Position numbers and translations under genes: made by a program
Assembly: GCA_012964335.1 (NCBI GenBank)
Contig: DTUF01000022.1
Span: 30,195 to 94,194, forward strand
Reading direction: 5' to 3'
DNA from: Candidatus Poseidoniales archaeon
Lineage (GTDB): Archaea > Thermoplasmatota > Poseidoniia > Poseidoniales > Thalassarchaeaceae
Length of the DNA stretch: 64,000 nucleotides
In this document: positions 1 to 64,000 of the stretch, in pieces
How positions within the stretch are numbered: position 1 is the first letter of the stretch
Layout: each line of letters opens with the position of its first letter
Notes under the pieces: model-generated
The model's input: only the letters and a program-made list of their open reading frames with translations
What the model was told of the DNA's origin: nothing
The model's database searches: none

Positions 1-195
1 GATGTGACGGTCAAACATATTAGAAGACCACATCTGAAACATACATTCTCTCGTTCGCAGTCTTGGTGGGAACCAGTAATCATCCTGTCCTATTTGAGAA
101 TACCACTTTGAAAAGCGGTGGGCTGCACGGGCCCAATTACTCTCAACCATCTAAATCACTAGGCCCTAAAGCACTACGGCACTTGAACGACGCGA

Positions 196-390
196 TTATT
201 CTATTGGTAATCCTGACACGGATTGACCATCTGATGAAGGTGTCAATCCTGTTTCAGACTGATAACAATCAAAGCATGAAAATTTATCGTCAATAGGAAT
301 CGATTGGCCAAATGTTAGTCTAGCACCACAGAAATCACAAATTGGTCCAATTTCTCCTTGGTGAATTCCTAATCTTGAGACATCAGGCAT
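196..390 (-). CDS. small hypothetical Cys-rich protein (possible zinc ribbon)
   Basis: 64-aa ORF with ATG start (cat at 388-390). CDFCGAR...SCFDCYQ four-Cys arrangement. No recognisable family; lies in the 5' 490 bp that has no other good ORF. Confidence 0.2.
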   Translation of the reverse strand: MPDVSRLGIHQGEIGPICDFCGARLTFGQSIPIDDKFSCFDCYQSETGLTPSSDGQSVSGLPIE

Positions 391-491
391 GTTACCACTA
401 CAACATTGCCGGGAGCGCCAAGTCTTTGAGCCTGTTCATTAAGTGATTTTGAATAACAATCAATTCAAGCATAAAGTTCACAACTAAATTG

Positions 492-1364
492 ATGTCGCGC
501 CAACACATGAGTGCTGATGACCGGCTTATACGCGTAGGGCATTCGCCCGATCCAGATGATGCATTTATGTTCCACGCATTAACTACTGGATTAGTTAAAA
601 CTCCAGGATTTAGATTTGAGCATGTCTTACTGGATATTGAGACATTGAATGAGAAAGCCATTGCAGAAGAATATGAAGTCAGTGCAGTTAGTATTCACGC
701 TTTTCCTGAAATATCCAATAAATATTCATTGATGAATTGTGGGGCAAGCATGGGTGAAGGATATGGCCCAATGCTTGTTAGTTCTAAAGAGATGACTTTA
801 GAAGAAGCTTGTTCAAAACCTATTGCAATCCCAGGGCAGAAGACCTCGGCACATTTGGCTTTGAAAATGGCATGCGGTAATGTTGAGACAGTTATTGTCC
901 CCTTTGACGAAATTATGCCTAGAATTCAAAGTGGTGAATTTAATAGTGGGGTCATTATTCACGAAGGGCAGTTAACTTGGAAATCTCATGGCATGAACCT
1001 TCTGTTAGATTTAGGTGTATGGTGGAATGAGAGAAACAACGGGCTTCCTCTTCCATTGGGTGGGAACGTTGTCAGGAAAAATCTTGGAAAGGAATTGTGT
1101 GAAGATATTACTGAGTGGGTTAAACAAAGTATTGAGATTGCTATATCAAACCCTGATGAAGCGTTGAAATTTGCAAGGCAATGGGGCAGGGGAATAGATG
1201 AAGAAACGAATTCTAAATTTGTACAAATGTATGTAAATTCTAGAACTATTGATTTTGGTGATGATGGTAGGGAGAGCATTATAAAATTCCTAACAGAAGG
1301 TCAAGAGATCGGAATGATTAACGATGATTTTGACCCAAGTTCAATAGAATTTATTGGTGCATAA
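492..1364 (+). CDS. mqnD: 1,4-dihydroxy-6-naphthoate synthase-like protein, MqnA/MqnD (VitK2 biosynthesis) family
   Basis: N-terminal VGHSPDPDDAFMFHAL matches the MqnD signature (SPCPNDTF[IM]FYAL). Length about 290 aa. ORF track start is TTG at 489; ATG at 492. Other mqn genes lie 3-6 kb downstream. Confidence 0.6.
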   Translation: MSRQHMSADDRLIRVGHSPDPDDAFMFHALTTGLVKTPGFRFEHVLLDIETLNEKAIAEEYEVSAVSIHAFPEISNKYSLMNCGASMGEGYGPMLVSSKEMTLEEACSKPIAIPGQKTSAHLALKMACGNVETVIVPFDEIMPRIQSGEFNSGVIIHEGQLTWKSHGMNLLLDLGVWWNERNNGLPLPLGGNVVRKNLGKELCEDITEWVKQSIEIAISNPDEALKFARQWGRGIDEETNSKFVQMYVNSRTIDFGDDGRESIIKFLTEGQEIGMINDDFDPSSIEFIGA

Positions 1365-1674
1365 GTTTGTCAGAACAAGATGAGAATCATACTTTGTTAT
1401 AACAAGGAATATGATTCAGTTTACCCAGCACCGCCAACCAGTAAAACTTCAATGAATTAGCAGTCTGGTTGACCTTCAAGAATACTCAATAGTAAGTCAT
1501 GAGGCAGAAGACGCAATAGGTGCAATTGCACATAATATTGGGGTAAATATTAATCTAAATGTTGAGTGTATTATTGCTTCTTAATCGTGTGAAGTAGAGT
1601 TTGATTTATCAGAATGGACCGTAATTGATTTAGTAGAATATAGGTTAAAATGATACATTCAAGGAGATAATTCT

Positions 1675-4107
1675 TTGGTTGAATCCGTATTCGCAGGACC
1701 GATGAGAAAACATGCGGCCACTTTCTTTCCACTTTTCATCACTGTCGTGATACTGACATCCTCACTTCCAGTAATATCTGAGGTTAATGCCTCAACCGAA
1801 GAAAATTATCCATATAGTGGTAGTATTGTAAATCCTTATTCTTTATCTGGGTCTTCAGAAATCACTTATTCCACTGATGGTACTTTAATTGCAGCAGCTT
1901 TTAATTCAGATGTTGTAATCATTAATGCTCAATACCGGACTTTCATCACAGATATTAGTATTGGCAATAAGATTTTGTCTCTTTCATTTTCTGAAGATGA
2001 TTCTTCACTTCTAGTAGGACTAGAAAGTCCATTCATGAGTACATTAGCTATGGCTATCTATGACACTTCAACTTGGCAGAGAATAGGAGTAAATGAGGAT
2101 GGTAAAGCAGTAAGCGACATCAGTATTTTACCAGGTCAAGAAATTTTTGCTTCAGCGAATGAAAACAATGGTGTGTCAGAATATTTTATCAATGATTCCA
2201 CGCATTCAATCTCAACTTTTGATGGAGAACATACTTCTGATGTAAGTTGTATGGACCATTCACCTAATGGTCAACAACTAGTAACTGGAGGTGAAGATGG
2301 GAATATATTTCTTTGGAATCGATCTTCAATGACAGTAGATATTCCTTGGCAGGTGGGTTTCAGTATCATAGATTGTTCAATTTCACCTGATGGGACCCAA
2401 CTGGCTTGGGTAACCAATTCTCTCCTTCAAGTTAGGACAGTTCCTGACGGTGAGTACATCACATCTCAGAACCTTGTTGGAACTGCAAGTCAATTAGAGT
2501 GGGCTGAAAATGGTGAAGAATTATGGGTATTAATTGAATCAACAACAAATAAATTAACTATTTTTGATGTTACAGATTATTCAATTATCACCTCATTTGA
2601 CTTAGGGCATAAAATTTCACGATTCGCTAAGTCGCCAATTGTCTCAGAGTTTGTTGTCACTACAAATACTCATTTGATTTCTGTCTTTAGGGAGGATGCT
2701 TGGGCTCCCTATTCAGGATTGGCTGGTGCAGATTTGGATGGTGATGGAACCCCAGATAGGTATGATGGCGATGACGACGGTGATGGCTTAGGGGATGATT
2801 TTGAATATTCATGTACAGAAGGTAGTGATTGCGATTTACACCCGCATCCAGATTATATTAGACAAGTCTCTATTAAAATTAACAACAATAAAATTACAAT
2901 TCAAGATACATATCAACTCAATTCTAGTATCAGCGCGCCAATAAGGGAATTAGCATCCTCAGCCGTTGCATCTGATGGATTAGTATCTCAAGGTGAAGCA
3001 ATTAAGATGGAGAAAATGTTGTGTAGCGGTACAAATGCCAACCAAATCAGTTTAGATTGGAACGAGGCACTAAAATTTGATAATTCAGCAATAATTGGAA
3101 CAACTGTTCGATGTGATGCAAAATTAGGATTGATTGGCACTGTCCAACATGATTCTAGTACGCGTATTCAACTCCGTTGGTTTATTGAAATTACTATGGC
3201 AAATAACATTCCTAGACCATTTAACATGTCGTTTAATCCTTCGGTTTCACCCCCATTACATACTATTTCTCAAATTGCTCCAACTTCACCTCTAACATTG
3301 ACTTTAATTCACCAAGGAGATACTGTCTATTACCAAACACCTATTCACACCAGCAGCCCACAATTGTCTATAATAATATTAGCGAAACCAGCTGCAGACC
3401 CCTCTATTATTGACATCTTATTATCTTGGATTGAGAGCAATTATTTACTACTATTAGGTGTAATTATTACGATAGGATTGGGAGTTATATTAGTGGTGCG
3501 AAGAAAGAACAGTATGTTATTCGAGATAGAAGAAGATGAAGAAAATTTATCCATAACAACATCAAGAAGAAGGTCATCTACCAAGAATATGCCATCAGAT
3601 AATATCTCTTCAACAGGGCGCCCTCAACCAATACAACCACCCGAAGGAGTGACTAGCCACCGACCACAACCTGCGCATCGTCCTTCTAATGAACCAATGA
3701 TTCGTCGTGTTAAGAGAGCCCCTGGTTCAGTTTCCCAGTCAGGTAAAGCACCAGAAGGAGAAGAATGGGATTACTCAGAACACGGTGCATACTGGGATAA
3801 GGATGACCCTGATGCTACAGACCCTTATGGGGAGGCCCAAGAGTTCCATAAAGAAGAATTGGCAATTCTAGATATTGCTCAACAAGTTGCTGCAGAAACT
3901 ACAGATGAAGAAATTGAAATTGAATCCCCAATTCAAACCGTAATTGAACCCGATATTGAGGGGTCGGAATCCGACATGGATGCAGCTCTATCGATAATTA
4001 CTAAACCCAAGAAAGTTAAATCAAAAAAATCAACTGATAAATCTGAAGAAGTGGATGGGAAGCCCAAGAAGAAACGTCGAAAAGTAAAACGGCGGAAATC
4101 AAGTTAA
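1675..4107 (+). CDS. cell-surface protein: signal peptide, WD40/beta-propeller-like region, thrombospondin-type-3-like Ca-binding Asp repeats, single TM helix, long charged cytoplasmic tail
   Basis: Signal-peptide-like N-terminus (MRKHAATFFPLFITVVILTSSLPVISEVNA) if started at ATG 1702. TTG at 1675 is 8 nt after an AGGAGA motif, so the start is ambiguous. TGGEDGNIFLWN WD-like blade. DLDGDGTPDRYDGDDDGDGLGDDFEY Asp-rich Ca-binding repeats. TM helix LLLLGVIITIGLGVILVV about 300 aa before the end. C-terminal K/R/E-rich tail ending KPKKKRRKVKRRKSS. Confidence 0.6.
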   Translation: MVESVFAGPMRKHAATFFPLFITVVILTSSLPVISEVNASTEENYPYSGSIVNPYSLSGSSEITYSTDGTLIAAAFNSDVVIINAQYRTFITDISIGNKILSLSFSEDDSSLLVGLESPFMSTLAMAIYDTSTWQRIGVNEDGKAVSDISILPGQEIFASANENNGVSEYFINDSTHSISTFDGEHTSDVSCMDHSPNGQQLVTGGEDGNIFLWNRSSMTVDIPWQVGFSIIDCSISPDGTQLAWVTNSLLQVRTVPDGEYITSQNLVGTASQLEWAENGEELWVLIESTTNKLTIFDVTDYSIITSFDLGHKISRFAKSPIVSEFVVTTNTHLISVFREDAWAPYSGLAGADLDGDGTPDRYDGDDDGDGLGDDFEYSCTEGSDCDLHPHPDYIRQVSIKINNNKITIQDTYQLNSSISAPIRELASSAVASDGLVSQGEAIKMEKMLCSGTNANQISLDWNEALKFDNSAIIGTTVRCDAKLGLIGTVQHDSSTRIQLRWFIEITMANNIPRPFNMSFNPSVSPPLHTISQIAPTSPLTLTLIHQGDTVYYQTPIHTSSPQLSIIILAKPAADPSIIDILLSWIESNYLLLLGVIITIGLGVILVVRRKNSMLFEIEEDEENLSITTSRRRSSTKNMPSDNISSTGRPQPIQPPEGVTSHRPQPAHRPSNEPMIRRVKRAPGSVSQSGKAPEGEEWDYSEHGAYWDKDDPDATDPYGEAQEFHKEELAILDIAQQVAAETTDEEIEIESPIQTVIEPDIEGSESDMDAALSIITKPKKVKSKKSTDKSEEVDGKPKKKRRKVKRRKSS

Positions 4108-4898
4108 ACTTCTAACCACTCGATATCATTTTTTAGGCCACATACTTCTGTAAGAAAGAATTCAAGGCCCCTTACTGAATCTGGTGATAGAATATTTGTT
4201 ACTTCATTGAAGTATCCATTAATTCTCTCTACTGAAAATCCACTTCTAGCCGCAGTGTTCCGAATTACTTCATCTTTTATTTGAGGATTGTCTCTAAAAT
4301 TTATTGCATTAGACAATAAGTCAGTATGAGCTTGTTTTAATTTATCAACGGGTGCTGAAGAAGGAGCAGCAAACACTCCAAAAACCATTGGTAATCCAGT
4401 GAGTTTTTGCCATTCTTCCCCCAGATCCATTTTGACTAATTCAGGACATCTTTGTGCTTCATCAAGTGCTCTGTCTCCAATCAATAATGCTGCATCACAC
4501 TTTGATAGCATTTCTTTTAAATCAGGACCCATATCTACTGTTTTAGGGTCTAATCCCATCTCAGCCAGAATGTATAGTACTAATATTCGAGAAGTAGATG
4601 AATCGGTTGGTAGTGCTATATCTCTGATTTTATCAAGTTCTCTATTACTGAATAACAGCACACTACCAACTGCTCCTTCAGATGCGATTCCAATGTCAGG
4701 AAGTAAAATTAATTCAGAGGAATTAGCAGCGTAATCAGCTGCTGGGATGGGGGCCACGAGACAATCTTTTCGAAGTAGGTGACCCGTTAACCAAGCAGGA
4801 GGGGCTGGTAGTATTGACCATTCTTGAGATAAATTATGAAATAACGGATCACAATTAACAAAAGAAACTCTGCCTAAAATTTCTGACCAATTAACCAC
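4104..4898 (-). CDS. mqnA: chorismate dehydratase MqnA (futalosine-pathway menaquinone biosynthesis)
   Basis: N-terminal LGRVSFVNCDPLFHNL matches the MqnA motif (R[IV]G.I.YLN.LPL[YF]). Length about 264 aa. Start codon is GTG (cac at 4896-4898); no in-frame ATG near the conserved N-terminus. Confidence 0.6.
   Translation of the reverse strand: MVNWSEILGRVSFVNCDPLFHNLSQEWSILPAPPAWLTGHLLRKDCLVAPIPAADYAANSSELILLPDIGIASEGAVGSVLLFSNRELDKIRDIALPTDSSTSRILVLYILAEMGLDPKTVDMGPDLKEMLSKCDAALLIGDRALDEAQRCPELVKMDLGEEWQKLTGLPMVFGVFAAPSSAPVDKLKQAHTDLLSNAINFRDNPQIKDEVIRNTAARSGFSVERINGYFNEVTNILSPDSVRGLEFFLTEVCGLKNDIEWLEV
4129..4134 (+). terminator. oligo-T tract downstream of the surface-protein gene stop (archaeal intrinsic-terminator-like)
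   Basis: tttttt starts 22 nt after the TAA stop at 4105-4107. It lies inside the 3' end of the convergent mqnA gene. The convergent genes' stop codons overlap (taa 4105-4107 plus strand, tta 4104-4106 minus strand). Confidence 0.2.
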
Positions 4899-4912
4899 TC
4901 TTAAACACCTCT

Positions 4913-6142
4913 CTAACTGGGTATCATTGGCAATCCGTTATTGTCAGGACGGTTATTTCTGCGAAAATTTCTGAATTGCGTATAATCGGTATTTCTCTCA
5001 ACGGCAACACCTCCAACAGACTCAATCAGATTTGCTAAATCAACGTCTATATCATTGAGTGGAGTTGTTGAACCTGCGAGATGCATGATTTCTTCATGGC
5101 TAACCGTCCCATCAATGTCATCTGCTCCGCTAAGTAAAGCAAGCGCCGAAATCTTGTCCCCGATGTTCATTCGATATGCCTTGATATGAGGGATATTATC
5201 CAACATTATCCGAGCCAATGATATCATTCTTAAAATTTCATTACCAGTTGCTAATTGTGCTTCTGGTAATCTAGATGAATCCGGTAGATATGGATAGGGG
5301 ACAAAACATTGGAATCCAGAAGTTTCATCTTGAAGAATTCTTAACTTATCAAAGTGAATCATTCTTTGTAGAGTAGACTCAACTGTCCCAAATAACATAG
5401 TACAGTTTGTTGGAATTTCAAGTTCATGAGCTATTTTATGAATGTCTAAATATTCTTCTGAGGATTCTTTCCCTTTACAAATTAAATCTCTTATCTCATC
5501 GACAAGGATTTCTGCACCACCCCCTGGGATAGAGTTTAGCCCAGAGTTTTTTAATCTTGAAATTGTTTCAGTAATAGATAGGTTAGAGATTTGTGCAAGA
5601 TGTTTTATTTCCACCGCAGTCAAAGCCTTGAGACTTATATTTGGATATTGAATCTTGAAAGCTTTGAACAGTCCTTGATAATATTCAATATCCCAGTCAG
5701 GGTGTAATCCACCAACAGTATGTACTTCAGTGATAAATTGGGAATAAGGTTCAATTCTATCTAAATATTCTTGAACTGATAATGAATAAGCATCATCTGC
5801 TTTAATTCCTCTTCTGAAAGCACAAAATTTACAAGCCAAGACACAAACATTTGTTTGATTTACATGCAAATTTCTGTTATAGAAAATAGAAGTGCCATAT
5901 CTTGATTGTTTCAAATAATGAGCGACATTGGATAGAGTAGGTAGATCACACTTATTGTGTAAAATTACCCCTTCTTCACAAGAAATTCGTTCGCCTGATA
6001 TTGCTTTATTCAGAATGATTCTAACATCGTCATTAATGGACTCAGGCAACGATGGAATAGTGCTTGTAACTTTATCACCAGTTGAGGGGATCGATGAGAC
6101 ACTCGCGGTGTCTCGCCATTGGAAAGGTGACTCAAGATGCAT
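4913..6142 (-). CDS. radical SAM menaquinone biosynthesis enzyme, MqnE (aminofutalosine synthase) / MqnC family
   Basis: CVLACKFCAF is the CxxxCxFCAF radical-SAM motif typical of MqnC/MqnE. It lies adjacent to mqnA on the same strand. ORF-track start 6163 is TTG; first ATG at 6142 (MHLESPF...). MqnC and MqnE cannot be separated by eye. Confidence 0.6.
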   Translation of the reverse strand: MHLESPFQWRDTASVSSIPSTGDKVTSTIPSLPESINDDVRIILNKAISGERISCEEGVILHNKCDLPTLSNVAHYLKQSRYGTSIFYNRNLHVNQTNVCVLACKFCAFRRGIKADDAYSLSVQEYLDRIEPYSQFITEVHTVGGLHPDWDIEYYQGLFKAFKIQYPNISLKALTAVEIKHLAQISNLSITETISRLKNSGLNSIPGGGAEILVDEIRDLICKGKESSEEYLDIHKIAHELEIPTNCTMLFGTVESTLQRMIHFDKLRILQDETSGFQCFVPYPYLPDSSRLPEAQLATGNEILRMISLARIMLDNIPHIKAYRMNIGDKISALALLSGADDIDGTVSHEEIMHLAGSTTPLNDIDVDLANLIESVGGVAVERNTDYTQFRNFRRNNRPDNNGLPMIPS

Positions 6143-6196
6143 TTCTCTCAGTTGAGCGCACAAGTCACCTGCTTTAATGGCTATCAGCGACTTTGT

Positions 6197-9130
6197 TCAA
6201 TTATTAGCGCGTCTAAATTTGAACATAAATTTCCTAAATTCTTCTATCCAAAATACTGATGATGCTACTAAGAACACCATAGCCCAATCACTGAGTTGTA
6301 GAGGAATCGTAGATAAGAAACTGCCAACCGAAATACCTAGGATAGGAATTACAGCATAAGAATTGTGAACTATAGAAACAAGTAAAATTAGACTAATAGC
6401 AAATGACGCACTAATGAATATATTTTGGAATATACCCAGTTCAAATGCAGATTTGTCAATACTTCTACTATTTACTACATTGAATAATTGGAACATTATG
6501 AATGAGGCAAACGCCAATGTGCGAGCGTATTCAAACTTTGATTGTGCATAATTATCCCAAGTTTCAACATCACATTGTCCGGTATCTAAGAAAAATTCTG
6601 GAGATGATACGGCATCTATTCCTGCACAATCCTCGCCGGAAACTAGGCCCCCGCCAGCAAGCGAGAATATTGCTAGAGTACCCAGTACCATTACGCAGCC
6701 GAGGAATCCAATAACTCGCTTATCCATGACATTTGGTAAAGGTTCAGTGAGTGCACGTGGTGGTTCATTCATCACGTCCCCATGTCGCTTTTCTATACCA
6801 AGAGCTAGGGCCGGTGGGCCATCCATTAGTATGTTAATTACAAGAAGTTGGGTTGCTGTCATTGGGAGTTTCCACCCTAAAACAAAGGTGGCAATAATTA
6901 TGAGTAGAAGTGCGGCAACATTTGTTGAAATTTGATAGCGGACGAAATTTCTAATGTTCAAGTATATCTTTCGGCCTTCTTCAATAGAATCTACAATAGA
7001 AGAAAAATTATCATCTTTTAATACCATATCAGCAGCGTCTCTTGCAACGTCTGTTCCTGCTAAGCCCATCGCAATTCCTATGTTCGCGCGTGATAAAGCA
7101 GGTGCATCGTTGTCGCCATCACCAGTCATTGCAACGACATGGCCAATTGATTGTAGCCTTGTTACAATCCTTAACTTTTGGTCTGGGGTAACTCGTGAAA
7201 ACATAACTACCTTTTCGAGTTTCAAATCTAATTCATCGTCAGTTAAATCTTGAAGTTGTCTACCTGTAACAAATTCAGAATCATCTTTGATAATACCTAT
7301 TTCATCACCAATAGCCATGGCTGTCATTTGTTGGTCACCAGTAATCATCATTACACGAACTCCAGCAGCATCACACATTGATATTGCTCCAGCAACTTCT
7401 GGACGTGGGGGATCCATGATCCCTATTAATCCAAGGAAAATTAATCCAGATTCAACGGAATCAATATCCTCCATATCTTCTTCGCCACTTAAGGGGCGAG
7501 CAGTCAGCGCAATTACCCGAAGGGCTTGAGTAGCCATTTCTAGATTAACTTCCCCAATTCTATCTCTGTGTGTGTCACCAATAGGAACTACACGTCCATT
7601 TTCAACAACATGGGTAATTCTTGAGAGGTATGGCCCAATTGCTCCCTTAGAAAATACCCACCTGCCACCTTCGTACTCATGAATTGTTGTCATTCGTTTA
7701 CGATTTCTATCAAATGTGAATTCTTTAAATCGAGGATGTTTTCGGCGGAAGGTGTCCACGGATTCTAACATTTTCCACCCAAATACTGCTGAAGCGATAT
7801 CTGTTGGATTTCCAATACCTTTCCATTCATTATCTATATGGCGAATATTGCTATTTTGACATAACAGTGAACAGGCCATGGCTAATTTGAACCCTTTTTG
7901 AACCTTTAATTCGGCAAAATCTTGTTCATCAATTTCTTTCTTTCCAATTCTTAATTTTCCATAAGTGGGGTCAAAACCTGAGCCTGAGACAGAATAAAGT
8001 TCATCACCACAGAAAAATGAGCGAACAGACATTTCATTTCTAGTTAAAGTTCCAGTTTTATCCGTGCAAATGATAGTTGCAGAACCTAATGTTTCAACAA
8101 CCTTCATCCTAGATACTATAGCATTCTTGGCGGACATGTTTTGCATTCCAATCGCTAAAGTAATAACCAATATAATTGGTAATCCCTCTGGTACAATTGC
8201 TACAAATATCACAACTGCAATTATGAATTGGTCTGCGATTACTTGCTTTAAGGCGAGGCCAGTGACACCATCAATCATAGCTAATAAAATATTGAATCCT
8301 ACTATTACAACTGCTGAAATAATAGCAATCATTGCAAGATATCTACCTAAGGAACCAAGTTTAATTTCTAGAGGGGTCTTAGGAGTTACCACACCACTTA
8401 GACCGGTTGCAATATCTCCAACTCTTGTACCCATTCCTGTTTTTACTACAATTCCTAATCCACGTCCTGACGAAACAACAGTGCCCATAAAAGCCATATT
8501 TATCATATCTTGAAGAATGGAATTTTCATCACAAATATCTACTTCTTTGTATACTACATCGGATTCCCCAGTTAATGATGATTCGTTAATGGATAGTTGG
8601 TGGACTTCTAACAACCTAATATCAGCAGGAACATTAAGTCCATCTTCTAACCAAACAATATCACCTGGGACAACTTCCTCTATCGATAATCGGTGTTCCA
8701 TTCCGTCCCGTAATACAATACAATGGCATACAAGCAATTTCTTTAGCGAATCCATCGCTTTCTCGGCTTTTGCCTCCTGAATGTAAGATAATACAGCATT
8801 CAATGTCAATGCAATACAGATGAAAATCGGTGTGCCAAGGTCATCTCTATCTGCCACGAATGCTATTATTGCTGCGAACAACAACAAATACACCATTGGG
8901 TCCCTAAAGTGATCTAATAATTTTAAGATAGGGTGTCTTGGTTTTTTTCCTTCAAGTTTATTTTCACCATACTTTTCTCGTCTACTAATTACTTCCTCTG
9001 TAGAAAGACCATCAATTGTACTGTTCAAATTTGAAAATACATTCTCCAATGGGATAGAATGCCAAAGTGGCTCGACGACGCCGTTATCTGAATTTTCTAT
9101 TGAATCTAGAGATGGCATCCGCTCCCCCAT
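6197..9130 (-). CDS. cation-transporting P-type ATPase, type II (Ca2+/Na+-pump-like)
   Basis: Cation_ATPase_N-like N-terminus (EEVISRREKYGENKLEGKK). Phosphorylation motif ICTDKTGTLT. TGDGDNDAPAL hinge motif. About 10 TM segments. ORF-track start 9163 is GTG; in-frame ATGs at 9130 and 9118. Confidence 0.85.
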   Translation of the reverse strand: MGERMPSLDSIENSDNGVVEPLWHSIPLENVFSNLNSTIDGLSTEEVISRREKYGENKLEGKKPRHPILKLLDHFRDPMVYLLLFAAIIAFVADRDDLGTPIFICIALTLNAVLSYIQEAKAEKAMDSLKKLLVCHCIVLRDGMEHRLSIEEVVPGDIVWLEDGLNVPADIRLLEVHQLSINESSLTGESDVVYKEVDICDENSILQDMINMAFMGTVVSSGRGLGIVVKTGMGTRVGDIATGLSGVVTPKTPLEIKLGSLGRYLAMIAIISAVVIVGFNILLAMIDGVTGLALKQVIADQFIIAVVIFVAIVPEGLPIILVITLAIGMQNMSAKNAIVSRMKVVETLGSATIICTDKTGTLTRNEMSVRSFFCGDELYSVSGSGFDPTYGKLRIGKKEIDEQDFAELKVQKGFKLAMACSLLCQNSNIRHIDNEWKGIGNPTDIASAVFGWKMLESVDTFRRKHPRFKEFTFDRNRKRMTTIHEYEGGRWVFSKGAIGPYLSRITHVVENGRVVPIGDTHRDRIGEVNLEMATQALRVIALTARPLSGEEDMEDIDSVESGLIFLGLIGIMDPPRPEVAGAISMCDAAGVRVMMITGDQQMTAMAIGDEIGIIKDDSEFVTGRQLQDLTDDELDLKLEKVVMFSRVTPDQKLRIVTRLQSIGHVVAMTGDGDNDAPALSRANIGIAMGLAGTDVARDAADMVLKDDNFSSIVDSIEEGRKIYLNIRNFVRYQISTNVAALLLIIIATFVLGWKLPMTATQLLVINILMDGPPALALGIEKRHGDVMNEPPRALTEPLPNVMDKRVIGFLGCVMVLGTLAIFSLAGGGLVSGEDCAGIDAVSSPEFFLDTGQCDVETWDNYAQSKFEYARTLAFASFIMFQLFNVVNSRSIDKSAFELGIFQNIFISASFAISLILLVSIVHNSYAVIPILGISVGSFLSTIPLQLSDWAMVFLVASSVFWIEEFRKFMFKFRRANN

Positions 9131-9235
9131 CCGTAGCACATTCGGGTTCCTATTTGTAGACACGGGTCAAATTCGAATCGTAAAACATAACAGTTTCATC
9201 CGTAGCATTGACTAACTAATCCCCCTGCGAAGTAT

Positions 9236-11308
9236 ATGGGCGAGTTCCAACCATATGTGCCGGCGTCCGTAACTCTACCAGAATTGACAGTACGTGCAAT
9301 CATTCTTGGCCTAGTATTAGGAGCGTTAATGACTGCTGCTAATACATATCTTGGTCTTTACATTGGAATGACTGTATCCGCTTCAATACCTGCCGCAGTA
9401 ATGTCAATGTTGCTGCTACGCATGTTTCGTTTCAAAGATGTTAGTATCCTAGAGAACAATATCGTCCAAACAATGACTTCTGCGGGTGAGAGTCTTGCTG
9501 CTGGGATAATTTTCACTATGCCTGCACTACTTGTAATGGGTAGAGAAATGGACACATTAACCACATTCATTGTAGCAATCTTAGGTGGTATCCTTGGTAC
9601 AATTTTCACAATTACATTAAGGAGAGTATTCATCGTAGAAGAAGCACTTCTCTATCCGGAAGGAATTGCGTGTGAAGAAGTGCTGATTGCAGGAGAAAAA
9701 GGGGGTAGCCAACTTATTGTCATCCTTTATGCCTTAGGACTAGGGGCACTATACGGATGGATGGTAAAAGGATTTGAGTTGACACAGGCTAAAGTTGAGG
9801 TTGCAGTAGAAGTAATTGGAATTAGGATCTATTCAGCCCTTGACTATTCACTATCATTAGTTGCTGTTGGTTGGATTGTAGGATTAAATATTGCTTCCTA
9901 CATCTTTTTTGGTGCAGTGCTAGGTATATTCATTCTAACTCCAATTTACGGGATGACCTATGGTTGGCCAGTAGACACGGATTTAGCTCATGGATTCAAA
10001 ACACTCTGGGCTACACATATTCGATTCGTTGGTGTTGGATGTATGGTTGTTGGTGGACTCTGGACACTAATTGATATGAGAAAGACGATTTCAAGGGGTC
10101 TGAAGAAAGCGTTAAAATCAGGCATGACTGAATCAGAAATATCTACCATTAGGACTGAACAAGATATTCCAATGAATCGGGCATTTATCGGTCTTGCAGT
10201 AGTTGCTTTGTTGACTTTTGTTTTCTATTGGTGGAAAACGGGTTCTCTTACATTAGCGATAGTAGGTGCATTGTTTTTGGCTATTACGGCGTTTTTCTTT
10301 TCAGCAGTTGCTGGATATATTGCTGGGGTTGTTGGGTCATCTAATTCACCAGTATCAGGTATGACAATTGCAACATTGATGGCTACATCTCTTGTTGTTT
10401 GGATTGTTGGCGGTATATTCCTGAATATGAAACAAGAAGATTTGATGTATGCTACTTTGATTATCGCATCTGTTGTTGCTGTCAATGCCGCAATAGCAGG
10501 AGATGTTATGCAAGATTTGAAAACTGGTTACTTAATTGGTGCCACACCATGGAAACAACAAACGGCTGAACTTATTGGAGTTATTGTAGGAGCCGTTGTT
10601 GCCCCTCTTACCTTAACTGTTCTAAATGAAGCATTTAGGATTACACCTACTTACTGTGCAACAAATCCCCACCCCGAATGGGGGTGTGATAAAGTTTTAG
10701 AAGCACCTCAGGCTGAAATTATAGGAACTTTGATTGAAGGATTATTTGGTGGAACAGTAAATTACCCAATGTTGTTTCTAGGAATTGCAGTAGCATGTAT
10801 CATCATTGGGTCTAGATGGTACCTTGGAAAGAATGGTCCATCATTACCAATCATGTCAATCGCAATTGGAATGTATTTACCATTCTACTTATCCTCAACT
10901 ATTTTCCTTGGCGGTATTCTAAATCACTTAGTCACTCGTACAACCCACCTTAGAGTGGATGGGACATTGAAGGGAGTACCTTCTGAATCCGCAGTAACTG
11001 CTGGTAAAAAATTAATCAGTCGCGGCACTCTATTATCTGCTGGATTAATTGCTGGTGAAGCTCTGATGGGTGTATTAATTGCTGTATTTATCATCATAGG
11101 AATTGCTCCAAACGGATGGTTGCCTTTCCTTGGAACTCTAGGCCCTATTCTATCCACGATGTTCTTCTTGTGGTTCTTTGGGGTATTTACCTGGCTTGTA
11201 ACTAGAAACCTACCCCCTTCAAAAAGGCCGTTCTCTTTACTGTTTAATTGGGGCGCTGTAATCATTGACGGTGCTCGTAGAATAATTAACAAAGTGAGGG
11301 TACAATAA
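9236..11308 (+). CDS. OPT-family oligopeptide transporter
   Basis: 690 aa, about 16 TM segments. N-terminal YVPASVTLPELTVRAIILG...ANTYLGLYIGMTVSASIPAAV is typical of the OPT superfamily. Internal SPVSGMTIATL motif. ATG start. Confidence 0.7.
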   Translation: MGEFQPYVPASVTLPELTVRAIILGLVLGALMTAANTYLGLYIGMTVSASIPAAVMSMLLLRMFRFKDVSILENNIVQTMTSAGESLAAGIIFTMPALLVMGREMDTLTTFIVAILGGILGTIFTITLRRVFIVEEALLYPEGIACEEVLIAGEKGGSQLIVILYALGLGALYGWMVKGFELTQAKVEVAVEVIGIRIYSALDYSLSLVAVGWIVGLNIASYIFFGAVLGIFILTPIYGMTYGWPVDTDLAHGFKTLWATHIRFVGVGCMVVGGLWTLIDMRKTISRGLKKALKSGMTESEISTIRTEQDIPMNRAFIGLAVVALLTFVFYWWKTGSLTLAIVGALFLAITAFFFSAVAGYIAGVVGSSNSPVSGMTIATLMATSLVVWIVGGIFLNMKQEDLMYATLIIASVVAVNAAIAGDVMQDLKTGYLIGATPWKQQTAELIGVIVGAVVAPLTLTVLNEAFRITPTYCATNPHPEWGCDKVLEAPQAEIIGTLIEGLFGGTVNYPMLFLGIAVACIIIGSRWYLGKNGPSLPIMSIAIGMYLPFYLSSTIFLGGILNHLVTRTTHLRVDGTLKGVPSESAVTAGKKLISRGTLLSAGLIAGEALMGVLIAVFIIIGIAPNGWLPFLGTLGPILSTMFFLWFFGVFTWLVTRNLPPSKRPFSLLFNWGAVIIDGARRIINKVRVQ

Positions 11309-11354
11309 TTCTTGAAATTAAATTAAGATTAGAAACCATCAAAGGCTTACGGAA

Positions 11355-12224
11355 ATGCAACCCCGTTGGGGAAGGACTGTGATGAGTACAGAAAATGGGA
11401 CGGAAAATGATTTTTCGTCTATTGATCAACTCTTAGAATGTGCGAAAAGTTGTCGAAGAAACATCGTAAAGATGGTACACCGCGCTAATGCAGGACATCC
11501 CGGCGGCTCACTTTCTGCGATAGATATACTTGTGGCATTATACAAAACAAGATTGAATGTAGACGCATCGAATCCAGAAGACCCTGACCGAGACCGATTC
11601 ATAATGAGTAAAGGACATGCATCACCAGCAGTATATTCAATTTTACACGAGATGGGTTATCTCTCTAGTGATGATTTGACTAAATATCGCGTTATGGGTG
11701 GGGTGTGCCAAGGCCATGTAGATATGACGTGGACTCCTGGGGTTGACTTTTCTGCAGGTAGTCTAGGTATGGGTCTTTCATTTGGTTTAGGAACCGCGCT
11801 AGCAGCCTCTTTAGACGGTTCTTCCCGTACTTCATTTGTTATGCTAGGTGATGGTGAATTACAAGAGGGACAAGTTTGGGAAGCGGCAATGGCCGCAGTA
11901 CATCATGAAGTTGGAAACCTCAAGGTTTTTGTCGATAGAAACAGAATCCAAAATGATGATTTTTGTGAAAACCAGATGAGAATGTTTGATGTCGCTGACA
12001 AGTGGGCAGGATTTGGTTGGGCAGTTCATGAATGTGATGGCCACGATATGAATGCAATACTAGGGGCTATTGAGTGGCTGGATTCCATTACGGATGGACC
12101 TGCGGTTGTTATTGCACATACTATCAAAGGCAAGGGTGTTTCTTTCATGGAAGATAATCCCTCATTCCATGGTGCAGCACCCAATGATGAACAACTCCAA
12201 ATTGCACTGGAGGAATTGAAATGA
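11355..12224 (+). CDS. transketolase, N-terminal (TPP-binding) subunit
   Basis: AGHPGGSLSAIDILVALY and GDGELQEGQVWEA motifs of the transketolase N-terminal domain. 289 aa. atga overlap with the downstream C-terminal subunit gene. Confidence 0.85.
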   Translation: MQPRWGRTVMSTENGTENDFSSIDQLLECAKSCRRNIVKMVHRANAGHPGGSLSAIDILVALYKTRLNVDASNPEDPDRDRFIMSKGHASPAVYSILHEMGYLSSDDLTKYRVMGGVCQGHVDMTWTPGVDFSAGSLGMGLSFGLGTALAASLDGSSRTSFVMLGDGELQEGQVWEAAMAAVHHEVGNLKVFVDRNRIQNDDFCENQMRMFDVADKWAGFGWAVHECDGHDMNAILGAIEWLDSITDGPAVVIAHTIKGKGVSFMEDNPSFHGAAPNDEQLQIALEELK

Positions 12225-13156
12225 AATTAGCTGCATCTAGAGACGGTTACGGGTCTGCTTTGGTTAAACTTTCTACAGATCCAGCAGTAATCGTAGTAGA
12301 AGCTGATTTAGGTAAATCTACAAAAAGTCAGAATTTTAGAAAGTTGCACCCTGAAAGAACAATCTCATTAGGGATAGCTGAACAAAATATGATGTTAGTG
12401 TCAGCTGGTTTAGCAACAAGTGGATACAAGCCATTTGCATCAACATTTGCTATATTCACAGAAAGAGCATTTGAACAAGTTCGTAATGGAATTGCTAGAC
12501 CAAATATCCCTGTACATATTTGTGGCAGCCACGGTGGTATTCACACCGGCACAGATGGTTCATCAGCACAATCGATTGAAGACCTAGCCATCTATCGTAG
12601 TTTACCTAATATGTTAGTTTTACATCCTAGTGATTTCAACAGTACTGAACAGTTGACAATTCAATTAGCAAGCACCAATTCCCCCTCATATACTCGGACA
12701 GCTCGCAATAAAACTCCGGTGATATATGATGAAGATGCAGCCTCAAAATTAGAACTTGGTAAGGGGGCGATACTCTCAGAAGGAGAAGATGTTGCAATAA
12801 TTGCTTGCGGAGTAATGGTGTCAAGAGCAATAGAAGCTGCTGAAGGACTTTCTAGAATTGGAATTAATGCAACCGTTGTGGATATGCATACAATAAAACC
12901 ACTAGATGGTAAATTAATCTCAGCCTTGGCAGAAAAATGTGGTTGTTTTGTAACCGCTGAAGACCACTCAATTATTGGTGGGCTTGGTGGGGCAGTGGCT
13001 GAACATTTAGTTGAGAATTGTCCTGCCCCTCTGGAAAGAGTTGGCGTATCTGATCACTTCGGACAGTCAGGCGATGGAGATGAATTATTAGAACAATTTT
13101 CTATGGGAACTAATCATATTATTTCCGCAGTACAACGAACAATTCAACGTAAGTAA
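12221..13156 (+). CDS. transketolase, C-terminal (pyrimidine-binding) subunit
   Basis: 311 aa. Start codon overlaps the stop of the N-terminal subunit gene (ATGA). Split-transketolase architecture common in archaea. Confidence 0.85.
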   Translation: MKLAASRDGYGSALVKLSTDPAVIVVEADLGKSTKSQNFRKLHPERTISLGIAEQNMMLVSAGLATSGYKPFASTFAIFTERAFEQVRNGIARPNIPVHICGSHGGIHTGTDGSSAQSIEDLAIYRSLPNMLVLHPSDFNSTEQLTIQLASTNSPSYTRTARNKTPVIYDEDAASKLELGKGAILSEGEDVAIIACGVMVSRAIEAAEGLSRIGINATVVDMHTIKPLDGKLISALAEKCGCFVTAEDHSIIGGLGGAVAEHLVENCPAPLERVGVSDHFGQSGDGDELLEQFSMGTNHIISAVQRTIQRK

Positions 13157-13231
13157 ATAGTTGTTTTAAAAACCGTTCAATCAATGCTTTGATGAACAAA
13201 CAGCATTTGGACTAGGGTAGGTGTAGTATCA

Positions 13232-13786
13232 ATGGGCGACAATTCTGAGAAATTGAAGCAGTTGCTTGATGGTGAATTAGGTCCTGATGCATTAGAAGAG
13301 GATCCAATCCTTGCAAAATTAGCAGAGAGAATTTACGGAGAGGATTTCCTTGAGAAAATGGGCCTATCTAGAGGTGAATCTAAACGTGCTCTTTCAGAAA
13401 GTCTATCAGACGATGACGAAAACGATTTATTAATTGAAGTAATACCCTCTTTTGAATCAGATCTTGAGCCATTTGATGCACCTACATCACCGCCTCGAAT
13501 TAACGAAACCGGCGGAATGAGTAAGGCTGGGTTAGGTATTGGTTCAATATTCCTAATTGTAGGTATAGCTAATTTGTTAGGTCTTCTTTCCTTCTTAGGC
13601 AACAATTGTACTGGCGGTGGTTGCCCAACGGATGGACATACACGTATGAATTGGGTAAGTCTTGGACACTTAGACAATGGCTGGGGTTGGTCTCCTCCCG
13701 CCTTTGATGGTAGCATCGGGATTCCAGATATTGCGGTATTAGGAATTGGAATTATTGCATTACTTTGGACTTACATGAAACGTTAA
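13232..13786 (+). CDS. hypothetical membrane protein (acidic N-terminal region, 2 TM helices, Cys/Gly-rich loop)
   Basis: 184 aa. ATG start 75 nt after transketolase. TM helices GLGIGSIFLIVGIANLLGLL and IAVLGIGIIALLW flank CTGGGCPTDGH. No family recognised. Confidence 0.35.
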   Translation: MGDNSEKLKQLLDGELGPDALEEDPILAKLAERIYGEDFLEKMGLSRGESKRALSESLSDDDENDLLIEVIPSFESDLEPFDAPTSPPRINETGGMSKAGLGIGSIFLIVGIANLLGLLSFLGNNCTGGGCPTDGHTRMNWVSLGHLDNGWGWSPPAFDGSIGIPDIAVLGIGIIALLWTYMKR

Positions 13787-13798
13787 TACCGTTTCAAC

Positions 13799-15292
13799 TC
13801 AATACATTCTTGCAAGATGATTTCTCTTTGTAGTCATTTTGCCACTGATGATGCAGGGTTTTTCATGCTCAAATGGGGTCATACAGTCTCCTAGAATTGT
13901 TAACCCTGTTGTTTTCTCTAGAACTTCTGCATCTGCATCACTTCCATCAAAGGCAATCTCGTAGATGATGCCGTCTTTTAATTCGGCATCAAGGGAAGAT
14001 AAAGGAGCCACCATCTCATTTAGGACTGATGTAGTTCTTGACGCTAATTCGGATTCAATTTCTTTCAATTCATTAGAAACCTCCTTAACAATATCATCTA
14101 TTTTTAGAGGTTGTTTTCCACCAGTCCTTCTAGCCGCAAATGCTGTTCCATTTTCAATATCTCTTGGACCAATCTCAAGTCTTAATGGGACCCCCTTGAT
14201 TTCCCAATCATAGAATTTCTGTCCTGCTCTTTTCTCACGATCATCAATGTGTGCTCTAAGACCCGATGACCTAAGTTTTTCTGCGATTGAAATAACAGTT
14301 TCCATTACCGCTTCACTTTTATGCGCAGCCACAGGAATCAATACTACATGGATAGGCGCTGATTTTGGAGGGAATATCAAACCATCATCATCCCCGTGAG
14401 TACCCACAACTGCACCGAGTAATCTTTCCGACATGCCGTAAGTTGTCTGATGGCAATTCTTGTGTTTCCCATCTACGTCCTCGTATGTAATGCCAAATGC
14501 TTCTGCCCATTGGTCACGGTAATGATGGCACGAAGCCACCTGTAGAGTTCTGCCGTTGGGCATAATAACATCAATTGCAATAGTATACCAAGCACCGGGG
14601 AAGGTATCCCATACCGGCCTTTTTGAAACAATAATAGGTAAACAAAGATCTGACATGATATTATCTACAATTTCCAAATCCTCTTGAATTTGCGCCGATG
14701 CGTCTGCTTCATCTTTGTGTGCGGTATGTGCTTCAAAGAAGTGAATTTCTCTTACCCTTATGAATGTCCGAGTTTGTTTTGTCTCGTAACGGAAAGTGTT
14801 GACGATTTGGTAGGTCTTCAATGGTAGGTCTGAATGGCTTCGAATCCATAAAGGAAACAAAGTGTACATTGCTGTCTCTGAGGTAGGTCTGAGAAACATT
14901 GGGACATCTAGTTCTGTATCACCCGCGTGTTTGACCCAGTAGACTTCCTTGCTAAACCCTTCAACCCCCTCATCAAATCTAAGTTCACTGACATCCACAC
15001 CTGCCTCGCGTGCAGCTTGTAATCGAGACACGAGTTGATTCTCTTTTTCCAATAGGTCTTCTGGTATCAAAAGAGGGAAGTTGACTTCATCATGACCTGT
15101 TCTCTCCATTTCAGCATGAGTCAATGCATCAATGAATTTCATGGCCTTCCAACCGTACGGGCGCCATACATCCATCCCTTTAATGGGATACCTCTTATCG
15201 ACAAGGTCAGCAATTTCCACTATTGCGGGGTACCAAGCATTGAAATCAGACTTGGCGGGAATTCCCCGCTTTGCTTTGCCCTGGTTACCCAT
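13799..15292 (-). CDS. proS: proline--tRNA ligase (archaeal/eukaryotic type)
   Basis: 497 aa. Class II aaRS core with archaeal-type ProRS N-terminus (FNAWYPAIVEIADLVDKRYPIKGMDVWRPYGW). ATG start. Confidence 0.85.
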   Translation of the reverse strand: MGNQGKAKRGIPAKSDFNAWYPAIVEIADLVDKRYPIKGMDVWRPYGWKAMKFIDALTHAEMERTGHDEVNFPLLIPEDLLEKENQLVSRLQAAREAGVDVSELRFDEGVEGFSKEVYWVKHAGDTELDVPMFLRPTSETAMYTLFPLWIRSHSDLPLKTYQIVNTFRYETKQTRTFIRVREIHFFEAHTAHKDEADASAQIQEDLEIVDNIMSDLCLPIIVSKRPVWDTFPGAWYTIAIDVIMPNGRTLQVASCHHYRDQWAEAFGITYEDVDGKHKNCHQTTYGMSERLLGAVVGTHGDDDGLIFPPKSAPIHVVLIPVAAHKSEAVMETVISIAEKLRSSGLRAHIDDREKRAGQKFYDWEIKGVPLRLEIGPRDIENGTAFAARRTGGKQPLKIDDIVKEVSNELKEIESELASRTTSVLNEMVAPLSSLDAELKDGIIYEIAFDGSDADAEVLEKTTGLTILGDCMTPFEHEKPCIISGKMTTKRNHLARMY

Positions 15293-15324
15293 GATGTCGC
15301 CGGTCTACCCATCCGGCTTGAATA

Positions 15325-15615
15325 CTACGCTACTAAATTGGTGTTAGGAGGCCGAGTTGGGTTGATTATCGCTAGTACCGCAGCAACCATCCAAACTAAT
15401 TCTAGTACAACAAAAGCCCATTCACCGGTATGTAATGCCCTAATTCCTAAGATTGCTGAACCTACAGCCATTAAAAGCAGATATTTCATTCCGCGACTAT
15501 TGAGGTAACCTCTAGTCTCTAAAATAAATGCTATCAGAATACAGAACATTCCAATAAACGATGCTATACTGGTAATTGGTTCAAGGCTAGCCAAGGCGAT
15601 GGTAGATTCAGTCAT
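15325..15615 (-). CDS. small 3-TM membrane protein, hypothetical
   Basis: 96 aa with ATG start. Start overlaps the coaBC 3' end by 8 nt, which suggests coupling. Three hydrophobic helices. Confidence 0.35.
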   Translation of the reverse strand: MTESTIALASLEPITSIASFIGMFCILIAFILETRGYLNSRGMKYLLLMAVGSAILGIRALHTGEWAFVVLELVWMVAAVLAIINPTRPPNTNLVA

Positions 15616-16816
15616 CGTCTACTTGTGATAACCTCTTCTCAATTACTTTTGCCATAGAAAAATTGTCTTCCAAGTCAATTATTGTCCCTTTTGTATCTAC
15701 CCAGTAGGCTCGTACTGGCCCATGATCCACATTTTCCAAATGGTTCGCAATTACGGCATCTAACCTGTTATTCTTCAATGAATCAAGGGCTGATTCAATC
15801 AATTGTTGTTTCGAATATCCAGATTCTAGCTTAAATCCAATTTTTAAATCATCTACACATGATTTACTAATAATGTCAATATGTTTTCTTGATTTTTGCA
15901 ATTCAATTGACAAAGTATCTTTTCCAGATTTTATCTTATTCTCATTTGAATTGGTAACAGTATAGTCAAGTACCGCTGCAGAAAATATCCAAGCATTTGG
16001 TGGATTCGGACTTTTAGAGATGTTAACGAGTTCAGAAAGCATTGATTCAGGTTCCATACACACTCTAATATCCTGCATACTTAAGGGTGAGTTAAAAGTT
16101 ACTACACCCCTTATAATAGTGACCTGATGCCCCATTCTATAGAGATAGTCAGCAATATCAAAACCGGTCTTTCCAGTTGATGTATTCTGAACCCACCTTA
16201 CAGAATCTATTGCACTACGAGTTGCGCCTAAAGTTATAGCAACCCGTTTCCTATTAGGTAGATTTGTATTAATTAAATGACAAAGTAACCCAATAATCTG
16301 TACTACATCTGGTTGTTTGTTTCGACCTTCTTGCTCTTCTCCCCAGAATACATCGTGACCAAATTCTTGCAATTCTTTACATAGATCCTCAGTTACAACA
16401 TCTTGTGAAAGAGAGTTATGCATGCTGGGGATAAAAAGCATAGGTAAGTTACGTCCTCGAGCCGCACTTAGTGCCATTTGCATTGGCGTGTCTAGTATGC
16501 CATGTATATGACAACCAATTGTATGTCGCGTTGCAGGACATACTAATACAGCATCAACTAACTCTAGTTGAGCCATATCAGCATCCCAATCTGTTACGAC
16601 TTGAGATTGACTAGCCCATTCAATCGCCAAAGGGGAAATTATTTCTTGAGCCGAGTGAGTCATAACAACGGTAATTTTTGCTCCATGACGTCGCAATTCC
16701 CTGAGCAACCTAACACTATCGACAACTGCAATTCCGCCACTAATAGCCACTAAAATGTGTTTATCAGAAAGTGCGTCGGATGAAACATCAACGCCAATGT
16801 CACTAGTATCACTCAT
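15608..16816 (-). CDS. coaBC: bifunctional phosphopantothenoylcysteine decarboxylase / phosphopantothenate-cysteine ligase (CoaBC/Dfp)
   Basis: N-terminal flavoprotein domain (ILVAISGGIAVVDSVRLLRELRRHGAKITVVMT) plus C-terminal CoaB domain. ORF-track start 16864 is TTG; ATG at 16816 gives a typical length of about 402 aa. Confidence 0.8.
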   Translation of the reverse strand: MSDTSDIGVDVSSDALSDKHILVAISGGIAVVDSVRLLRELRRHGAKITVVMTHSAQEIISPLAIEWASQSQVVTDWDADMAQLELVDAVLVCPATRHTIGCHIHGILDTPMQMALSAARGRNLPMLFIPSMHNSLSQDVVTEDLCKELQEFGHDVFWGEEQEGRNKQPDVVQIIGLLCHLINTNLPNRKRVAITLGATRSAIDSVRWVQNTSTGKTGFDIADYLYRMGHQVTIIRGVVTFNSPLSMQDIRVCMEPESMLSELVNISKSPNPPNAWIFSAAVLDYTVTNSNENKIKSGKDTLSIELQKSRKHIDIISKSCVDDLKIGFKLESGYSKQQLIESALDSLKNNRLDAVIANHLENVDHGPVRAYWVDTKGTIIDLEDNFSMAKVIEKRLSQVDDD

Positions 16817-16822
16817 TATTGG

Positions 16823-17485
16823 ATGGGATTTGGTAGTCTCCTTTACGGCTATCGGTTCCACCAAACTGAATTAGTTGGGCTAATTCGAACCGACATGGAC
16901 GGGGACCTGGCCACCATTCAACGAGTTCATCGCAGTATGTCTAGCACTTTGTTATGGTTAACTCTCTTGTTTTTCTTTTTGCTTTTGTCATTCTCACTAA
17001 GCCTTGACGGGGTATTATCACAAGTAGGAATGCTGATTTCAATTCTAACATTGACAGCTGGAATGACAATATATTATGGCTTTTCTAGAAGAAAAATTTG
17101 GGCGTACAGACTCGCTTTAGTTCATTGGTTATTCCTAATTCTAATTTGTTCTTTGATTACTATTATAGATTTGATATCAGGTATTCAAGGTAGTATAATG
17201 TCCGCAATAATGGCAATTATGCTGATATTCATTGTAATTGGTATGGTGAAAAGATTTACAACTTTTTCAAATCCTTTGTTTATGGCATGGTATATTGGAC
17301 AATCAACCAACATACTCGCTTCATCAGAGTTGCAATCAAATGAAATGATGGGGGCTTGTCCACATTGCTTATCGATACTTGCGGTCAAACCACTTGAATT
17401 GAGTGGTGAAGATTTATGTCCGAATTGTGGGGAGAAACTTGTTTCAGATGAAGTAGTTTCAAAATTTTCAGGTGAAGAGGAATAA
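16823..17485 (+). CDS. hypothetical membrane protein with C-terminal zinc ribbon
   Basis: ATG at 16823. Four predicted TM helices, then CPHC...(13 aa)...CPNCG and an acidic tail. Converges on the actin-like gene. Confidence 0.35.
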   Translation: MGFGSLLYGYRFHQTELVGLIRTDMDGDLATIQRVHRSMSSTLLWLTLLFFFLLLSFSLSLDGVLSQVGMLISILTLTAGMTIYYGFSRRKIWAYRLALVHWLFLILICSLITIIDLISGIQGSIMSAIMAIMLIFIVIGMVKRFTTFSNPLFMAWYIGQSTNILASSELQSNEMMGACPHCLSILAVKPLELSGEDLCPNCGEKLVSDEVVSKFSGEEE

Positions 17486-17492
17486 CCAATCT

Positions 17493-18515
17493 TCAGTCAG
17501 ATATGGTTAGATTCTTCCAGTATTCTTCTGGTACTTCTTGAGACAATCTGAGAGCACCCTCTGCACCTAACATCACTGGGTCCTCTACAATGTGGACTGT
17601 GATGCCGCCGAGGTCTGCGAGTCTTTCTTCAATGGATGCTCCTAAACCTCTAATGCCAGACCCACCACCTGCTAGGATTATGTTTTGTCGGAATCCATCA
17701 TGATATTCAGGATTAGAATCAGCAATAAGGGATTTCAAATTTTCAATTATTGGATTAATAATCGTTTCACAAGCAGATGAAATACAGTCTGTAATATCTA
17801 ATGACATTGCTTTCCCCTCAATTGAGAAGTCAACAACAACTGGATCCTTAGGTGGGGAAGTACTAGTGAATGAAAATTGTTCTTTCCAGCGTCTAGCCAT
17901 ATCTTTGGTAATCTGTGCGCCGACATATTTCCGTTGAATCGCTTCAATTAGATTTAGGTCTATCACATCTCCAGCCTGTTTAATATGTAATTGATCTTCA
18001 GGGCGGGGTATAGTTCCATACACTCTGCATATATCTGTTGTACCAGCCCCAATATCTACTACCATCGTGTGGTCCAACATGTCAAGAGCATAAGCAACTG
18101 CAAATGGTTCAGAAATAATCATGCAAGCGTTGACTGTACCAGCTGCAGCATCAAAAATTGCTGTTTTGTCAACGTGACTGGCTTCCGCTGGTGCTCCTAT
18201 CACTGCAACTACTCTGTCATAATCTTCCGGGTCTGCGAGATTCATCATATGGTTAATGAAGTGAGCGATGAATTTCTTATCTTCTGGAGTATCCTTGATT
18301 ACCCCATGTTCAAGAGGTCGATAAAGGTTCAATGCTAAACGATTTTTCAGTGCTTCTTCTCCAAATAAAACATCTCGTCGCAGGAAATTTTTTGCAATGG
18401 AATCCTTTGGTGTTCCTATCACCGTTAGAACCTGTTCTTTGTGTTTATCATTCGAAACCATGACCGACCTAAACGTACCTAAGTCAACACCGATGTAGAG
18501 AGTATCTTTCGCCAT
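17493..18515 (-). CDS. actin-fold ATPase, MreB/ParM/Ta0583-like
   Basis: ASKHA motifs: phosphate-1 IGVDLGTFRS, phosphate-2 VVDIGAGTTDICRV, adenosine IILAGGGSGIRGL, C-terminal VEDPVMLGAEGA. These closely parallel MreB (VVDIGGGTTEVAV / VLTGGGALLRNL / AEDPLTCVARGG). About 340 aa. ORF-track start 18524 is GTG; ATG at 18515 (MAKDTLYIGVDLGT). Confidence 0.65.
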   Translation of the reverse strand: MAKDTLYIGVDLGTFRSVMVSNDKHKEQVLTVIGTPKDSIAKNFLRRDVLFGEEALKNRLALNLYRPLEHGVIKDTPEDKKFIAHFINHMMNLADPEDYDRVVAVIGAPAEASHVDKTAIFDAAAGTVNACMIISEPFAVAYALDMLDHTMVVDIGAGTTDICRVYGTIPRPEDQLHIKQAGDVIDLNLIEAIQRKYVGAQITKDMARRWKEQFSFTSTSPPKDPVVVDFSIEGKAMSLDITDCISSACETIINPIIENLKSLIADSNPEYHDGFRQNIILAGGGSGIRGLGASIEERLADLGGITVHIVEDPVMLGAEGALRLSQEVPEEYWKNLTISD

Positions 18516-18530
18516 TGTATCCACCGTTAT

Positions 18531-18560
18531 CCCTGCTCCGCAGGGGACGGTATATCAATA
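18531..18560 (-). promoter_or_regulatory. putative TATA-like element (TTGATATA on minus strand, 18551-18560) followed by a GC hairpin (CCCTGC-TCC-GCAGGG, 18531-18545) upstream of the actin-like gene
   Basis: TATA-like element sits about 30-40 nt upstream of the start codon. The perfect 6-bp GC stem lies between it and the start. A second TATA-like CTATAAAT overlaps the upstream gene's stop (18591-18598). Confidence 0.2.
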
Positions 18561-18592
18561 ATCCCTATCATTTGTTTACAAAGGCTGCTGAT

Positions 18593-19642
18593 TTATAGCC
18601 ACATCTCACAGCCATCACAGTACCAAGCACTATGTTGAGTATAGAGAGGCGCACCTTTACCGCAACCTGTGCACTCTTTGGTTACGCCTTCACCAAATAG
18701 TGTTATGACAATCTCAATATGTCTCTCTTCTGTAATTCCTAGATGTTGTCTCATGGCCCAAAGCAGTTGATCTTCACTGGGAGTGATAACTCCATCCGAA
18801 AGTACTAATTCGACCGCAGTTTGGTAATCTGATTCTATGCCAACAGATGTGGGGTCCAGAACAACGCCGTCTTTTTCGGCAACCATATCTTTCCCGCCAG
18901 GGTCGTCTATAAAGAGCACAAGTGAAGATGGATTTAGACTGTTGTCTCTCAATTCAAATGTCACAACATTCTCGTCATTATTAGCATATACAAACTTACT
19001 TTCTTTATTTATTATTGACGCGATATTACGTGCAGTGTCAGCGATTGTTCTGCCTCGTCTCCATCCATTATCGGAATCTTCGTTTAGTAAGTAAAATTCA
19101 GTCCCCATCCCTGGATATTCAATTCTTACCTCTTCGCCTCCGTCAAAATCATTACTCATTAGAGTTAATTTCCCAACCTCAGTATCAAGAATATTGTCAT
19201 CCTCATCGAAACTAACAATGAGAGGTTTTCGTTCCTCTTCTGCAACATTGAAATGACCATGCATTCCTTCAATCCACTTATCTTGCAGACGTGTCAACCC
19301 CTGTTCTTGTTCACTGGTTAATTTTTCATCAATCCCTAATACTCTAGATAATCCTGTACCTGATTCCATTTCTTGTTTAAATTCTTCAATCAATTTAGCT
19401 TCTGTTCTAACCGATTCATGAGAACGAGTTTTTCTAGAAGATTGACTATTTGGATCGGCCCACTCATATTGACAGCGGTCACAAGTGACATATCCTGGGA
19501 TTGATGAAGAACTACTGACACCACCACAACGCGGGCAATCTCCATCTTCAATGGGAGTCAAATTTTCCTTGGCTTCAGCTAGGCCTTTGGTCCCCTTGAC
19601 AGGCTTCTTACGGAATGCCATCAAAACCTTGTGGAACCCCAT
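18593..19642 (-). CDS. hypothetical protein with N- and C-terminal zinc ribbons flanking an acidic central domain
   Basis: 349 aa, ATG start. N-terminal CPRCGG...(15 aa)...CDRC, C-terminal CTGCGKG...(12 aa)...CDGCEM. No enzymatic motif recognised. Lies 68 bp upstream of, and co-oriented with, the actin-like ATPase. Confidence 0.5.
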   Translation of the reverse strand: MGFHKVLMAFRKKPVKGTKGLAEAKENLTPIEDGDCPRCGGVSSSSSIPGYVTCDRCQYEWADPNSQSSRKTRSHESVRTEAKLIEEFKQEMESGTGLSRVLGIDEKLTSEQEQGLTRLQDKWIEGMHGHFNVAEEERKPLIVSFDEDDNILDTEVGKLTLMSNDFDGGEEVRIEYPGMGTEFYLLNEDSDNGWRRGRTIADTARNIASIINKESKFVYANNDENVVTFELRDNSLNPSSLVLFIDDPGGKDMVAEKDGVVLDPTSVGIESDYQTAVELVLSDGVITPSEDQLLWAMRQHLGITEERHIEIVITLFGEGVTKECTGCGKGAPLYTQHSAWYCDGCEMWL

Positions 19643-19744
19643 CGGTGATATGGGTTGCGTTGTATAGTTGAATGGAACGTTGGTAGAACAATGGGTTGAC
19701 CCAAACCGGCGCGGTTATCAACAAAGCGCGAGTCGGCCCGTTTG

Positions 19745-20428
19745 ATGATACGAGAGTGTGAACTACATGGTACCTTTGAAGGGGAACTTTGCCCTGCCTG
19801 CAATAGCGAAGGTAAATTCATTATGAATGGAAGCGAGAGAGACCAAATAGCCCGTAGAATGGCTGGTATACTTCGTCATTTCCCTGAGAAATTCGATTTA
19901 GAAATGGATATAAATGGATGGGTTAGCATTCGAGATTTATCTAATGCTATCGCACGGAAAGATAAACGGAAGCATTGGCTAAGGGACCGCCATATCCAAG
20001 CAATTGTCGATACTGATCCTAAAGGCCGTTACGAAATTAGAGGAGGCAATGTAAGAGCCACCTATGCACACACAGTTGAAATTGAACTTGACTTGCCAAC
20101 AGACAACATTCCTGAATTATTATTCTACCCTGTAGCACGAGATGAACTAGACATCCACCTAGAAGGTGGTATCCATCCAGGTGGGAGAAAATGGGTACAT
20201 CTTTCTAAGACTATCACCAATGCTGCAAATGCAGGTGCCGTCCATCACTTTCAACCAGCTATCATAGAAATCGACATTATTCAAATGCAAGCATCTGGAA
20301 ATACAATTTTCCATGCTGGAACTACTGTCTACCTGACTGAAGTAGTTGATGCTGAGTTCCTCTCACATGTCCCTTATGATGATACTGAGTATGCTCTCAT
20401 GCTTGGAGAATGGGGCGAAGAAGAGTGA
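19745..20428 (+). CDS. kptA: RNA 2'-phosphotransferase Tpt1/KptA-family protein with N-terminal zinc-ribbon extension
   Basis: ILRHFPEKFDLEMDINGWVSIRDL corresponds to LRH.PE..GL.LD..GWV.V.DL. VRATYAHTV corresponds to IRA.QGHS. GRKWVHLS corresponds to R.YVHLS. The catalytic R-H-R-R tetrad is apparently retained. N-terminal CELHG...(7 aa)...CPACN. TTG at 19742, ATG at 19745. Confidence 0.6.
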   Translation: MIRECELHGTFEGELCPACNSEGKFIMNGSERDQIARRMAGILRHFPEKFDLEMDINGWVSIRDLSNAIARKDKRKHWLRDRHIQAIVDTDPKGRYEIRGGNVRATYAHTVEIELDLPTDNIPELLFYPVARDELDIHLEGGIHPGGRKWVHLSKTITNAANAGAVHHFQPAIIEIDIIQMQASGNTIFHAGTTVYLTEVVDAEFLSHVPYDDTEYALMLGEWGEEE

Positions 20429-20761
20429 TTACTTTCTTTGATAACCACATACTTGACAGAAACTAAACTCACCACTTTGTGGTTCATCACATTCAGGGCA
20501 ACTCTCTGAGTCTACTACTGAAACTTCTTCATCTGAATCTGATGAAGAAATTAATCTGACTGATGGAGATTCTTCAAAAATGATTGATTCAACTAATTCT
20601 CTTTCCTCAACAGACTTGACAAATTCAATAGCTTCAAACAGTGCTGCTTCCAATTTCATAATTCTCTGTTTTCTTTGGTTAATATTTGAGATGTCTTCGG
20701 CTTCAACTAACTGTTCTTGTAGATATCTGCGCAGTTGGTCTACTGTTGCATCCTGAGTCAT
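20429..20761 (-). CDS. hypothetical coiled-coil protein with C-terminal zinc ribbon
   Basis: ORF-track start 20827 is TTG; ATG at 20761. Charged helical N-terminus, acidic Ser-rich linker, CPECDEP...(9 aa)...CQVCGY. Confidence 0.3.
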   Translation of the reverse strand: MTQDATVDQLRRYLQEQLVEAEDISNINQRKQRIMKLEAALFEAIEFVKSVEERELVESIIFEESPSVRLISSSDSDEEVSVVDSESCPECDEPQSGEFSFCQVCGYQRK

Positions 20762-20859
20762 TGTTCTGCGCACTCTATCGCCCCTAATCAACACGGCGGC
20801 TTGATAGAGTTCTATACACAATAGCAATTGACTTCATGGTGGTCCCTTTCCGACTAATC

Positions 20860-21675
20860 ATGGAAAGCCCTGTCATCATCAAGTTAGGTGGTGGCCTCAT
20901 CACCCAAAAAGATCAATTATGCACTCCAAAAATCGATATTATTCGAAATCTGGCAAAGTCAATACATCATCTAGTTAAGATGAATAGACGTGTAATCATC
21001 GTTCATGGCGCTGGGAGTTTTGGCCACCTAAAGGCAAAATCCTGGAAGCTTCATGAAGGTAGAACCGATGAAGGTCTCCCTATTGAAGGTGAATTTAAAA
21101 CCCAGATTGAAGCAATTAATTCGGTCAGGCAAGATATGAAAAATCTAAATCAATTAGTTTCAAACGAATTTAATAAATTGGGAATGTCAACAATTTCCCA
21201 TTCACCTCATACTTGGGCATTTGAAACCGGTGCAAACTTTGTTGGAGATTTAAACCGGTTCAATATGGTAGAACACTCAGTTCACATTACACATGGTGAT
21301 GTTGTTGATTGTAAAGGGACAACAGAATTCGGTATATTGAGCGGAGATGATATTTGCTATAGACTAGCAGTAGAACTTGATGCATCACACATGATATTTG
21401 CAATGGGGGGGGCATCTGGAGTAATGACATTACCACCTTCAAATCCAGAATCTAAACTAATACCAGTGTGGACGCCAAACAAACAATTTCAGGGTCAACA
21501 TCAATCAGACATTGATGTGACTGGTGGAATCTATCTAAAACTCAGTGTTGCAGAGAAAATTAGTCAACATGTACCAATGGTTTGGATAATTGATGGAGAG
21601 TGCCCTGAACGTATTGGAGAAGTAGTTCAAAATGGGGAAACATATGGCACTAGAATAATTCCCGAATCTCCGTAG
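20860..21675 (+). CDS. isopentenyl phosphate kinase (amino-acid-kinase fold)
   Basis: IIKLGGGLITQKD, HGAGSFGH, ILSGDDICYRLAVEL and DVTGGIYLKL align to the M. jannaschii IPK motifs (ILKLGGS, HGGGAFGH, ISGDDIVPYLA, DVTGGM). The alternative upstream ATG at 20836 adds 8 aa. Confidence 0.7.
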   Translation: MESPVIIKLGGGLITQKDQLCTPKIDIIRNLAKSIHHLVKMNRRVIIVHGAGSFGHLKAKSWKLHEGRTDEGLPIEGEFKTQIEAINSVRQDMKNLNQLVSNEFNKLGMSTISHSPHTWAFETGANFVGDLNRFNMVEHSVHITHGDVVDCKGTTEFGILSGDDICYRLAVELDASHMIFAMGGASGVMTLPPSNPESKLIPVWTPNKQFQGQHQSDIDVTGGIYLKLSVAEKISQHVPMVWIIDGECPERIGEVVQNGETYGTRIIPESP

Positions 21676-21734
21676 GAGATTATACCATCTCGTTATAGAG
21701 GCAAAACCCCTCAGATAGGATAGTTGGTGAGGCG

Positions 21735-23423
21735 ATGAGCAAGAACAGTCCATTCCTTGACGATGAATATGATGAATCACAAAGTGAAATGATGAATGAA
21801 ATGGTCATCCTTGTAGATGAAAATGACTTTCAAATAGGTTCAATGTCTAAAGTAGATAGTCACATTGGTGAAGGGACACTCCATCGTGCATTTAGTGTAT
21901 TATTGTTCAATTCTTCTCAAGAATTATTGATTCATAAACGAGCGGATACGAAGATTACTTTTCCATCAGTGTGGGCCAACACATGCTGCAGTCACCCCCT
22001 TGACATAGAAGATGAAACTGAAATGGAAGGCGATCTGGGAGTAAAACGTGCCGCAATTCGCAAGATGAAACAAGAACTCGGAATTCCTGCTGAACAATTG
22101 CCAATTGAAGATTTTCACCTAATAACAAAAATGCATTATCGAGCGCGAGCAGATATTAAATGGATAGAACATGAATTAGACCACATCCTATTGATTCAAG
22201 CTGATGTAGATTTGGATATTAATCCTAATGAAATTTCTGAAATACGCTGGGTAAATAAATCACAATTAGAAGACCTAATATCTAATTCCCCAAATAATGG
22301 GGAGTTCATTGCTCCTTGGTTCAATGAAATATATTCACGTTTTACATCTCAATGGTGGGGTCATCTTGATGAGGTGAGTTCACTTCAGGACAATGTGGTT
22401 CACCATATTGGGGATGTAACTACTAGCGAGGACAATTCCTTACTAGATGCGTTAAAGGGCCATGCGGCCGAGGTCGAAGGTAGAATAGTAACTGCTCTAG
22501 AAAAATCGAACCATGAACGTTTGAGAAAAGCGATGATGCACCTTATTGAGGGAGGGGGGAAACGACTGCGTGCAATTTTACCCTGGTTAGTTGCAGATGC
22601 TTGCGGTGGTTCATCAGATTCACTGTACGACCTAGGAGCGGCAATCGAAATCATCCATAATTTCACCTTAGTTCATGATGACATTATGGATAATGATGAA
22701 CTAAGAAGGGGCAGAGAAGCAGTACACATTGCTTACGACATGCCTACTGCAATCAATGCCGGAGATGCTATGCTTGCGGTGTCCTTCGAATTACTAAGTG
22801 AGGCCGAGGCAATTTCTTCAGAAAATTTCCGTTCTTTAGTTTCAATAATTGGGAAGATGGTTCGAAAGGTATCAGAAGGCCAACAACTTGACATGGATTT
22901 TGAAAATAGAGACTTTGTCAGTGAGGATGAGTATTTAGCCATGATTTCAGGGAAAACAGCTGCAATGTTTACGACTTGTGCAAGAACGGGGGCAATTCTA
23001 TCTGGTGCAGCCCCGGATGTGATAGAGAATTTAGCCCATTGGGGTGAAAACCTAGGCCTCTGCTTCCAATTGATGGATGATTTGATAGATGCTACCGGCG
23101 ACAGCGAAACTCTTGGCAAACCAGCTTGTAGTGATGTCATAGAAGGAAAGCGAACCCTCATTGCAATTCATGCATTAGGATTGGATCCGGAGAATTTGCC
23201 AATATTCCATAGAGTTTTTGGTTCAGGAAATGAGGACACACCTCGGGAAACTCTTGATGGAGTTCTAAGAGAACTACAAGCTGCAGGTTCAATCGATTAC
23301 GCAAAAACAAAAGCAATGGGATATCACCAACAGGCTCACACCTGTCTAGACAAACTCCCAGATTCACCTGCATTGTCTATCCTGAGACAATTAACTGACT
23401 GGCAACTCATAAGAATATCTTAA
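21735..23423 (+). CDS. fusion protein: type-1 (Nudix) isopentenyl-diphosphate delta-isomerase (N-terminal) + geranylgeranyl/polyprenyl diphosphate synthase (C-terminal)
   Basis: N-terminal LHRAFSVLLFNSSQELLIHKRADTKITFPSVWANTCCSHP matches E. coli Idi (LHLAFSSWLFN...VWTNSVCGHP). C-terminal half carries the aspartate-rich motifs LVHDDIMDNDELRRG (FARM) and FQLMDDLID (SARM). 562 aa; begins 60 bp after the IPK gene. Confidence 0.7.
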   Translation: MSKNSPFLDDEYDESQSEMMNEMVILVDENDFQIGSMSKVDSHIGEGTLHRAFSVLLFNSSQELLIHKRADTKITFPSVWANTCCSHPLDIEDETEMEGDLGVKRAAIRKMKQELGIPAEQLPIEDFHLITKMHYRARADIKWIEHELDHILLIQADVDLDINPNEISEIRWVNKSQLEDLISNSPNNGEFIAPWFNEIYSRFTSQWWGHLDEVSSLQDNVVHHIGDVTTSEDNSLLDALKGHAAEVEGRIVTALEKSNHERLRKAMMHLIEGGGKRLRAILPWLVADACGGSSDSLYDLGAAIEIIHNFTLVHDDIMDNDELRRGREAVHIAYDMPTAINAGDAMLAVSFELLSEAEAISSENFRSLVSIIGKMVRKVSEGQQLDMDFENRDFVSEDEYLAMISGKTAAMFTTCARTGAILSGAAPDVIENLAHWGENLGLCFQLMDDLIDATGDSETLGKPACSDVIEGKRTLIAIHALGLDPENLPIFHRVFGSGNEDTPRETLDGVLRELQAAGSIDYAKTKAMGYHQQAHTCLDKLPDSPALSILRQLTDWQLIRIS

Positions 23424-23468
23424 TTTGTTTACAATACTAAGATTGTAAAATATTAATCAATAAACGAC

Positions 23469-25676
23469 TCAATCAGAGTAGTAAGTTTCAGTAGGTATTT
23501 CTGGTTTCAGACCCTTTCGTTGGCGAATTTCACCTACTACTTTCTCAAGTAATGACCTTGGCAATTCTTCAAACCCACAATTTTCAGTATTCCACACAGC
23601 CCTGCCTTGACTAGCGGCACGAATATCATTTGAAAATCCAAAAGTTTCAGCGACTGGAACTTTTCCGATAACTGTTGTGATTTCACCATCAGATGGCATA
23701 TCTTCAATTTCACCACGGCGCTGTGTGATTTCTCTTGTGACACCACCTAACCAATCATTTGGTACAGACACATGCATCTTTTGGATTGGCTCCATCAGTG
23801 CAGTGTTAGCTCTAACTAGAGCACCTTTGATGGCATTTCTCATTGCTGGAATTGTTTGAGCAGGTCCTCGGTGGATTGCATCTTCGTGAAGTTTAGCGTC
23901 TTTGAGTTTAACCATAACGCTCATGAGTGGCTCTTCAGCGATTGGCCCTTTCTTACACACTTCATTGAACGCCTCAATTAGCAATTCCTTAGTTTCGTGA
24001 AGATATTGGATACCTTTCGTGTCATTAACTAATACATTAGTTCCGTTGATTGCATAGGTCTTACGCATCAAATCTTTATCCATGCCGTATTCAGCAAATT
24101 TTCTACCCATTTCCTTAGCGTCATTTGGTCGAATAGTTCCAGAACCAATTTCGCCTTGACGAAGTGCATCTACTACCTCTTCTGGGAGTTGTTCAACTTC
24201 AATGTAGAATCGGTTGTGACGGTTTGGGGATTTTCCTTCAAACGCTCGGCCATGATTATTTCCGGAAGTCGTTTCGCGATAAACAACAATTGGTTCTGAG
24301 ACTGAGACTTTGATTCCTTGTTCTACCTCAATTCTATAAGTTGTAATCTCAAGATGAAGTTCACCCATTCCTGCAAGTAGTGCTTCTCCTGTTTCTGCAT
24401 TAGTGGTAACTTGCAATGAAGCATCTGCTTTTGCAAGGGAACGTAATGCATCAATGAATTTCGGCAAATCTTTCATTGATTTAGGTTCAACTGCCACAGT
24501 TACTACTGGTTCTGAATAATGTCTGATTGCCTCAAATGGAATGATGTCTTTATCACGTGCAACTGTTACCCCAGCCGCGGCTGAACGTATACCAGTAATT
24601 GCTGCAATATTTCCTGCTACAATCTTTGGAATAGAGATACGGTCACTTCCAACCATCATACTGACTTGTTGAACACGTTCGGCTTTACTTCCTCCAATAG
24701 CCCACAAACTCTCACCATGATTAATGGTCCCTGAGTATAGACGTCCTACAGCAACTTCGCCAGCGTGGGGGTCCATCCAAATCTTAGTAATCATGAGTGC
24801 AAGTGGTCCTTCTGGGTCACAATTAATCATTGCTTGACCCAATTCAGATTCAGAATCACCATTCCAGATATTAGGAATACGGTATGGTTGTGCAACAACG
24901 GGGCTAGGTAGTTGAGAAACCGCCATATCTAACAGCACCTCGTGTACAGGTGCCCTTTTTGCTAATTCTTTTTGTTCTTCATTATTACAATAATCAAAGA
25001 TATCTTTGAAGGAAATACCTGATTTTTGCATATACGGGACTGTAATCCCCCAATTATGGTAAGCAGAACCGAATGCAACGGTGCCATCTGCAACACTAAC
25101 TTGCCAAGATTTCTTGTATTCATCAGGTGCGAATTGACGAATTAATTTGTTCACCTTGGTAATCTGTTCCATGAATCGTTCTTGCATGTCTTCAGGTGTA
25201 ACTTGCAATTCGTTAATGAGTCGGTCTACTTTGTTTATGAACAGTACTGGTTTCACCTTTTCTTTTAGTGCTTGACGCACAACAGTTTCAGTTTGTGGCA
25301 TTGCACCCTCAACTGCGCACGTTAAGATAAAACAGCCGTCAACTGCGCGCATTGCTCTTGTAACGTCACCACCGAAGTCAACGTGACCAGGGGTATCAAT
25401 CAAATTGATGAGATAATCTGTGCCTTCAATTTCGTGAACCATTGAAGCTGATGCAGCATTAATGGTTATTCCTCTAGCAGCTTCCTGTTCATCGAAATCA
25501 AGAACCCTACTTTTCCCTGCTAATTCCTCACTCATCATGCCAGCACCAGCAATCAAATTATCAGAAAGAGTGGTTTTACCATGGTCAATATGTGCAGCAA
25601 TACAGAGGTTTCGAATTCGATCTCTATCGTGCATCACTTCTGTTGCTTTTGCGATGTTGTCTTCCTTTCGTCCCAT
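23469..25676 (-). CDS. fusA: translation elongation factor 2 (aEF-2)
   Basis: G-domain AHIDHGKTTLSDNL, DTPGHVDF. 735 aa. Diphthamide-site region DAIHRGPAQTIP. Downstream of S12/S7 as in the canonical str operon. Confidence 0.95.
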   Translation of the reverse strand: MGRKEDNIAKATEVMHDRDRIRNLCIAAHIDHGKTTLSDNLIAGAGMMSEELAGKSRVLDFDEQEAARGITINAASASMVHEIEGTDYLINLIDTPGHVDFGGDVTRAMRAVDGCFILTCAVEGAMPQTETVVRQALKEKVKPVLFINKVDRLINELQVTPEDMQERFMEQITKVNKLIRQFAPDEYKKSWQVSVADGTVAFGSAYHNWGITVPYMQKSGISFKDIFDYCNNEEQKELAKRAPVHEVLLDMAVSQLPSPVVAQPYRIPNIWNGDSESELGQAMINCDPEGPLALMITKIWMDPHAGEVAVGRLYSGTINHGESLWAIGGSKAERVQQVSMMVGSDRISIPKIVAGNIAAITGIRSAAAGVTVARDKDIIPFEAIRHYSEPVVTVAVEPKSMKDLPKFIDALRSLAKADASLQVTTNAETGEALLAGMGELHLEITTYRIEVEQGIKVSVSEPIVVYRETTSGNNHGRAFEGKSPNRHNRFYIEVEQLPEEVVDALRQGEIGSGTIRPNDAKEMGRKFAEYGMDKDLMRKTYAINGTNVLVNDTKGIQYLHETKELLIEAFNEVCKKGPIAEEPLMSVMVKLKDAKLHEDAIHRGPAQTIPAMRNAIKGALVRANTALMEPIQKMHVSVPNDWLGGVTREITQRRGEIEDMPSDGEITTVIGKVPVAETFGFSNDIRAASQGRAVWNTENCGFEELPRSLLEKVVGEIRQRKGLKPEIPTETYYSD

Positions 25677-25680
25677 CAGT

Positions 25681-25697
25681 CTTCACCTTCGGTGAAG
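25681..25697 (-). promoter_or_regulatory. perfect 7-bp hairpin (CTTCACC-TTC-GGTGAAG) ending 4 nt upstream of the EF-2 start codon
   Basis: Read directly. On the mRNA strand the sequence is GGCTTCACCGAAGGTGAAGACTG-ATG. The stem sequesters the SD-like GGTGA. Confidence 0.3.
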
Positions 25698-25785
25698 CCG
25701 CCGACCTAACATCGGTTCATAAAGGCCACCACCCCAGTTACTTGGTGGATGTGACAACCATTCCATCAGTTATCGTTCCGTTGAC

Positions 25786-26943
25786 TCAAGAAGTTAGTGG
25801 AGAAGAGGGTTGCATCATTTCATCTAAAAGGATCTGGAATTCAGAATTTATTCTAAGGATATTCTCTTTTGTTTGTACTATTTGGTCAACAATTATACGT
25901 CTAGCATTTGAACTTGATTTACGTAATTGTTCACGCTTTTCATCTAGATATCTCAAAGTGTCTCGCATCGCAGCAATACATTCTTTACTTCGTAATTCAA
26001 ACATATTCATTTCAATCTCGTCGTGATTCGGTTGAGATTCGATAGCAATTTTCGAAAATGACGTCCTCATTTTTGCTGTTTCAATTGATGATTTCGGAGT
26101 TTTATTTAGATTTGAATTAAATTTAACTAGAGACCAAGCCTTAATCCACCACTTTGATGGATCCCATTGCCACCATCTAATTCCATTGCGATAATCCGCT
26201 TGAAAAGCGTGATGAAAGTTATGGTACCCTTCTCCAAATGTGAAAAAAGCAAGCCAAAGAGAATCCTTACTACTGTTGCTCGTAGTATAGGATTGTTTTC
26301 CCCATACATGTGCTGCGGAATTTATCAAGAATGTTCCGTGGTGCACAAAAACTGTTCGAACTAAGCCACCCCAAATAAATCCACCAATAGCAGTTGGGAT
26401 TCCACCAATAGCATAACCTACTATTGCTGGGGCCACCATACCAAACAAGAAACCGATAGAAAAAATGAAGCGATGTTGCAATCTGATTACCCAATCTTTC
26501 TGCAAATCCCGAACATTAGAATAGTCTACTTCCCCATCTTGTTCATCTATTAATATCCAAAAGAAATGACTCCACCAAAAACCTCTCGTAGCATTATATG
26601 GGTCGCCTTCTTGGTCAGTTTCTTTATGGTGGCGGCGGTGATCACTGCACCATTCCAAAATTGAATTTTGAAAAGCACCTGCACCAAATAATGCATAAAA
26701 TATCCTTAGGGGCAATACTGTTTGATGACTCCTGTGAGAAAATAGTCTGTGGTAACCAACAGTAATAGATAGTCCACAAGCGAAATACCAAACAAAAAAT
26801 ATGCTAAATTCAACCCAAGTAATGCCATATGTTATGCCATGCCAAATTGAACCTATCAAAGCCAAAACTGGAGTGAGAATAAGAAAAATTACGTTTATCC
26901 AATTCAACTTTAATGGTTTTTTATTGTCGATTGAATTGGACAC
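25786..26943 (-). CDS. membrane fatty-acid (acyl-CoA/acyl-lipid) delta-9-type desaturase with about 100-aa C-terminal coiled-coil extension
   Basis: Three histidine boxes in canonical order and spacing: HRLFSH, HRRHH, HNFHH. Four TM helices. Apparent GTG start (cac 26941-26943); no in-frame ATG at the N-terminus. Confidence 0.75.
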   Translation of the reverse strand: MSNSIDNKKPLKLNWINVIFLILTPVLALIGSIWHGITYGITWVEFSIFFVWYFACGLSITVGYHRLFSHRSHQTVLPLRIFYALFGAGAFQNSILEWCSDHRRHHKETDQEGDPYNATRGFWWSHFFWILIDEQDGEVDYSNVRDLQKDWVIRLQHRFIFSIGFLFGMVAPAIVGYAIGGIPTAIGGFIWGGLVRTVFVHHGTFLINSAAHVWGKQSYTTSNSSKDSLWLAFFTFGEGYHNFHHAFQADYRNGIRWWQWDPSKWWIKAWSLVKFNSNLNKTPKSSIETAKMRTSFSKIAIESQPNHDEIEMNMFELRSKECIAAMRDTLRYLDEKREQLRKSSSNARRIIVDQIVQTKENILRINSEFQILLDEMMQPSSPLTS

Positions 26944-27047
26944 AATATCACAACACCATTGTTAGTAGTTCATTTGGTATTCTATTAGCACTATTAACTT
27001 CAAGGACCTTAGTTCCTACAACGGAGCAGTTTCATGAATTGAAATTA

Positions 27048-27692
27048 TCACCGTGCAGATGCAGCGATTCTTTCAACTTCTTCTCTCTTACCTATTGCGT
27101 AGGATGTGACATCCCCATTCGCAGCTTTTGAGATTTCAGTAACAATACCCTGGGTCAGTGTTCGAGTACTCTTACGTGTTGCTTGAGTAGAACCTGTTGC
27201 TAGGTGTCGAATGGCGACATCAATTCGGCGCATTGGCGCACTGTCAACTGCTTTTGGCTGACTAACTGCTCCAAATTTAATTCGTGTAATCTCTTCCATT
27301 GGTGCTGAATTTGCTAATGCGTCTACAAACACTTGTAGTGGATTGGTATCATCTCTCTCTGCAATACGGTCCAAAGCTGCCTCAAATGCTTTTGTAGCAG
27401 TAATCTTCTTGCCAGTATATTTTCCAGTTCTCATCAATCCGTTGATAAATCTCTCAACAATGGATAACTTGCTCTTTCCAAACCAAGCGTTAGCGTGGCG
27501 TCCTCCTGTGTGAGGTACACCTACCGTTTTGAGATTGATGTAAGGTGCGATACCTGGGTCCTCACAAGATACAGTAGTAGCATCCCATTTGTTGAATACA
27601 AGAGTCCCAATACCTGCGATTGGAGTTTCATTGATTACCTTCTCTTCAGCAGGTTCTTCTTCTTCGACTTCTACTTCTGCTTCATCACTCAT
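27048..27692 (-). CDS. rps7: 30S ribosomal protein S7 (uS7)
   Basis: 214 aa. Acidic N-terminal extension then conserved uS7 core (KFGAVSQPKAVDSAPMRRIDVAIRH). Lies immediately downstream of S12. Confidence 0.9.
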   Translation of the reverse strand: MSDEAEVEVEEEEPAEEKVINETPIAGIGTLVFNKWDATTVSCEDPGIAPYINLKTVGVPHTGGRHANAWFGKSKLSIVERFINGLMRTGKYTGKKITATKAFEAALDRIAERDDTNPLQVFVDALANSAPMEEITRIKFGAVSQPKAVDSAPMRRIDVAIRHLATGSTQATRKSTRTLTQGIVTEISKAANGDVTSYAIGKREEVERIAASAR

Positions 27693-27701
27693 TATTTCAC
27701 C

Positions 27702-28130
27702 TCAGCGAATTGGCTTCTCTTTACGGCCTCTAACCATCTCATTTAGTGAGACACCATTGACCTTGATTACCTTGAACCTAACTCCAGGGATATCTCCGTA
27801 TGAACGACCCATGCGCCCACCGATTCCCTCTACCATGACTTCATCGTGTTCATCAATGAAATTGATTGCTCCGTCACCAGGTGCGAAAGCAGTCAACTTA
27901 TTTCCAGTACGGATTAAACTGATTTTTACAGCCTTACGGATACCTGAGTTCGGTTGTTTGGCTTCAATTCCAACCTTCTCAATCACAATACCCTTGGCTT
28001 GTGCTGAACCACCTAGGGGATCAGACTTTTGTTTGAGCTTAAGAACCCGCTTTTTGTATCCACGATCCTTCCAGCGAAACCGCTGTCTATCTCGCTTCAT
28101 TTTCGCACCAGCAAAAAGTCCTCTACCCAT
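27702..28130 (-). CDS. rps12: 30S ribosomal protein S12 (uS12)
   Basis: 142 aa. [30 protein letters not shown] and the decoding-loop region are conserved. ATG start. Confidence 0.9.
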
Positions 28131-28279
28131 GGTTACACCTTGAAGCAGGCCGCCGTCCTACCTCGCATATATGAGTCCATCGGCATTGCATGCATAAGCA
28201 TAGCCGCAGGGCAACGATTGTAACGTGCTTCAAATATACGCCCCCAACCTTCAAGCGATGTATCTAAGTCGCCATCACA

Positions 28280-29545
28280 ATGGCATTCAGAGACCATCTC
28301 GATGGAGCAGTCAAGATTGAATCAATAAACCCAATTAATGAGATGAGATTACTAATTGAGTCCAACCCAAACGATGTAATAATGTTCACCAGTGTCGATG
28401 GCGCAGTAGGCCATTCAGCAGCAGCAAATGTATGTCTTAGGGATAATATGGTAAATCAATTTGGCATTCAACCTGCGGAGTTACTCAACACTCTAGAATG
28501 GGCAATGAATAACCGTTCAGAACCTGTAAAGTATCAAGGGGATGCACCTGTATTAGAGAATTCCATTGAACCTGTAGACCTAGGAAAATTGCCAATTCCA
28601 CATCACTACCCGCAAGACCGAGGCCGTTACATGTCAGCCAGTATTATCATAGCCGAACACGCTGGATTACGCAATGTATCCTTTCACAGACAATTTGTAA
28701 GAGATAAAAATCACTTAGTTGCTCGCTTGGTTCCTCGTCACCTCAGAACCATGGTTGATGAAGCAAGAGCACAGGGTGAAAATGTAAACATTGCAATTGT
28801 TAACGGGGCTGACCCTTGCCTTCTTTTAGCTGCTGCAATGTCCTTTAACGAACCAATTGATGAGCTCACAGTAGCGTCCTCTTTGTATCAGAAATTCTAC
28901 GGCAATGCAATGCAAGTTATCACTTTAGAAAATGGTGTAACAGTACCAGCAGATGCTGAGTATGCAATGTGTGCAACTATTACTAGCGAAGATGATGATG
29001 AAGGGCCGTACATTGACATTACTGGGACCATTGATGATGTGCGCAAACAACCTGTCATTGAAGTTCACTCTATCCACCATCGGAACAATCCTATATTTCA
29101 TGCAATTTTACCCGCCTTAGGCGAACACCATGCACTAATGGGTCTCCCCCGCGCACCGACTATTTTCTCTAGTGTTTCAAAAGTGTGTGATTGCCGAGAT
29201 GTTGTAATGACATCTGGTGGCTCCGGTTGGCTTGCTGCAGTGGTTCAGATTGTACCACAATCTCCAGATGATGCTAAAGCAGCAATAATGGCTGCTTTTA
29301 GTGGACACCCATCTATGAAATCAGTAACAATTGTTGATACAGATATTAATCCAACAGACCCTGTTAGGGTTGAGTGGGCATTAATGACACGATGGCAACC
29401 AGATAAGGACACGGTAATTCTGAGTAATCAGCGAGGCAGTAGCCTTGACCCTACCAGAACTGAGGATGGATTGACTTCAAAAATTGGTTATGATGCTACC
29501 ATCCCATTTGGTAGTGATAAGAAACCATATACTTCTGTACTATAG
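28280..29545 (+). CDS. UbiD-family (prenylated-FMN-dependent) decarboxylase, probable menaquinone/quinone ring decarboxylase
   Basis: MAFRDHLDG N-terminus (UbiD proteins start MA[FY]RDLR). Central IRNVSFHRQFV region. 421 aa. The futalosine pathway uses a UbiD-like MqnL. Confidence 0.6.
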   Translation: MAFRDHLDGAVKIESINPINEMRLLIESNPNDVIMFTSVDGAVGHSAAANVCLRDNMVNQFGIQPAELLNTLEWAMNNRSEPVKYQGDAPVLENSIEPVDLGKLPIPHHYPQDRGRYMSASIIIAEHAGLRNVSFHRQFVRDKNHLVARLVPRHLRTMVDEARAQGENVNIAIVNGADPCLLLAAAMSFNEPIDELTVASSLYQKFYGNAMQVITLENGVTVPADAEYAMCATITSEDDDEGPYIDITGTIDDVRKQPVIEVHSIHHRNNPIFHAILPALGEHHALMGLPRAPTIFSSVSKVCDCRDVVMTSGGSGWLAAVVQIVPQSPDDAKAAIMAAFSGHPSMKSVTIVDTDINPTDPVRVEWALMTRWQPDKDTVILSNQRGSSLDPTRTEDGLTSKIGYDATIPFGSDKKPYTSVL

Positions 29546-29595
29546 GTTACTCAATAATTGGGAAACTTCAATGGTGGCAACCATCAGAGCAGGCC

Positions 29596-30588
29596 ATGGC
29601 GAATAGTAGTGGCTCCTCATTACAACATCCTCGTCGTAGTCTAGGCAACAGACACCGGTCACAGGCCAAAAAGTTCCTTGCTTTAGCACAATCAACTCCC
29701 AAAATATCTGTTCAGAACTTAAAATGGGCAGAACAAAGTGCTCGACAAGCGGTGTTACATGATTTTACTCACGAAGAGAATTGGCGTCTATTAGCGGAGA
29801 TCAAAACATTAGCCGAAGACGAATTGGGTTTAAGAGCGGTTTTAGAAGATCTGTTTGCAGTATTAGGGAGAGACCCTGAACATTTACAACAGCTTGCAGA
29901 AGTAAATATGCTTGAACACGGTTTCTCATTGTTATCTGCATCGCTTACAGCAGACCCTCTTGACCCAGAGTATTGGGCACAATTAATATCTTCAGATTTT
30001 TTAGATGAATTAGAAAACAGATTCTTCCACTTAGATTTAAGCGACCCAAGAGCAAATGTATTGTTTGGAAGAAGATTAGAAAGGGTCAGAACTATTGATG
30101 AAGAATTATTTATTCGACTGGTTAGAAAATTACTCGCCCAGAGGCCTTTCAATCATGAAGCATGGATTGAACTAGGCCATTTACATGAGAAAAGACATGA
30201 ATATGACGAAGCATGGTTCTGTTACGACCAAGCCCAAACTCATTTCCCTCAAATTAATTCAAGAGATAAGTTCAGAACACGAATGGAGAAACGACTAGAT
30301 AGCCATGATTCTACATGGGCTAAGCCAGACAATAATAGCCGCGTTAGATTCCTAAAGAGAATGGAAGTTCTAGCTCTCAAAGTAGCAACTTCTACTGTTA
30401 GTGATGAAAAGATAGAATCTGAAGCAGAAGTCAATCTTGGAGATGAAGAAGAAAATATACGAACTTTATTAGAAAATGGAGAATATTCATCCGCATTCTT
30501 CCTAGCAAGAAGGTTAGTTACCAGCGGTGAAGAATGGGCAGCCACTTATCTTGCACAGGCCCAAGAACATCTTACTGATTCAACATAG
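29596..30588 (+). CDS. hypothetical alpha-helical (TPR-like) protein
   Basis: 330 aa, ATG start, predicted all-helical. 3' end overlaps the convergent gene by 17 nt. Confidence 0.35.
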   Translation: MANSSGSSLQHPRRSLGNRHRSQAKKFLALAQSTPKISVQNLKWAEQSARQAVLHDFTHEENWRLLAEIKTLAEDELGLRAVLEDLFAVLGRDPEHLQQLAEVNMLEHGFSLLSASLTADPLDPEYWAQLISSDFLDELENRFFHLDLSDPRANVLFGRRLERVRTIDEELFIRLVRKLLAQRPFNHEAWIELGHLHEKRHEYDEAWFCYDQAQTHFPQINSRDKFRTRMEKRLDSHDSTWAKPDNNSRVRFLKRMEVLALKVATSTVSDEKIESEAEVNLGDEEENIRTLLENGEYSSAFFLARRLVTSGEEWAATYLAQAQEHLTDST

Positions 30589-31504
30589 TAAGGACAGTTG
30601 CATCGGTCACCTCACCTGATTCTAGTATTTTGCCACTAAAATTTTCCAATCCAATCGCTCTTTCTGCTTCTAACAAGACAGCAATATCTGGTCTAGATTC
30701 ACCCTCAAACCCAAGATTCCAGTTATCACTACACCAGTCAACAACTTCCTTTAGGTCATCAGGATGTGCCCGGCAGGGTGGGTTTTCCCCTAATTCCCTA
30801 GGTGCGGCATTGCTAACTACTTCTGACATTCTAGGTGCTGAAACATCAATATTTGTAAGGCTTAAATCCATCCAAATTAATGCTGATTGGTGTGCAGATT
30901 CAAGCATTTCATTGTTTGAGCATGATTTGAATGCAACCCAGGCATGGCGTTGACTTGAAACATAATCCCCAAGTTCAAAAAGGATGCAAGAAATTTGTAA
31001 TCTACTAGTAGCAATTATCGGTTCTTTATGTGGCCCTTCTCTGTTAATATCTGAAAGAATTGCTAATGCCATAATACCTTCATTACGTGATGTGTGCCAT
31101 TCAGCGAGATTTAGGGTTGCAATTCCGTGGGCAATGCTTCCTTCCTCAAGTGCCTTTAATCGCTCCATAGCCCATCGTAAGTCAATTCCAGCCTGCTCTT
31201 CTTCACCAGCAGTAAAACGCAATAATCCCCATTCCATCCGTGCTCGAGCTTCAAGAGTATGATTGCGTTCAGTAGAACTACGACTTGCTTCAACACAATC
31301 TTTCAGATAATTTTGAGCATTATCGAACTCATTGTTCATTTGAGAAAAACGGAATTTGACGAAACAACATTCAGCATCAGAAAGCAAAGTTTGAATTTTC
31401 AGAGAAAATTTTTCATCACCAGCAATCATTGCAGCCTCTGCTAGCCCCAATTTGTCACTGAATTCCTGTATTGTTCCTTCAGATAAAGGATCAACACATT
31501 GCAT
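30572..31504 (-). CDS. hypothetical alpha-helical (TPR-like) protein
   Basis: ORF-track start 31642 is GTG and overlaps the DHH gene. ATG at 31504 gives a 28-nt gap after DHH. Helical repeat character. Confidence 0.3.
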   Translation of the reverse strand: MQCVDPLSEGTIQEFSDKLGLAEAAMIAGDEKFSLKIQTLLSDAECCFVKFRFSQMNNEFDNAQNYLKDCVEASRSSTERNHTLEARARMEWGLLRFTAGEEEQAGIDLRWAMERLKALEEGSIAHGIATLNLAEWHTSRNEGIMALAILSDINREGPHKEPIIATSRLQISCILFELGDYVSSQRHAWVAFKSCSNNEMLESAHQSALIWMDLSLTNIDVSAPRMSEVVSNAAPRELGENPPCRAHPDDLKEVVDWCSDNWNLGFEGESRPDIAVLLEAERAIGLENFSGKILESGEVTDATVLTMLNQ

Positions 31505-31532
31505 CTCATACAATTCGAATGCCGTGGTTACT

Positions 31533-32519
31533 TCAATCCCTCCTAATACCTGAGAGAGAGGAAATGAACCCAGAACGTGCAGTGATAGTTGGTACATCTC
31601 CAGACCATCCAGCAGCGCCAGAATGGCCGCCACCTTCACCACCTAATGTTGTGCATAATTCTGACATAATATTTCCAAGGTGAATTCCTGCGTTAACAGC
31701 AGTTCTACTAGCTCTACCAATTAATCTAGTCTCATTTTCTGCTCTCCTCACAACCAAAGCCACATCGGCTCCTGCTGCTAATAGTGAATGAGCTACAATC
31801 CCCTCATTGGTACTCCCTTTTGTGTGGAGGAGAAACCATTCACCAGCATCTATTGATTCTAACCTAGAAAGGGCTTTTGCAATAGCCATTTTTTGAGAGT
31901 GATTCAACTCCTCCTTTTCTATAGATTCGATAAATGTCGCATAATCAAGTGAATATTTGTTAATTAATTCTCCAGCCGCGATGAATGAACCACCATTTGC
32001 ATGTTTAAATCGGCCTGTATCTGTAATGATTCCAGCTAACAATAATGTTGCAGATTTCTCGTCCATGGCCAAATCAAATTGTTGGGCATACATATGAATT
32101 ATTTCCGTTGTAGAACTAACTTCCCAACAGATAAGCAGGTCTGTCTCGTTCCAATCAGTACCCCCTTGATGATGGTCAATTACACAAACAGGTATTCCTT
32201 CGGGGAATTGTAAACCTGTTTGTGAGTATGAAGCACAATCTACAACAATTATTCCCGCTAGTGTTCGTGGCCACATAGGTTTATTTGAATCCATTAAATG
32301 AAACGAACCACCAACTTGCTCTAGTACTCTTTTTGCAACCTTTGAAACATGTAACCCGCAGGCTTTTGCCGCTGGTCCTATCAAGGATGCTAGGCAAACC
32401 GCAGACCCAATGGTATCCATATCCCCATTTTTATGGGCAACTATAGCTATTGCACCATCATTTGACTTCTGTCTAACCCATTGATGTAACTGGGTGAGGT
32501 CATTTTCGGAAATTTTCAC
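31533..32519 (-). CDS. DHH-DHHA1 phosphoesterase (NrnA-like nanoRNase / pAp phosphatase)
   Basis: HKNGDMDTIGSA (DHH motif region) and GGGHSGAAG (DHHA1 GGGH motif). Apparent GTG start overlapping the prefoldin stop (TAGTG). Confidence 0.7.
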   Translation of the reverse strand: MKISENDLTQLHQWVRQKSNDGAIAIVAHKNGDMDTIGSAVCLASLIGPAAKACGLHVSKVAKRVLEQVGGSFHLMDSNKPMWPRTLAGIIVVDCASYSQTGLQFPEGIPVCVIDHHQGGTDWNETDLLICWEVSSTTEIIHMYAQQFDLAMDEKSATLLLAGIITDTGRFKHANGGSFIAAGELINKYSLDYATFIESIEKEELNHSQKMAIAKALSRLESIDAGEWFLLHTKGSTNEGIVAHSLLAAGADVALVVRRAENETRLIGRASRTAVNAGIHLGNIMSELCTTLGGEGGGHSGAAGWSGDVPTITARSGFISSLSGIRRD

Positions 32520-32839
32520 TATGAACCCTCAAACTGTTTTACCATCTGGTCGTATTGAGTTCGCAGGGTTTCTTCTTGATCTACTAACCTTTGTTCGTGT
32601 TCTTTCAGTGTCGTAATAGTCTTCTCAATGTCCTCGGATAATTTTCCCCTATCACTCACCTCTAGCAAAAGTGGACCGGATTGGCGATAAACCGCTCTGT
32701 CCTCTTCCTGTGTTGATAGGTGTTCAAGAGTGGCTTCAAGTTCCTTAATTTGGCCACTGACTGAGGCTACTTGTTGTGCTGAACTCTGTAATTCAGCCAC
32801 AACCATCTGCAATCTTTGGCGGATATCTTCTGTCACCAT
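32519..32839 (-). CDS. pfdB: prefoldin beta subunit
   Basis: 106 aa, two coiled-coil helices around a beta-hairpin (GPLLLEVS). Position after Pcc1 in the exosome superoperon. Confidence 0.7.
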   Translation of the reverse strand: MVTEDIRQRLQMVVAELQSSAQQVASVSGQIKELEATLEHLSTQEEDRAVYRQSGPLLLEVSDRGKLSEDIEKTITTLKEHEQRLVDQEETLRTQYDQMVKQFEGS

Positions 32840-32854
32840 CTCAATCCCTCATCT

Positions 32855-33103
32855 TCATCGGCTGCGGTTGACCTCAATAAGGGCCTCGGATGCAGCTTGG
32901 ATAGACCTAAGCGTGGTATTGAGTCGGGCTCTGAGGTCTGAAATGTTTTCAGCAGTTACTCGAACAGACAAAGAGGATGAATGGGTTTCAATCCCAACAT
33001 CTTCAGTTACTAAAGCAGCCGCTAATGCATTAACATCAACAGTTTGACTGAGAATGAGTGTGGCACTGCAGACATCACTCTTCTTCGCTACCATCATCAC
33101 CAT
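32855..33103 (-). CDS. pcc1: KEOPS complex subunit Pcc1-like (COG2892)
   Basis: 82 aa. C-terminal ISDLRARLNTTLRSIQAASEAL resembles the Pcc1 DL.ALRA.LNS.LR helix. Canonical superoperon position between L37ae and prefoldin. Confidence 0.5.
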   Translation of the reverse strand: MVMMVAKKSDVCSATLILSQTVDVNALAAALVTEDVGIETHSSSLSVRVTAENISDLRARLNTTLRSIQAASEALIEVNRSR

Positions 33104-33482
33104 CTCCTTCGGTGGTAATCTCTGCTAGTGGAGCATCTTCATCTTCTTCATTAAGAGCGCGCTCATATTCTATGGCAGCATTTTGTGCTATCAATGCCAT
33201 ATCGGTTGCAGTTGCTCCTTCAACGGAACGGCGTACAATCCTATTATTTGCATCAGATGCACGAGTAAATGGTTGCCATACTCCACCTGCAAATGTGTGA
33301 CCACACTTACGGCAAGCCCATATCCCAGGAGATTCGCGTCTAACCTTTTGATATTGACACACTGGGCAAGAATACTCTCTCTTCACCTTTCTTAGTGCGG
33401 ATGAGGCTCTGCGTCGGACACTAACACCGTATCTTGCGCCGAATCTTGCTTCGAGTCCTGCTTTCTTAGTTCGCTTTGCCAT
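33075..33482 (-). CDS. rpl37ae: 50S ribosomal protein L37Ae (eL43) with about 45-aa acidic C-terminal extension
   Basis: MAKRTKKAG...CPVCQYQKVRRESPGIWACRKCGHTFAGG C4 zinc ribbon. Ends with EDEDAPLAEITTEGDGDDGSEEE. 3' end overlaps Pcc1 by 29 nt. Confidence 0.85.
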   Translation of the reverse strand: MAKRTKKAGLEARFGARYGVSVRRRASSALRKVKREYSCPVCQYQKVRRESPGIWACRKCGHTFAGGVWQPFTRASDANNRIVRRSVEGATATDMALIAQNAAIEYERALNEEDEDAPLAEITTEGDGDDGSEEE

Positions 33483-33491
33483 ACAAACACC

Positions 33492-34271
33492 TCACATTGA
33501 ATCAACTAATTTTCTCAACTCGGAACATCGAACCTTAGCCGCTTCCATGATTTCTACAAATTCGCTCGCCGTGAACACTCCCTTTAATCCCTTCTGCAAA
33601 GAGTGAACGTGGTCACCTTCCCCAAGAGTGATGTGAATTCTCTCATCGCCCCCAACTTCCTCTTCTCTGTTAGAGTCATACACGAACCTACCGCCTACTT
33701 TCTGGTAAGAGCACATGATTGGTGTTTTGTTAACTGGGAATTTTCTATCTTCGCCAATATCAAACCGTTCACCAGGAAGGGTCGCATTGTGAAGCGCAGC
33801 AATCGCAGCCAATCCAAATGCATCGAATAAATTTCCGTCATCGCTGATTGCAAAACAATCGATGATTACCTGCCAAACTTTTTCGCCAGGAATAATGCAC
33901 AAATCTTTGGTGTCAATGCAACCTGATTCCCGAATTCCTCGGTCTACTACTCTACTCATCTCTATGCTTTCTGGACTTGGTGGTCCTGGTTCGATGTGAC
34001 GGCCGGCTCCTGGCCTCAATTCAGCACTTGTCATGAGTCCGCCTTCGTCAGGTCGATCAGGATAAGGGGTTTGAATTTGGAATTTTATCCCACAGAATAC
34101 GATGGTATCTCCCATCTGCACTCTTGCACTACCTTCTGCGCGGTCAAGAACTCCAACTTCCAAAGAAAGCTCTCGTCCTTCCCATCGACCACGGCCATCT
34201 GCTCTTTGGTCTCTTGATGCTAGTTCGGCGAGGTGGGTTCGTAGCAATTCAGGAACTAGGGGTTGAGCCAT
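33492..34271 (-). CDS. rrp42: exosome complex component Rrp42 (RNase PH-like, non-catalytic)
   Basis: RNase PH fold. ATG at 34269-34271 overlaps the rrp41 TAA stop (TAATG); the ORF-track start is further upstream. Superoperon order. Confidence 0.8.
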   Translation of the reverse strand: MAQPLVPELLRTHLAELASRDQRADGRGRWEGRELSLEVGVLDRAEGSARVQMGDTIVFCGIKFQIQTPYPDRPDEGGLMTSAELRPGAGRHIEPGPPSPESIEMSRVVDRGIRESGCIDTKDLCIIPGEKVWQVIIDCFAISDDGNLFDAFGLAAIAALHNATLPGERFDIGEDRKFPVNKTPIMCSYQKVGGRFVYDSNREEEVGGDERIHITLGEGDHVHSLQKGLKGVFTASEFVEIMEAAKVRCSELRKLVDSM

Positions 34272-35002
34272 TATTGCCCACCTCCGTATTTCTTCGCAAT
34301 TGCTTCCTTCATCAATACATGAATTTTGAGTGCGGCCTCCATATTGTAATCCCAAGCCTCTTGGAATTCAGAAGGTGATAGGTCTCCATCCATTTGTAGA
34401 AATACAAGTTCTCCACTGTTTGGGAGGACGCCCATTGGTAAATCCGCTGCCCCGTAATTATCTTCTTCCTTATTCAAGTCACAGACTACAATTCCGTTGA
34501 TTTTCCCGCTAGCCACGCTGACTACCATGTCTGTCATTGGTATACCAGCATCTGCTAGAGCAAGCGATGCAGCTGTCAACCCAACACAACGTGTTCCGGC
34601 TTCAGCACAAATCACTTCAATTTCAACTCGTATTTTACTTCGTGGATAAAGTTCCAGTAATACAACGGATTCCAAAGCATCTGATGTGACTTTACTAATC
34701 TCTCGGCTACGTCTGTTGAAACCTGGACGGAATCGGTCTGTTGTTGAGAAAGGGGCCATATTGTAACGAACGTCAAGAACCGCTCGTTCTTGGCGTTGAA
34801 TCTTCCTAGGGTGTGCTTCCATCGGGCCGTAAACTGAGGCGATTACGTAATTAGTACCCCAGCGCATACTAGCAGAACCGTCTGCCACTGGAACTACGCC
34901 TAGTTCAATTTCTATAGGGCGTATATCACCTGCTTTCCGGCCATCAACCCGATTGCCATTCTCATCTATCATTTGGACGTCACTGTATCCCATTTTCATC
35001 AC
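34271..35002 (-). CDS. rrp41: exosome complex exonuclease Rrp41 (RNase PH)
   Basis: GRKAGDIRPIEIELGV and TRCVGLTAASLALADAGIPM RNase PH motifs. 243 aa. Confidence 0.85.
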   Translation of the reverse strand: MMKMGYSDVQMIDENGNRVDGRKAGDIRPIEIELGVVPVADGSASMRWGTNYVIASVYGPMEAHPRKIQRQERAVLDVRYNMAPFSTTDRFRPGFNRRSREISKVTSDALESVVLLELYPRSKIRVEIEVICAEAGTRCVGLTAASLALADAGIPMTDMVVSVASGKINGIVVCDLNKEEDNYGAADLPMGVLPNSGELVFLQMDGDLSPSEFQEAWDYNMEAALKIHVLMKEAIAKKYGGGQ

Positions 35003-35703
35003 TCTCCATTTCCATTTGCTAGATGGCTAGCAAAAGCGCCAGCCAAATCTGTTGAATGTTCATTGTCTCGCACGAATGCCAATGCATTTCGTACTATTCG
35101 AATCCCCTCTGGTTCACCATCAACCCAAATTCTACCGTTTGCACCTAAGATTATCCTGCAATTGCTTGCGTCCTTAAGTTGGTTAATGATAGCATTTGAA
35201 CCACTGGAAATACTTCCGACAAGGTGTGGTGGTATTGTGTCAACGAATCCTGAGTTGACCTTCCTTAATCCCATACCTTTCATTGTTACAACAGAAGAAT
35301 GTGCCTCATCTACTTCTTGAACCCGGCATAAAATTGTGGTGCCGACATTCATTGCATCTCGAGTCCCTCCATAATCAATCTTCATCGGAGCCAAACTCAT
35401 AGGCAGGATTGCATTGAATGGTGCATTCAAGTCAATAAACCAGATATTAGATCTCATGCCTTCAATGTAGGCAATTACTAAATCACCTGGTCTAGGGAAG
35501 TAAGCAGTATGGATTGGAGTGATAGAAATTTCTCCGGCTTTTACAACCACATAACCAAGTTTGGTTGCAATCATTTCACCGTTCAATTTAATGACACCAT
35601 GACCAAGTCGGTCATTTGTATCTGAACTAATTTTATCGCCGGGTATCACCAGGCTGCCGGATGCAGCCGAAGTGCGCCCATCCGAGGCGCCACTACTACT
35701 CAT
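34999..35703 (-). CDS. rrp4: exosome RNA-binding subunit Rrp4 (S1 + KH)
   Basis: N-terminal domain plus S1 plus KH arrangement. ORF-track start 35757 is TTG; ATG at 35703. 4-nt overlap with the rrp41 start. Confidence 0.8.
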   Translation of the reverse strand: MSSSGASDGRTSAASGSLVIPGDKISSDTNDRLGHGVIKLNGEMIATKLGYVVVKAGEISITPIHTAYFPRPGDLVIAYIEGMRSNIWFIDLNAPFNAILPMSLAPMKIDYGGTRDAMNVGTTILCRVQEVDEAHSSVVTMKGMGLRKVNSGFVDTIPPHLVGSISSGSNAIINQLKDASNCRIILGANGRIWVDGEPEGIRIVRNALAFVRDNEHSTDLAGAFASHLANGNGE

Positions 35704-35775
35704 ATTTCTTCTCCGAGCCGGCCGACCGGACCATCCTCTATAACCGTTGCATAGCAAAAGGGTAATTGGGTTGGT

Positions 35776-36465
35776 TCACTTCATCTCTTTAACCACAACA
35801 TCTGAGGCTCTTTTCCCTACCTTAGCGATATAATCATTTTTCATCCCAGCAGGTATCTCTACTGTAAATGCCCAATCACCATTGGGCAACCAATCTTCAC
35901 GAAGGACATCTTCTCGAACTAAAGCAAAAACTGAACCATAATTGGTTCCTCCAACTTTGAACGCTAACTTGATGGTAGTAAACGAAATAGGAATAAGTTC
36001 CCTTATCATTGCGACAGCATCTTTGACTTGTTTTTCAACCGATTTGAACGGGTCGGCTTTGAATCTAGCTTCAATAAGAGCATTCTTAACTCTTTGAGGA
36101 GGATGTGGAAGTTTTGTTTGGGGATCAATTCCTAGCATACAAATGTCTGCGATCACCTGTCTTGTTTTCTCTTCTATCATCTTTTTCCGTTGGTCAGTAG
36201 TAAGTTGAATACTCCCTTCTAGGATGATTTTTTCTACACATGGTCCCAGTTCTGTTGTCCCAAACACGCCTTCCAATTTGTCACTGGTTGGTCTCTCCCC
36301 ATTCTTGACATCATGCCAAACTTCGTCAGTTGCCAATAAATCATCAAGTTCGATACTAGTTTGGTCATCTTTCCATTGGCGAACCAAGTCGGGATCTACC
36401 AACACTTCATACCGTTTCCCACCTTTCTCTAGACGGGCAATTACGGCGTCATCCATACTGACCAT
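35776..36465 (-). CDS. sdo1: ribosome maturation protein SBDS/Sdo1
   Basis: MVSMDDAVIARLEKGGKRYEVLVDPD matches the archaeal SBDS N-terminus (MVSLDKAVIARLKKGGERFEVLVDPD). 229 aa. Between psmA and rrp4, as in Methanothermobacter. Confidence 0.8.
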   Translation of the reverse strand: MVSMDDAVIARLEKGGKRYEVLVDPDLVRQWKDDQTSIELDDLLATDEVWHDVKNGERPTSDKLEGVFGTTELGPCVEKIILEGSIQLTTDQRKKMIEEKTRQVIADICMLGIDPQTKLPHPPQRVKNALIEARFKADPFKSVEKQVKDAVAMIRELIPISFTTIKLAFKVGGTNYGSVFALVREDVLREDWLPNGDWAFTVEIPAGMKNDYIAKVGKRASDVVVKEMK

Positions 36466-36521
36466 GAAGGCTGCTCCAAACTAAGCGAGTAGGGAGGATA
36501 CGCATAGCATCTTCGCAATAA

Positions 36522-37244
36522 TCACTCTTCATTTGGTGGTAACTTGTCAATATAGACTATGGTTTCTTCTTGATCCATCAATCTGAAACCATCTTTATTG
36601 AGAACTGCAATTTGTACTGCATTCTTGTTTAAATCTTCTTCCAAAGATGAGCGAAGTGCTTCTAATCCAAGTTTAATAGCTGCATTTTGAGTCATGTTCT
36701 TCCTCCATTTACTCTCAAAATATTCTACTACTGCATTTCTTCCTCTACCGACTGCCCCTGCGTGATAAGATTGGTATGCCCCACTAGGATCCGTCTCGTA
36801 TAGGTGAATACCATTGTCATCTACACCGGCGATTAAAAGTGCTGTTCCAAATGGCCTTGTGCCACCATACTGGGTGAATGACTGCTTGAAATTGCAGATT
36901 TTCTTTGTCAGAATATCAACTGGCACTTTGTCACTATAGGTAATCCGATTAATTTGACATTCTGCACGAGCCCTAGCAACCAATTGTCGGGCATCAGCTA
37001 CAAGTCCTGATGTCGCGAACCCTATGTGATCATCTATTTTGTAGACTTTGTCAATGGACTCGGGGATAATTAATCGACTAGCAATTCGTTTGTCAACAAT
37101 CAATAATACCCCACCTCGGTACTTCAATCCTACAGTTGTAGTTCCTCTTTTTACAGACTCTCTTGCATATTCAACTTGAAACAATCGGCCATCAGGGCTG
37201 AATGTTGTGATTCCGTGGTCGTATCCTCTTCCGCTTGGTTGCAT
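36522..37244 (-). CDS. psmA: proteasome subunit alpha
   Basis: ITTFSPDGRLFQVEYA proteasome alpha signature. 240 aa. Head of the exosome superoperon. Confidence 0.9.
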   Translation of the reverse strand: MQPSGRGYDHGITTFSPDGRLFQVEYARESVKRGTTTVGLKYRGGVLLIVDKRIASRLIIPESIDKVYKIDDHIGFATSGLVADARQLVARARAECQINRITYSDKVPVDILTKKICNFKQSFTQYGGTRPFGTALLIAGVDDNGIHLYETDPSGAYQSYHAGAVGRGRNAVVEYFESKWRKNMTQNAAIKLGLEALRSSLEEDLNKNAVQIAVLNKDGFRLMDQEETIVYIDKLPPNEE

Positions 37245-37355
37245 CTGCTCACCTAAGCCCCGCTGTTGGACGGACTCTTATGAACCTTGAGAACCGTCAT
37301 AAACAATCTAATGCATCGCCCACTTCTTTTTCACCAACCACATCATCCGACATTC

Positions 37356-38138
37356 ATGCGGGTCATTGTACTGTCTTCTGGAGGAAAAGATTCGTGTTAC
37401 GCGGTTTGGTGGGCTTTGATGAAAGGTTGGAAAGTTTGTGGCATCGTCACCATCAACATTACTGGAGATGATTCAATGATGTTCCAAGTTCCAGCAACAT
37501 CGATTGCTGGATTACAAGCTAGTTCAGGTGGTATCCCATGGTTCCAAGTGAATGTAGAGGGAGATGAAGAGACTGAAATTGAAGAACTTGAGTCTAAATT
37601 GAGACCAATCTTTGATGGAACTAACAACCCAATTCCTCAACAAATTTGGACGACTGATGAGTTTGAAGAAGTTTGTAACTTTAATGTTAATCTCACCCAA
37701 CCGATAGTAAAACTTGTTCCTGGCCAAACAATAGATGCAATTGTAACAGGTGCATTACGAAGTGATTACCAAAAAACTAGAATTGAACAAATGGCACAAC
37801 GTCTTGGAATCAAATCTTTCTGTCCATTATGGCACCATAATCCATTGAACCACATGCGGGACCTCGTTAACCACGGATTTGAATTATTATTTTGTTCGGT
37901 TTCATGTGATGGATTAAATGAAGATTGGATTGGAAAAAAATTAGACATGAGTAGTTTAGCGGAATTAGAACTACTGGCTGAAAAGAACCGTTTTTCCATT
38001 GATGGTGAAGGCGGGGAATTTGAAACTACTGTCCTAAACAGCCCGTGGATGAATAGAAGAATATCCATCAACGGAGACACTGTTTGGTCTGGTCAGCGGG
38101 GTTATTTATCGATTAACGAAGCTACTTTTGATGAATAA
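37356..38138 (+). CDS. dph6: PP-loop ATP pyrophosphatase of the MJ0570/Dph6 (diphthine-ammonia ligase) family
   Basis: MRVIVLSSGGKDS PP-loop at the ATG at 37356 (ORF-track start 37287 is TTG). Length and C-terminal EGGEFET region fit Dph6. Diverges from psmA. Confidence 0.6.
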   Translation: MRVIVLSSGGKDSCYAVWWALMKGWKVCGIVTINITGDDSMMFQVPATSIAGLQASSGGIPWFQVNVEGDEETEIEELESKLRPIFDGTNNPIPQQIWTTDEFEEVCNFNVNLTQPIVKLVPGQTIDAIVTGALRSDYQKTRIEQMAQRLGIKSFCPLWHHNPLNHMRDLVNHGFELLFCSVSCDGLNEDWIGKKLDMSSLAELELLAEKNRFSIDGEGGEFETTVLNSPWMNRRISINGDTVWSGQRGYLSINEATFDE

Positions 38139-38193
38139 GGTGGGCGTTATGCTCAAACCAAAAGCCCGTCTCGGCCGGACTGAGGATACCTGA

Positions 38194-39543
38194 ATGCCAC
38201 TCTGTCCACTGGATTATCGGTACGGCCGCGACACTGTCAAAGACATCTGGACTGACTTAGGTCGTCACTCTCGTCAACTTGAGGTAGAGCGTGCACTAAT
38301 ATGGGCACACAAAGAACTAGGGAAAGTCTCTGAAGAAGACTATAATGCAATTGCAGCAATCTCTAACCCCAAAAGTGTCACCAAAGAAAGGGTTGAGGAA
38401 ATAGAGAATGAAACTAGACATGACATCATGGCTCTGACCAAAGCAATGGCAGAACAAGCCGGAGATGCCGGGTGGTGTATTCATCTAGGCGCGACATCAA
38501 ATGATATTGTTGATACAGCAGTAGCGTTACAAATCAGGGATTCAATTGATCAACAAACTGAAATCCTATGCACATTAATGTCAACAATCGCTGATTTAGC
38601 AGAAAGGGAACGAGACACAGTTTGCATTGGACGTACTCACGGGCAAGCAGCCGTTCCAATCACATTTGGATTGAAAGTCGCAGTTTGGGTAGATGAATTT
38701 AGACGTCACCTTATTCGATTGCAAGAACTTACTCCGAGAGTTTGTGTAGGTAAGTTCCTAGGGGCAGTTGGCACAGGAGCAGCCCAAGGTGAAAACGCAA
38801 GAGAATTACAAGCAAATATAATGACACACTTAGGATTAGGTTGTCCTCTCGTAACTACCCAAGTAGTAGGACGTGACCGATATATCGAGTGGGTTTCTTG
38901 GATGGCAAATGTTGCCACCAGTGTTGAAAAGGTATTACAAGAAATTAGAAATCTACAACGGACGGAAATCGCAGAAGTTTACGAGTATTTTGACGTAGAA
39001 AAGCAAGTGGGTTCCTCAACTATGGCTCACAAACGTAACCCAATTACTGCTGAAAACGCCTGTGGGCTGGCTCGCGTCGTAAGGGCAATGATGTTACCCA
39101 CATGGGAAAATGCCCTACTTTGGCATGAGAGGGATTTGGCTAACTCCAGTGCTGAGAGGTTTACACTTTCCCATTCTGTTGTTCTTTTGGATGACGTTTT
39201 ATCAAAATGTAATAGCGTGTTGAGTAAATTAGTAGTTGACAAGGACAACATGTTACGAAATATCAATTCACAAAATGGGCTAGTTATGGCTGAAAAAGTC
39301 ATGATAGCTCTTGTAGAGAAGGGAATACCTAGAGATGAAGCACATGAAGTCCTTCGGTCAGCATCGATGGAATCGTTAGAGAAAGGAGTACACTTAGAAG
39401 ATATTTGTGCAATGACTCCAACAATAGCAGCAGCATTTGATGGAGATGAACTTCATGGTTTATTTGATCCTAACAGCCATCTTGGTGTATCTGCAGAATT
39501 GGTTGATGAAGCAGTAGCACTAGCAAGGGCTGCTATCAAGTGA
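38194..39543 (+). CDS. purB: adenylosuccinate lyase
   Basis: PLDYRYG (SPLDGRYG motif), fumarase/ASL-family signature region GSSTMAHKRNP. 449 aa. Confidence 0.85.
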   Translation: MPLCPLDYRYGRDTVKDIWTDLGRHSRQLEVERALIWAHKELGKVSEEDYNAIAAISNPKSVTKERVEEIENETRHDIMALTKAMAEQAGDAGWCIHLGATSNDIVDTAVALQIRDSIDQQTEILCTLMSTIADLAERERDTVCIGRTHGQAAVPITFGLKVAVWVDEFRRHLIRLQELTPRVCVGKFLGAVGTGAAQGENARELQANIMTHLGLGCPLVTTQVVGRDRYIEWVSWMANVATSVEKVLQEIRNLQRTEIAEVYEYFDVEKQVGSSTMAHKRNPITAENACGLARVVRAMMLPTWENALLWHERDLANSSAERFTLSHSVVLLDDVLSKCNSVLSKLVVDKDNMLRNINSQNGLVMAEKVMIALVEKGIPRDEAHEVLRSASMESLEKGVHLEDICAMTPTIAAAFDGDELHGLFDPNSHLGVSAELVDEAVALARAAIK

Positions 39544-39754
39544 TTAACATCAATCCACCGAGCGCCAAGCCAGTGAATGTTGCAGTGATGACCAATAAAA
39601 GAATCATCGCTTGTGGGCCATACTGATTTTTGTCTAACAAGGCAGTACCAATTAACCCATGAGTACGCAATGCACCACGCAATCCACCTTCTACTTCCTC
39701 AAATGCTGGGAGTGACCGTCGAGGGATTCTCTCCCCTTCTCGAATACTACTCAT
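39536..39754 (-). CDS. possible small single-TM protein
   Basis: 72-74 aa ORF (GTG 39760 / ATG 39754) filling an otherwise 230-bp gap. TM helix MILLLVITATFTGLALGGLMLIT. No other support. Confidence 0.2.
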   Translation of the reverse strand: MSSIREGERIPRRSLPAFEEVEGGLRGALRTHGLIGTALLDKNQYGPQAMILLLVITATFTGLALGGLMLIT

Positions 39755-39772
39755 GGCCACCCCACAGAGTGA

Positions 39773-40423
39773 ATGGTCATAGCGATTACCGAAGAATGTG
39801 TGGTTTTCAAACTAAGTATTCAAAAACCTCCAAACAAACGAAACGCCGTGGCCCTCCCAGAATTACCACCAGTTACGCACTTGGCTGTGGCCGAAGGTTG
39901 TGGTGGAACTTCATTGGCGTTACAGTATGCACGTGATACTTTGAAGGATGGGGGTAGGGTAATTTGGGTTTGCGAAAAATCACCTGATTCGGGTCGATTT
40001 AGTCAAATCCTTTGTGATATAGATGTGGTTTCACTTGCAAAATTTCACATGATGGAGTGTGGTGAAACCATTTCAGGTGGCGTTCTAACTGCGGGTAAAC
40101 TAGCTGAAAGATTAACTCCACAATTATTTGTCGTTGATGATTGGACACCGCGAACCGGACAGCCAGATAGATTAGCGATTTCTGCAATTGAATCCATCTC
40201 AAAAATCCTCGGTCCTACCCAGTGTAAATTACTAATCACTTCTGCACTTTACAGTGATGCTAGCGGTAAAGAGGAATGGAAAACGCGCGGCAAAAAATTG
40301 CTTGAAAAAATCACCCCATCTAATTGGATGCTGACAATTGCGGAGGGTGGTTTACAGAAAAGAATACTTCGTGTTGAAAATGAAATTATTCAACTACAAA
40401 TTAGAGATAAAGGGTTTAGTTGA
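39773..40423 (+). CDS. RecA/KaiC-superfamily-like protein with degenerate Walker A (probable pseudo-ATPase)
   Basis: LAVAEGCGGTSLALQYA occupies the Walker-A position but lacks the Lys (GCGGTS instead of GxxGxGKT/S). Hydrophobic strand LFVVDD at the Walker-B position. 216 aa. Confidence 0.35.
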   Translation: MVIAITEECVVFKLSIQKPPNKRNAVALPELPPVTHLAVAEGCGGTSLALQYARDTLKDGGRVIWVCEKSPDSGRFSQILCDIDVVSLAKFHMMECGETISGGVLTAGKLAERLTPQLFVVDDWTPRTGQPDRLAISAIESISKILGPTQCKLLITSALYSDASGKEEWKTRGKKLLEKITPSNWMLTIAEGGLQKRILRVENEIIQLQIRDKGFS

Positions 40424-40426
40424 GAA

Positions 40427-40690
40427 TTAGTCCTCTTCGTATTCAATTCCCTGAGCTTCTGCGGCAGATGCCAACAAGTCTCCCATTTCATCAAGAGCGT
40501 CATCATCTGGTTCATTGAATTGGGCTGGGTCTTTAGCTTGGCCTCCTAATTCATCGGCGCCAGCAATTACAGGTGCATTCTCAGCAATTACTGATTGTTG
40601 ATTACGCTTTATCATCTTCATAATGAGGTATACTAGAGCCCCTGAAGCAACAAACAACAGAACATATGCTATTGATACTGAATCAACCAT
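40427..40690 (-). CDS. small single-TM protein with acidic C-terminal tail
   Basis: 87 aa, ATG start. TM helix IAYVLLFVASGALVYLIM. C-terminal DDDALDEMGDLLASAAEAQGIEYEED. Confidence 0.3.
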   Translation of the reverse strand: MVDSVSIAYVLLFVASGALVYLIMKMIKRNQQSVIAENAPVIAGADELGGQAKDPAQFNEPDDDALDEMGDLLASAAEAQGIEYEED

Positions 40691-40716
40691 GAGGCGCCGA
40701 GAAGACCTCTCCTCAA

Positions 40717-41967
40717 TTACCCCTTCGCTTGTCGGTTCAGAGGTTTAGCCAAATGACGACGATTTGAACAGAGCGGTTCCACCCATTGCTTGATTGATCC
40801 AAATCTAGTACTGACCCACACTGACTCTTGTGTGTTACCACATTGCTCACACCGTAAAGGCTGTCCAATACCCTGACGACATAATTTCCGCCCACACTTG
40901 CAATTTGGACGTGACAGTGTGCGAGGAACCCCCTCTGTGCACATGAGTGACTCCAAATGAATTTCATTATTTGGGGAAGTAAGTCCTCTCCATTCTACTA
41001 AATCTCCTACAAGAAGCGATTTCAGTAATCTATTGACTTCCCCACCTTGTTTGAAAGCAACGAGTGTACAATGTTTCTGCCCATCAAACACATGAAGAGA
41101 TGCATGACCACCTTTCACTTCTCTAACTTTTGAGATGACAATTCCGTAACACGTTTCCTTGATATGGTCGTCTGTTGCCTGATTGCTTCGATGTACTCGC
41201 ATAGCAATAGCTGCTTCTACATCTTCATTAGACTGTAACCAATTATGTGCTTGCTCAGCAACCGCGTTCTCCTCAGCCCTAATCCCATAGAGAACGGGGC
41301 AAGGAGTTCTAGGTGTAATTAAAGAATCACCCGCATTTGGGTCCCGATTAAGGATCGTCTTAGGGAATTTATCTGACATTGACCCGACCAAAGCACTCGG
41401 GACTTGCCGTCTACTGCCAATATTTTTAGGAATCCTCCAAGCAGTGGCCTCCCAAGTACAATCATTCTCCCCCCTCCACGCAATTGCGCTGGATGCCCCC
41501 ACTAATCCTCTTGCTAAATTAGATGACATTTTGCCATCTTTTTTAGTCCAAATAATAGCAGAAGATACGGCAGTCACATCTTTTAGTCTATCATTTGGAT
41601 TTACATATTTCCTTACCGCGTTCCAATACCACTCTTCTGGGAACCTAGTTTCAGTGAAGACCAAAACCGGGCAAGCAGACTCTGATCCAACTACATTTTC
41701 AGTAGATTTATTTGTAATATATTGATTATTGAACCAATCCTCCAGAACATCAGCTAGATTACTTGTTGATGAATCTGTTAATAATTCAGCAGAAAGCGCG
41801 GCATTACCTCTTGTTCTTTCAGGTGCAAATGGCCATAATCTGACCAAGTTAGGATAGCCAACAACCCTGAAGCCACCATCTTCTAAATGAGTCAAGAGAA
41901 GATGGAAATCCCAAGTAGTACATCCACCATCAACTGAGTCGGTATCATCAAGGCCAATCCAAGCCAT
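40717..41967 (-). CDS. tiaS: tRNA(Ile2) 2-agmatinylcytidine synthetase TiaS
   Basis: MAWIGLDDTDSVDGGCTTWDF matches the TiaS N-terminus (M..VGIDDTDS..GMCTTY). C-terminal zinc ribbon CKCGRKLC...(10 aa)...CEQCGN. The ORF-track TTG start (42051) would overlap gmhB; homology supports ATG 41967. Confidence 0.65.
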   Translation of the reverse strand: MAWIGLDDTDSVDGGCTTWDFHLLLTHLEDGGFRVVGYPNLVRLWPFAPERTRGNAALSAELLTDSSTSNLADVLEDWFNNQYITNKSTENVVGSESACPVLVFTETRFPEEWYWNAVRKYVNPNDRLKDVTAVSSAIIWTKKDGKMSSNLARGLVGASSAIAWRGENDCTWEATAWRIPKNIGSRRQVPSALVGSMSDKFPKTILNRDPNAGDSLITPRTPCPVLYGIRAEENAVAEQAHNWLQSNEDVEAAIAMRVHRSNQATDDHIKETCYGIVISKVREVKGGHASLHVFDGQKHCTLVAFKQGGEVNRLLKSLLVGDLVEWRGLTSPNNEIHLESLMCTEGVPRTLSRPNCKCGRKLCRQGIGQPLRCEQCGNTQESVWVSTRFGSIKQWVEPLCSNRRHLAKPLNRQAKG

Positions 41968-42007
41968 TGATGTAAGGCGCGTGGCGGTAGCACTTGAGGG
42001 CGTCGTT

Positions 42008-42652
42008 TCAGAGAGTGTCACCATTGTCGGAGAAATCAAGTACTCGTTCAATTACATCATCGATACCAATATTTTGATCGCAACGGAATGTTCGTACACC
42101 ATGGTTCAATCCAGCTTTCATGTCTGCAATACGGTCGCCAACCATGAATGAATTACCTTCATCTCTGGGTAGATAATCTATTCCATACTCAAATTTTGAG
42201 ATGTGATTATTAGATTCAGTTGCATCGATAATCTGTCTCCCTACTTGCAACATTCCTGGATTTCCCTTCCTAGCCCAGGCATTACTCCAAGGAACATAAG
42301 GACTGTACAGAACCAATTCAAGATGTGCATCACTATTCTCTTCAAGAAGAATTGTTTGTAGAGCAGAATTAACCTCAGCAAGTCTTTGGTGGTCCCACAA
42401 CCCTCTACCTATGGGTGATTGATTGGTAACTATGCATATTCTAAAACCAGCATCCCGTATTCTTGCAATAGCGGATGCAGCACCTCGTAAAACCTCCAAT
42501 TCATCAACAGAATTAATGTAATTCTCACTACCTACATTGATAACTCCATCACGGTCAAGATATGCTATTCCACCACACCATGTTAGGTTGTTAGGCAAAG
42601 GTGGAAATTCTACTAAGTCAGTTAAACTAGACAAGTGACGGGATGGTAACAT
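42008..42652 (-). CDS. gmhB: D,D-heptose 1,7-bisphosphate phosphatase-like HAD-IIIA hydrolase (GmhB family)
   Basis: AYLDRDGVINV (motif I), IVTNQSPIGRG (motif II), RKGNPGML, FMVGDRIADMKAG (motif III). Co-linear with E. coli GmhB. Confidence 0.6.
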   Translation of the reverse strand: MLPSRHLSSLTDLVEFPPLPNNLTWCGGIAYLDRDGVINVGSENYINSVDELEVLRGAASAIARIRDAGFRICIVTNQSPIGRGLWDHQRLAEVNSALQTILLEENSDAHLELVLYSPYVPWSNAWARKGNPGMLQVGRQIIDATESNNHISKFEYGIDYLPRDEGNSFMVGDRIADMKAGLNHGVRTFRCDQNIGIDDVIERVLDFSDNGDTL

Positions 42653-42664
42653 GTGTAATTCGCC

Positions 42665-43249
42665 TCATGAATGACTTGGAAGATTTCTTTCTAATTTTAC
42701 GGCTTCCTTCACCATGTGATTAATAATCAGTTGCAAATCTTCAATTCTCTCCATAGAAGTAGTTTCACAAATGATTGCTACATCTACCATTTGTGCTAAT
42801 TTACCTCCGCCGCCATTTTTGTAATTCCCAGTGATAGCAGCAGTCCTGCACCCAATTTCACGTGCTTTGACCATACCATTCAACACATTTTCCGAGTTAC
42901 CAGAACCACTGTATCCAACTACTAAATCACCTGCTTTTGCCCAAGTACCAAGAGCGCCTGCGAAGATATTACCGTATCCAGTATCATTTGCCCATGCCGT
43001 CAACGAAGCCGTATTATCGGTGTGACATACTGTCTTAACACCCAATTCTTTACTCCAATCGCCAGCAGAATGAGAGGGAGTGGCGGCGGAACCACCATTT
43101 CCAATGAAATGTATTGTACCTCCATTGTCCATAACAGAAAGTATTTCGCTAGTTAATTGATTCAAATCGGTTTGATTTAGGGCGTTTATCGCATCAATTA
43201 AATCGGCTTTATACGCGTCTAAAAAGCCTGAGAAGTCTACGTTCTCCAT
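42665..43249 (-). CDS. gmhA: phosphoheptose (sedoheptulose-7-phosphate) isomerase, SIS domain
   Basis: IHFIGNGGSAATPSH, YSGSGNSENV. ORF-track start 43264 is TTG; ATG at 43249. Confidence 0.7.
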   Translation of the reverse strand: MENVDFSGFLDAYKADLIDAINALNQTDLNQLTSEILSVMDNGGTIHFIGNGGSAATPSHSAGDWSKELGVKTVCHTDNTASLTAWANDTGYGNIFAGALGTWAKAGDLVVGYSGSGNSENVLNGMVKAREIGCRTAAITGNYKNGGGGKLAQMVDVAIICETTSMERIEDLQLIINHMVKEAVKLERNLPSHS

Positions 43250-43355
43250 GTCACCACTGAACAATCGCTGACGGACAGTCTATTTACGACTTGTTGAACC
43301 ACGACAATACAATGTGGTGGCTTATACCATCAAGAAGAACAGAAGGGAACTCTAA

Positions 43356-44279
43356 ATGGGTATTGAAGAACTAAGGCTAGTATTTGCATTATTGGGGCTT
43401 GCGACCCTAGGATTTGCCTTCCACAGTAAGAGAGAGAATAAATCCACAATTTCTTCAATTGGATGGGTTTCGATTTCAATTTATTTTTTCCTTGATACAC
43501 CTCATTACATAGAACTTGCAGACCCAGTGTTAATCCTAATGTCTGCTGCTACTTTGCCAATTGGCATTGCTATAGGTTTTTGGGACTACAATACTCAAAA
43601 TAGTGGCCAAGAGGAACCGGCATTGCATTGGCTAAAAGGTGCTGTTTTTTGGTCTGCACTTCCATACTTAGCCATTTCATGGATACCTTATCTCTCAGTA
43701 GCACTAGTTTGGTTTACTGCTGTTCAAGCTGTTTTCTTCCTAAGAATCACTGGGATTGCGGATCTGCAAGTTGGAGCTACCCAAGTTGAATACATGGATG
43801 GCTCAACCTCTCTATTTTCAGAATTTACAGGTAATCCCTGGCTTTATCTTGAACCCCTTGGTGAAGGAGGATTCTTTATTCCAATTCTCCACACTGACGG
43901 AACCCCCACAGGTGTATCAATGATTCTTGCATGTAGTGCATTACAATCGATGATTGTCTTCGTAGGTGCACTTATTGCCCTCAATAAAACTCCTTGGAAA
44001 TTGAGAGCACGGGGTCTTTTCATCACATTACCAGTTATCCATATTCTCAATATGTTTCGAAATGCAGGTATAATCTACCTTGATATGACATACAGAGACT
44101 GGCATTGGTTAGGTGTAGGGATGTTTGATTTTGCCCATTCTTATGCTGCAAAAGTAGGCAGTTTATTTGCCATGTTTTTAATGGCGATTGTGCTATTTGA
44201 AATTCTCCCAGAACTTCATAATAATATTCTAAGATTGATGGAGCCTATAATTCCCAAAAAAAGGTCTAACGCTTCTTGA
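43356..44279 (+). CDS. exosortase/archaeosortase-family membrane protein (putative)
   Basis: 307 aa, 7-8 TM. Conserved-looking Cys in ILACSALQSM. Downstream RARG and N-x-x-R (NMFRNAG) resemble the Cys/Arg/NxxR signature of exosortase/archaeosortase. Diverges from gmhA. Confidence 0.45.
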   Translation: MGIEELRLVFALLGLATLGFAFHSKRENKSTISSIGWVSISIYFFLDTPHYIELADPVLILMSAATLPIGIAIGFWDYNTQNSGQEEPALHWLKGAVFWSALPYLAISWIPYLSVALVWFTAVQAVFFLRITGIADLQVGATQVEYMDGSTSLFSEFTGNPWLYLEPLGEGGFFIPILHTDGTPTGVSMILACSALQSMIVFVGALIALNKTPWKLRARGLFITLPVIHILNMFRNAGIIYLDMTYRDWHWLGVGMFDFAHSYAAKVGSLFAMFLMAIVLFEILPELHNNILRLMEPIIPKKRSNAS

Positions 44280-47200
44280 GTTTTTCAAGAACCTTGCCGC
44301 GTAACGGCATACTATGTTCCCAAGCGAATTCTTTCATCACCCTAAGGGCTTGTTTTTCTAATTTAGGATCTGCAACCAGGTCTTTTACATCAATAATATT
44401 CTCTCTGGTATTGGCCTTGAATGCAGCTATAGGTTCTTCATTGTGAAATACTAGATAAGCCGAACCAAATCCAAATCTCTCTCTCAATAACGAAGCAAAG
44501 TATGGTGCCAGAGGGTCAGAGGGAGGTAAAACGAAATCCCTCATTATTGCCACGTCTGTTGAACTCTCAAGCATCTCTTTCCGCCCCCAACAAACTTGAT
44601 TCAAATCTTCTAACAAGAATCCCTTGATTAATTGTCCTTCATCAACAAGATATTGAAGAACTGTCATAATTTCTTCAGGCTTGTATGGCTTCCCAGCCAT
44701 CTTTTCACATTGTTTCATAGTAATAACGGGAATTTCATTAATCAATTCAATCAGATAATCTTGCTTGAATTGCCAATGGTCTGTAATAATGGTCGGGTGA
44801 ACTGTCCGGAATCCCCCTCTGTAGTCTTGAACTAAGTGACCTGAGCGAATTAGTGGTTGGGCAAGTTTCCGGAATTCAGCACGACGTAAAGCATGTCTAT
44901 CCATGAATAACTGAGGGTCTGAATGATCTGTGAAGAACTCTAAAACATCTAATAATTCCTCATTGGGTGGTAGATTACGAATTGTCAATAATCTTTGGAA
45001 ATGCGAATAAGGCGCATATACTCTGTGACCTGTTAGATTGGTACCTTGGTGTAATTGGTTGGCACTTGCCATTGAGGAAAGATTGACTCGGTATGCTTCA
45101 CTGCGCCCTCTTAGAGCAAAGTCATCTCGGATTTCAAAAAGATGCTTTACTGCCATCGTTTCATTTTCACTACGAGAGTCTTGATGCATTTTGTGGTTAT
45201 AGAATAACACCCTAACAGATTCTTTGATTGGACGTGGGTCCATTACTCCGCCACGAATCATTCTGCGACCATCACCAATTGCTTCGAACCCTATTCTAGT
45301 GAACGCATCTATGGTTTCTTTTCGGGCCTCAGAAATATTTTCGCCATTGAAATTTGTTAACACCGAAATTTCAACAAGAGTGTCCCTATAATTCTCTAAT
45401 AAACGTTCAAACTGTTCTACAAATTCATCTAGGTATGCATGTGGAATATGGATATCTTTAATCTCAAGATAATCATTTACTTTGTACATCAATATTCTCC
45501 CAACAGGGTCAACCCCTTTGAAAACGGGGTAGTACCAACCTTGTTTCAGTACGTACCTTACTTCCTGAATAAAACGTGAACAGAATGGGTCAGATTGAGT
45601 TAAGATACGCATTTTCCTATCTTCTCGAATCCGTTTCTTAACCTGAGGGACATCTGATGGAACACAATAGAAATCTGTCAAGCCAGGTTGCAGTGCTACC
45701 ACTTTAGTGATTCTGCCTTGGTCCATAAGCAATTTTAATGTGTCCTCAAGTTCATCACCAGCTCTACTAACGTACCAACCTAAAGTGAACCTTTTTACTG
45801 GACCAATTCTGTTAATTAATTCAACCAAAGCATCGTCAAATGGTAGTGGTTCATACACTTCATACACTCTGTGAAATAAGGAAAGACTTCTTTTTCTCTC
45901 TGGTAATTCTTCATACTGCTTAACGTAAAGTAATTGACGTTCCATATTGTTTAGGGCATATTTTGCTCGATTCATGATATGTTTTGATTCATCATCACGT
46001 GGAATATCAACTAAAATTTGTTGCCTGGTTACATTTTCGCCAGCAGGAACCTTGGTCATTAGTTTAGCCTCCATATCACCAATCCATGGTTCAGGTCTCA
46101 AACCTAGGAGCAGCCCCATTTGGTCTTTTTTCGTATATCCAATCCGATTATGGAGTAATCGACCCATCAACACATCAGAATCATGTTTCATATCCTTCCA
46201 ATCAGCAAAACGAAAATCCTTCACTCTGTCTAATAATTCATGCATCTTTTGAATCATTACATGAGAAGAAAGCGCACCTAATGGGTCATCATGTAATTTG
46301 AATGATTTTGTTAACAATAAGTTTTGCAGGTTCCGATATGCGACTACTTCTTCCTCCCCCCCAGTAAGGTAGTGTTCATCTACTCGTAAGATAAATTCCC
46401 CTTCTTCGGTTTGTCTATAGAACCCAATAGTAACAATATTACGTACCTCTAACTCATGTAATATATTCTCTATCATTGGTTTGGGGAAAGGTAAACGCTC
46501 GACAAGCACGTCTAATGTTTGTGGTCCTTCACTTCCTAGAAGGTCAACTAACTTAACTCGAAGACACTCATGAGGGTCGGAAAGAGTAGTGGGCTCCCAA
46601 GCAATTGCTTCTGTGTCCTTGTACTTAGTACTAGTATCATAAGTTAAACCACCAAGGTATAACTGGCGTAGGTCGTCTAATTCATCTGCATCATGAGATG
46701 ATAAAACACCTAAGGTGCCATGGATATCACCCATTCTTTTTGAAAACCATTTATTGTCAATACCAACATGTCCTGTATTGGTAACTCTGACTATGTCCTC
46801 TCTATCAATAAGTTCACGAATCCAAGTACGAATCTCTTCCTTCTCAATACCTTCCAATTTCTCTCGGTAAAGGGGGTTTTCGTGGTTCTTATCTAAGCCC
46901 CCGCCCATTTCCATTATGTCGAGAAGAGACTCTGCGTTTGTGGGGATTGAAACTTTATCATTGTAGTAAGTATTGACTTGTTCCTCATCTAGTTGGGTTG
47001 CAAGTGCTCTTTGTCCCAACAACCGTCTCAGAATTTCTGGATCAATATCCTTGATTAGATATGCCCTTGTTCTCATTGAGAGTAAATCTTCAAATGCTGA
47101 CATGTAAAGATTCATTCCAATTGGTGAAGGAACCTTTACTCTAGTGTGTAATATTCTTGAACTACCTTGGACTACTTCACTTACGAATTGATTTAATCCC

Positions 47201-49560
47201 TCCATATCAAGGTCAGCGTGGAATATTTCATTGAAAACTTCTTTCATTAATAATGAGCCTTCAGTTGCTCGGTGATTCTTGAGCAGCGCATCGGCTTTCT
47301 GTTGGAATTGCTGAGGTGACACTTCTTCAGCACCAATGCGGCGAGGGATTATCAAACTCCTACCAGCTACTTCACGGAATCTCTTGGCAAATAATTGAGT
47401 ATCCAGCAAATATCTTTCAATCACGCTGCGATGGTCATTTGCTTCAAAGACAGCAGGGAAAGCACCCGGGTCAATATCATCAGACATTTTTATGAGGAAG
47501 CCATTCTCATCAAATGAAATTTCATGCACATGGATATCATGAGCAGAAGCTACTCCAGCAAAGAAGTATCCTAACGTCATATTGAACGCTCGACCTCTAC
47601 ATGTTGTCACCATGTAAGTTGTTACACCACCAACAATCTGTTCCATCATTATACGATTTGGTCCGGGGACTTCAAAGGATTCAGCCACATGTTGTTCCAT
47701 GAAACGAGCAACTGATTCAGCTATTTTTCTAGAAAGGCCATAACCTTCCATCAATAGACGCCGTGGGTCCCGCTGTCTTCGAAGTGCCAACATTGTGGAT
47801 TTCTGTAATTTCAAAACAGCCAAAGAAAGTTCAGGACTTCTTGATAATGCTTCACCAGACCATGATGGAACAGTAGGGCGGAACCCAGTTACTGGCGTTA
47901 CATTTACTCTAGAACCTTGAATTGACTGAATTCGATATGTTGTTCCTCCAAGAAGAATAACATCACCAGGTCTAACACTGGAAACGAATGACGATGATAA
48001 CTGCCCAATCATTGAACCATCTGTATTGAGAACTAGGTAGTTATTATCAGGGGAAATTGTTCCAAGGTTCGTGTAATATATCATCTGGGAATATCCTCTC
48101 TTTCCGATGGTATTTTCCTCCCAATCAACCCACAATCTCTTTTCATCTTCCAACATATCAATTACTTCGATATAATCGTCGTAAGGAAGATCGCGATATG
48201 GCCAAGCAGTAGTAATCAACTCATAGACTTCGTCAATGTCTTGCTCTCCAACGATTGTTAGTCCAACCATGAATTGAGCTAACACATCTAGCGCATTTTC
48301 GGGGAATCTCAATAAATCCATTTCCCCACACATAATTGCTCCTTGAAGGGCTACTAACTCAACTAGATCATGAGGGCCAGTTGGTAGGAATCGGGCTCGG
48401 GGAATCCCTCCTACATGGTGACTAGCACGGCCAATTCGTTGTAGGGCGGTTGCAATACGCCCAGGGGAACCAAGTTGAATTACTAAATCAACTGTGCCAA
48501 TATCAATACCTAATTCTAAAGAAGAAGATGAAACACAACATCTTAATTCACCCATTCTCAATCGTTGCTCTACATCCTTACGAATTTGCTTATTCATTGA
48601 ACCATGATGGGCTTCTATTCCATCTTCATCCCAACCAGCAAGACGTCTGAGTTTCTGGACTATTTCTTCAGTCATTTTTCTAGTATTAACAAACACAATT
48701 GTAGTTGTATGTGCTTCAACTAAATCTAGGATACGTTCTACATTGGCATCTAGGATTTGCTTGTGGTCAAAAGTTGGATCTCCGAACCTTGGATGGGGGA
48801 GAATGATGTCCAAATCAAGTTCTCTAGCACCACTTATTTTTGCAATTTTTACTATATCTGTATCATCTCCAACAGGAACTAGAAATTTAGCTACCTCATC
48901 TAATGGTTCCATGGTTGCAGATATCCCAATTCTTTGGACGGGAGTAGTAATTACAGAATCAAGAAGTGCCATTGTCAGTGATAGCAAAGTTCCCCTCTTA
49001 GATGCAACTAAACTGTGTAATTCGTCTAAAATAATCCAACTCAAATCAGTCATTAATGGACGGAATTTAGAGGATGCTAAAGCTAGCCCAAGGCTTTCAG
49101 GAGTTGTAATCAAAATGTGAGGGGGATTGCGTAACATTTTTTGACGGTCAGATTGACTTGTATCACCTGTCCTTAAACCTACTTTGATATCCTTGGATCG
49201 CCCTGATAAAAATTTCGATTTTATTTCAGTTAGTGGTTCAATCAAATTCTTTTGAATATCATTAGCCAATGCTTTAATTGGTGAAATATAGACACAGTAC
49301 ACTTTCTTTTCAAGTTCACCATCTAGTGATTTTCGAATTAATTTGTCAATAATTCCTAGAAATGCCGTTAGTGTTTTCCCACTTCCTGTTGGGCTAGACA
49401 ATAACAAGTTATCACCTGCATTGATTGAAGGAATTGCCATCTTCTGAGGGTCAGTGAAGTCAGGGAATTTATCTCTAAACCAATCCCTTACAGGCTGGCA
49501 TAATTCACTGTATATTACTTCAGAATCTTCATAAGAGTCTAAGTATACTATCTCAGCCAT
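44266..49560 (-). CDS. lhr: Lhr-family DEAH/DExH-box ATP-dependent helicase (long form, 1764 aa)
   Basis: Motif I SSPTGSGKTLTAF, motif II ILDELHSL, motif VI-like QRIGRASHHVGG. Winged-helix and large C-terminal region. Start overlaps the 3' end of the archaeosortase-like gene by 14 nt (convergent). Confidence 0.85.
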   Translation of the reverse strand: MAEIVYLDSYEDSEVIYSELCQPVRDWFRDKFPDFTDPQKMAIPSINAGDNLLLSSPTGSGKTLTAFLGIIDKLIRKSLDGELEKKVYCVYISPIKALANDIQKNLIEPLTEIKSKFLSGRSKDIKVGLRTGDTSQSDRQKMLRNPPHILITTPESLGLALASSKFRPLMTDLSWIILDELHSLVASKRGTLLSLTMALLDSVITTPVQRIGISATMEPLDEVAKFLVPVGDDTDIVKIAKISGARELDLDIILPHPRFGDPTFDHKQILDANVERILDLVEAHTTTIVFVNTRKMTEEIVQKLRRLAGWDEDGIEAHHGSMNKQIRKDVEQRLRMGELRCCVSSSSLELGIDIGTVDLVIQLGSPGRIATALQRIGRASHHVGGIPRARFLPTGPHDLVELVALQGAIMCGEMDLLRFPENALDVLAQFMVGLTIVGEQDIDEVYELITTAWPYRDLPYDDYIEVIDMLEDEKRLWVDWEENTIGKRGYSQMIYYTNLGTISPDNNYLVLNTDGSMIGQLSSSFVSSVRPGDVILLGGTTYRIQSIQGSRVNVTPVTGFRPTVPSWSGEALSRSPELSLAVLKLQKSTMLALRRQRDPRRLLMEGYGLSRKIAESVARFMEQHVAESFEVPGPNRIMMEQIVGGVTTYMVTTCRGRAFNMTLGYFFAGVASAHDIHVHEISFDENGFLIKMSDDIDPGAFPAVFEANDHRSVIERYLLDTQLFAKRFREVAGRSLIIPRRIGAEEVSPQQFQQKADALLKNHRATEGSLLMKEVFNEIFHADLDMEGLNQFVSEVVQGSSRILHTRVKVPSPIGMNLYMSAFEDLLSMRTRAYLIKDIDPEILRRLLGQRALATQLDEEQVNTYYNDKVSIPTNAESLLDIMEMGGGLDKNHENPLYREKLEGIEKEEIRTWIRELIDREDIVRVTNTGHVGIDNKWFSKRMGDIHGTLGVLSSHDADELDDLRQLYLGGLTYDTSTKYKDTEAIAWEPTTLSDPHECLRVKLVDLLGSEGPQTLDVLVERLPFPKPMIENILHELEVRNIVTIGFYRQTEEGEFILRVDEHYLTGGEEEVVAYRNLQNLLLTKSFKLHDDPLGALSSHVMIQKMHELLDRVKDFRFADWKDMKHDSDVLMGRLLHNRIGYTKKDQMGLLLGLRPEPWIGDMEAKLMTKVPAGENVTRQQILVDIPRDDESKHIMNRAKYALNNMERQLLYVKQYEELPERKRSLSLFHRVYEVYEPLPFDDALVELINRIGPVKRFTLGWYVSRAGDELEDTLKLLMDQGRITKVVALQPGLTDFYCVPSDVPQVKKRIREDRKMRILTQSDPFCSRFIQEVRYVLKQGWYYPVFKGVDPVGRILMYKVNDYLEIKDIHIPHAYLDEFVEQFERLLENYRDTLVEISVLTNFNGENISEARKETIDAFTRIGFEAIGDGRRMIRGGVMDPRPIKESVRVLFYNHKMHQDSRSENETMAVKHLFEIRDDFALRGRSEAYRVNLSSMASANQLHQGTNLTGHRVYAPYSHFQRLLTIRNLPPNEELLDVLEFFTDHSDPQLFMDRHALRRAEFRKLAQPLIRSGHLVQDYRGGFRTVHPTIITDHWQFKQDYLIELINEIPVITMKQCEKMAGKPYKPEEIMTVLQYLVDEGQLIKGFLLEDLNQVCWGRKEMLESSTDVAIMRDFVLPPSDPLAPYFASLLRERFGFGSAYLVFHNEEPIAAFKANTRENIIDVKDLVADPKLEKQALRVMKEFAWEHSMPLRGKVLEKLKKR

Positions 49561-49664
49561 TTATTCCCCTTCCTATTCTTATGGTGACAGCGCAACGAAC
49601 CATTATATCAACGATTCGTATTTTAAAGGGAATATGCAGACGGAATCACTAGTGATAACCGGTT

Positions 49665-49976
49665 TCAAGCCCATCTTGAACCATTCTTTCCCCACCGGTT
49701 GAAAACCTCAACCGCAGGAGATGGTATTTCCTGGAAAATTAAAGGAGATGATTCTGCTAGAACTGGAACAATAACTTCACGAAGTGCACTTGTAGGACAA
49801 GAACCTATGCAACTTAAACACCCAACACAATTCTCATTTAGTACTATTACTGGCCTCTTTCGACGTTCTGGAGGGCAATCTGCTAGTGGTAATAATGCTT
49901 CAAAAGGGCAGTGAGTAATACAGAGGTCACAACCTGTGCAATCTGCACTAACGATTTCAACCATCGCCTGCCCCAT
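49665..49976 (-). CDS. 2x[4Fe-4S] ferredoxin
   Basis: CTGCDLCITHCP and CVGCLSCIGSCP clusters. ORF-track start 50072 is TTG and would overlap the glyS start; ATGs at 50015, 49976 and 49964. Confidence 0.7.
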   Translation of the reverse strand: MGQAMVEIVSADCTGCDLCITHCPFEALLPLADCPPERRKRPVIVLNENCVGCLSCIGSCPTSALREVIVPVLAESSPLIFQEIPSPAVEVFNRWGKNGSRWA

Positions 49977-50065
49977 GTAATAACCCAAAGAGTTAGCATT
50001 TTTCAGGGTATTCATGCCGAAGCATTGAGAACCCTTCTCTATCCGACCAACCCTTAGGTGAAGGC

Positions 50066-51790
50066 GTGACAAGTGACAGCGACCGAGTTAACTCCTTGAT
50101 GTCGATGTTGAAAAGGAGAGGGATTATCTTTCCTGCCTTTTCCATTCACGGGGGAATTGCCGGTCTGTATGATTACGGACCTGTCGGTGGAAGGCTATTG
50201 AGAAAAGTACAACAACAATGGAGAGAACATTGGTTGTCAAAAGGAAATATTGTAGAAATTGACAGTCCTACTATTACACCAGAATCGGTTTTACAAGCAA
50301 GTGGTCATGTATCTGCCTTTAACGACCATGCGTCTGAATGTAATTCTTGTAACGCTATTTTCCGTAGTGACCATTTAGTTGAGGAATTCCATCAAAATGC
50401 TGATTCACTCTCTGGTCCTGAATTAGATTCTATCCTTTCCGAAAATTCGATTTCCTGCCCTTCTTGTAAGAATGTCGATTGGGCGAATTCTCGACCCATG
50501 AATCTCATGTTTGGGACTAAAATTGGAGCAACTAGGGGTGGTAGACAAGCGTATATGCGACCTGAAACTGCTCAGGGAATGTTCTTAACTTTCCCAATGA
50601 TTCAACGCCATTTCAGGAACCGTCTTCCTTACGGAGCAATCCAAGTTGGAAAAGGGTACAGGAATGAAATAAGTCCACGACAAGGAATGATCCGCCAAAG
50701 GGAATTCAATATGGCTGAACTTGAATATTTCATTGATCCAAATGTAGACGCACATCATGACCTTTCAAAATGGAACGGCATTAATTTTCAATTGATTCCG
50801 GACCCAGAAAATGGCGAGCAGAAAAACATTAACATGGATATTTCTACTGCACTTGAACAGAATATCGTTCGACATCCAACAGTTGCAATGTTTATGGCTG
50901 AAACATATGACTTTCTTACAAATATCGGAGCAGACCCAGAAAAAATCAGATTTAGGCAACACGAATCGGATGAAATGGCTCATTATGCATCTGATTGTTG
51001 GGATTTGGAAATGCATGGCTCTTATGGTTGGGTTGAATGTGTTGGAATTGCCCACAGAGGTTGTTATGATTTAGAAGCACATGAGAATGCCACCAACAGT
51101 AATGAATTGAGAGCATGGCGAGATTTTGATGAACCAATAGAAGTTGATAAAGAAGTTGTATCAGCAATTGGATCAATTGTGGGTCCTGCTTTTAGGCAGA
51201 GGGCTGGCCAAGTAACTCAAGCTTTGGCAGAACTAGAAAATATACCAACATCGTTCCCATTTGAACTATCTCTAAGTGATGGAAGTAATGTTACTATAGA
51301 CGATTCAATGGTTAAGGTAGTAAGGGTGCAAGAGACAATCCGAGGAGAATGGTTCTTACCTCATGTGGTTGAACCTGCATTTGGTCTTGACCGTATTATT
51401 TGGCACCTACTTGACCATGGCTATGAGATGACTAGTAAAGAAGGAGAAGAATACCTCATTCTGCACCTTTCAGAATCAGTAGCGCCATACGAAGTTGTTG
51501 TGCTTCCACTCTTTGAGAAAGATGGGATGGGGCAAATTGGTAAGGAATTACAAACTACACTTCTTCAAATTAATGGAATTGGGGTGTATTATGATGGGAC
51601 AAGGTCAATCGGCAGAAGATATGCAAGAGCAGATGAAATTGGTGTCCCTTGGGCTGTTACCATTGACTATGAATCATTAGAAGATGGTAGTGTTACGGTT
51701 CGTCGGCGAGATGACCAATCTCAAATCAGAATTTCTACAGATGATTTGATTCAACATTTACAAAGTGGTTCTCTCGCATCTGTTTTCTAA
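50066..51790 (+). CDS. glyS: glycine--tRNA ligase (archaeal/eukaryotic dimeric type)
   Basis: KRRGIIFPAFSIHGGIAGLYDYGPVG matches the archaeal GlyRS N-terminus. 574 aa. GTG at 50066; ATG at 50099. Confidence 0.9.
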   Translation: MTSDSDRVNSLMSMLKRRGIIFPAFSIHGGIAGLYDYGPVGGRLLRKVQQQWREHWLSKGNIVEIDSPTITPESVLQASGHVSAFNDHASECNSCNAIFRSDHLVEEFHQNADSLSGPELDSILSENSISCPSCKNVDWANSRPMNLMFGTKIGATRGGRQAYMRPETAQGMFLTFPMIQRHFRNRLPYGAIQVGKGYRNEISPRQGMIRQREFNMAELEYFIDPNVDAHHDLSKWNGINFQLIPDPENGEQKNINMDISTALEQNIVRHPTVAMFMAETYDFLTNIGADPEKIRFRQHESDEMAHYASDCWDLEMHGSYGWVECVGIAHRGCYDLEAHENATNSNELRAWRDFDEPIEVDKEVVSAIGSIVGPAFRQRAGQVTQALAELENIPTSFPFELSLSDGSNVTIDDSMVKVVRVQETIRGEWFLPHVVEPAFGLDRIIWHLLDHGYEMTSKEGEEYLILHLSESVAPYEVVVLPLFEKDGMGQIGKELQTTLLQINGIGVYYDGTRSIGRRYARADEIGVPWAVTIDYESLEDGSVTVRRRDDQSQIRISTDDLIQHLQSGSLASVF

Positions 51791-51873
51791 TTCCCATTAC
51801 AATGCCTAATTCATCGTTTCACCTATAATCAATAGATGAACATTCAAAACCCCTCGCCGCCGTGAGGGCTTTG

Positions 51874-53406
51874 ATGGCCGAAGCCCAGTCAATTCCGTCC
51901 GACTGGACTGAGCGTTATCGGCCTAAAACAGCAGACCAATTAGAAGGCAATGAAGCAGCCAGAAAAAGAATCAAGATGTGGCTAGAATCATGGAAGAATG
52001 GCACACCTGACAAAAAAGGACTTCTTCTGGTTGGACCCCCTGGAATCGGAAAAACAAGCATTGTTAGAGCTGTTGCAGAAGACTTCGGATGGGTAGTCAT
52101 AGAATTGAATGCCAGTGATGCAAGGAACGCCGCTTCAATCAGAAAGGCTGCAGGTGGCGGCGCATCAAATTACACATTTGGATTAGATGGCTCTTTTGAT
52201 TTGGGCGGGACTAGAAAAACTTTGATTCTTTTAGATGAGGTTGACCATTTACACGGTGGATTACGAGAAGTAAGTGAAAAACGGATTGAGGGTTCCATAG
52301 CAGAAAAACGAGGTGAAGATACCTCAATTTCCTCTTTGAAAGGAGATTCCGGAGGAAAAGCAGAATTGCTAAAAATGCTAAAAAGTACCACTCAACCAAT
52401 AATTATGACTTGTAATGAACCCATGGGATTGTGGGGCAGACGAAATTCAAATTGGACTTCTGCAAGGGATAGATTTCTTCGCCAAGCAGAACTAATTAAA
52501 TTTCGAAGAGCAAGTTCAGCAGCGTTGCAAAAAATTGCAAAAAGGGTTCTCAATTCTGAAAATGTCACCTCTGACCCTGGCGCACTAAGCAGACTAGTAA
52601 ATGCAAATCCTGGAGATATCCGTGCCCTCGTTAGAGATTTACAAATGATATGCGAAGATGGTACTAATCATATTGACTTAGACATCGTGGAAACCCAATT
52701 AAGTCGAGGATTACGAGATCAACAACTTGATTTGTTTCCAGGATTAGAAGAACTTTACAAAAGCGCATCTGCAAAGGATGCTGCTGAAAGGGCTAGAGAT
52801 ATTGAGATAACACCAAGAGAATTAATCGCTTGGGTTTCGTGGAATAATGCTTCTGTTTTCAAAGGCCGTGATGACCTCAGTAGAGCGGCAAAAACTTGTT
52901 CAATTGCAGACCAATCATTACATACAATGTACAGTAATAATGCATACCGCAGTTGGTATTGGTCGGGACAATTATCAGCATTGTCTGCTAGTGTTTCATC
53001 AATTCATGAGCCTGCTGCAAGGTTCTCACTGTCTTTTCCTCCATTCTTGAGAAGAGGGACGGAACCATGGCGTCGAAAAGGATTGATTCGAAAATTAAAG
53101 GACCTTTCAGGTTGCAGTATCCAAGCAGCACGTGAAGAATTATGGCCACCCTTAGCAGCCATACATGAGTCAGGAAATAATATGGACATTGAAGATTTCA
53201 CAATTAGTAAAGAGTTAAAATTAGATGGTGATGAACATGCTTTACTTCATGGACTGAGAAGTAATCTCAAATCAACTAAAGCTATTGTAAAAAGGTACAA
53301 TGAAAGCATCCAAGTAGAGTCTGAAATTGAAGAAAATGATGAATTTTTCGAACAAGAGCAAGAAAATACTCCAATTATAGATAAAGATCAAAAAACACTA
53401 TTTTGA
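51874..53406 (+). CDS. rfcL: replication factor C large subunit
   Basis: ERYRPKT...LLLVGPPGIGKTS Walker A, LLDEVDHL Walker B. About 510 aa with C-terminal acidic tail. ORF-track start 51862 is GTG; ATG at 51874. Confidence 0.85.
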   Translation: MAEAQSIPSDWTERYRPKTADQLEGNEAARKRIKMWLESWKNGTPDKKGLLLVGPPGIGKTSIVRAVAEDFGWVVIELNASDARNAASIRKAAGGGASNYTFGLDGSFDLGGTRKTLILLDEVDHLHGGLREVSEKRIEGSIAEKRGEDTSISSLKGDSGGKAELLKMLKSTTQPIIMTCNEPMGLWGRRNSNWTSARDRFLRQAELIKFRRASSAALQKIAKRVLNSENVTSDPGALSRLVNANPGDIRALVRDLQMICEDGTNHIDLDIVETQLSRGLRDQQLDLFPGLEELYKSASAKDAAERARDIEITPRELIAWVSWNNASVFKGRDDLSRAAKTCSIADQSLHTMYSNNAYRSWYWSGQLSALSASVSSIHEPAARFSLSFPPFLRRGTEPWRRKGLIRKLKDLSGCSIQAAREELWPPLAAIHESGNNMDIEDFTISKELKLDGDEHALLHGLRSNLKSTKAIVKRYNESIQVESEIEENDEFFEQEQENTPIIDKDQKTLF

Positions 53407-54969
53407 TTACTCTTTCCAGACCCTGATTGAAAGCAAAACAATTACTGTTAATAATTCTAAACGTCCTAACCACATCAGTGTAGCAGTGACAATTAAGCTT
53501 GTCCAATGTAGACTAGCCCATGTTTCAGTAGGTCCAAAACTACCTAATGCTGGCCCAGTATTTCCTAACGAAGCAATTGCTACTGAAATCACTGTTTCTA
53601 AATCAAGAGATGATTCAATTATTGCTAGTACAATGATACTACTCATTGATAGAACTGCCCACCATGAAAGCATTCCAACAATCGTCCAAAGTTTTTCATC
53701 CTCAACAACTTCACCATTAAGCCGGACAAGGTGTATTTTCTTGGGTGATGCAATACGGGAAATTTCACGTTTTGCCAATAGGTATGCAATTCTCAGTCGT
53801 AAAATTTTGAGCCCTCCGCTTGTTGACCCAGCTGAAGCACCTACGATCATCAAGAACAATAAAATAATCAACGATAAAGTTGGCCAAATTGCGTAGTTTG
53901 AACTAGCATAACCTGTTGATGTACCAATTGATACTACATTAAAAGTTGCATGACGGAATGAACTACCAAATTCCCAGTCTGCTAAGAAGTAAAGGCTTGC
54001 TGTCATGGTTATTATAGCAAGTGTTAACACAGCCAAATATACCTGCATCTCTTGGTCCTTAATTGCAGCCCTCCAGTCGCCTCTATAGACATAATGGAAC
54101 AAACTGAAATTAATTCCAGTGAGTACCATAAAGACAATAATAATCCATTCAACAGTAACGCTATTAAAAGACATAATTCCAGCATCATAGGTACTGAAAC
54201 CACCCGATGGAAGAGTTGTTAATCCATGATTAACAGCGTCAAATAATCCCATATCTGCCAAATAATAGAGAAGACCAATTTCTATAATCGTAAAGAGGGT
54301 ATAGATACTCCAAAGAATCTTCGCTGTCTGCTGTATTCTAGGCTTTAATCTAGATAATGAAGGGCCTGTGAGTTCTGCTCTTGCCATCGTCATGCCGCCA
54401 CCTAAATAGCGGGCTAATAACAACATTCCAAGCATAATAATCCCCATTCCACCAAGCCACTGACTAAGACTTCTCCAAAGCAATAGTGTTCTTGATTGTG
54501 CATTGATGCAATCAGGTACAGCAGGCTGGCAAACAGGGCTAGTTCGAGGATCAATCACTGTAGCGCCTGTTGTCGTAAAGCCAGACATTGATTCAAAGAA
54601 AGCACGTATATAACCACCAAGAACTTCAAACAAGTTTGACTGCCCCGAAATCAATTCAAATGGCCCATGAAACATTCCACCAAACCAATATGGAAGAGCC
54701 CCAATTAGAACTACAACAGGCCATCCTAATGCCACTGCAGCAAACGCTTCTCTGTCCCTTAATCTCTCGGAACTAGCACCCCTATTTACGCCCCAGGTGA
54801 TCAGCCAATATCCGATACCAAGAGAAATTACACTAGGCAAGGAAAACGCACGCAGAGTTAACTCTAACTCATCGAGAAAAAGGGACCCAACTATAATCAT
54901 CAAAAACAGAGGGCCTGCTAACAACATTAGAGTCAAACCCACCACGTAGGCGAGAACGTCATTTCTCAT
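53407..54969 (-). CDS. trkH: Trk/Ktr-type K+ uptake membrane subunit TrkH
   Basis: 520 aa, multiple TM helices and pore-loop repeats with GxG-type selectivity-filter remnants (GYASSNY, MSGFTTTGATV). Lies 5 nt after trkA. Confidence 0.8.
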   Translation of the reverse strand: MRNDVLAYVVGLTLMLLAGPLFLMIIVGSLFLDELELTLRAFSLPSVISLGIGYWLITWGVNRGASSERLRDREAFAAVALGWPVVVLIGALPYWFGGMFHGPFELISGQSNLFEVLGGYIRAFFESMSGFTTTGATVIDPRTSPVCQPAVPDCINAQSRTLLLWRSLSQWLGGMGIIMLGMLLLARYLGGGMTMARAELTGPSLSRLKPRIQQTAKILWSIYTLFTIIEIGLLYYLADMGLFDAVNHGLTTLPSGGFSTYDAGIMSFNSVTVEWIIIVFMVLTGINFSLFHYVYRGDWRAAIKDQEMQVYLAVLTLAIITMTASLYFLADWEFGSSFRHATFNVVSIGTSTGYASSNYAIWPTLSLIILLFLMIVGASAGSTSGGLKILRLRIAYLLAKREISRIASPKKIHLVRLNGEVVEDEKLWTIVGMLSWWAVLSMSSIIVLAIIESSLDLETVISVAIASLGNTGPALGSFGPTETWASLHWTSLIVTATLMWLGRLELLTVIVLLSIRVWKE

Positions 54970-54973
54970 TTAT

Positions 54974-56386
54974 TCAACTCCCTGTGAGTCGTTTTTCAAC
55001 ATCTTCAATATCTTCCACTTTAGCGAAAAGCATCAATCGGTCGCCTTCCTTCAGGATTTGGTCACCGGAAGCTCTCAGCATACTTTCCGTACCAGATGAT
55101 TGAGATGTGCGATGTATGAAGGCTACACGACAGAGTTTATTCTCCAATACCTTAACTTGCTTTCCAATCATTCTGTGTTCAGGATTTAGAAGTGCAGACA
55201 TACCAACAATATCGGGTATTGACGAAAGCAGATGATAATTTCCTTCTACCTTACTATGAACATGGCGAAGAATATAGTTGATTGAAACTCTTCTTCGACT
55301 AACGGCAAAGGAATGGCCTATTCGCCTTGCGATTTGTGCCATTTGGCCGTCATCTAGAACCATCCCAACTATGGGAACACCCAATTCAGTTGCATGCAGA
55401 GCAACTGCCATGTTAGCGTGGTCATCAGATAATGCAGAGATTGCAATGTGGTGATCATCAACATCTAATTCATGGAGAAGGTCTGGGTCCAAGGGGTTAC
55501 CATGGATAGAATCCAAAAAGTCTGTATTAGCGAAATCACTACCTGCTAACTCATTTGCTTGTTCTAAATTTTCGCTAATAACCGTTACCCTACAACCATC
55601 TTCCAAATATGATTTTGCTATTTGACGTCCCAATCTAGTTGCACCAAATATCATGATTCTTGGGTGGTCGGGATAATCAGGAGGTTGGTGTCCAGCTGCT
55701 AATAATATTCGCCTGAAAGTGTGTTTACCAATTGTAGCAAAAGCGACTAGTGAATTTGGAACAATAACTGTGTTTGGATTAGGTATGTAACTTTTCTTAC
55801 CCGGCTCTTTTATTCCGAATATCCTGGGTAAGCCATCGACATTATCTTGAGACTCTTGAAGAGTAGAACCAATTAAGTTGTCAGCAGATGAAAGAACTTC
55901 TACAATAGATACCCAAGCGTCCTGCCCGAGAGGAAGAACTTCGACCATCGAAGCACCTTGCAATCCAACTTTTAAATCCTCAATTACTAGTAGGTCAGAA
56001 CATACTGCGTGCTGCACTCCACTCCATCGAGTTAAATCTTCACCCTTTTCATCCGAAATCAAACTTGCATCATGAATTCTTGCAATTGTCATTAATTCTG
56101 TTTTCTTTCCAGCCTGAAGCACAATGTCACGAGCTAATGCACAAGAAATCATGTTAATTTCATCACGCTGTGTTGCTGCAATGTAAACTTCAGCATTTTG
56201 CACCTCGGCCTCCATCAAGTCCTCTCGTAACGTGGCATCACCTTGGACTACCAATACATCCAATGCTTGAGCCTCTTTGATAGAAACAGGGTCTGTGTCA
56301 ATGAGAACTACGTCTCTACCTTCACTACGTAAAGCCTTAGCAACCCCACGACCGACTTCGCCGGCCCCCCCGATAACTATCCTCAT
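54974..56386 (-). CDS. trkA: Trk K+ uptake system NAD-binding subunit TrkA (two RCK domains)
   Basis: MRIVIGGAGEVGRGVAKAL Rossmann motif at ATG 56386 (ORF-track TTG 56404). Second RCK domain begins RIMIFGATRLGRQIA. Confidence 0.85.
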   Translation of the reverse strand: MRIVIGGAGEVGRGVAKALRSEGRDVVLIDTDPVSIKEAQALDVLVVQGDATLREDLMEAEVQNAEVYIAATQRDEINMISCALARDIVLQAGKKTELMTIARIHDASLISDEKGEDLTRWSGVQHAVCSDLLVIEDLKVGLQGASMVEVLPLGQDAWVSIVEVLSSADNLIGSTLQESQDNVDGLPRIFGIKEPGKKSYIPNPNTVIVPNSLVAFATIGKHTFRRILLAAGHQPPDYPDHPRIMIFGATRLGRQIAKSYLEDGCRVTVISENLEQANELAGSDFANTDFLDSIHGNPLDPDLLHELDVDDHHIAISALSDDHANMAVALHATELGVPIVGMVLDDGQMAQIARRIGHSFAVSRRRVSINYILRHVHSKVEGNYHLLSSIPDIVGMSALLNPEHRMIGKQVKVLENKLCRVAFIHRTSQSSGTESMLRASGDQILKEGDRLMLFAKVEDIEDVEKRLTGS

Positions 56387-56435
56387 GGACGCACCCTTCG
56401 GCAATCAATCGGGAGAGCATCTCTCATTTGACTCT

Positions 56436-57998
56436 TCACTCTCCTGTCACATATGGTACTTTAAAAGTGCCACCAAAATGGTTTGGCCCAATAATAGTGT
56501 CCCAATTCTCTACCCAATTGTACTGATATGCGTTTATGGACATCACTTTATAGAATTCATCGGGTGCAATTCCTTCTGGACTATATGGCTCTAAAAATTC
56601 TGAAAATGCTGTCGGAGTATGCAATAACCATTTATTGTTGACAACATCGACTGAACCTTCTAGGTAACAACTGTCCAAATTTATGCCATTTTCAGAACAC
56701 CATTCACTATTGTATGGGATTAGAACCACTGACCATGCATGAGCTTCCCAGATTTCATGATCCAAGGAAGTTAGGGCACCGAATTCATACCATGTAGGGA
56801 TGTTCTTTACCCTTAGTATACTCATCCATGCGTTGGCTTGTTCATCACAATCGCCTATCCCTTGGGCTAAACAAATAGGGCCACTACGAGGCGGATATGC
56901 AGAACCCGGCCCATATACCACATTATCTCTGACGTAGATGAATGCAGCGTGCGAGAAAGCGTAGATGTTGTTCTGTTGCCCTACCGGGAGACTTGCCTGA
57001 ATATTATCTGCTGCTGCCTTGACCAGATAATGATCGCCATCAATTGCCCAATTCTCAATTGAACCTCCAACATTTCGGTCATACCACTGATGTTCTTCTC
57101 CAATCAATGAAGTGGTAGCTCCAACCCATCCCGACCTAGATAAATCAGTAAACAAGCCAGAACTGGAAATATCCATTCCCTGAGATGTTCCAGTAATAGG
57201 TGTTGAGATAGTATCTCCACGATTCCATGCATAAGAATATGATTCGATATCATATGTTATCGTTAGGATTGCAATCGAAGTCGCGGGTATATCGCCTTTC
57301 CAAATTAAACACCTAGTGAATTCACATCTATCTTCACTAGAACCTAAGGATGGCCAATGAACAGAAGAGAATCCGTCTCCAAGTGATATTGCTGATGATT
57401 CTTCCAAGTATTCAACGGTGTCAACTGGAACATCAATATGAGAAAAACTAGAACCAACCTTCATAGATTTCACCCATTGAACGTCAGATGCCATGTCTAG
57501 ATTCCCATTTCGATCAAATGTCGTGTCGTCAACACCGCGATTGGTTCGCTGAATTGGAATTGGCAGACGGTACAAAAATTGTCTCTCCCCTGAATCAAAA
57601 TTTTCAATTTCAACCGTTCTTTGGAGAGTATATTCTGTGCCTACAGGGTATTCGTGGGCTGGGCCAATTGATTTCCAAAATTCACCTAACCAAATGCTCA
57701 ATTGTTTATTCACATGCTCTTGGGCGGGTGTAAATAGGAAAACGAAAGCAATGACTATCACCAATACAAGATTTTTAAATTGTTTTCCAGTTTTCTTCTT
57801 TTTTCTTTTCAGATGAGCCTGCTGTGCCCTAGCCTTTGGACTCAAGCCATACTGCACTCTAGAACTATGTTGTTGAGGAACGCCTGATGGCGTAACGCGA
57901 CCTCCCATTCCAGAAGTTCCACTGATTACTCTACCACAACCGTGGCATATCGGGTTCCTCAAACTGGCGGGAGCCATGCAATAAGGGCAACGAGCCAT
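56436..57998 (-). CDS. transglutaminase-like cysteine-protease-fold membrane protein with N-terminal cytoplasmic zinc ribbon
   Basis: N-terminal CPYC...(10 aa)...CHGC ribbon, polybasic KRKKKKTGK, one TM helix. C-terminal core GIGDCDEQANAWMSILRVKNIPTWYEFG matches the transglutaminase Cys motif (G.C.e.A.....lR..GIPAR). ATG at 57998 (GTG 58016). Confidence 0.65.
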   Translation of the reverse strand: MARCPYCMAPASLRNPICHGCGRVISGTSGMGGRVTPSGVPQQHSSRVQYGLSPKARAQQAHLKRKKKKTGKQFKNLVLVIVIAFVFLFTPAQEHVNKQLSIWLGEFWKSIGPAHEYPVGTEYTLQRTVEIENFDSGERQFLYRLPIPIQRTNRGVDDTTFDRNGNLDMASDVQWVKSMKVGSSFSHIDVPVDTVEYLEESSAISLGDGFSSVHWPSLGSSEDRCEFTRCLIWKGDIPATSIAILTITYDIESYSYAWNRGDTISTPITGTSQGMDISSSGLFTDLSRSGWVGATTSLIGEEHQWYDRNVGGSIENWAIDGDHYLVKAAADNIQASLPVGQQNNIYAFSHAAFIYVRDNVVYGPGSAYPPRSGPICLAQGIGDCDEQANAWMSILRVKNIPTWYEFGALTSLDHEIWEAHAWSVVLIPYNSEWCSENGINLDSCYLEGSVDVVNNKWLLHTPTAFSEFLEPYSPEGIAPDEFYKVMSINAYQYNWVENWDTIIGPNHFGGTFKVPYVTGE

Positions 57999-58069
57999 TA
58001 TGATACTGTGCCACACTAAGCCCCATAACGATTCTCCATTAACTATCCAAAATGAGAAGAATTTGATTA

Positions 58070-58867
58070 TTATTCTTCTGAGTCATTTACTAGGTCACCA
58101 CGTTGTCTCTGTGCTTTGAGGCGTGCCCGCTCAGGAGATTTCCTAACGGTGCGATGATATTCTTGTCTAATTGAAGGGATTAGTGCAGAGGGCAACCACT
58201 TTTCTTCTGCAATAGAGAATCCGTAAATCGCAACAACTGGTAATACCATCAATATTATTGGTTGAGCAGTGATTCCAACCAAGACTATGATTAAAATAAA
58301 ACCTCGGTAAAGGCCTGATTGCCACATAACGGTCAGTGGCTTTTTGTCTACAACTGCTGCACCTTGCCAAGAGCCTAGAGAGGCTTCAATTGCTGGAAGA
58401 GTGAAGGTAATCCATACTCCTGTAAGAAGCATTGGCCAATTGAAACCAGAAACGAAGCCAATCCAATTTGGGTCAGCCATCCTAATCATCAGATATGAGG
58501 CTTGTAACGCACCCATTCCAAGTCCCATGGTCCATCCAGATGTTGGAGAAGCAAGTAATAGTCTCACTTTTTCTCTAGATAGAAGAAAATGGAAAATAAG
58601 AGACTGAGCAAGGCCTACAAATATCATAAGACCCAAAGTTTCAATCAATACTGCTCCAGTTTCGGCTACAAGACTGATAAAAAGTCCATCAATTAGGATC
58701 CCACTGAACGCCCCAAGAACGATTCCAAAAGCAAGATGTTTCGTAGCATTTGGCATATCATAGAATCCAGCCATATTTTGCATTCCACCTCGCCAACCAA
58801 CGTATACGCCGAGGGTGCCAAGAGCGATAAGAATCTGAACCTGATACTGAGGCATGTCCAATCCCAT
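58070..58867 (-). CDS. hypothetical polytopic membrane protein (7-8 TM)
   Basis: 265 aa, ATG start, basic C-terminal tail. No family recognised by eye. Confidence 0.35.
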   Translation of the reverse strand: MGLDMPQYQVQILIALGTLGVYVGWRGGMQNMAGFYDMPNATKHLAFGIVLGAFSGILIDGLFISLVAETGAVLIETLGLMIFVGLAQSLIFHFLLSREKVRLLLASPTSGWTMGLGMGALQASYLMIRMADPNWIGFVSGFNWPMLLTGVWITFTLPAIEASLGSWQGAAVVDKKPLTVMWQSGLYRGFILIIVLVGITAQPIILMVLPVVAIYGFSIAEEKWLPSALIPSIRQEYHRTVRKSPERARLKAQRQRGDLVNDSEE

Positions 58868-58967
58868 AGTGGGGCGAGTTGTTGTCTCTTGATGTATTCA
58901 CCGCTTGAACAATTACTAGTCCGGCGCATTCAAACGGGATGGGTGTAACCGCCGCATAGGTGGATGC

Positions 58968-60323
58968 ATGGCGCTTGAAGGACTGAAGTCTGGAATCTTT
59001 GGAGCTATTGCTGCGCTAAAGGGCAAGCGCAAGTTGGATGAAGCAGAACTTGCTGAGATGATAAAAAGTATTAGAGTAGCTTTACTTGAAGCAGATTTCA
59101 ATGTTCGACAAACTAAGGAAATCTCAGAGAGACTAGAATCACGAATGAGAGAAGAAGAACCACGACCTGGTGTCATCTTACAGACTCACGCGTTGAACAT
59201 CATTTACACCGAATTAGTTCGCATGCTAGGGACTCCTAGGGAGATCATCCCTCACAACCAAACAATTCTCATGGTCGGACTTTACGGCCAAGGGAAGACC
59301 ACAACCACTGCAAAATTAGCTGAATGGTGGCGCAAAAAGCACAACATGAAAGTAGCCGTTATAGAGGCTGACGTGCACCGCCCTGGCGCTTATGCACAAT
59401 TGCAACAACTGCTTGCAGATTCACCAGTAGAAGTGTACGGGGAACCAGAGGAAACTGATGCGCTAGTAATTGTGAAAAACGGTTTAGAAGAAGTTGGAGG
59501 GGCAGATTTAGTCATCATTGATACTGCTGGTAGAGATAGATTAGACGAAGGATTACTTGATGAACTGGATGCAATACACCGAGTTGCAAAGGCCACAGAA
59601 CGATTCCTAGTAATTGATGCTCAGGTTGGTCAAGCCGCCGGTCCTGTAGCGGCATCTTTCCATGACCTAGTTGGAATAACAGGCGTTATTGTCACTAAAC
59701 TTGATGGGACAGCACGAGGTGGAGGTGCACTCTCAGCGGTTGCAACTACCGGCGCTCCAATTGTCTTTATTGGAGAAGGTGAAAAAGTTGCAGACCTCGA
59801 AAAATTCGAATCTGATAGATTCATCTCTCGGCTCCTTGGCATGGGAGATATTAGAGGTCTAATTGACCTTGCTCCTGAAGATTTAGATGCAGAAGAGGCT
59901 GCTAGAATTGCAGAACGATTAATGTCTGGGAGATTCACTCTCAATGATATGTACAAACAAATGGAAATGATGTCAAAAATTGGCACCGTTGACAAAATCA
60001 TGTCACATATGCCAATGGGATTCATGGGCATGGGTAATATGTCAAAGAAACAAAAACTTGAGATGCAAACGAATCTCGAACGTTTCAAGATTATTATGGA
60101 CAGCATGACCACTCACGAAAAAAACGAACCATTAGTTCTCAAACAAGAGAGGATAAAGAGAATTGCACTTGGCTCAGGTACTACTGAAAGAGATGTTAGA
60201 GACTTGCTTGCACAGTGGAAACGCTCTCGCAAGATGATGAAAGGTGTTCGAGGAAACCGTAGACTTCGAAAGCAAATGAAAGATATGATGGGCGACATGG
60301 ATGATGTCGACATGCCGATGTGA
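58968..60323 (+). CDS. srp54: signal recognition particle protein SRP54
   Basis: GTPase motifs GLYGQGKTTTTAKLA, DTAGR, TKLDG. Met-rich C-terminal M domain. 451 aa. Confidence 0.9.
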   Translation: MALEGLKSGIFGAIAALKGKRKLDEAELAEMIKSIRVALLEADFNVRQTKEISERLESRMREEEPRPGVILQTHALNIIYTELVRMLGTPREIIPHNQTILMVGLYGQGKTTTTAKLAEWWRKKHNMKVAVIEADVHRPGAYAQLQQLLADSPVEVYGEPEETDALVIVKNGLEEVGGADLVIIDTAGRDRLDEGLLDELDAIHRVAKATERFLVIDAQVGQAAGPVAASFHDLVGITGVIVTKLDGTARGGGALSAVATTGAPIVFIGEGEKVADLEKFESDRFISRLLGMGDIRGLIDLAPEDLDAEEAARIAERLMSGRFTLNDMYKQMEMMSKIGTVDKIMSHMPMGFMGMGNMSKKQKLEMQTNLERFKIIMDSMTTHEKNEPLVLKQERIKRIALGSGTTERDVRDLLAQWKRSRKMMKGVRGNRRLRKQMKDMMGDMDDVDMPM

Positions 60324-60333
60324 AGGTGAACAT

Positions 60334-60951
60334 TTGGCAGATAGAAGATTTGCCATAATTGGCCATCGAGCGAAAAGCAATGGCAAATTGAATATTAATG
60401 ACTTGGCTGGAAGTGGTGGTAGAATGGATGTTTTAGTCCGTGCCATTAACTCTGCACTTTTCTTATCTCACGGTATTAGGAAGGACACACACATCACAAT
60501 CCACATGATGGGTGGAGAAGGTCCACCGAGAAGAATATGGTTTGATGGTGCTAAAGTTTGGGGACTTCATCCTGACGAGAGAGCTATTGCTGGGCACATT
60601 GCTAAAGTCATTGCTGAACCAGTCCCAGCTAGAGGACATTGGGTAGAACACCAACCTGGGATATGGCACTCAGGAGGAGACCTGTCAGTCACCCTAAATG
60701 AGTGGAGTAAAGAGGGTGTTGAAATGGTGAAATTGGATGCTGAGGCAACAGCCTTTTCTGAACACTATAATACAACAATTCCTAGCAGCATTGGATTCTT
60801 TTTATCAGACGACCAACCATTTAGTGACGCAGAAAATATACTTCTTAAAAAATATACAAATCCCATTTCACTAGGTAAAAAATGGGTACAGGGCCACACC
60901 GCCATCGGAGTGGTACACCACTTACTTGACTCTATTATTGATCAACAATAA
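60334..60951 (+). CDS. trmY: tRNA (pseudouridine54-N1)-methyltransferase TrmY (SPOUT)
   Basis: RRFAIIGHRAKSNGKLNINDLAGSGGRMDVLVRAINSALFLSHGIRKDTHITIHMMG is co-linear with M. jannaschii TrmY (REFIFKANKTITS...[30 protein letters not shown]). Homology places the start at TTG 60334, 10 nt after the srp54 stop; the ORF-track ATG 60301 lies inside srp54. Confidence 0.6.
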   Translation: MADRRFAIIGHRAKSNGKLNINDLAGSGGRMDVLVRAINSALFLSHGIRKDTHITIHMMGGEGPPRRIWFDGAKVWGLHPDERAIAGHIAKVIAEPVPARGHWVEHQPGIWHSGGDLSVTLNEWSKEGVEMVKLDAEATAFSEHYNTTIPSSIGFFLSDDQPFSDAENILLKKYTNPISLGKKWVQGHTAIGVVHHLLDSIIDQQ

Positions 60952-61870
60952 GCCAAGAAGGCAATCCCTCACCTGAACTCGTTGTTGCAAGTAACTCATC
61001 AGCAATTGCCAATGGGTGTCCTTGAGGCCATGTCCCAAGAGTGGATACACTTGCAAAGCCCAATCTTACGCAATGGGAATCTCCATTCTCTATTGGTTCA
61101 TCTTCTATGCGAGCTGCCCCTAATTGAATATCCCATTCATCTCTATCAATAGAGTCATCTCCAACAATTTCTATCGCTCCACGATACCATCTACCACCTA
61201 AATGGGTAGAAGAAAATGCATCTTCCCATCCTACAGGGACATTGAGATTAAGATAAACATCACCTAAAATAAAGGCATTTCTTAGAATCTGCTCGTTTGA
61301 CTCTCCTTCTGGTTTAGTTGAACTTCCGCCTTCCCTACCAAAATTAACAGGTGATTCGGGGATTATTGAACAAATATTTTCAACCAATTCTAGAGTAGCA
61401 CGTAAAGCATTTGAGTAATCATTTTGTTCAAAAGAATCCAAACTAGTTGCTAATGAAGGTATACCACAAGTTCCAGCTTGACGAGCACCTCCAATCGTTC
61501 CTGAGTGTAAAACATCAACAGACATATTCGGTCCACGATTTATTCCGCTAATGCAAAGAGATGGTTTTGGAATATTAGATGGAAGTCCACCAGATAATGC
61601 CGTCAATACACTATCTGCTGGATATCCTGAAATGTCAAATAAATCAATTTTAGGGTTACCTTCCATTAATCTATAGAATTTCAATATATCATTTCGTCTT
61701 CTTAATTTCATCTTCTTATGTAATGTGAGATGCATTGTTGAGGCTGATCTTTCACGGTCTGGCGCACAAACTACTACTCTGTATCCAGCATCATGAAGTC
61801 CCTGGACGAGGGCAGATATACCCGGTGCATCGATTCCATCATCATTAGTTATCAGAATTGTATGGGCCAT
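60935..61870 (-). CDS. surE: 5'/3'-nucleotidase SurE
   Basis: MAHTILITNDDGIDAPGI N-terminal SurE signature (ILITNDDG). 311 aa. 3' end overlaps trmY by 17 nt (convergent). Confidence 0.85.
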   Translation of the reverse strand: MAHTILITNDDGIDAPGISALVQGLHDAGYRVVVCAPDRERSASTMHLTLHKKMKLRRRNDILKFYRLMEGNPKIDLFDISGYPADSVLTALSGGLPSNIPKPSLCISGINRGPNMSVDVLHSGTIGGARQAGTCGIPSLATSLDSFEQNDYSNALRATLELVENICSIIPESPVNFGREGGSSTKPEGESNEQILRNAFILGDVYLNLNVPVGWEDAFSSTHLGGRWYRGAIEIVGDDSIDRDEWDIQLGAARIEDEPIENGDSHCVRLGFASVSTLGTWPQGHPLAIADELLATTSSGEGLPSWLIVDQ

Positions 61871-61872
61871 TG

Positions 61873-62847
61873 TTATTCACCTTCATCTATCGCATTTGTT
61901 AACTCGTCTATCGATGTTTGCCCAAGGGTCACCATTATCACACCAAGTATTAGGAATATACCACCTAACCAAGTGTAAACTCCAGGCACAGTTGTTGTTC
62001 CTAGGTACCACCCGATTAGAGAGCCTATCAAAGGTTCAAACAGGACAGCAACCGAAATAACTAGTGGAGTAAACCATCTTAAAACTCCATTTATTCCTGT
62101 ATGTCCAATCAAACCGGGACCGATTGCAAGGTAAGCAATGGCTGGCAACCAAAGAACATCTGACCAACCAAATAATGAACTAACTGCTGGTAATCCACCT
62201 AGTGAAGTTCCTTCAATTACAATCGAACTTAATCCAAGTAGTAATCCAGCGATGAGAGTTACTGGAAAAGCGTAAATGAACAATGGCATCCAAGCTCTCA
62301 GAACCCTGCCTGCAACTAAATATCCAACTATAGCAATCGCTCCAATAAAAGCCGCTAAATCGCCAATTAGAGTTACTTCGCCTTCATTTGTCACACCTAA
62401 TAGGGTAATCCCCGCACCTAAAAATCCGAGAAGTGCACCTGTAGTCTGGCCTGGGGAAATTTGTTTTCCTAAGAGATAAAGACCCGATACAATGACTAAA
62501 GGATGAGCTGTAACAAATAAGAGACTATGTGTTAATGAGGTGTGGTCGAGTGACCAAACCCAACTACCAAAATGTATACACAAGCAAATAGAAGAACCAA
62601 TGATTGCCAATATTACTCGCTTTTCTTTTAATCGGGAAAATGTTTCAACATCGTTATTTTTTAGATTGACAAACTGAAAAATGAAAGGTGGTAACAGAAT
62701 TAGAGCGGTTGCCTGTAAACGCCAAGATGCACGTAATATTGGGTCGACTTCATTTATCAATTGGAAAACTGCACCTGCACTTGATACTGCTATTACTGAA
62801 GTTGCTAAAATCAGCCACGCGAAGGCAGGGGGTGGCTGCTCAGCCAC
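61873..62847 (-). CDS. DMT-superfamily (EamA-like) transporter
   Basis: 324 aa, about 10 TM in two repeats with Gly-rich helix ends. Apparent GTG start. 3 nt upstream of surE. Confidence 0.4.
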   Translation of the reverse strand: MAEQPPPAFAWLILATSVIAVSSAGAVFQLINEVDPILRASWRLQATALILLPPFIFQFVNLKNNDVETFSRLKEKRVILAIIGSSICLCIHFGSWVWSLDHTSLTHSLLFVTAHPLVIVSGLYLLGKQISPGQTTGALLGFLGAGITLLGVTNEGEVTLIGDLAAFIGAIAIVGYLVAGRVLRAWMPLFIYAFPVTLIAGLLLGLSSIVIEGTSLGGLPAVSSLFGWSDVLWLPAIAYLAIGPGLIGHTGINGVLRWFTPLVISVAVLFEPLIGSLIGWYLGTTTVPGVYTWLGGIFLILGVIMVTLGQTSIDELTNAIDEGE

Positions 62848-62856
62848 GCTTCAACC

Positions 62857-63978
62857 TCACCCTAACTCGGCTTCCAAAAGTTCATCTTTCGGACCAATTA
62901 TTCCAGCCTTCCTGAATAACAGATAGATACCTAGACCTAACACTATATTCATTCCTAAAAATGAACCGAACCTCGCATAAGGATACCAACCAAGGTCCCC
63001 TAGTACCTGTTCTTCCATGACTGGGTTTCCGTCTGGATCCAAAACAGGAGTTTCACCATCTAATGTTGGAACAATTTCCCCTGTTGGGAGTTCATCTACA
63101 ACTGCAAATACAGCACTCTCTACGCCAAGGAAGGCTTCGCCGGTTAGCATACCTGCGGCAAGCATAAACGTACCAAGTAACATGATTGCGCGAGTCCTTT
63201 CGGCTTCTTTATTGCCTTCTTTTTCACGAATTTTTTCAACCTTCGGAGCAAGCCTCTTTGCCTCCCACCAATCTCGTAATCCGCCACCAATTAGCATTGG
63301 GAAAGTAGCCAAAGTAGGTAGATACATACCTAGTCCAAATGATGTACCCATTCCAGTAGCCCATTCAATGAAACAGCCAAGCAAGAAACCCAATCCTAAT
63401 GCATAGAGATTGCCTTCATTCTCCGCTAACAAAATTGTGAAAGTTGCGAATGCATTTGCTTGTGGGGCAAGTAGATCGATGCGGCCATCAGCAAGCATCT
63501 TTGACAAGAAAATCGCAACACCTGCACCAAGGATTGCACCAGGAACAACTCCCATGATATTTCCTTTAGAGATGTGATAAGGTCGGTTTCCAATGTAAAG
63601 ACTATTTTTGTAATCCCCAACTACAGTTCCAGACATTGAGATAGCAGAGCCAAACACAGTTGTCCCAACAAGTCCCAATAAGATGGCTTCCTCTTTAGTC
63701 AAGCCAAAAGTATCTCGTAAATTGAGGAACAATCCTAGTAAACCAAGTAGAACTATGAAAGATGTACCACTAACGGGTTCAATCCCTGTTTCACCCATTA
63801 CGCGCACTGCAATCGCACCAAGTAAGAAGGTTGCAACGCCGACGATAATTGCAAATAGAAGGCTTGGAATAAGTGGGAAACCGCCAACTGTAAAGATGAA
63901 AGACATTGCGAAGAAAGAGATGACGATGAAAATTGGAAGGTGGTAGAGTGGCCATTCATACCATCCCTTTTCCTCCAT
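62857..63978 (-). CDS. OPT-superfamily-like membrane protein (short, 373 aa)
   Basis: VMGETGIEPVSGTSFIVLLGL resembles the OPT core motif; compare SSNSPVSGMTIATL in the 690-aa OPT at 9236. About 10 TM, ATG start. Confidence 0.4.
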   Translation of the reverse strand: MEEKGWYEWPLYHLPIFIVISFFAMSFIFTVGGFPLIPSLLFAIIVGVATFLLGAIAVRVMGETGIEPVSGTSFIVLLGLLGLFLNLRDTFGLTKEEAILLGLVGTTVFGSAISMSGTVVGDYKNSLYIGNRPYHISKGNIMGVVPGAILGAGVAIFLSKMLADGRIDLLAPQANAFATFTILLAENEGNLYALGLGFLLGCFIEWATGMGTSFGLGMYLPTLATFPMLIGGGLRDWWEAKRLAPKVEKIREKEGNKEAERTRAIMLLGTFMLAAGMLTGEAFLGVESAVFAVVDELPTGEIVPTLDGETPVLDPDGNPVMEEQVLGDLGWYPYARFGSFLGMNIVLGLGIYLLFRKAGIIGPKDELLEAELG

Positions 63979-64000
63979 ATATTCTGCACCTTGTTCCCCT

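Follow-up and report, generated by a model that had tools for sequence, protein, structure and literature searches.

The locus analyzed here lies in a 64-kb stretch of DNA (called the window below, in its full length) from an archaeon of the Poseidoniales (Marine Group II, MGII). The open reading frame list and the sequence place four co-oriented genes on the minus strand, those for S12, S7, a membrane acyl desaturase, and EF-2, with S12 and S7 separated by 9 nt and longer spacers on each side of the desaturase. An earlier interpretation made from the letters alone, referred to here as the sequence-only reading, had placed a co-oriented desaturase between rps7 and EF-2 with spacers of about 105 to 110 nt in an archaeal host, and both the layout and the host were borne out. 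The genes and spacers are as follows.

28280-29545, plus strand: UbiD-family decarboxylase, flanking gene divergent from S12 (PF01977 and PF20696; TIGR00148, 294.6 bits)
27702-28130, minus strand: uS12 ribosomal protein gene, 142 aa (NF003254, 232.8 bits against a cutoff of 196; PF00164)
27048-27692, minus strand: uS7 ribosomal protein gene, 214 aa, with an acidic N-terminal extension (NF003106, 231.8 bits against a cutoff of 225; PF00177)
26944-27047, minus strand: S7-desaturase spacer, 104 nt (folding z = +0.54 against shuffled sequence; no T-run of at least 5)
25786-26943, minus strand: SCD-type membrane acyl desaturase gene, 385 aa, GTG start (PF00487, 63.9 bits)
25677-25785, minus strand: desaturase-EF-2 spacer, 109 nt (folding z = -0.20 against shuffled sequence, no significant fold; no T-run of at least 5)
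23469-25676, minus strand: archaeal EF-2 (aEF-2) gene, 735 aa (TIGR00490, 1068 bits against a cutoff of 738)
21735-23423, plus strand: fusion of a type 1 IPP isomerase (Nudix) and a GGPP-synthase-like prenyl synthase, flanking gene convergent with EF-2 (PF00293 and PF00348)

The UbiD-family flank was syntenic at every Poseidoniales locus examined. The isomerase-prenyl synthase (IDI-GGPPS) fusion, which also matched TIGR02150 (160.8 bits) and contains an IdsA/GGPP_syn-like region, was syntenic at related loci. Rfam and tRNA scans of the window gave no matches, and the window contains no rRNA.

The desaturase, its C-terminal tail, and its origin

The desaturase matched PF00487 (FA_desaturase) over residues 51 to 267, well above the cutoff of 29.7 bits. 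Its sole NCBIfam match was to NF049918, "DesA family fatty acid desaturase" (E = 2e-14, residues 58 to 354, 53.4 bits), and since this score is far under the cutoff of 400, the protein falls outside that equivalog. Public MAG annotations already call the protein "acyl-CoA desaturase." In a phmmer comparison, residues 11 to 287 aligned with mammalian SCD1 (4YMK; E = 6e-43), with all four ligand motifs in register. These motifs and the tail that follows the core are located as follows.

26734-26751, minus strand: His box 1, HRLFSH, residues 65-70 (H65 and H70 invariant in 51 homologues; HRLWSH in SCD1)
26626-26640, minus strand: His box 2, HRRHH, residues 102-106 (H102, H105, and H106 invariant in 51 homologues; HRAHH in SCD1)
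26308-26322, minus strand: NSAAH, residues 208-212, the Asn/His ligand motif that SCD1-type enzymes have in addition (N208 and H212 invariant; NSAAH in SCD1)
26209-26223, minus strand: His box 3, HNFHH, residues 241-245 (H241, H244, and H245 invariant; HNYHH in SCD1)
25789-26091, minus strand: C-terminal tail, residues 285-385, three long predicted helices (AF2 helices 284-306, 309-342, and 345-377; pLDDT about 87-97)

The protein therefore displays what characterizes an SCD-type enzyme, namely, HX4H, HX2HH, and HX2HH His boxes, the NX3H motif of the fourth transmembrane helix, and a predicted SCD1 fold. The AF2 model (pLDDT 82.7, with low confidence around His box 3) was searched with Foldseek, and SCD1 was the only significant PDB fold match (4YMK, 6WF2, and 4ZYO; probability 1.00), with a target-normalized TM-score of 0.72 to 0.75 and an E value of about 1e-12. 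The assignment of the gene to the SCD/Δ9 class of membrane desaturases with intact His boxes was thereby upheld by PF00487, by the SCD1 alignment, and by ligands invariant in 51 homologues. The loss of His-box residues on alignment, which the sequence-only reading had named as evidence that would count against it, was checked, and none is lost. The proposed GTG start is likewise supported, because homologues with a common N terminus start at the same codon position, with ATG in L090-L094 and TTG in L001-L003. The dN/dS ratio of the desaturase was 0.05 to 0.09, similar to that of S7; with the invariant ligands, this led us to reject a pseudogene or decaying insert.

On this sequence evidence, the gene product is probably a functional di-iron membrane desaturase that depends on O2 and belongs to the SCD1/Δ9 "first desaturase" type. 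Homology predicts a di-iron center ringed by nine His residues and one Asn, which four transmembrane helices and a cytosolic cap would hold in place. A saturated acyl chain would enter a bent tunnel and gain a cis double bond, with Δ9 as the likeliest position. Among the genes of the window, none for cytochrome b5 was recognized.

The C-terminal tail had been described as foreign to standard desaturases. It is missing from mammalian SCD1, but nearly all of the bacterial homologues retrieved are 360 to 400 aa, the same overall length as the desaturase, and because nearly all of these relatives carry such a tail, it is not unique. A profile of the archaeal tails matched the tails of the bacterial homologues colinearly, if weakly (best E = 1.4e-5). 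Long-form bacterial Δ9 enzymes are distinguished by a helical tail of about 80 to 100 aa after the core, and residues 284 to 377 are helical in the model. Three-helix extensions of this kind typify the bacterial subfamily, and the one here may have a role in oligomerization or redox-partner docking.

The bacterial homologues come from Shewanella, Colwellia, Thalassotalea, Bdellovibrionota, Elusimicrobia, and Acidobacteriota, and they share 37 to 47% identity with the desaturase over nearly its full length. In the phylogeny that addressed its origin, the archaeal desaturases formed one clade nested among these homologues, monophyletic in 100% of 200 neighbor-joining (NJ) bootstraps; the NJ trees gave no clear bacterial sister group. 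The desaturase was acquired once, from bacteria, by an ancestor of the Poseidoniales and has been under strong purifying selection since. A fatty-acyl desaturase had been considered unusual in an archaeon, which is correct for archaea in general but not for the Poseidoniales, in which the enzyme is common.

The S7/EF-2 junction and its putative transcription signals

The order UbiD, S12-S7-desaturase-EF-2, IDI-GGPPS recurs in more than 20 independent Poseidoniales assemblies from NCBI, ENA, JGI, and Logan, and this recurrence extends down to about 51% desaturase identity and about 80% EF-2 identity. The S12-S7-desaturase-EF-2 order is present at L001-3, L007-9, L011, L012, L014, and L016-19 and at 18 metagenome loci, and the contigs that share the junctions include ones of 80 to 236 kb.

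Among 74 informative S7 loci in Poseidoniales, S7 and EF-2 were adjacent at 30, had the desaturase between them at 18, and had other genes there at 26, fractions that are not free of bias, because the sample comprised the 80 loci that best matched a query derived from loci with the desaturase, related populations among them. GGACT-like, EF-hand, and unknown proteins are among the other cargo. The near-universal S12-S7-EF-2 order is interrupted here, as the sequence-only reading had it, but that order is not inviolate in Poseidoniales. Approximately half of the archaeal desaturase loci are located outside the str cluster, and linkage to the cluster is not conserved wherever the desaturase occurs. 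Relocated copies are nested inside str-located clades with 96 to 98% bootstrap support. At L022, L107, and L115, an inversion breakpoint falls exactly between S7 and the desaturase, and the desaturase remains adjacent to EF-2. These loci show that the S7/EF-2 gap is a permissive, variable slot, which in related archaea is empty or filled with unrelated co-oriented genes.

Promoter-like elements were located before S12, the desaturase, and EF-2.

28167-28174, minus strand: S12 TATA-like box (TCATATAT), 36 nt before the S12 ATG; putative promoter, conserved upstream of S12 across Poseidoniales
28150-28159, minus strand: AGGACGGCGG element, located after the S12 TATA box and ahead of the predicted transcription start, conserved across Poseidoniales
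26982-26997, minus strand: tandem TATA-like TTAATAG (26991-26997) and CTAATAG (26982-26988), 38-47 nt before the GTG; candidate desaturase promoter
25714-25725, minus strand: EF-2 promoter-like box CCTTTATGAACC, with its TATA core at 25716-25723, 39 nt before the ATG; conserved
25698-25707, minus strand: AGGTCGGCGG element that follows the EF-2 TATA box, placed like its S12-promoter counterpart
25683-25688, minus strand: Shine-Dalgarno-like AGGTGA, 6 nt before the EF-2 ATG; read from the sequence and conserved across loci

The EF-2 block has the same geometry as that of S12, consisting of a TATA box, AGG(T/A)CGGCGG, and a Shine-Dalgarno sequence, and the only two exact matches to AGGWCGGCGG in the window are those at the S12 and EF-2 promoters. 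Whether EF-2 follows the desaturase, S7, or other cargo, its TATA/GGTCGGCGG block is near-identical and lies at the same distance. Before the desaturase, the block ccttgaagttaatagNgctaata is conserved in the window, L090-L094, and L003 despite a synonymous divergence of 0.6 to 2.4. A motif defined post hoc, after inspection of the data, [TC][CT]AA[AT]A[GA] (class TCAATAG), ends 21 to 22 nt before the start in 20 of the 45 regions upstream of archaeal desaturase genes, irrespective of context, compared with 0 of 310 regions upstream of other genes and 1 of 55 bacterial upstream regions. Where the gene is found at non-str loci, this TATA-like motif has moved with it. The window's clade does not show the leaderless geometry of the other loci, because the motif there lies 38 to 47 nt from the start rather than 21 to 22. 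An origin of the desaturase promoter as a duplicate of the EF-2 promoter was rejected as unsupported, since the TATA regions that look alike in the window's clade share no more than TATA-like bases, and the other clade shows no such likeness. From the conserved motifs, we infer that the desaturase relies chiefly on a TATA-type promoter of its own, and EF-2 on a separate one that resembles the S12 promoter.

Terminators were sought in the same spacers. Neither of the two that border the desaturase in the window contains a T-run of at least 5, and folding against shuffled sequence gave no evidence of structure in either. The oligo-T test has low power, because in a survey of the sequence after S7, the desaturase, and EF-2, such runs occurred in 0 to 16% of every class and were rare even at the convergent EF-2 ends that served as the positive control. 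Two candidates near the S7 stop were rejected: a terminator-like match at 27047-27068 was at chance level, and an AT-rich TTTCA...TGAAA hairpin just past the stop was not in the minimum-free-energy fold. A scan for sigma-70 promoters and intrinsic terminators returned fewer matches than shuffled sequence, with a consensus that is bacterial and not relevant to archaea. Since no terminator was detectable in the window's spacers, read-through from S12-S7 into the desaturase and on into EF-2 is possible.

The best explanation of these observations, to which we assign a probability of about 0.6, is that an anciently acquired acyl (probably acyl-CoA) Δ9 desaturase sits in a permissive gap between two transcription units. 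The enzyme would occupy the gap between the separately promoted units S12-S7 and EF-2 in the window's lineage and in many others. Counted against this explanation, co-orientation, short spacers, and a desaturase-EF-2 adjacency that survives inversion fit a shared transcript equally well.

Such a transcript is the basis of the strongest alternative, which we consider possible but somewhat unlikely. Here, the genes would form a true operon whose polycistronic S12-S7-desaturase(-EF-2) mRNA ties lipid desaturation to growth rate and ribosome synthesis, with the weak GTG and TTG starts of this clade tuning translation down. Consistent with this are the co-oriented genes with spacers of 104 and 109 nt, the lack of a terminator-like T-run or significant hairpin in either window spacer, an arrangement retained between distant relatives (with EF-2 identity as low as about 80%), the post-inversion adjacency at L022, L107, and L115, and the confinement of non-ATG starts to the window's close clade (GTG in the window, TTG in L001-3). 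However, an operon lacks internal promoters, and conserved TATA-type blocks, putative promoters, lie immediately upstream of both the desaturase and EF-2. The desaturase motif accompanies the gene to non-str loci, close relatives have S7 next to EF-2 or unrelated cargo in the slot, copies from str-nested clades were relocated and not lost, and lineages in which S7 and EF-2 are adjacent have a hairpin and then UUUU between S7 and the EF-2 TATA box. The step from operon embedding to cotranscription is accordingly unsupported, given that EF-2 and the desaturase have conserved promoter-like blocks of their own; as for an independent promoter and terminator, which the sequence-only reading had set against itself, promoter-like motifs are present, but no terminator was found in the window's spacers. 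In the portion of an MGII metatranscriptome supplement available to us, no acyl desaturase was listed, and in its MAG S7 is directly followed by EF-2.

Because the desaturase apparently has its own promoter and the slot is variably filled or empty in relatives, the placement between two translation genes is a curiosity, and the enzyme is of more interest. The variable cargo slot and the promoter architecture common to S12 and EF-2 are of modest interest for archaeal genome organization.

Substrate and membrane lipids

MGII are uncultured archaea, among the most abundant in the surface ocean, and the nature of their membrane lipids is a matter of dispute. The desaturase bears mainly on whether these membranes contain fatty-acyl lipids. 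That an SCD-type acyl desaturase is monophyletic, order-wide, and under purifying selection suggests that unsaturated acyl chains matter to MGII cells. In the literature searched, all mentions of MGII desaturases concern carotenoid enzymes.

By homology, the substrate is probably acyl-CoA from imported fatty acids. At non-str loci, the desaturase adjoins genes for 3-hydroxyacyl-CoA dehydrogenase, enoyl-CoA hydratases, acyl-CoA dehydrogenase, an OYE-family reductase, an MMPL transporter, or a GDSL lipase. This proximity to β-oxidation and acyl-CoA genes speaks against a second alternative, in which the enzyme acts on lipids of the cell's own membrane (possibly ester-bound acyl chains, in a membrane of mixed archaeal/bacterial type, or alkyl or isoprenoid chains) and not on ordinary acyl-CoA bound for catabolism. 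The predicted fold and the ligand set, which are those of the acyl-CoA desaturase SCD1, also weigh against it, and we know of no SCD-type enzyme that acts on isoprenoid chains. In its favor, phospholipid desaturases have been described among the bacterial relatives of this subfamily, P. aeruginosa DesA being one example. The desaturase is also conserved across Poseidoniales under strong purifying selection, and in the window it has isoprenoid-lipid genes around it (the UbiD-family decarboxylase, the IDI-GGPPS fusion, and an IPK-like kinase). Support comes as well from a published genomic hypothesis under which MGII possess PlsC-like genes and genes for fatty-acid synthesis and are without G1P dehydrogenase (PMC6962369 and PMC7852524, both citing Villanueva et al. 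2017). We judge action on the cell's own lipids to be decidedly improbable.

A broader proposal, that MGII make and desaturate fatty-acyl chains for their own mixed archaeal/bacterial-type membranes, with the desaturase as a core membrane-homeostasis enzyme that in many lineages is lodged between translation genes and mevalonate/isoprenoid genes and whose expression is partly coupled to growth through read-through from the S12-S7 promoter, is speculative and in our view unlikely. If it were true, the desaturase would be the first direct, cloneable handle on whether any archaeon crosses the "lipid divide." The gene is a short, single sequence and could be expressed in E. coli or ole1Δ yeast to probe fatty-acid use by MGII.

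Authenticity of the arrangement and comparison with known systems

A chimera that fused bacterial and archaeal DNA at the desaturase during assembly or binning, which the sequence-only reading had named as a way for its interposition to be false, has next to no probability: the closest non-archaeal relatives of the enzyme are bacterial and GC content is 37% across it compared with 41 to 44% in the flanks, but more than 20 independent assemblies, drawn from four sources, share these junctions, the divergence of the desaturase tracks that of S7 and EF-2, and the remainder of the window is archaeal throughout (exosome, proteasome, SBDS, diphthamide synthase, TiaS, and SRP54). We rejected it on the repetition of the arrangement in independent assemblies; the interposition of the desaturase in S12-S7-EF-2 is real, and the placement is ancient.

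The desaturase resembles mammalian SCD1 (4YMK, 6WF2, and 4ZYO) in its HX4H, HX2HH, NX3H, and HX2HH motifs and in its predicted fold, with two long-helix pairs in the model where SCD1 has its four transmembrane helices. It differs in its host, an archaeon, in an identity of only about 29 to 30%, in a C terminus that is longer by about 100 residues, folded as three helices, and in having no counterpart of the mammalian N-terminal extension. With the bacterial Δ9-type desaturases of 360 to 400 aa, a class that we take to include Pseudomonas DesA/DesB, it shares length, the C-terminal helical tail, and a weak but colinear tail profile similarity. Unlike these enzymes, the archaeal sequences form their own clade, and their upstream motifs are archaeal TATA-like elements and not bacterial promoters.

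The archaeal str cluster consists of S12-S7-EF-2, often followed in Euryarchaeota by EF-1α and S10. The window keeps the S12-S7-EF-2 order and orientation, with S12 and S7 closely spaced. In contrast, the Poseidoniales version has three genes only and is flanked by lipid-precursor genes on the opposite strand, its EF-2 has its own promoter-like block, and its S7/EF-2 junction is variably occupied.

The desaturase locus and its surroundings

A 385-amino-acid open reading frame (ORF) for a desaturase was found within the str cluster (S12-S7-EF-2), between the genes for S7 and EF-2. The ORF list, the sequence and the family scans all agree with the sequence-only reading on this placement. The four genes are co-oriented and, in the order S12, S7, desaturase, EF-2, are separated by spacers of 9, 104, and 109 nt. 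The features of the locus are as follows.

28280-29545, plus strand (opposite to the str genes): UbiD-family decarboxylase, from family scans
28150-28174, minus strand: S12 promoter-like block, with TATA box, GC-rich AGG(T/A)CGGCGG element, and SD
27702-28130, minus strand: uS12 gene, above the archaeal equivalog cutoff in the family scan
27048-27692, minus strand: uS7 gene, above the archaeal equivalog cutoff in the family scan
26982-26997: TTAATAG and CTAATAG, the window clade's equivalents of the desaturase upstream motif, 38 to 47 nt from the GTG
25786-26943, minus strand: desaturase, 385-amino-acid ORF with GTG start; PF00487 FA_desaturase, 63.9 bits (cutoff, 29.7)
25698-25725, minus strand: EF-2 promoter-like block, with TATA box, GC-rich AGG(T/A)CGGCGG element, and SD
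23469-25676, minus strand: aEF-2 gene; TIGR00490, 1,068 bits
21735-23423, plus strand: fusion of type 1 IPP isomerase (Nudix) and GGPP-synthase-like prenyl synthase (IDI-GGPPS), a single 562-amino-acid ORF; TIGR02150, 160.8 bits
20836-21675, plus strand: amino-acid-kinase-family gene, after the IDI-GGPPS fusion, from family scans

Isoprenoid-precursor genes (the kinase-family gene, the fusion, and the UbiD-family decarboxylase) bracket the small str cluster, with synteny across Poseidoniales, and the fusion is kept in all related loci. The kinase-family gene may be a candidate isopentenyl phosphate kinase, and the UbiD-family protein could be the decarboxylase of the archaeal mevalonate pathway. 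The S7 N terminus (residues 1 to 26, window positions 27615-27692) is extended by a strongly acidic stretch, MSDEAEVEVEEEEPAEEK..., which the S7 profiles do not cover and which differs between relatives in both length and sequence. The remaining window holds archaeal housekeeping genes (exosome subunits, proteasome alpha, SBDS, diphthamide synthase, TiaS, SRP54, and futalosine-pathway genes). At 489-6163, two VitK2_biosynth genes (futalosine-pathway MqnA/MqnD-like) adjoin a radical-SAM CofH/MqnC-like gene, a grouping that points to menaquinone synthesis via the futalosine route. An MreB/actin-family protein is encoded at 17493-18524 on the minus strand (PF06723, 99 bits; Salactin and Volactin match less strongly).

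Transcription and the variable S7/EF-2 junction

The S12-S7-EF-2 order had been taken as near universal, a premise that fails within Poseidoniales, where the junction is empty or variably filled. An S7 profile retrieved 80 metagenome loci (L090 to L169). EF-2 directly follows S7 in 30 of these, the desaturase intervenes in 18, other co-oriented genes intervene in 26, and 6 are too short to classify; the way in which the loci were retrieved biases these fractions. The other occupants, all co-oriented with S7 and EF-2, were a 280-amino-acid GGACT/AIG2-like protein, a 129-amino-acid protein without a Pfam match, a 327-amino-acid secreted acidic EF-hand protein, and a 113-amino-acid membrane protein (example positions, L122:5682-6515, L134:1940-2329, L144:5708-6691, and L168:654-995). 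EF-2 also comes directly after S7 in a published genus O1 MAG.

In all contexts, whether after the desaturase, directly after S7, or after other genes, the 55-nt region upstream of EF-2 shows strong conservation. In the window this block reads CCTTTATGAACC-N6-AGGTCGGCGG-N9-AGGTGA-N6-ATG, and it differs from that of L091 at 1 of approximately 57 positions despite a synonymous divergence of approximately 0.8 to 1.0. The region upstream of S12 has the same architecture (TCATATAT, then AGGACGGCGG, SD, and ATG), and AGGWCGGCGG has no exact match in the 64-kb window beyond these two sites. The TATA-to-ATG distances of S12 and EF-2, 36 and 39 nt, are those that an archaeal promoter with an approximately 15-nt leader would show. 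The combination of TATA box, GC-rich element, and SD is unusual and has been kept throughout the order; translation genes might be regulated through the GC-rich element.

Upstream of the desaturase, a TCAATAG-like motif ends 21 to 22 nt before the ATG in 20/45 distinct archaeal regions, whether the upstream neighbor is S7, UbiD, or an unrelated gene. The same search found it in 0/310 regions upstream of S7, S12, EF-2, UbiD, and IDI-GGPPS and in 1/55 bacterial homologues; the motif was defined after inspection of the alignments, so these counts describe a pattern and do not constitute a test. The spacing is as would be expected for the TATA box of a leaderless mRNA. The equivalent motifs of the window clade lie in a block conserved among the window, L090 to L094, and L003. 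Together with the variable junction, these elements point to a separate promoter for each of S12-S7, the desaturase, and EF-2. On this sequence evidence, the desaturase is the occupant of a permissive gap between two putatively promoter-bearing translation units.

The sequence-only reading had instead suggested co-transcription with the ribosomal genes and proposed a search of the spacers for promoters and terminators. That search yielded the conserved promoter-like motifs and, in the window's own spacers, no terminator. Runs of at least five T's are absent from both spacers, a test of low power, since even convergent EF-2 ends are seldom followed by such runs. Folding of the spacers did not surpass that of shuffled sequence, and a bacterial-style terminator scan gave a single chance-level match. 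Lineages with direct S7-EF-2 linkage carry, after the S7 stop and immediately ahead of the EF-2 TATA box, a 6- to 7-bp hairpin followed by UUUU (z = -3.2 and -3.4 for two of three lineages tested), with stems that vary by lineage (CACGGAA/UUCCGUG, CGACGA/UCGUCG, and CGAAGA/UCUUCG in L120, L162, L161, and their relatives). This element, which looks like a terminator or 3'-end stabilizer of the S12-S7 transcript, is absent from the window. Given that no terminator was found and that the T-run test is weak, transcripts could run on from S12-S7 into the desaturase, and likewise from there into EF-2. In one lineage (L022, L107, and L115), UbiD-S12-S7 is inverted with a breakpoint exactly at the S7/desaturase junction, so that UbiD, the desaturase, and EF-2 share one strand and S12-S7 lies on the opposite one; the adjacency of the desaturase to EF-2 outlasted this inversion, which is compatible with read-through. 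However, the conserved promoter-like blocks upstream of the desaturase and EF-2, the variability of the junction across Poseidoniales, and the position of the inversion breakpoint speak against an operon, and the case for co-transcription is weak.

The start codon is GTG in the window (26941-26943) and TTG in the 78%-identical loci L001 to L003. The other archaeal copies examined have ATG at the same position, apart from a few exceptions, and GTG and TTG starts are confined to the window's close relatives. As a speculation, such starts could hold translation low on an abundant transcript.

Enzyme class, fold, and likely substrate

When the desaturase was compared with all PDB sequences by phmmer, only mouse and human stearoyl-CoA desaturase 1 (SCD1) matched, with E values of 6e-43 and 8e-42 over residues 11 to 287. 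The aligned motif pairs are HRLFSH/HRLWSH, HRRHH/HRAHH, NSAAH/NSAAH, and HNFHH/HNYHH (desaturase/SCD1), and the motif histidines and asparagine are invariant among 51 Poseidoniales homologues. An AlphaFold2 model built from the 51-homologue alignment had a mean pLDDT of 82.7, with uncertainty around His box 3, and its sole significant Foldseek matches in the PDB were SCD1 entries (target-normalized TM-score, 0.72 to 0.75). The sole NCBIfam match was far under its cutoff (53 versus 400 bits). The PF00487 match, the SCD1 alignment, the invariant motifs, and the fold bear out the enzyme class first assigned. Pairwise dN/dS against close relatives was 0.05 to 0.09 for the desaturase, 0.05 to 0.09 for S7, and 0.02 to 0.04 for EF-2; therefore, the desaturase gene is intact and under strong purifying selection.

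By homology, the enzyme would use O2 and a di-iron center to give a saturated acyl chain its first cis double bond, with Δ9 as the most likely position. Outside the str cluster, the desaturase adjoins acyl-CoA or lipid genes in several independent contexts among the relatives' loci:

L031:2195-7946: two enoyl-CoA hydratases and a 3-hydroxyacyl-CoA dehydrogenase (3HCDH)
L005:9091-13146: acyl-CoA dehydrogenase and 3HCDH
L020:7173-10802: OYE-family reductase and MMPL transporter
L023:8791-11538: large GDSL lipase

These neighbors favor acyl-CoA as the putative substrate and a link to the utilization of fatty acids taken up from outside, in keeping with the β-oxidation capacity reported in Marine Group II (MGII) (PMC6336850, PMC9723583). 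The alternative is that the desaturase acts on the cell's own ester lipids, which would have implications for the hypothesis of a "mixed membrane" in MGII (PMC6962369, PMC7852524). In the open-access literature, the desaturase mentions found with MGII or Poseidoniales were of carotenoid or phytoene desaturases only. The finding is of value chiefly because the enzyme offers a testable handle on MGII lipid biology; the gene position matters less.

Recurrence, origin, and relation to known desaturases

The best 120 protein matches shared 52 to 93% identity and, where named, came from Poseidoniales, Poseidoniaceae, or "Euryarchaeota archaeon" MAGs; the source genome is MGII. The order UbiD/S12-S7-desaturase-EF-2/IDI-GGPPS recurs in independent NCBI, ENA, JGI, and Logan assemblies, on contigs of up to 236 kb (L001 to L003, L007 to L009, L011, L012, L014, L016 to L019, and 18/80 S7-profile loci). 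Identity of the window to L090 was 97% for EF-2 and 90% for the desaturase; to L007 it was 93% and 61%, and to L012 81% and 53%, so that desaturase divergence follows that of the neighboring genes. This recurrence and in-step divergence exclude a chimeric join.

In neighbor-joining trees with one desaturase copy per MAG, the archaeal sequences grouped together with 100% bootstrap support (200 replicates) and branched from within bacterial sequences that share 37 to 47% identity; the trees did not place the bacterial donor. The archaeal clade has two main groups. One (L020 and L023 to L031; 100% support) has no str-located members, and the second holds all str-located copies. Within the second group, relocated copies sit inside str-located clades: L004 and L015 cluster with L116, L113, and L018 (98%), and L010 clusters with L103 and L011 (96%). 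Therefore, residence between S7 and EF-2 is old for this group, and some lineages moved the gene later. GC content falls to 37.4% over the desaturase (26001-27000), with flanks at 41 to 44%; because the gene is a long-standing resident, this dip probably reflects membrane-protein composition and not recent transfer.

Residues 284 to 377 were modeled with high confidence as three long helices, for which Foldseek found no meaningful structural match in the PDB. This tail had been thought peculiar to the protein, which is wrong: almost all of the 56 bacterial homologues extracted are 360 to 400 amino acids long, tblastn matches often reach query residues 370 to 385, and a profile of the archaeal tails aligns with the corresponding part of bacterial tails (small database; best E, 1.4e-5). 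By sequence, the tail is a feature of a bacterial-type desaturase subfamily. Public annotations already name the protein "acyl-CoA desaturase" or "stearoyl-CoA desaturase." Mammalian SCD1 is without the tail region, whereas the Poseidoniales desaturase has it. The latter adds a new member, from an unusual host, to a known enzyme family.
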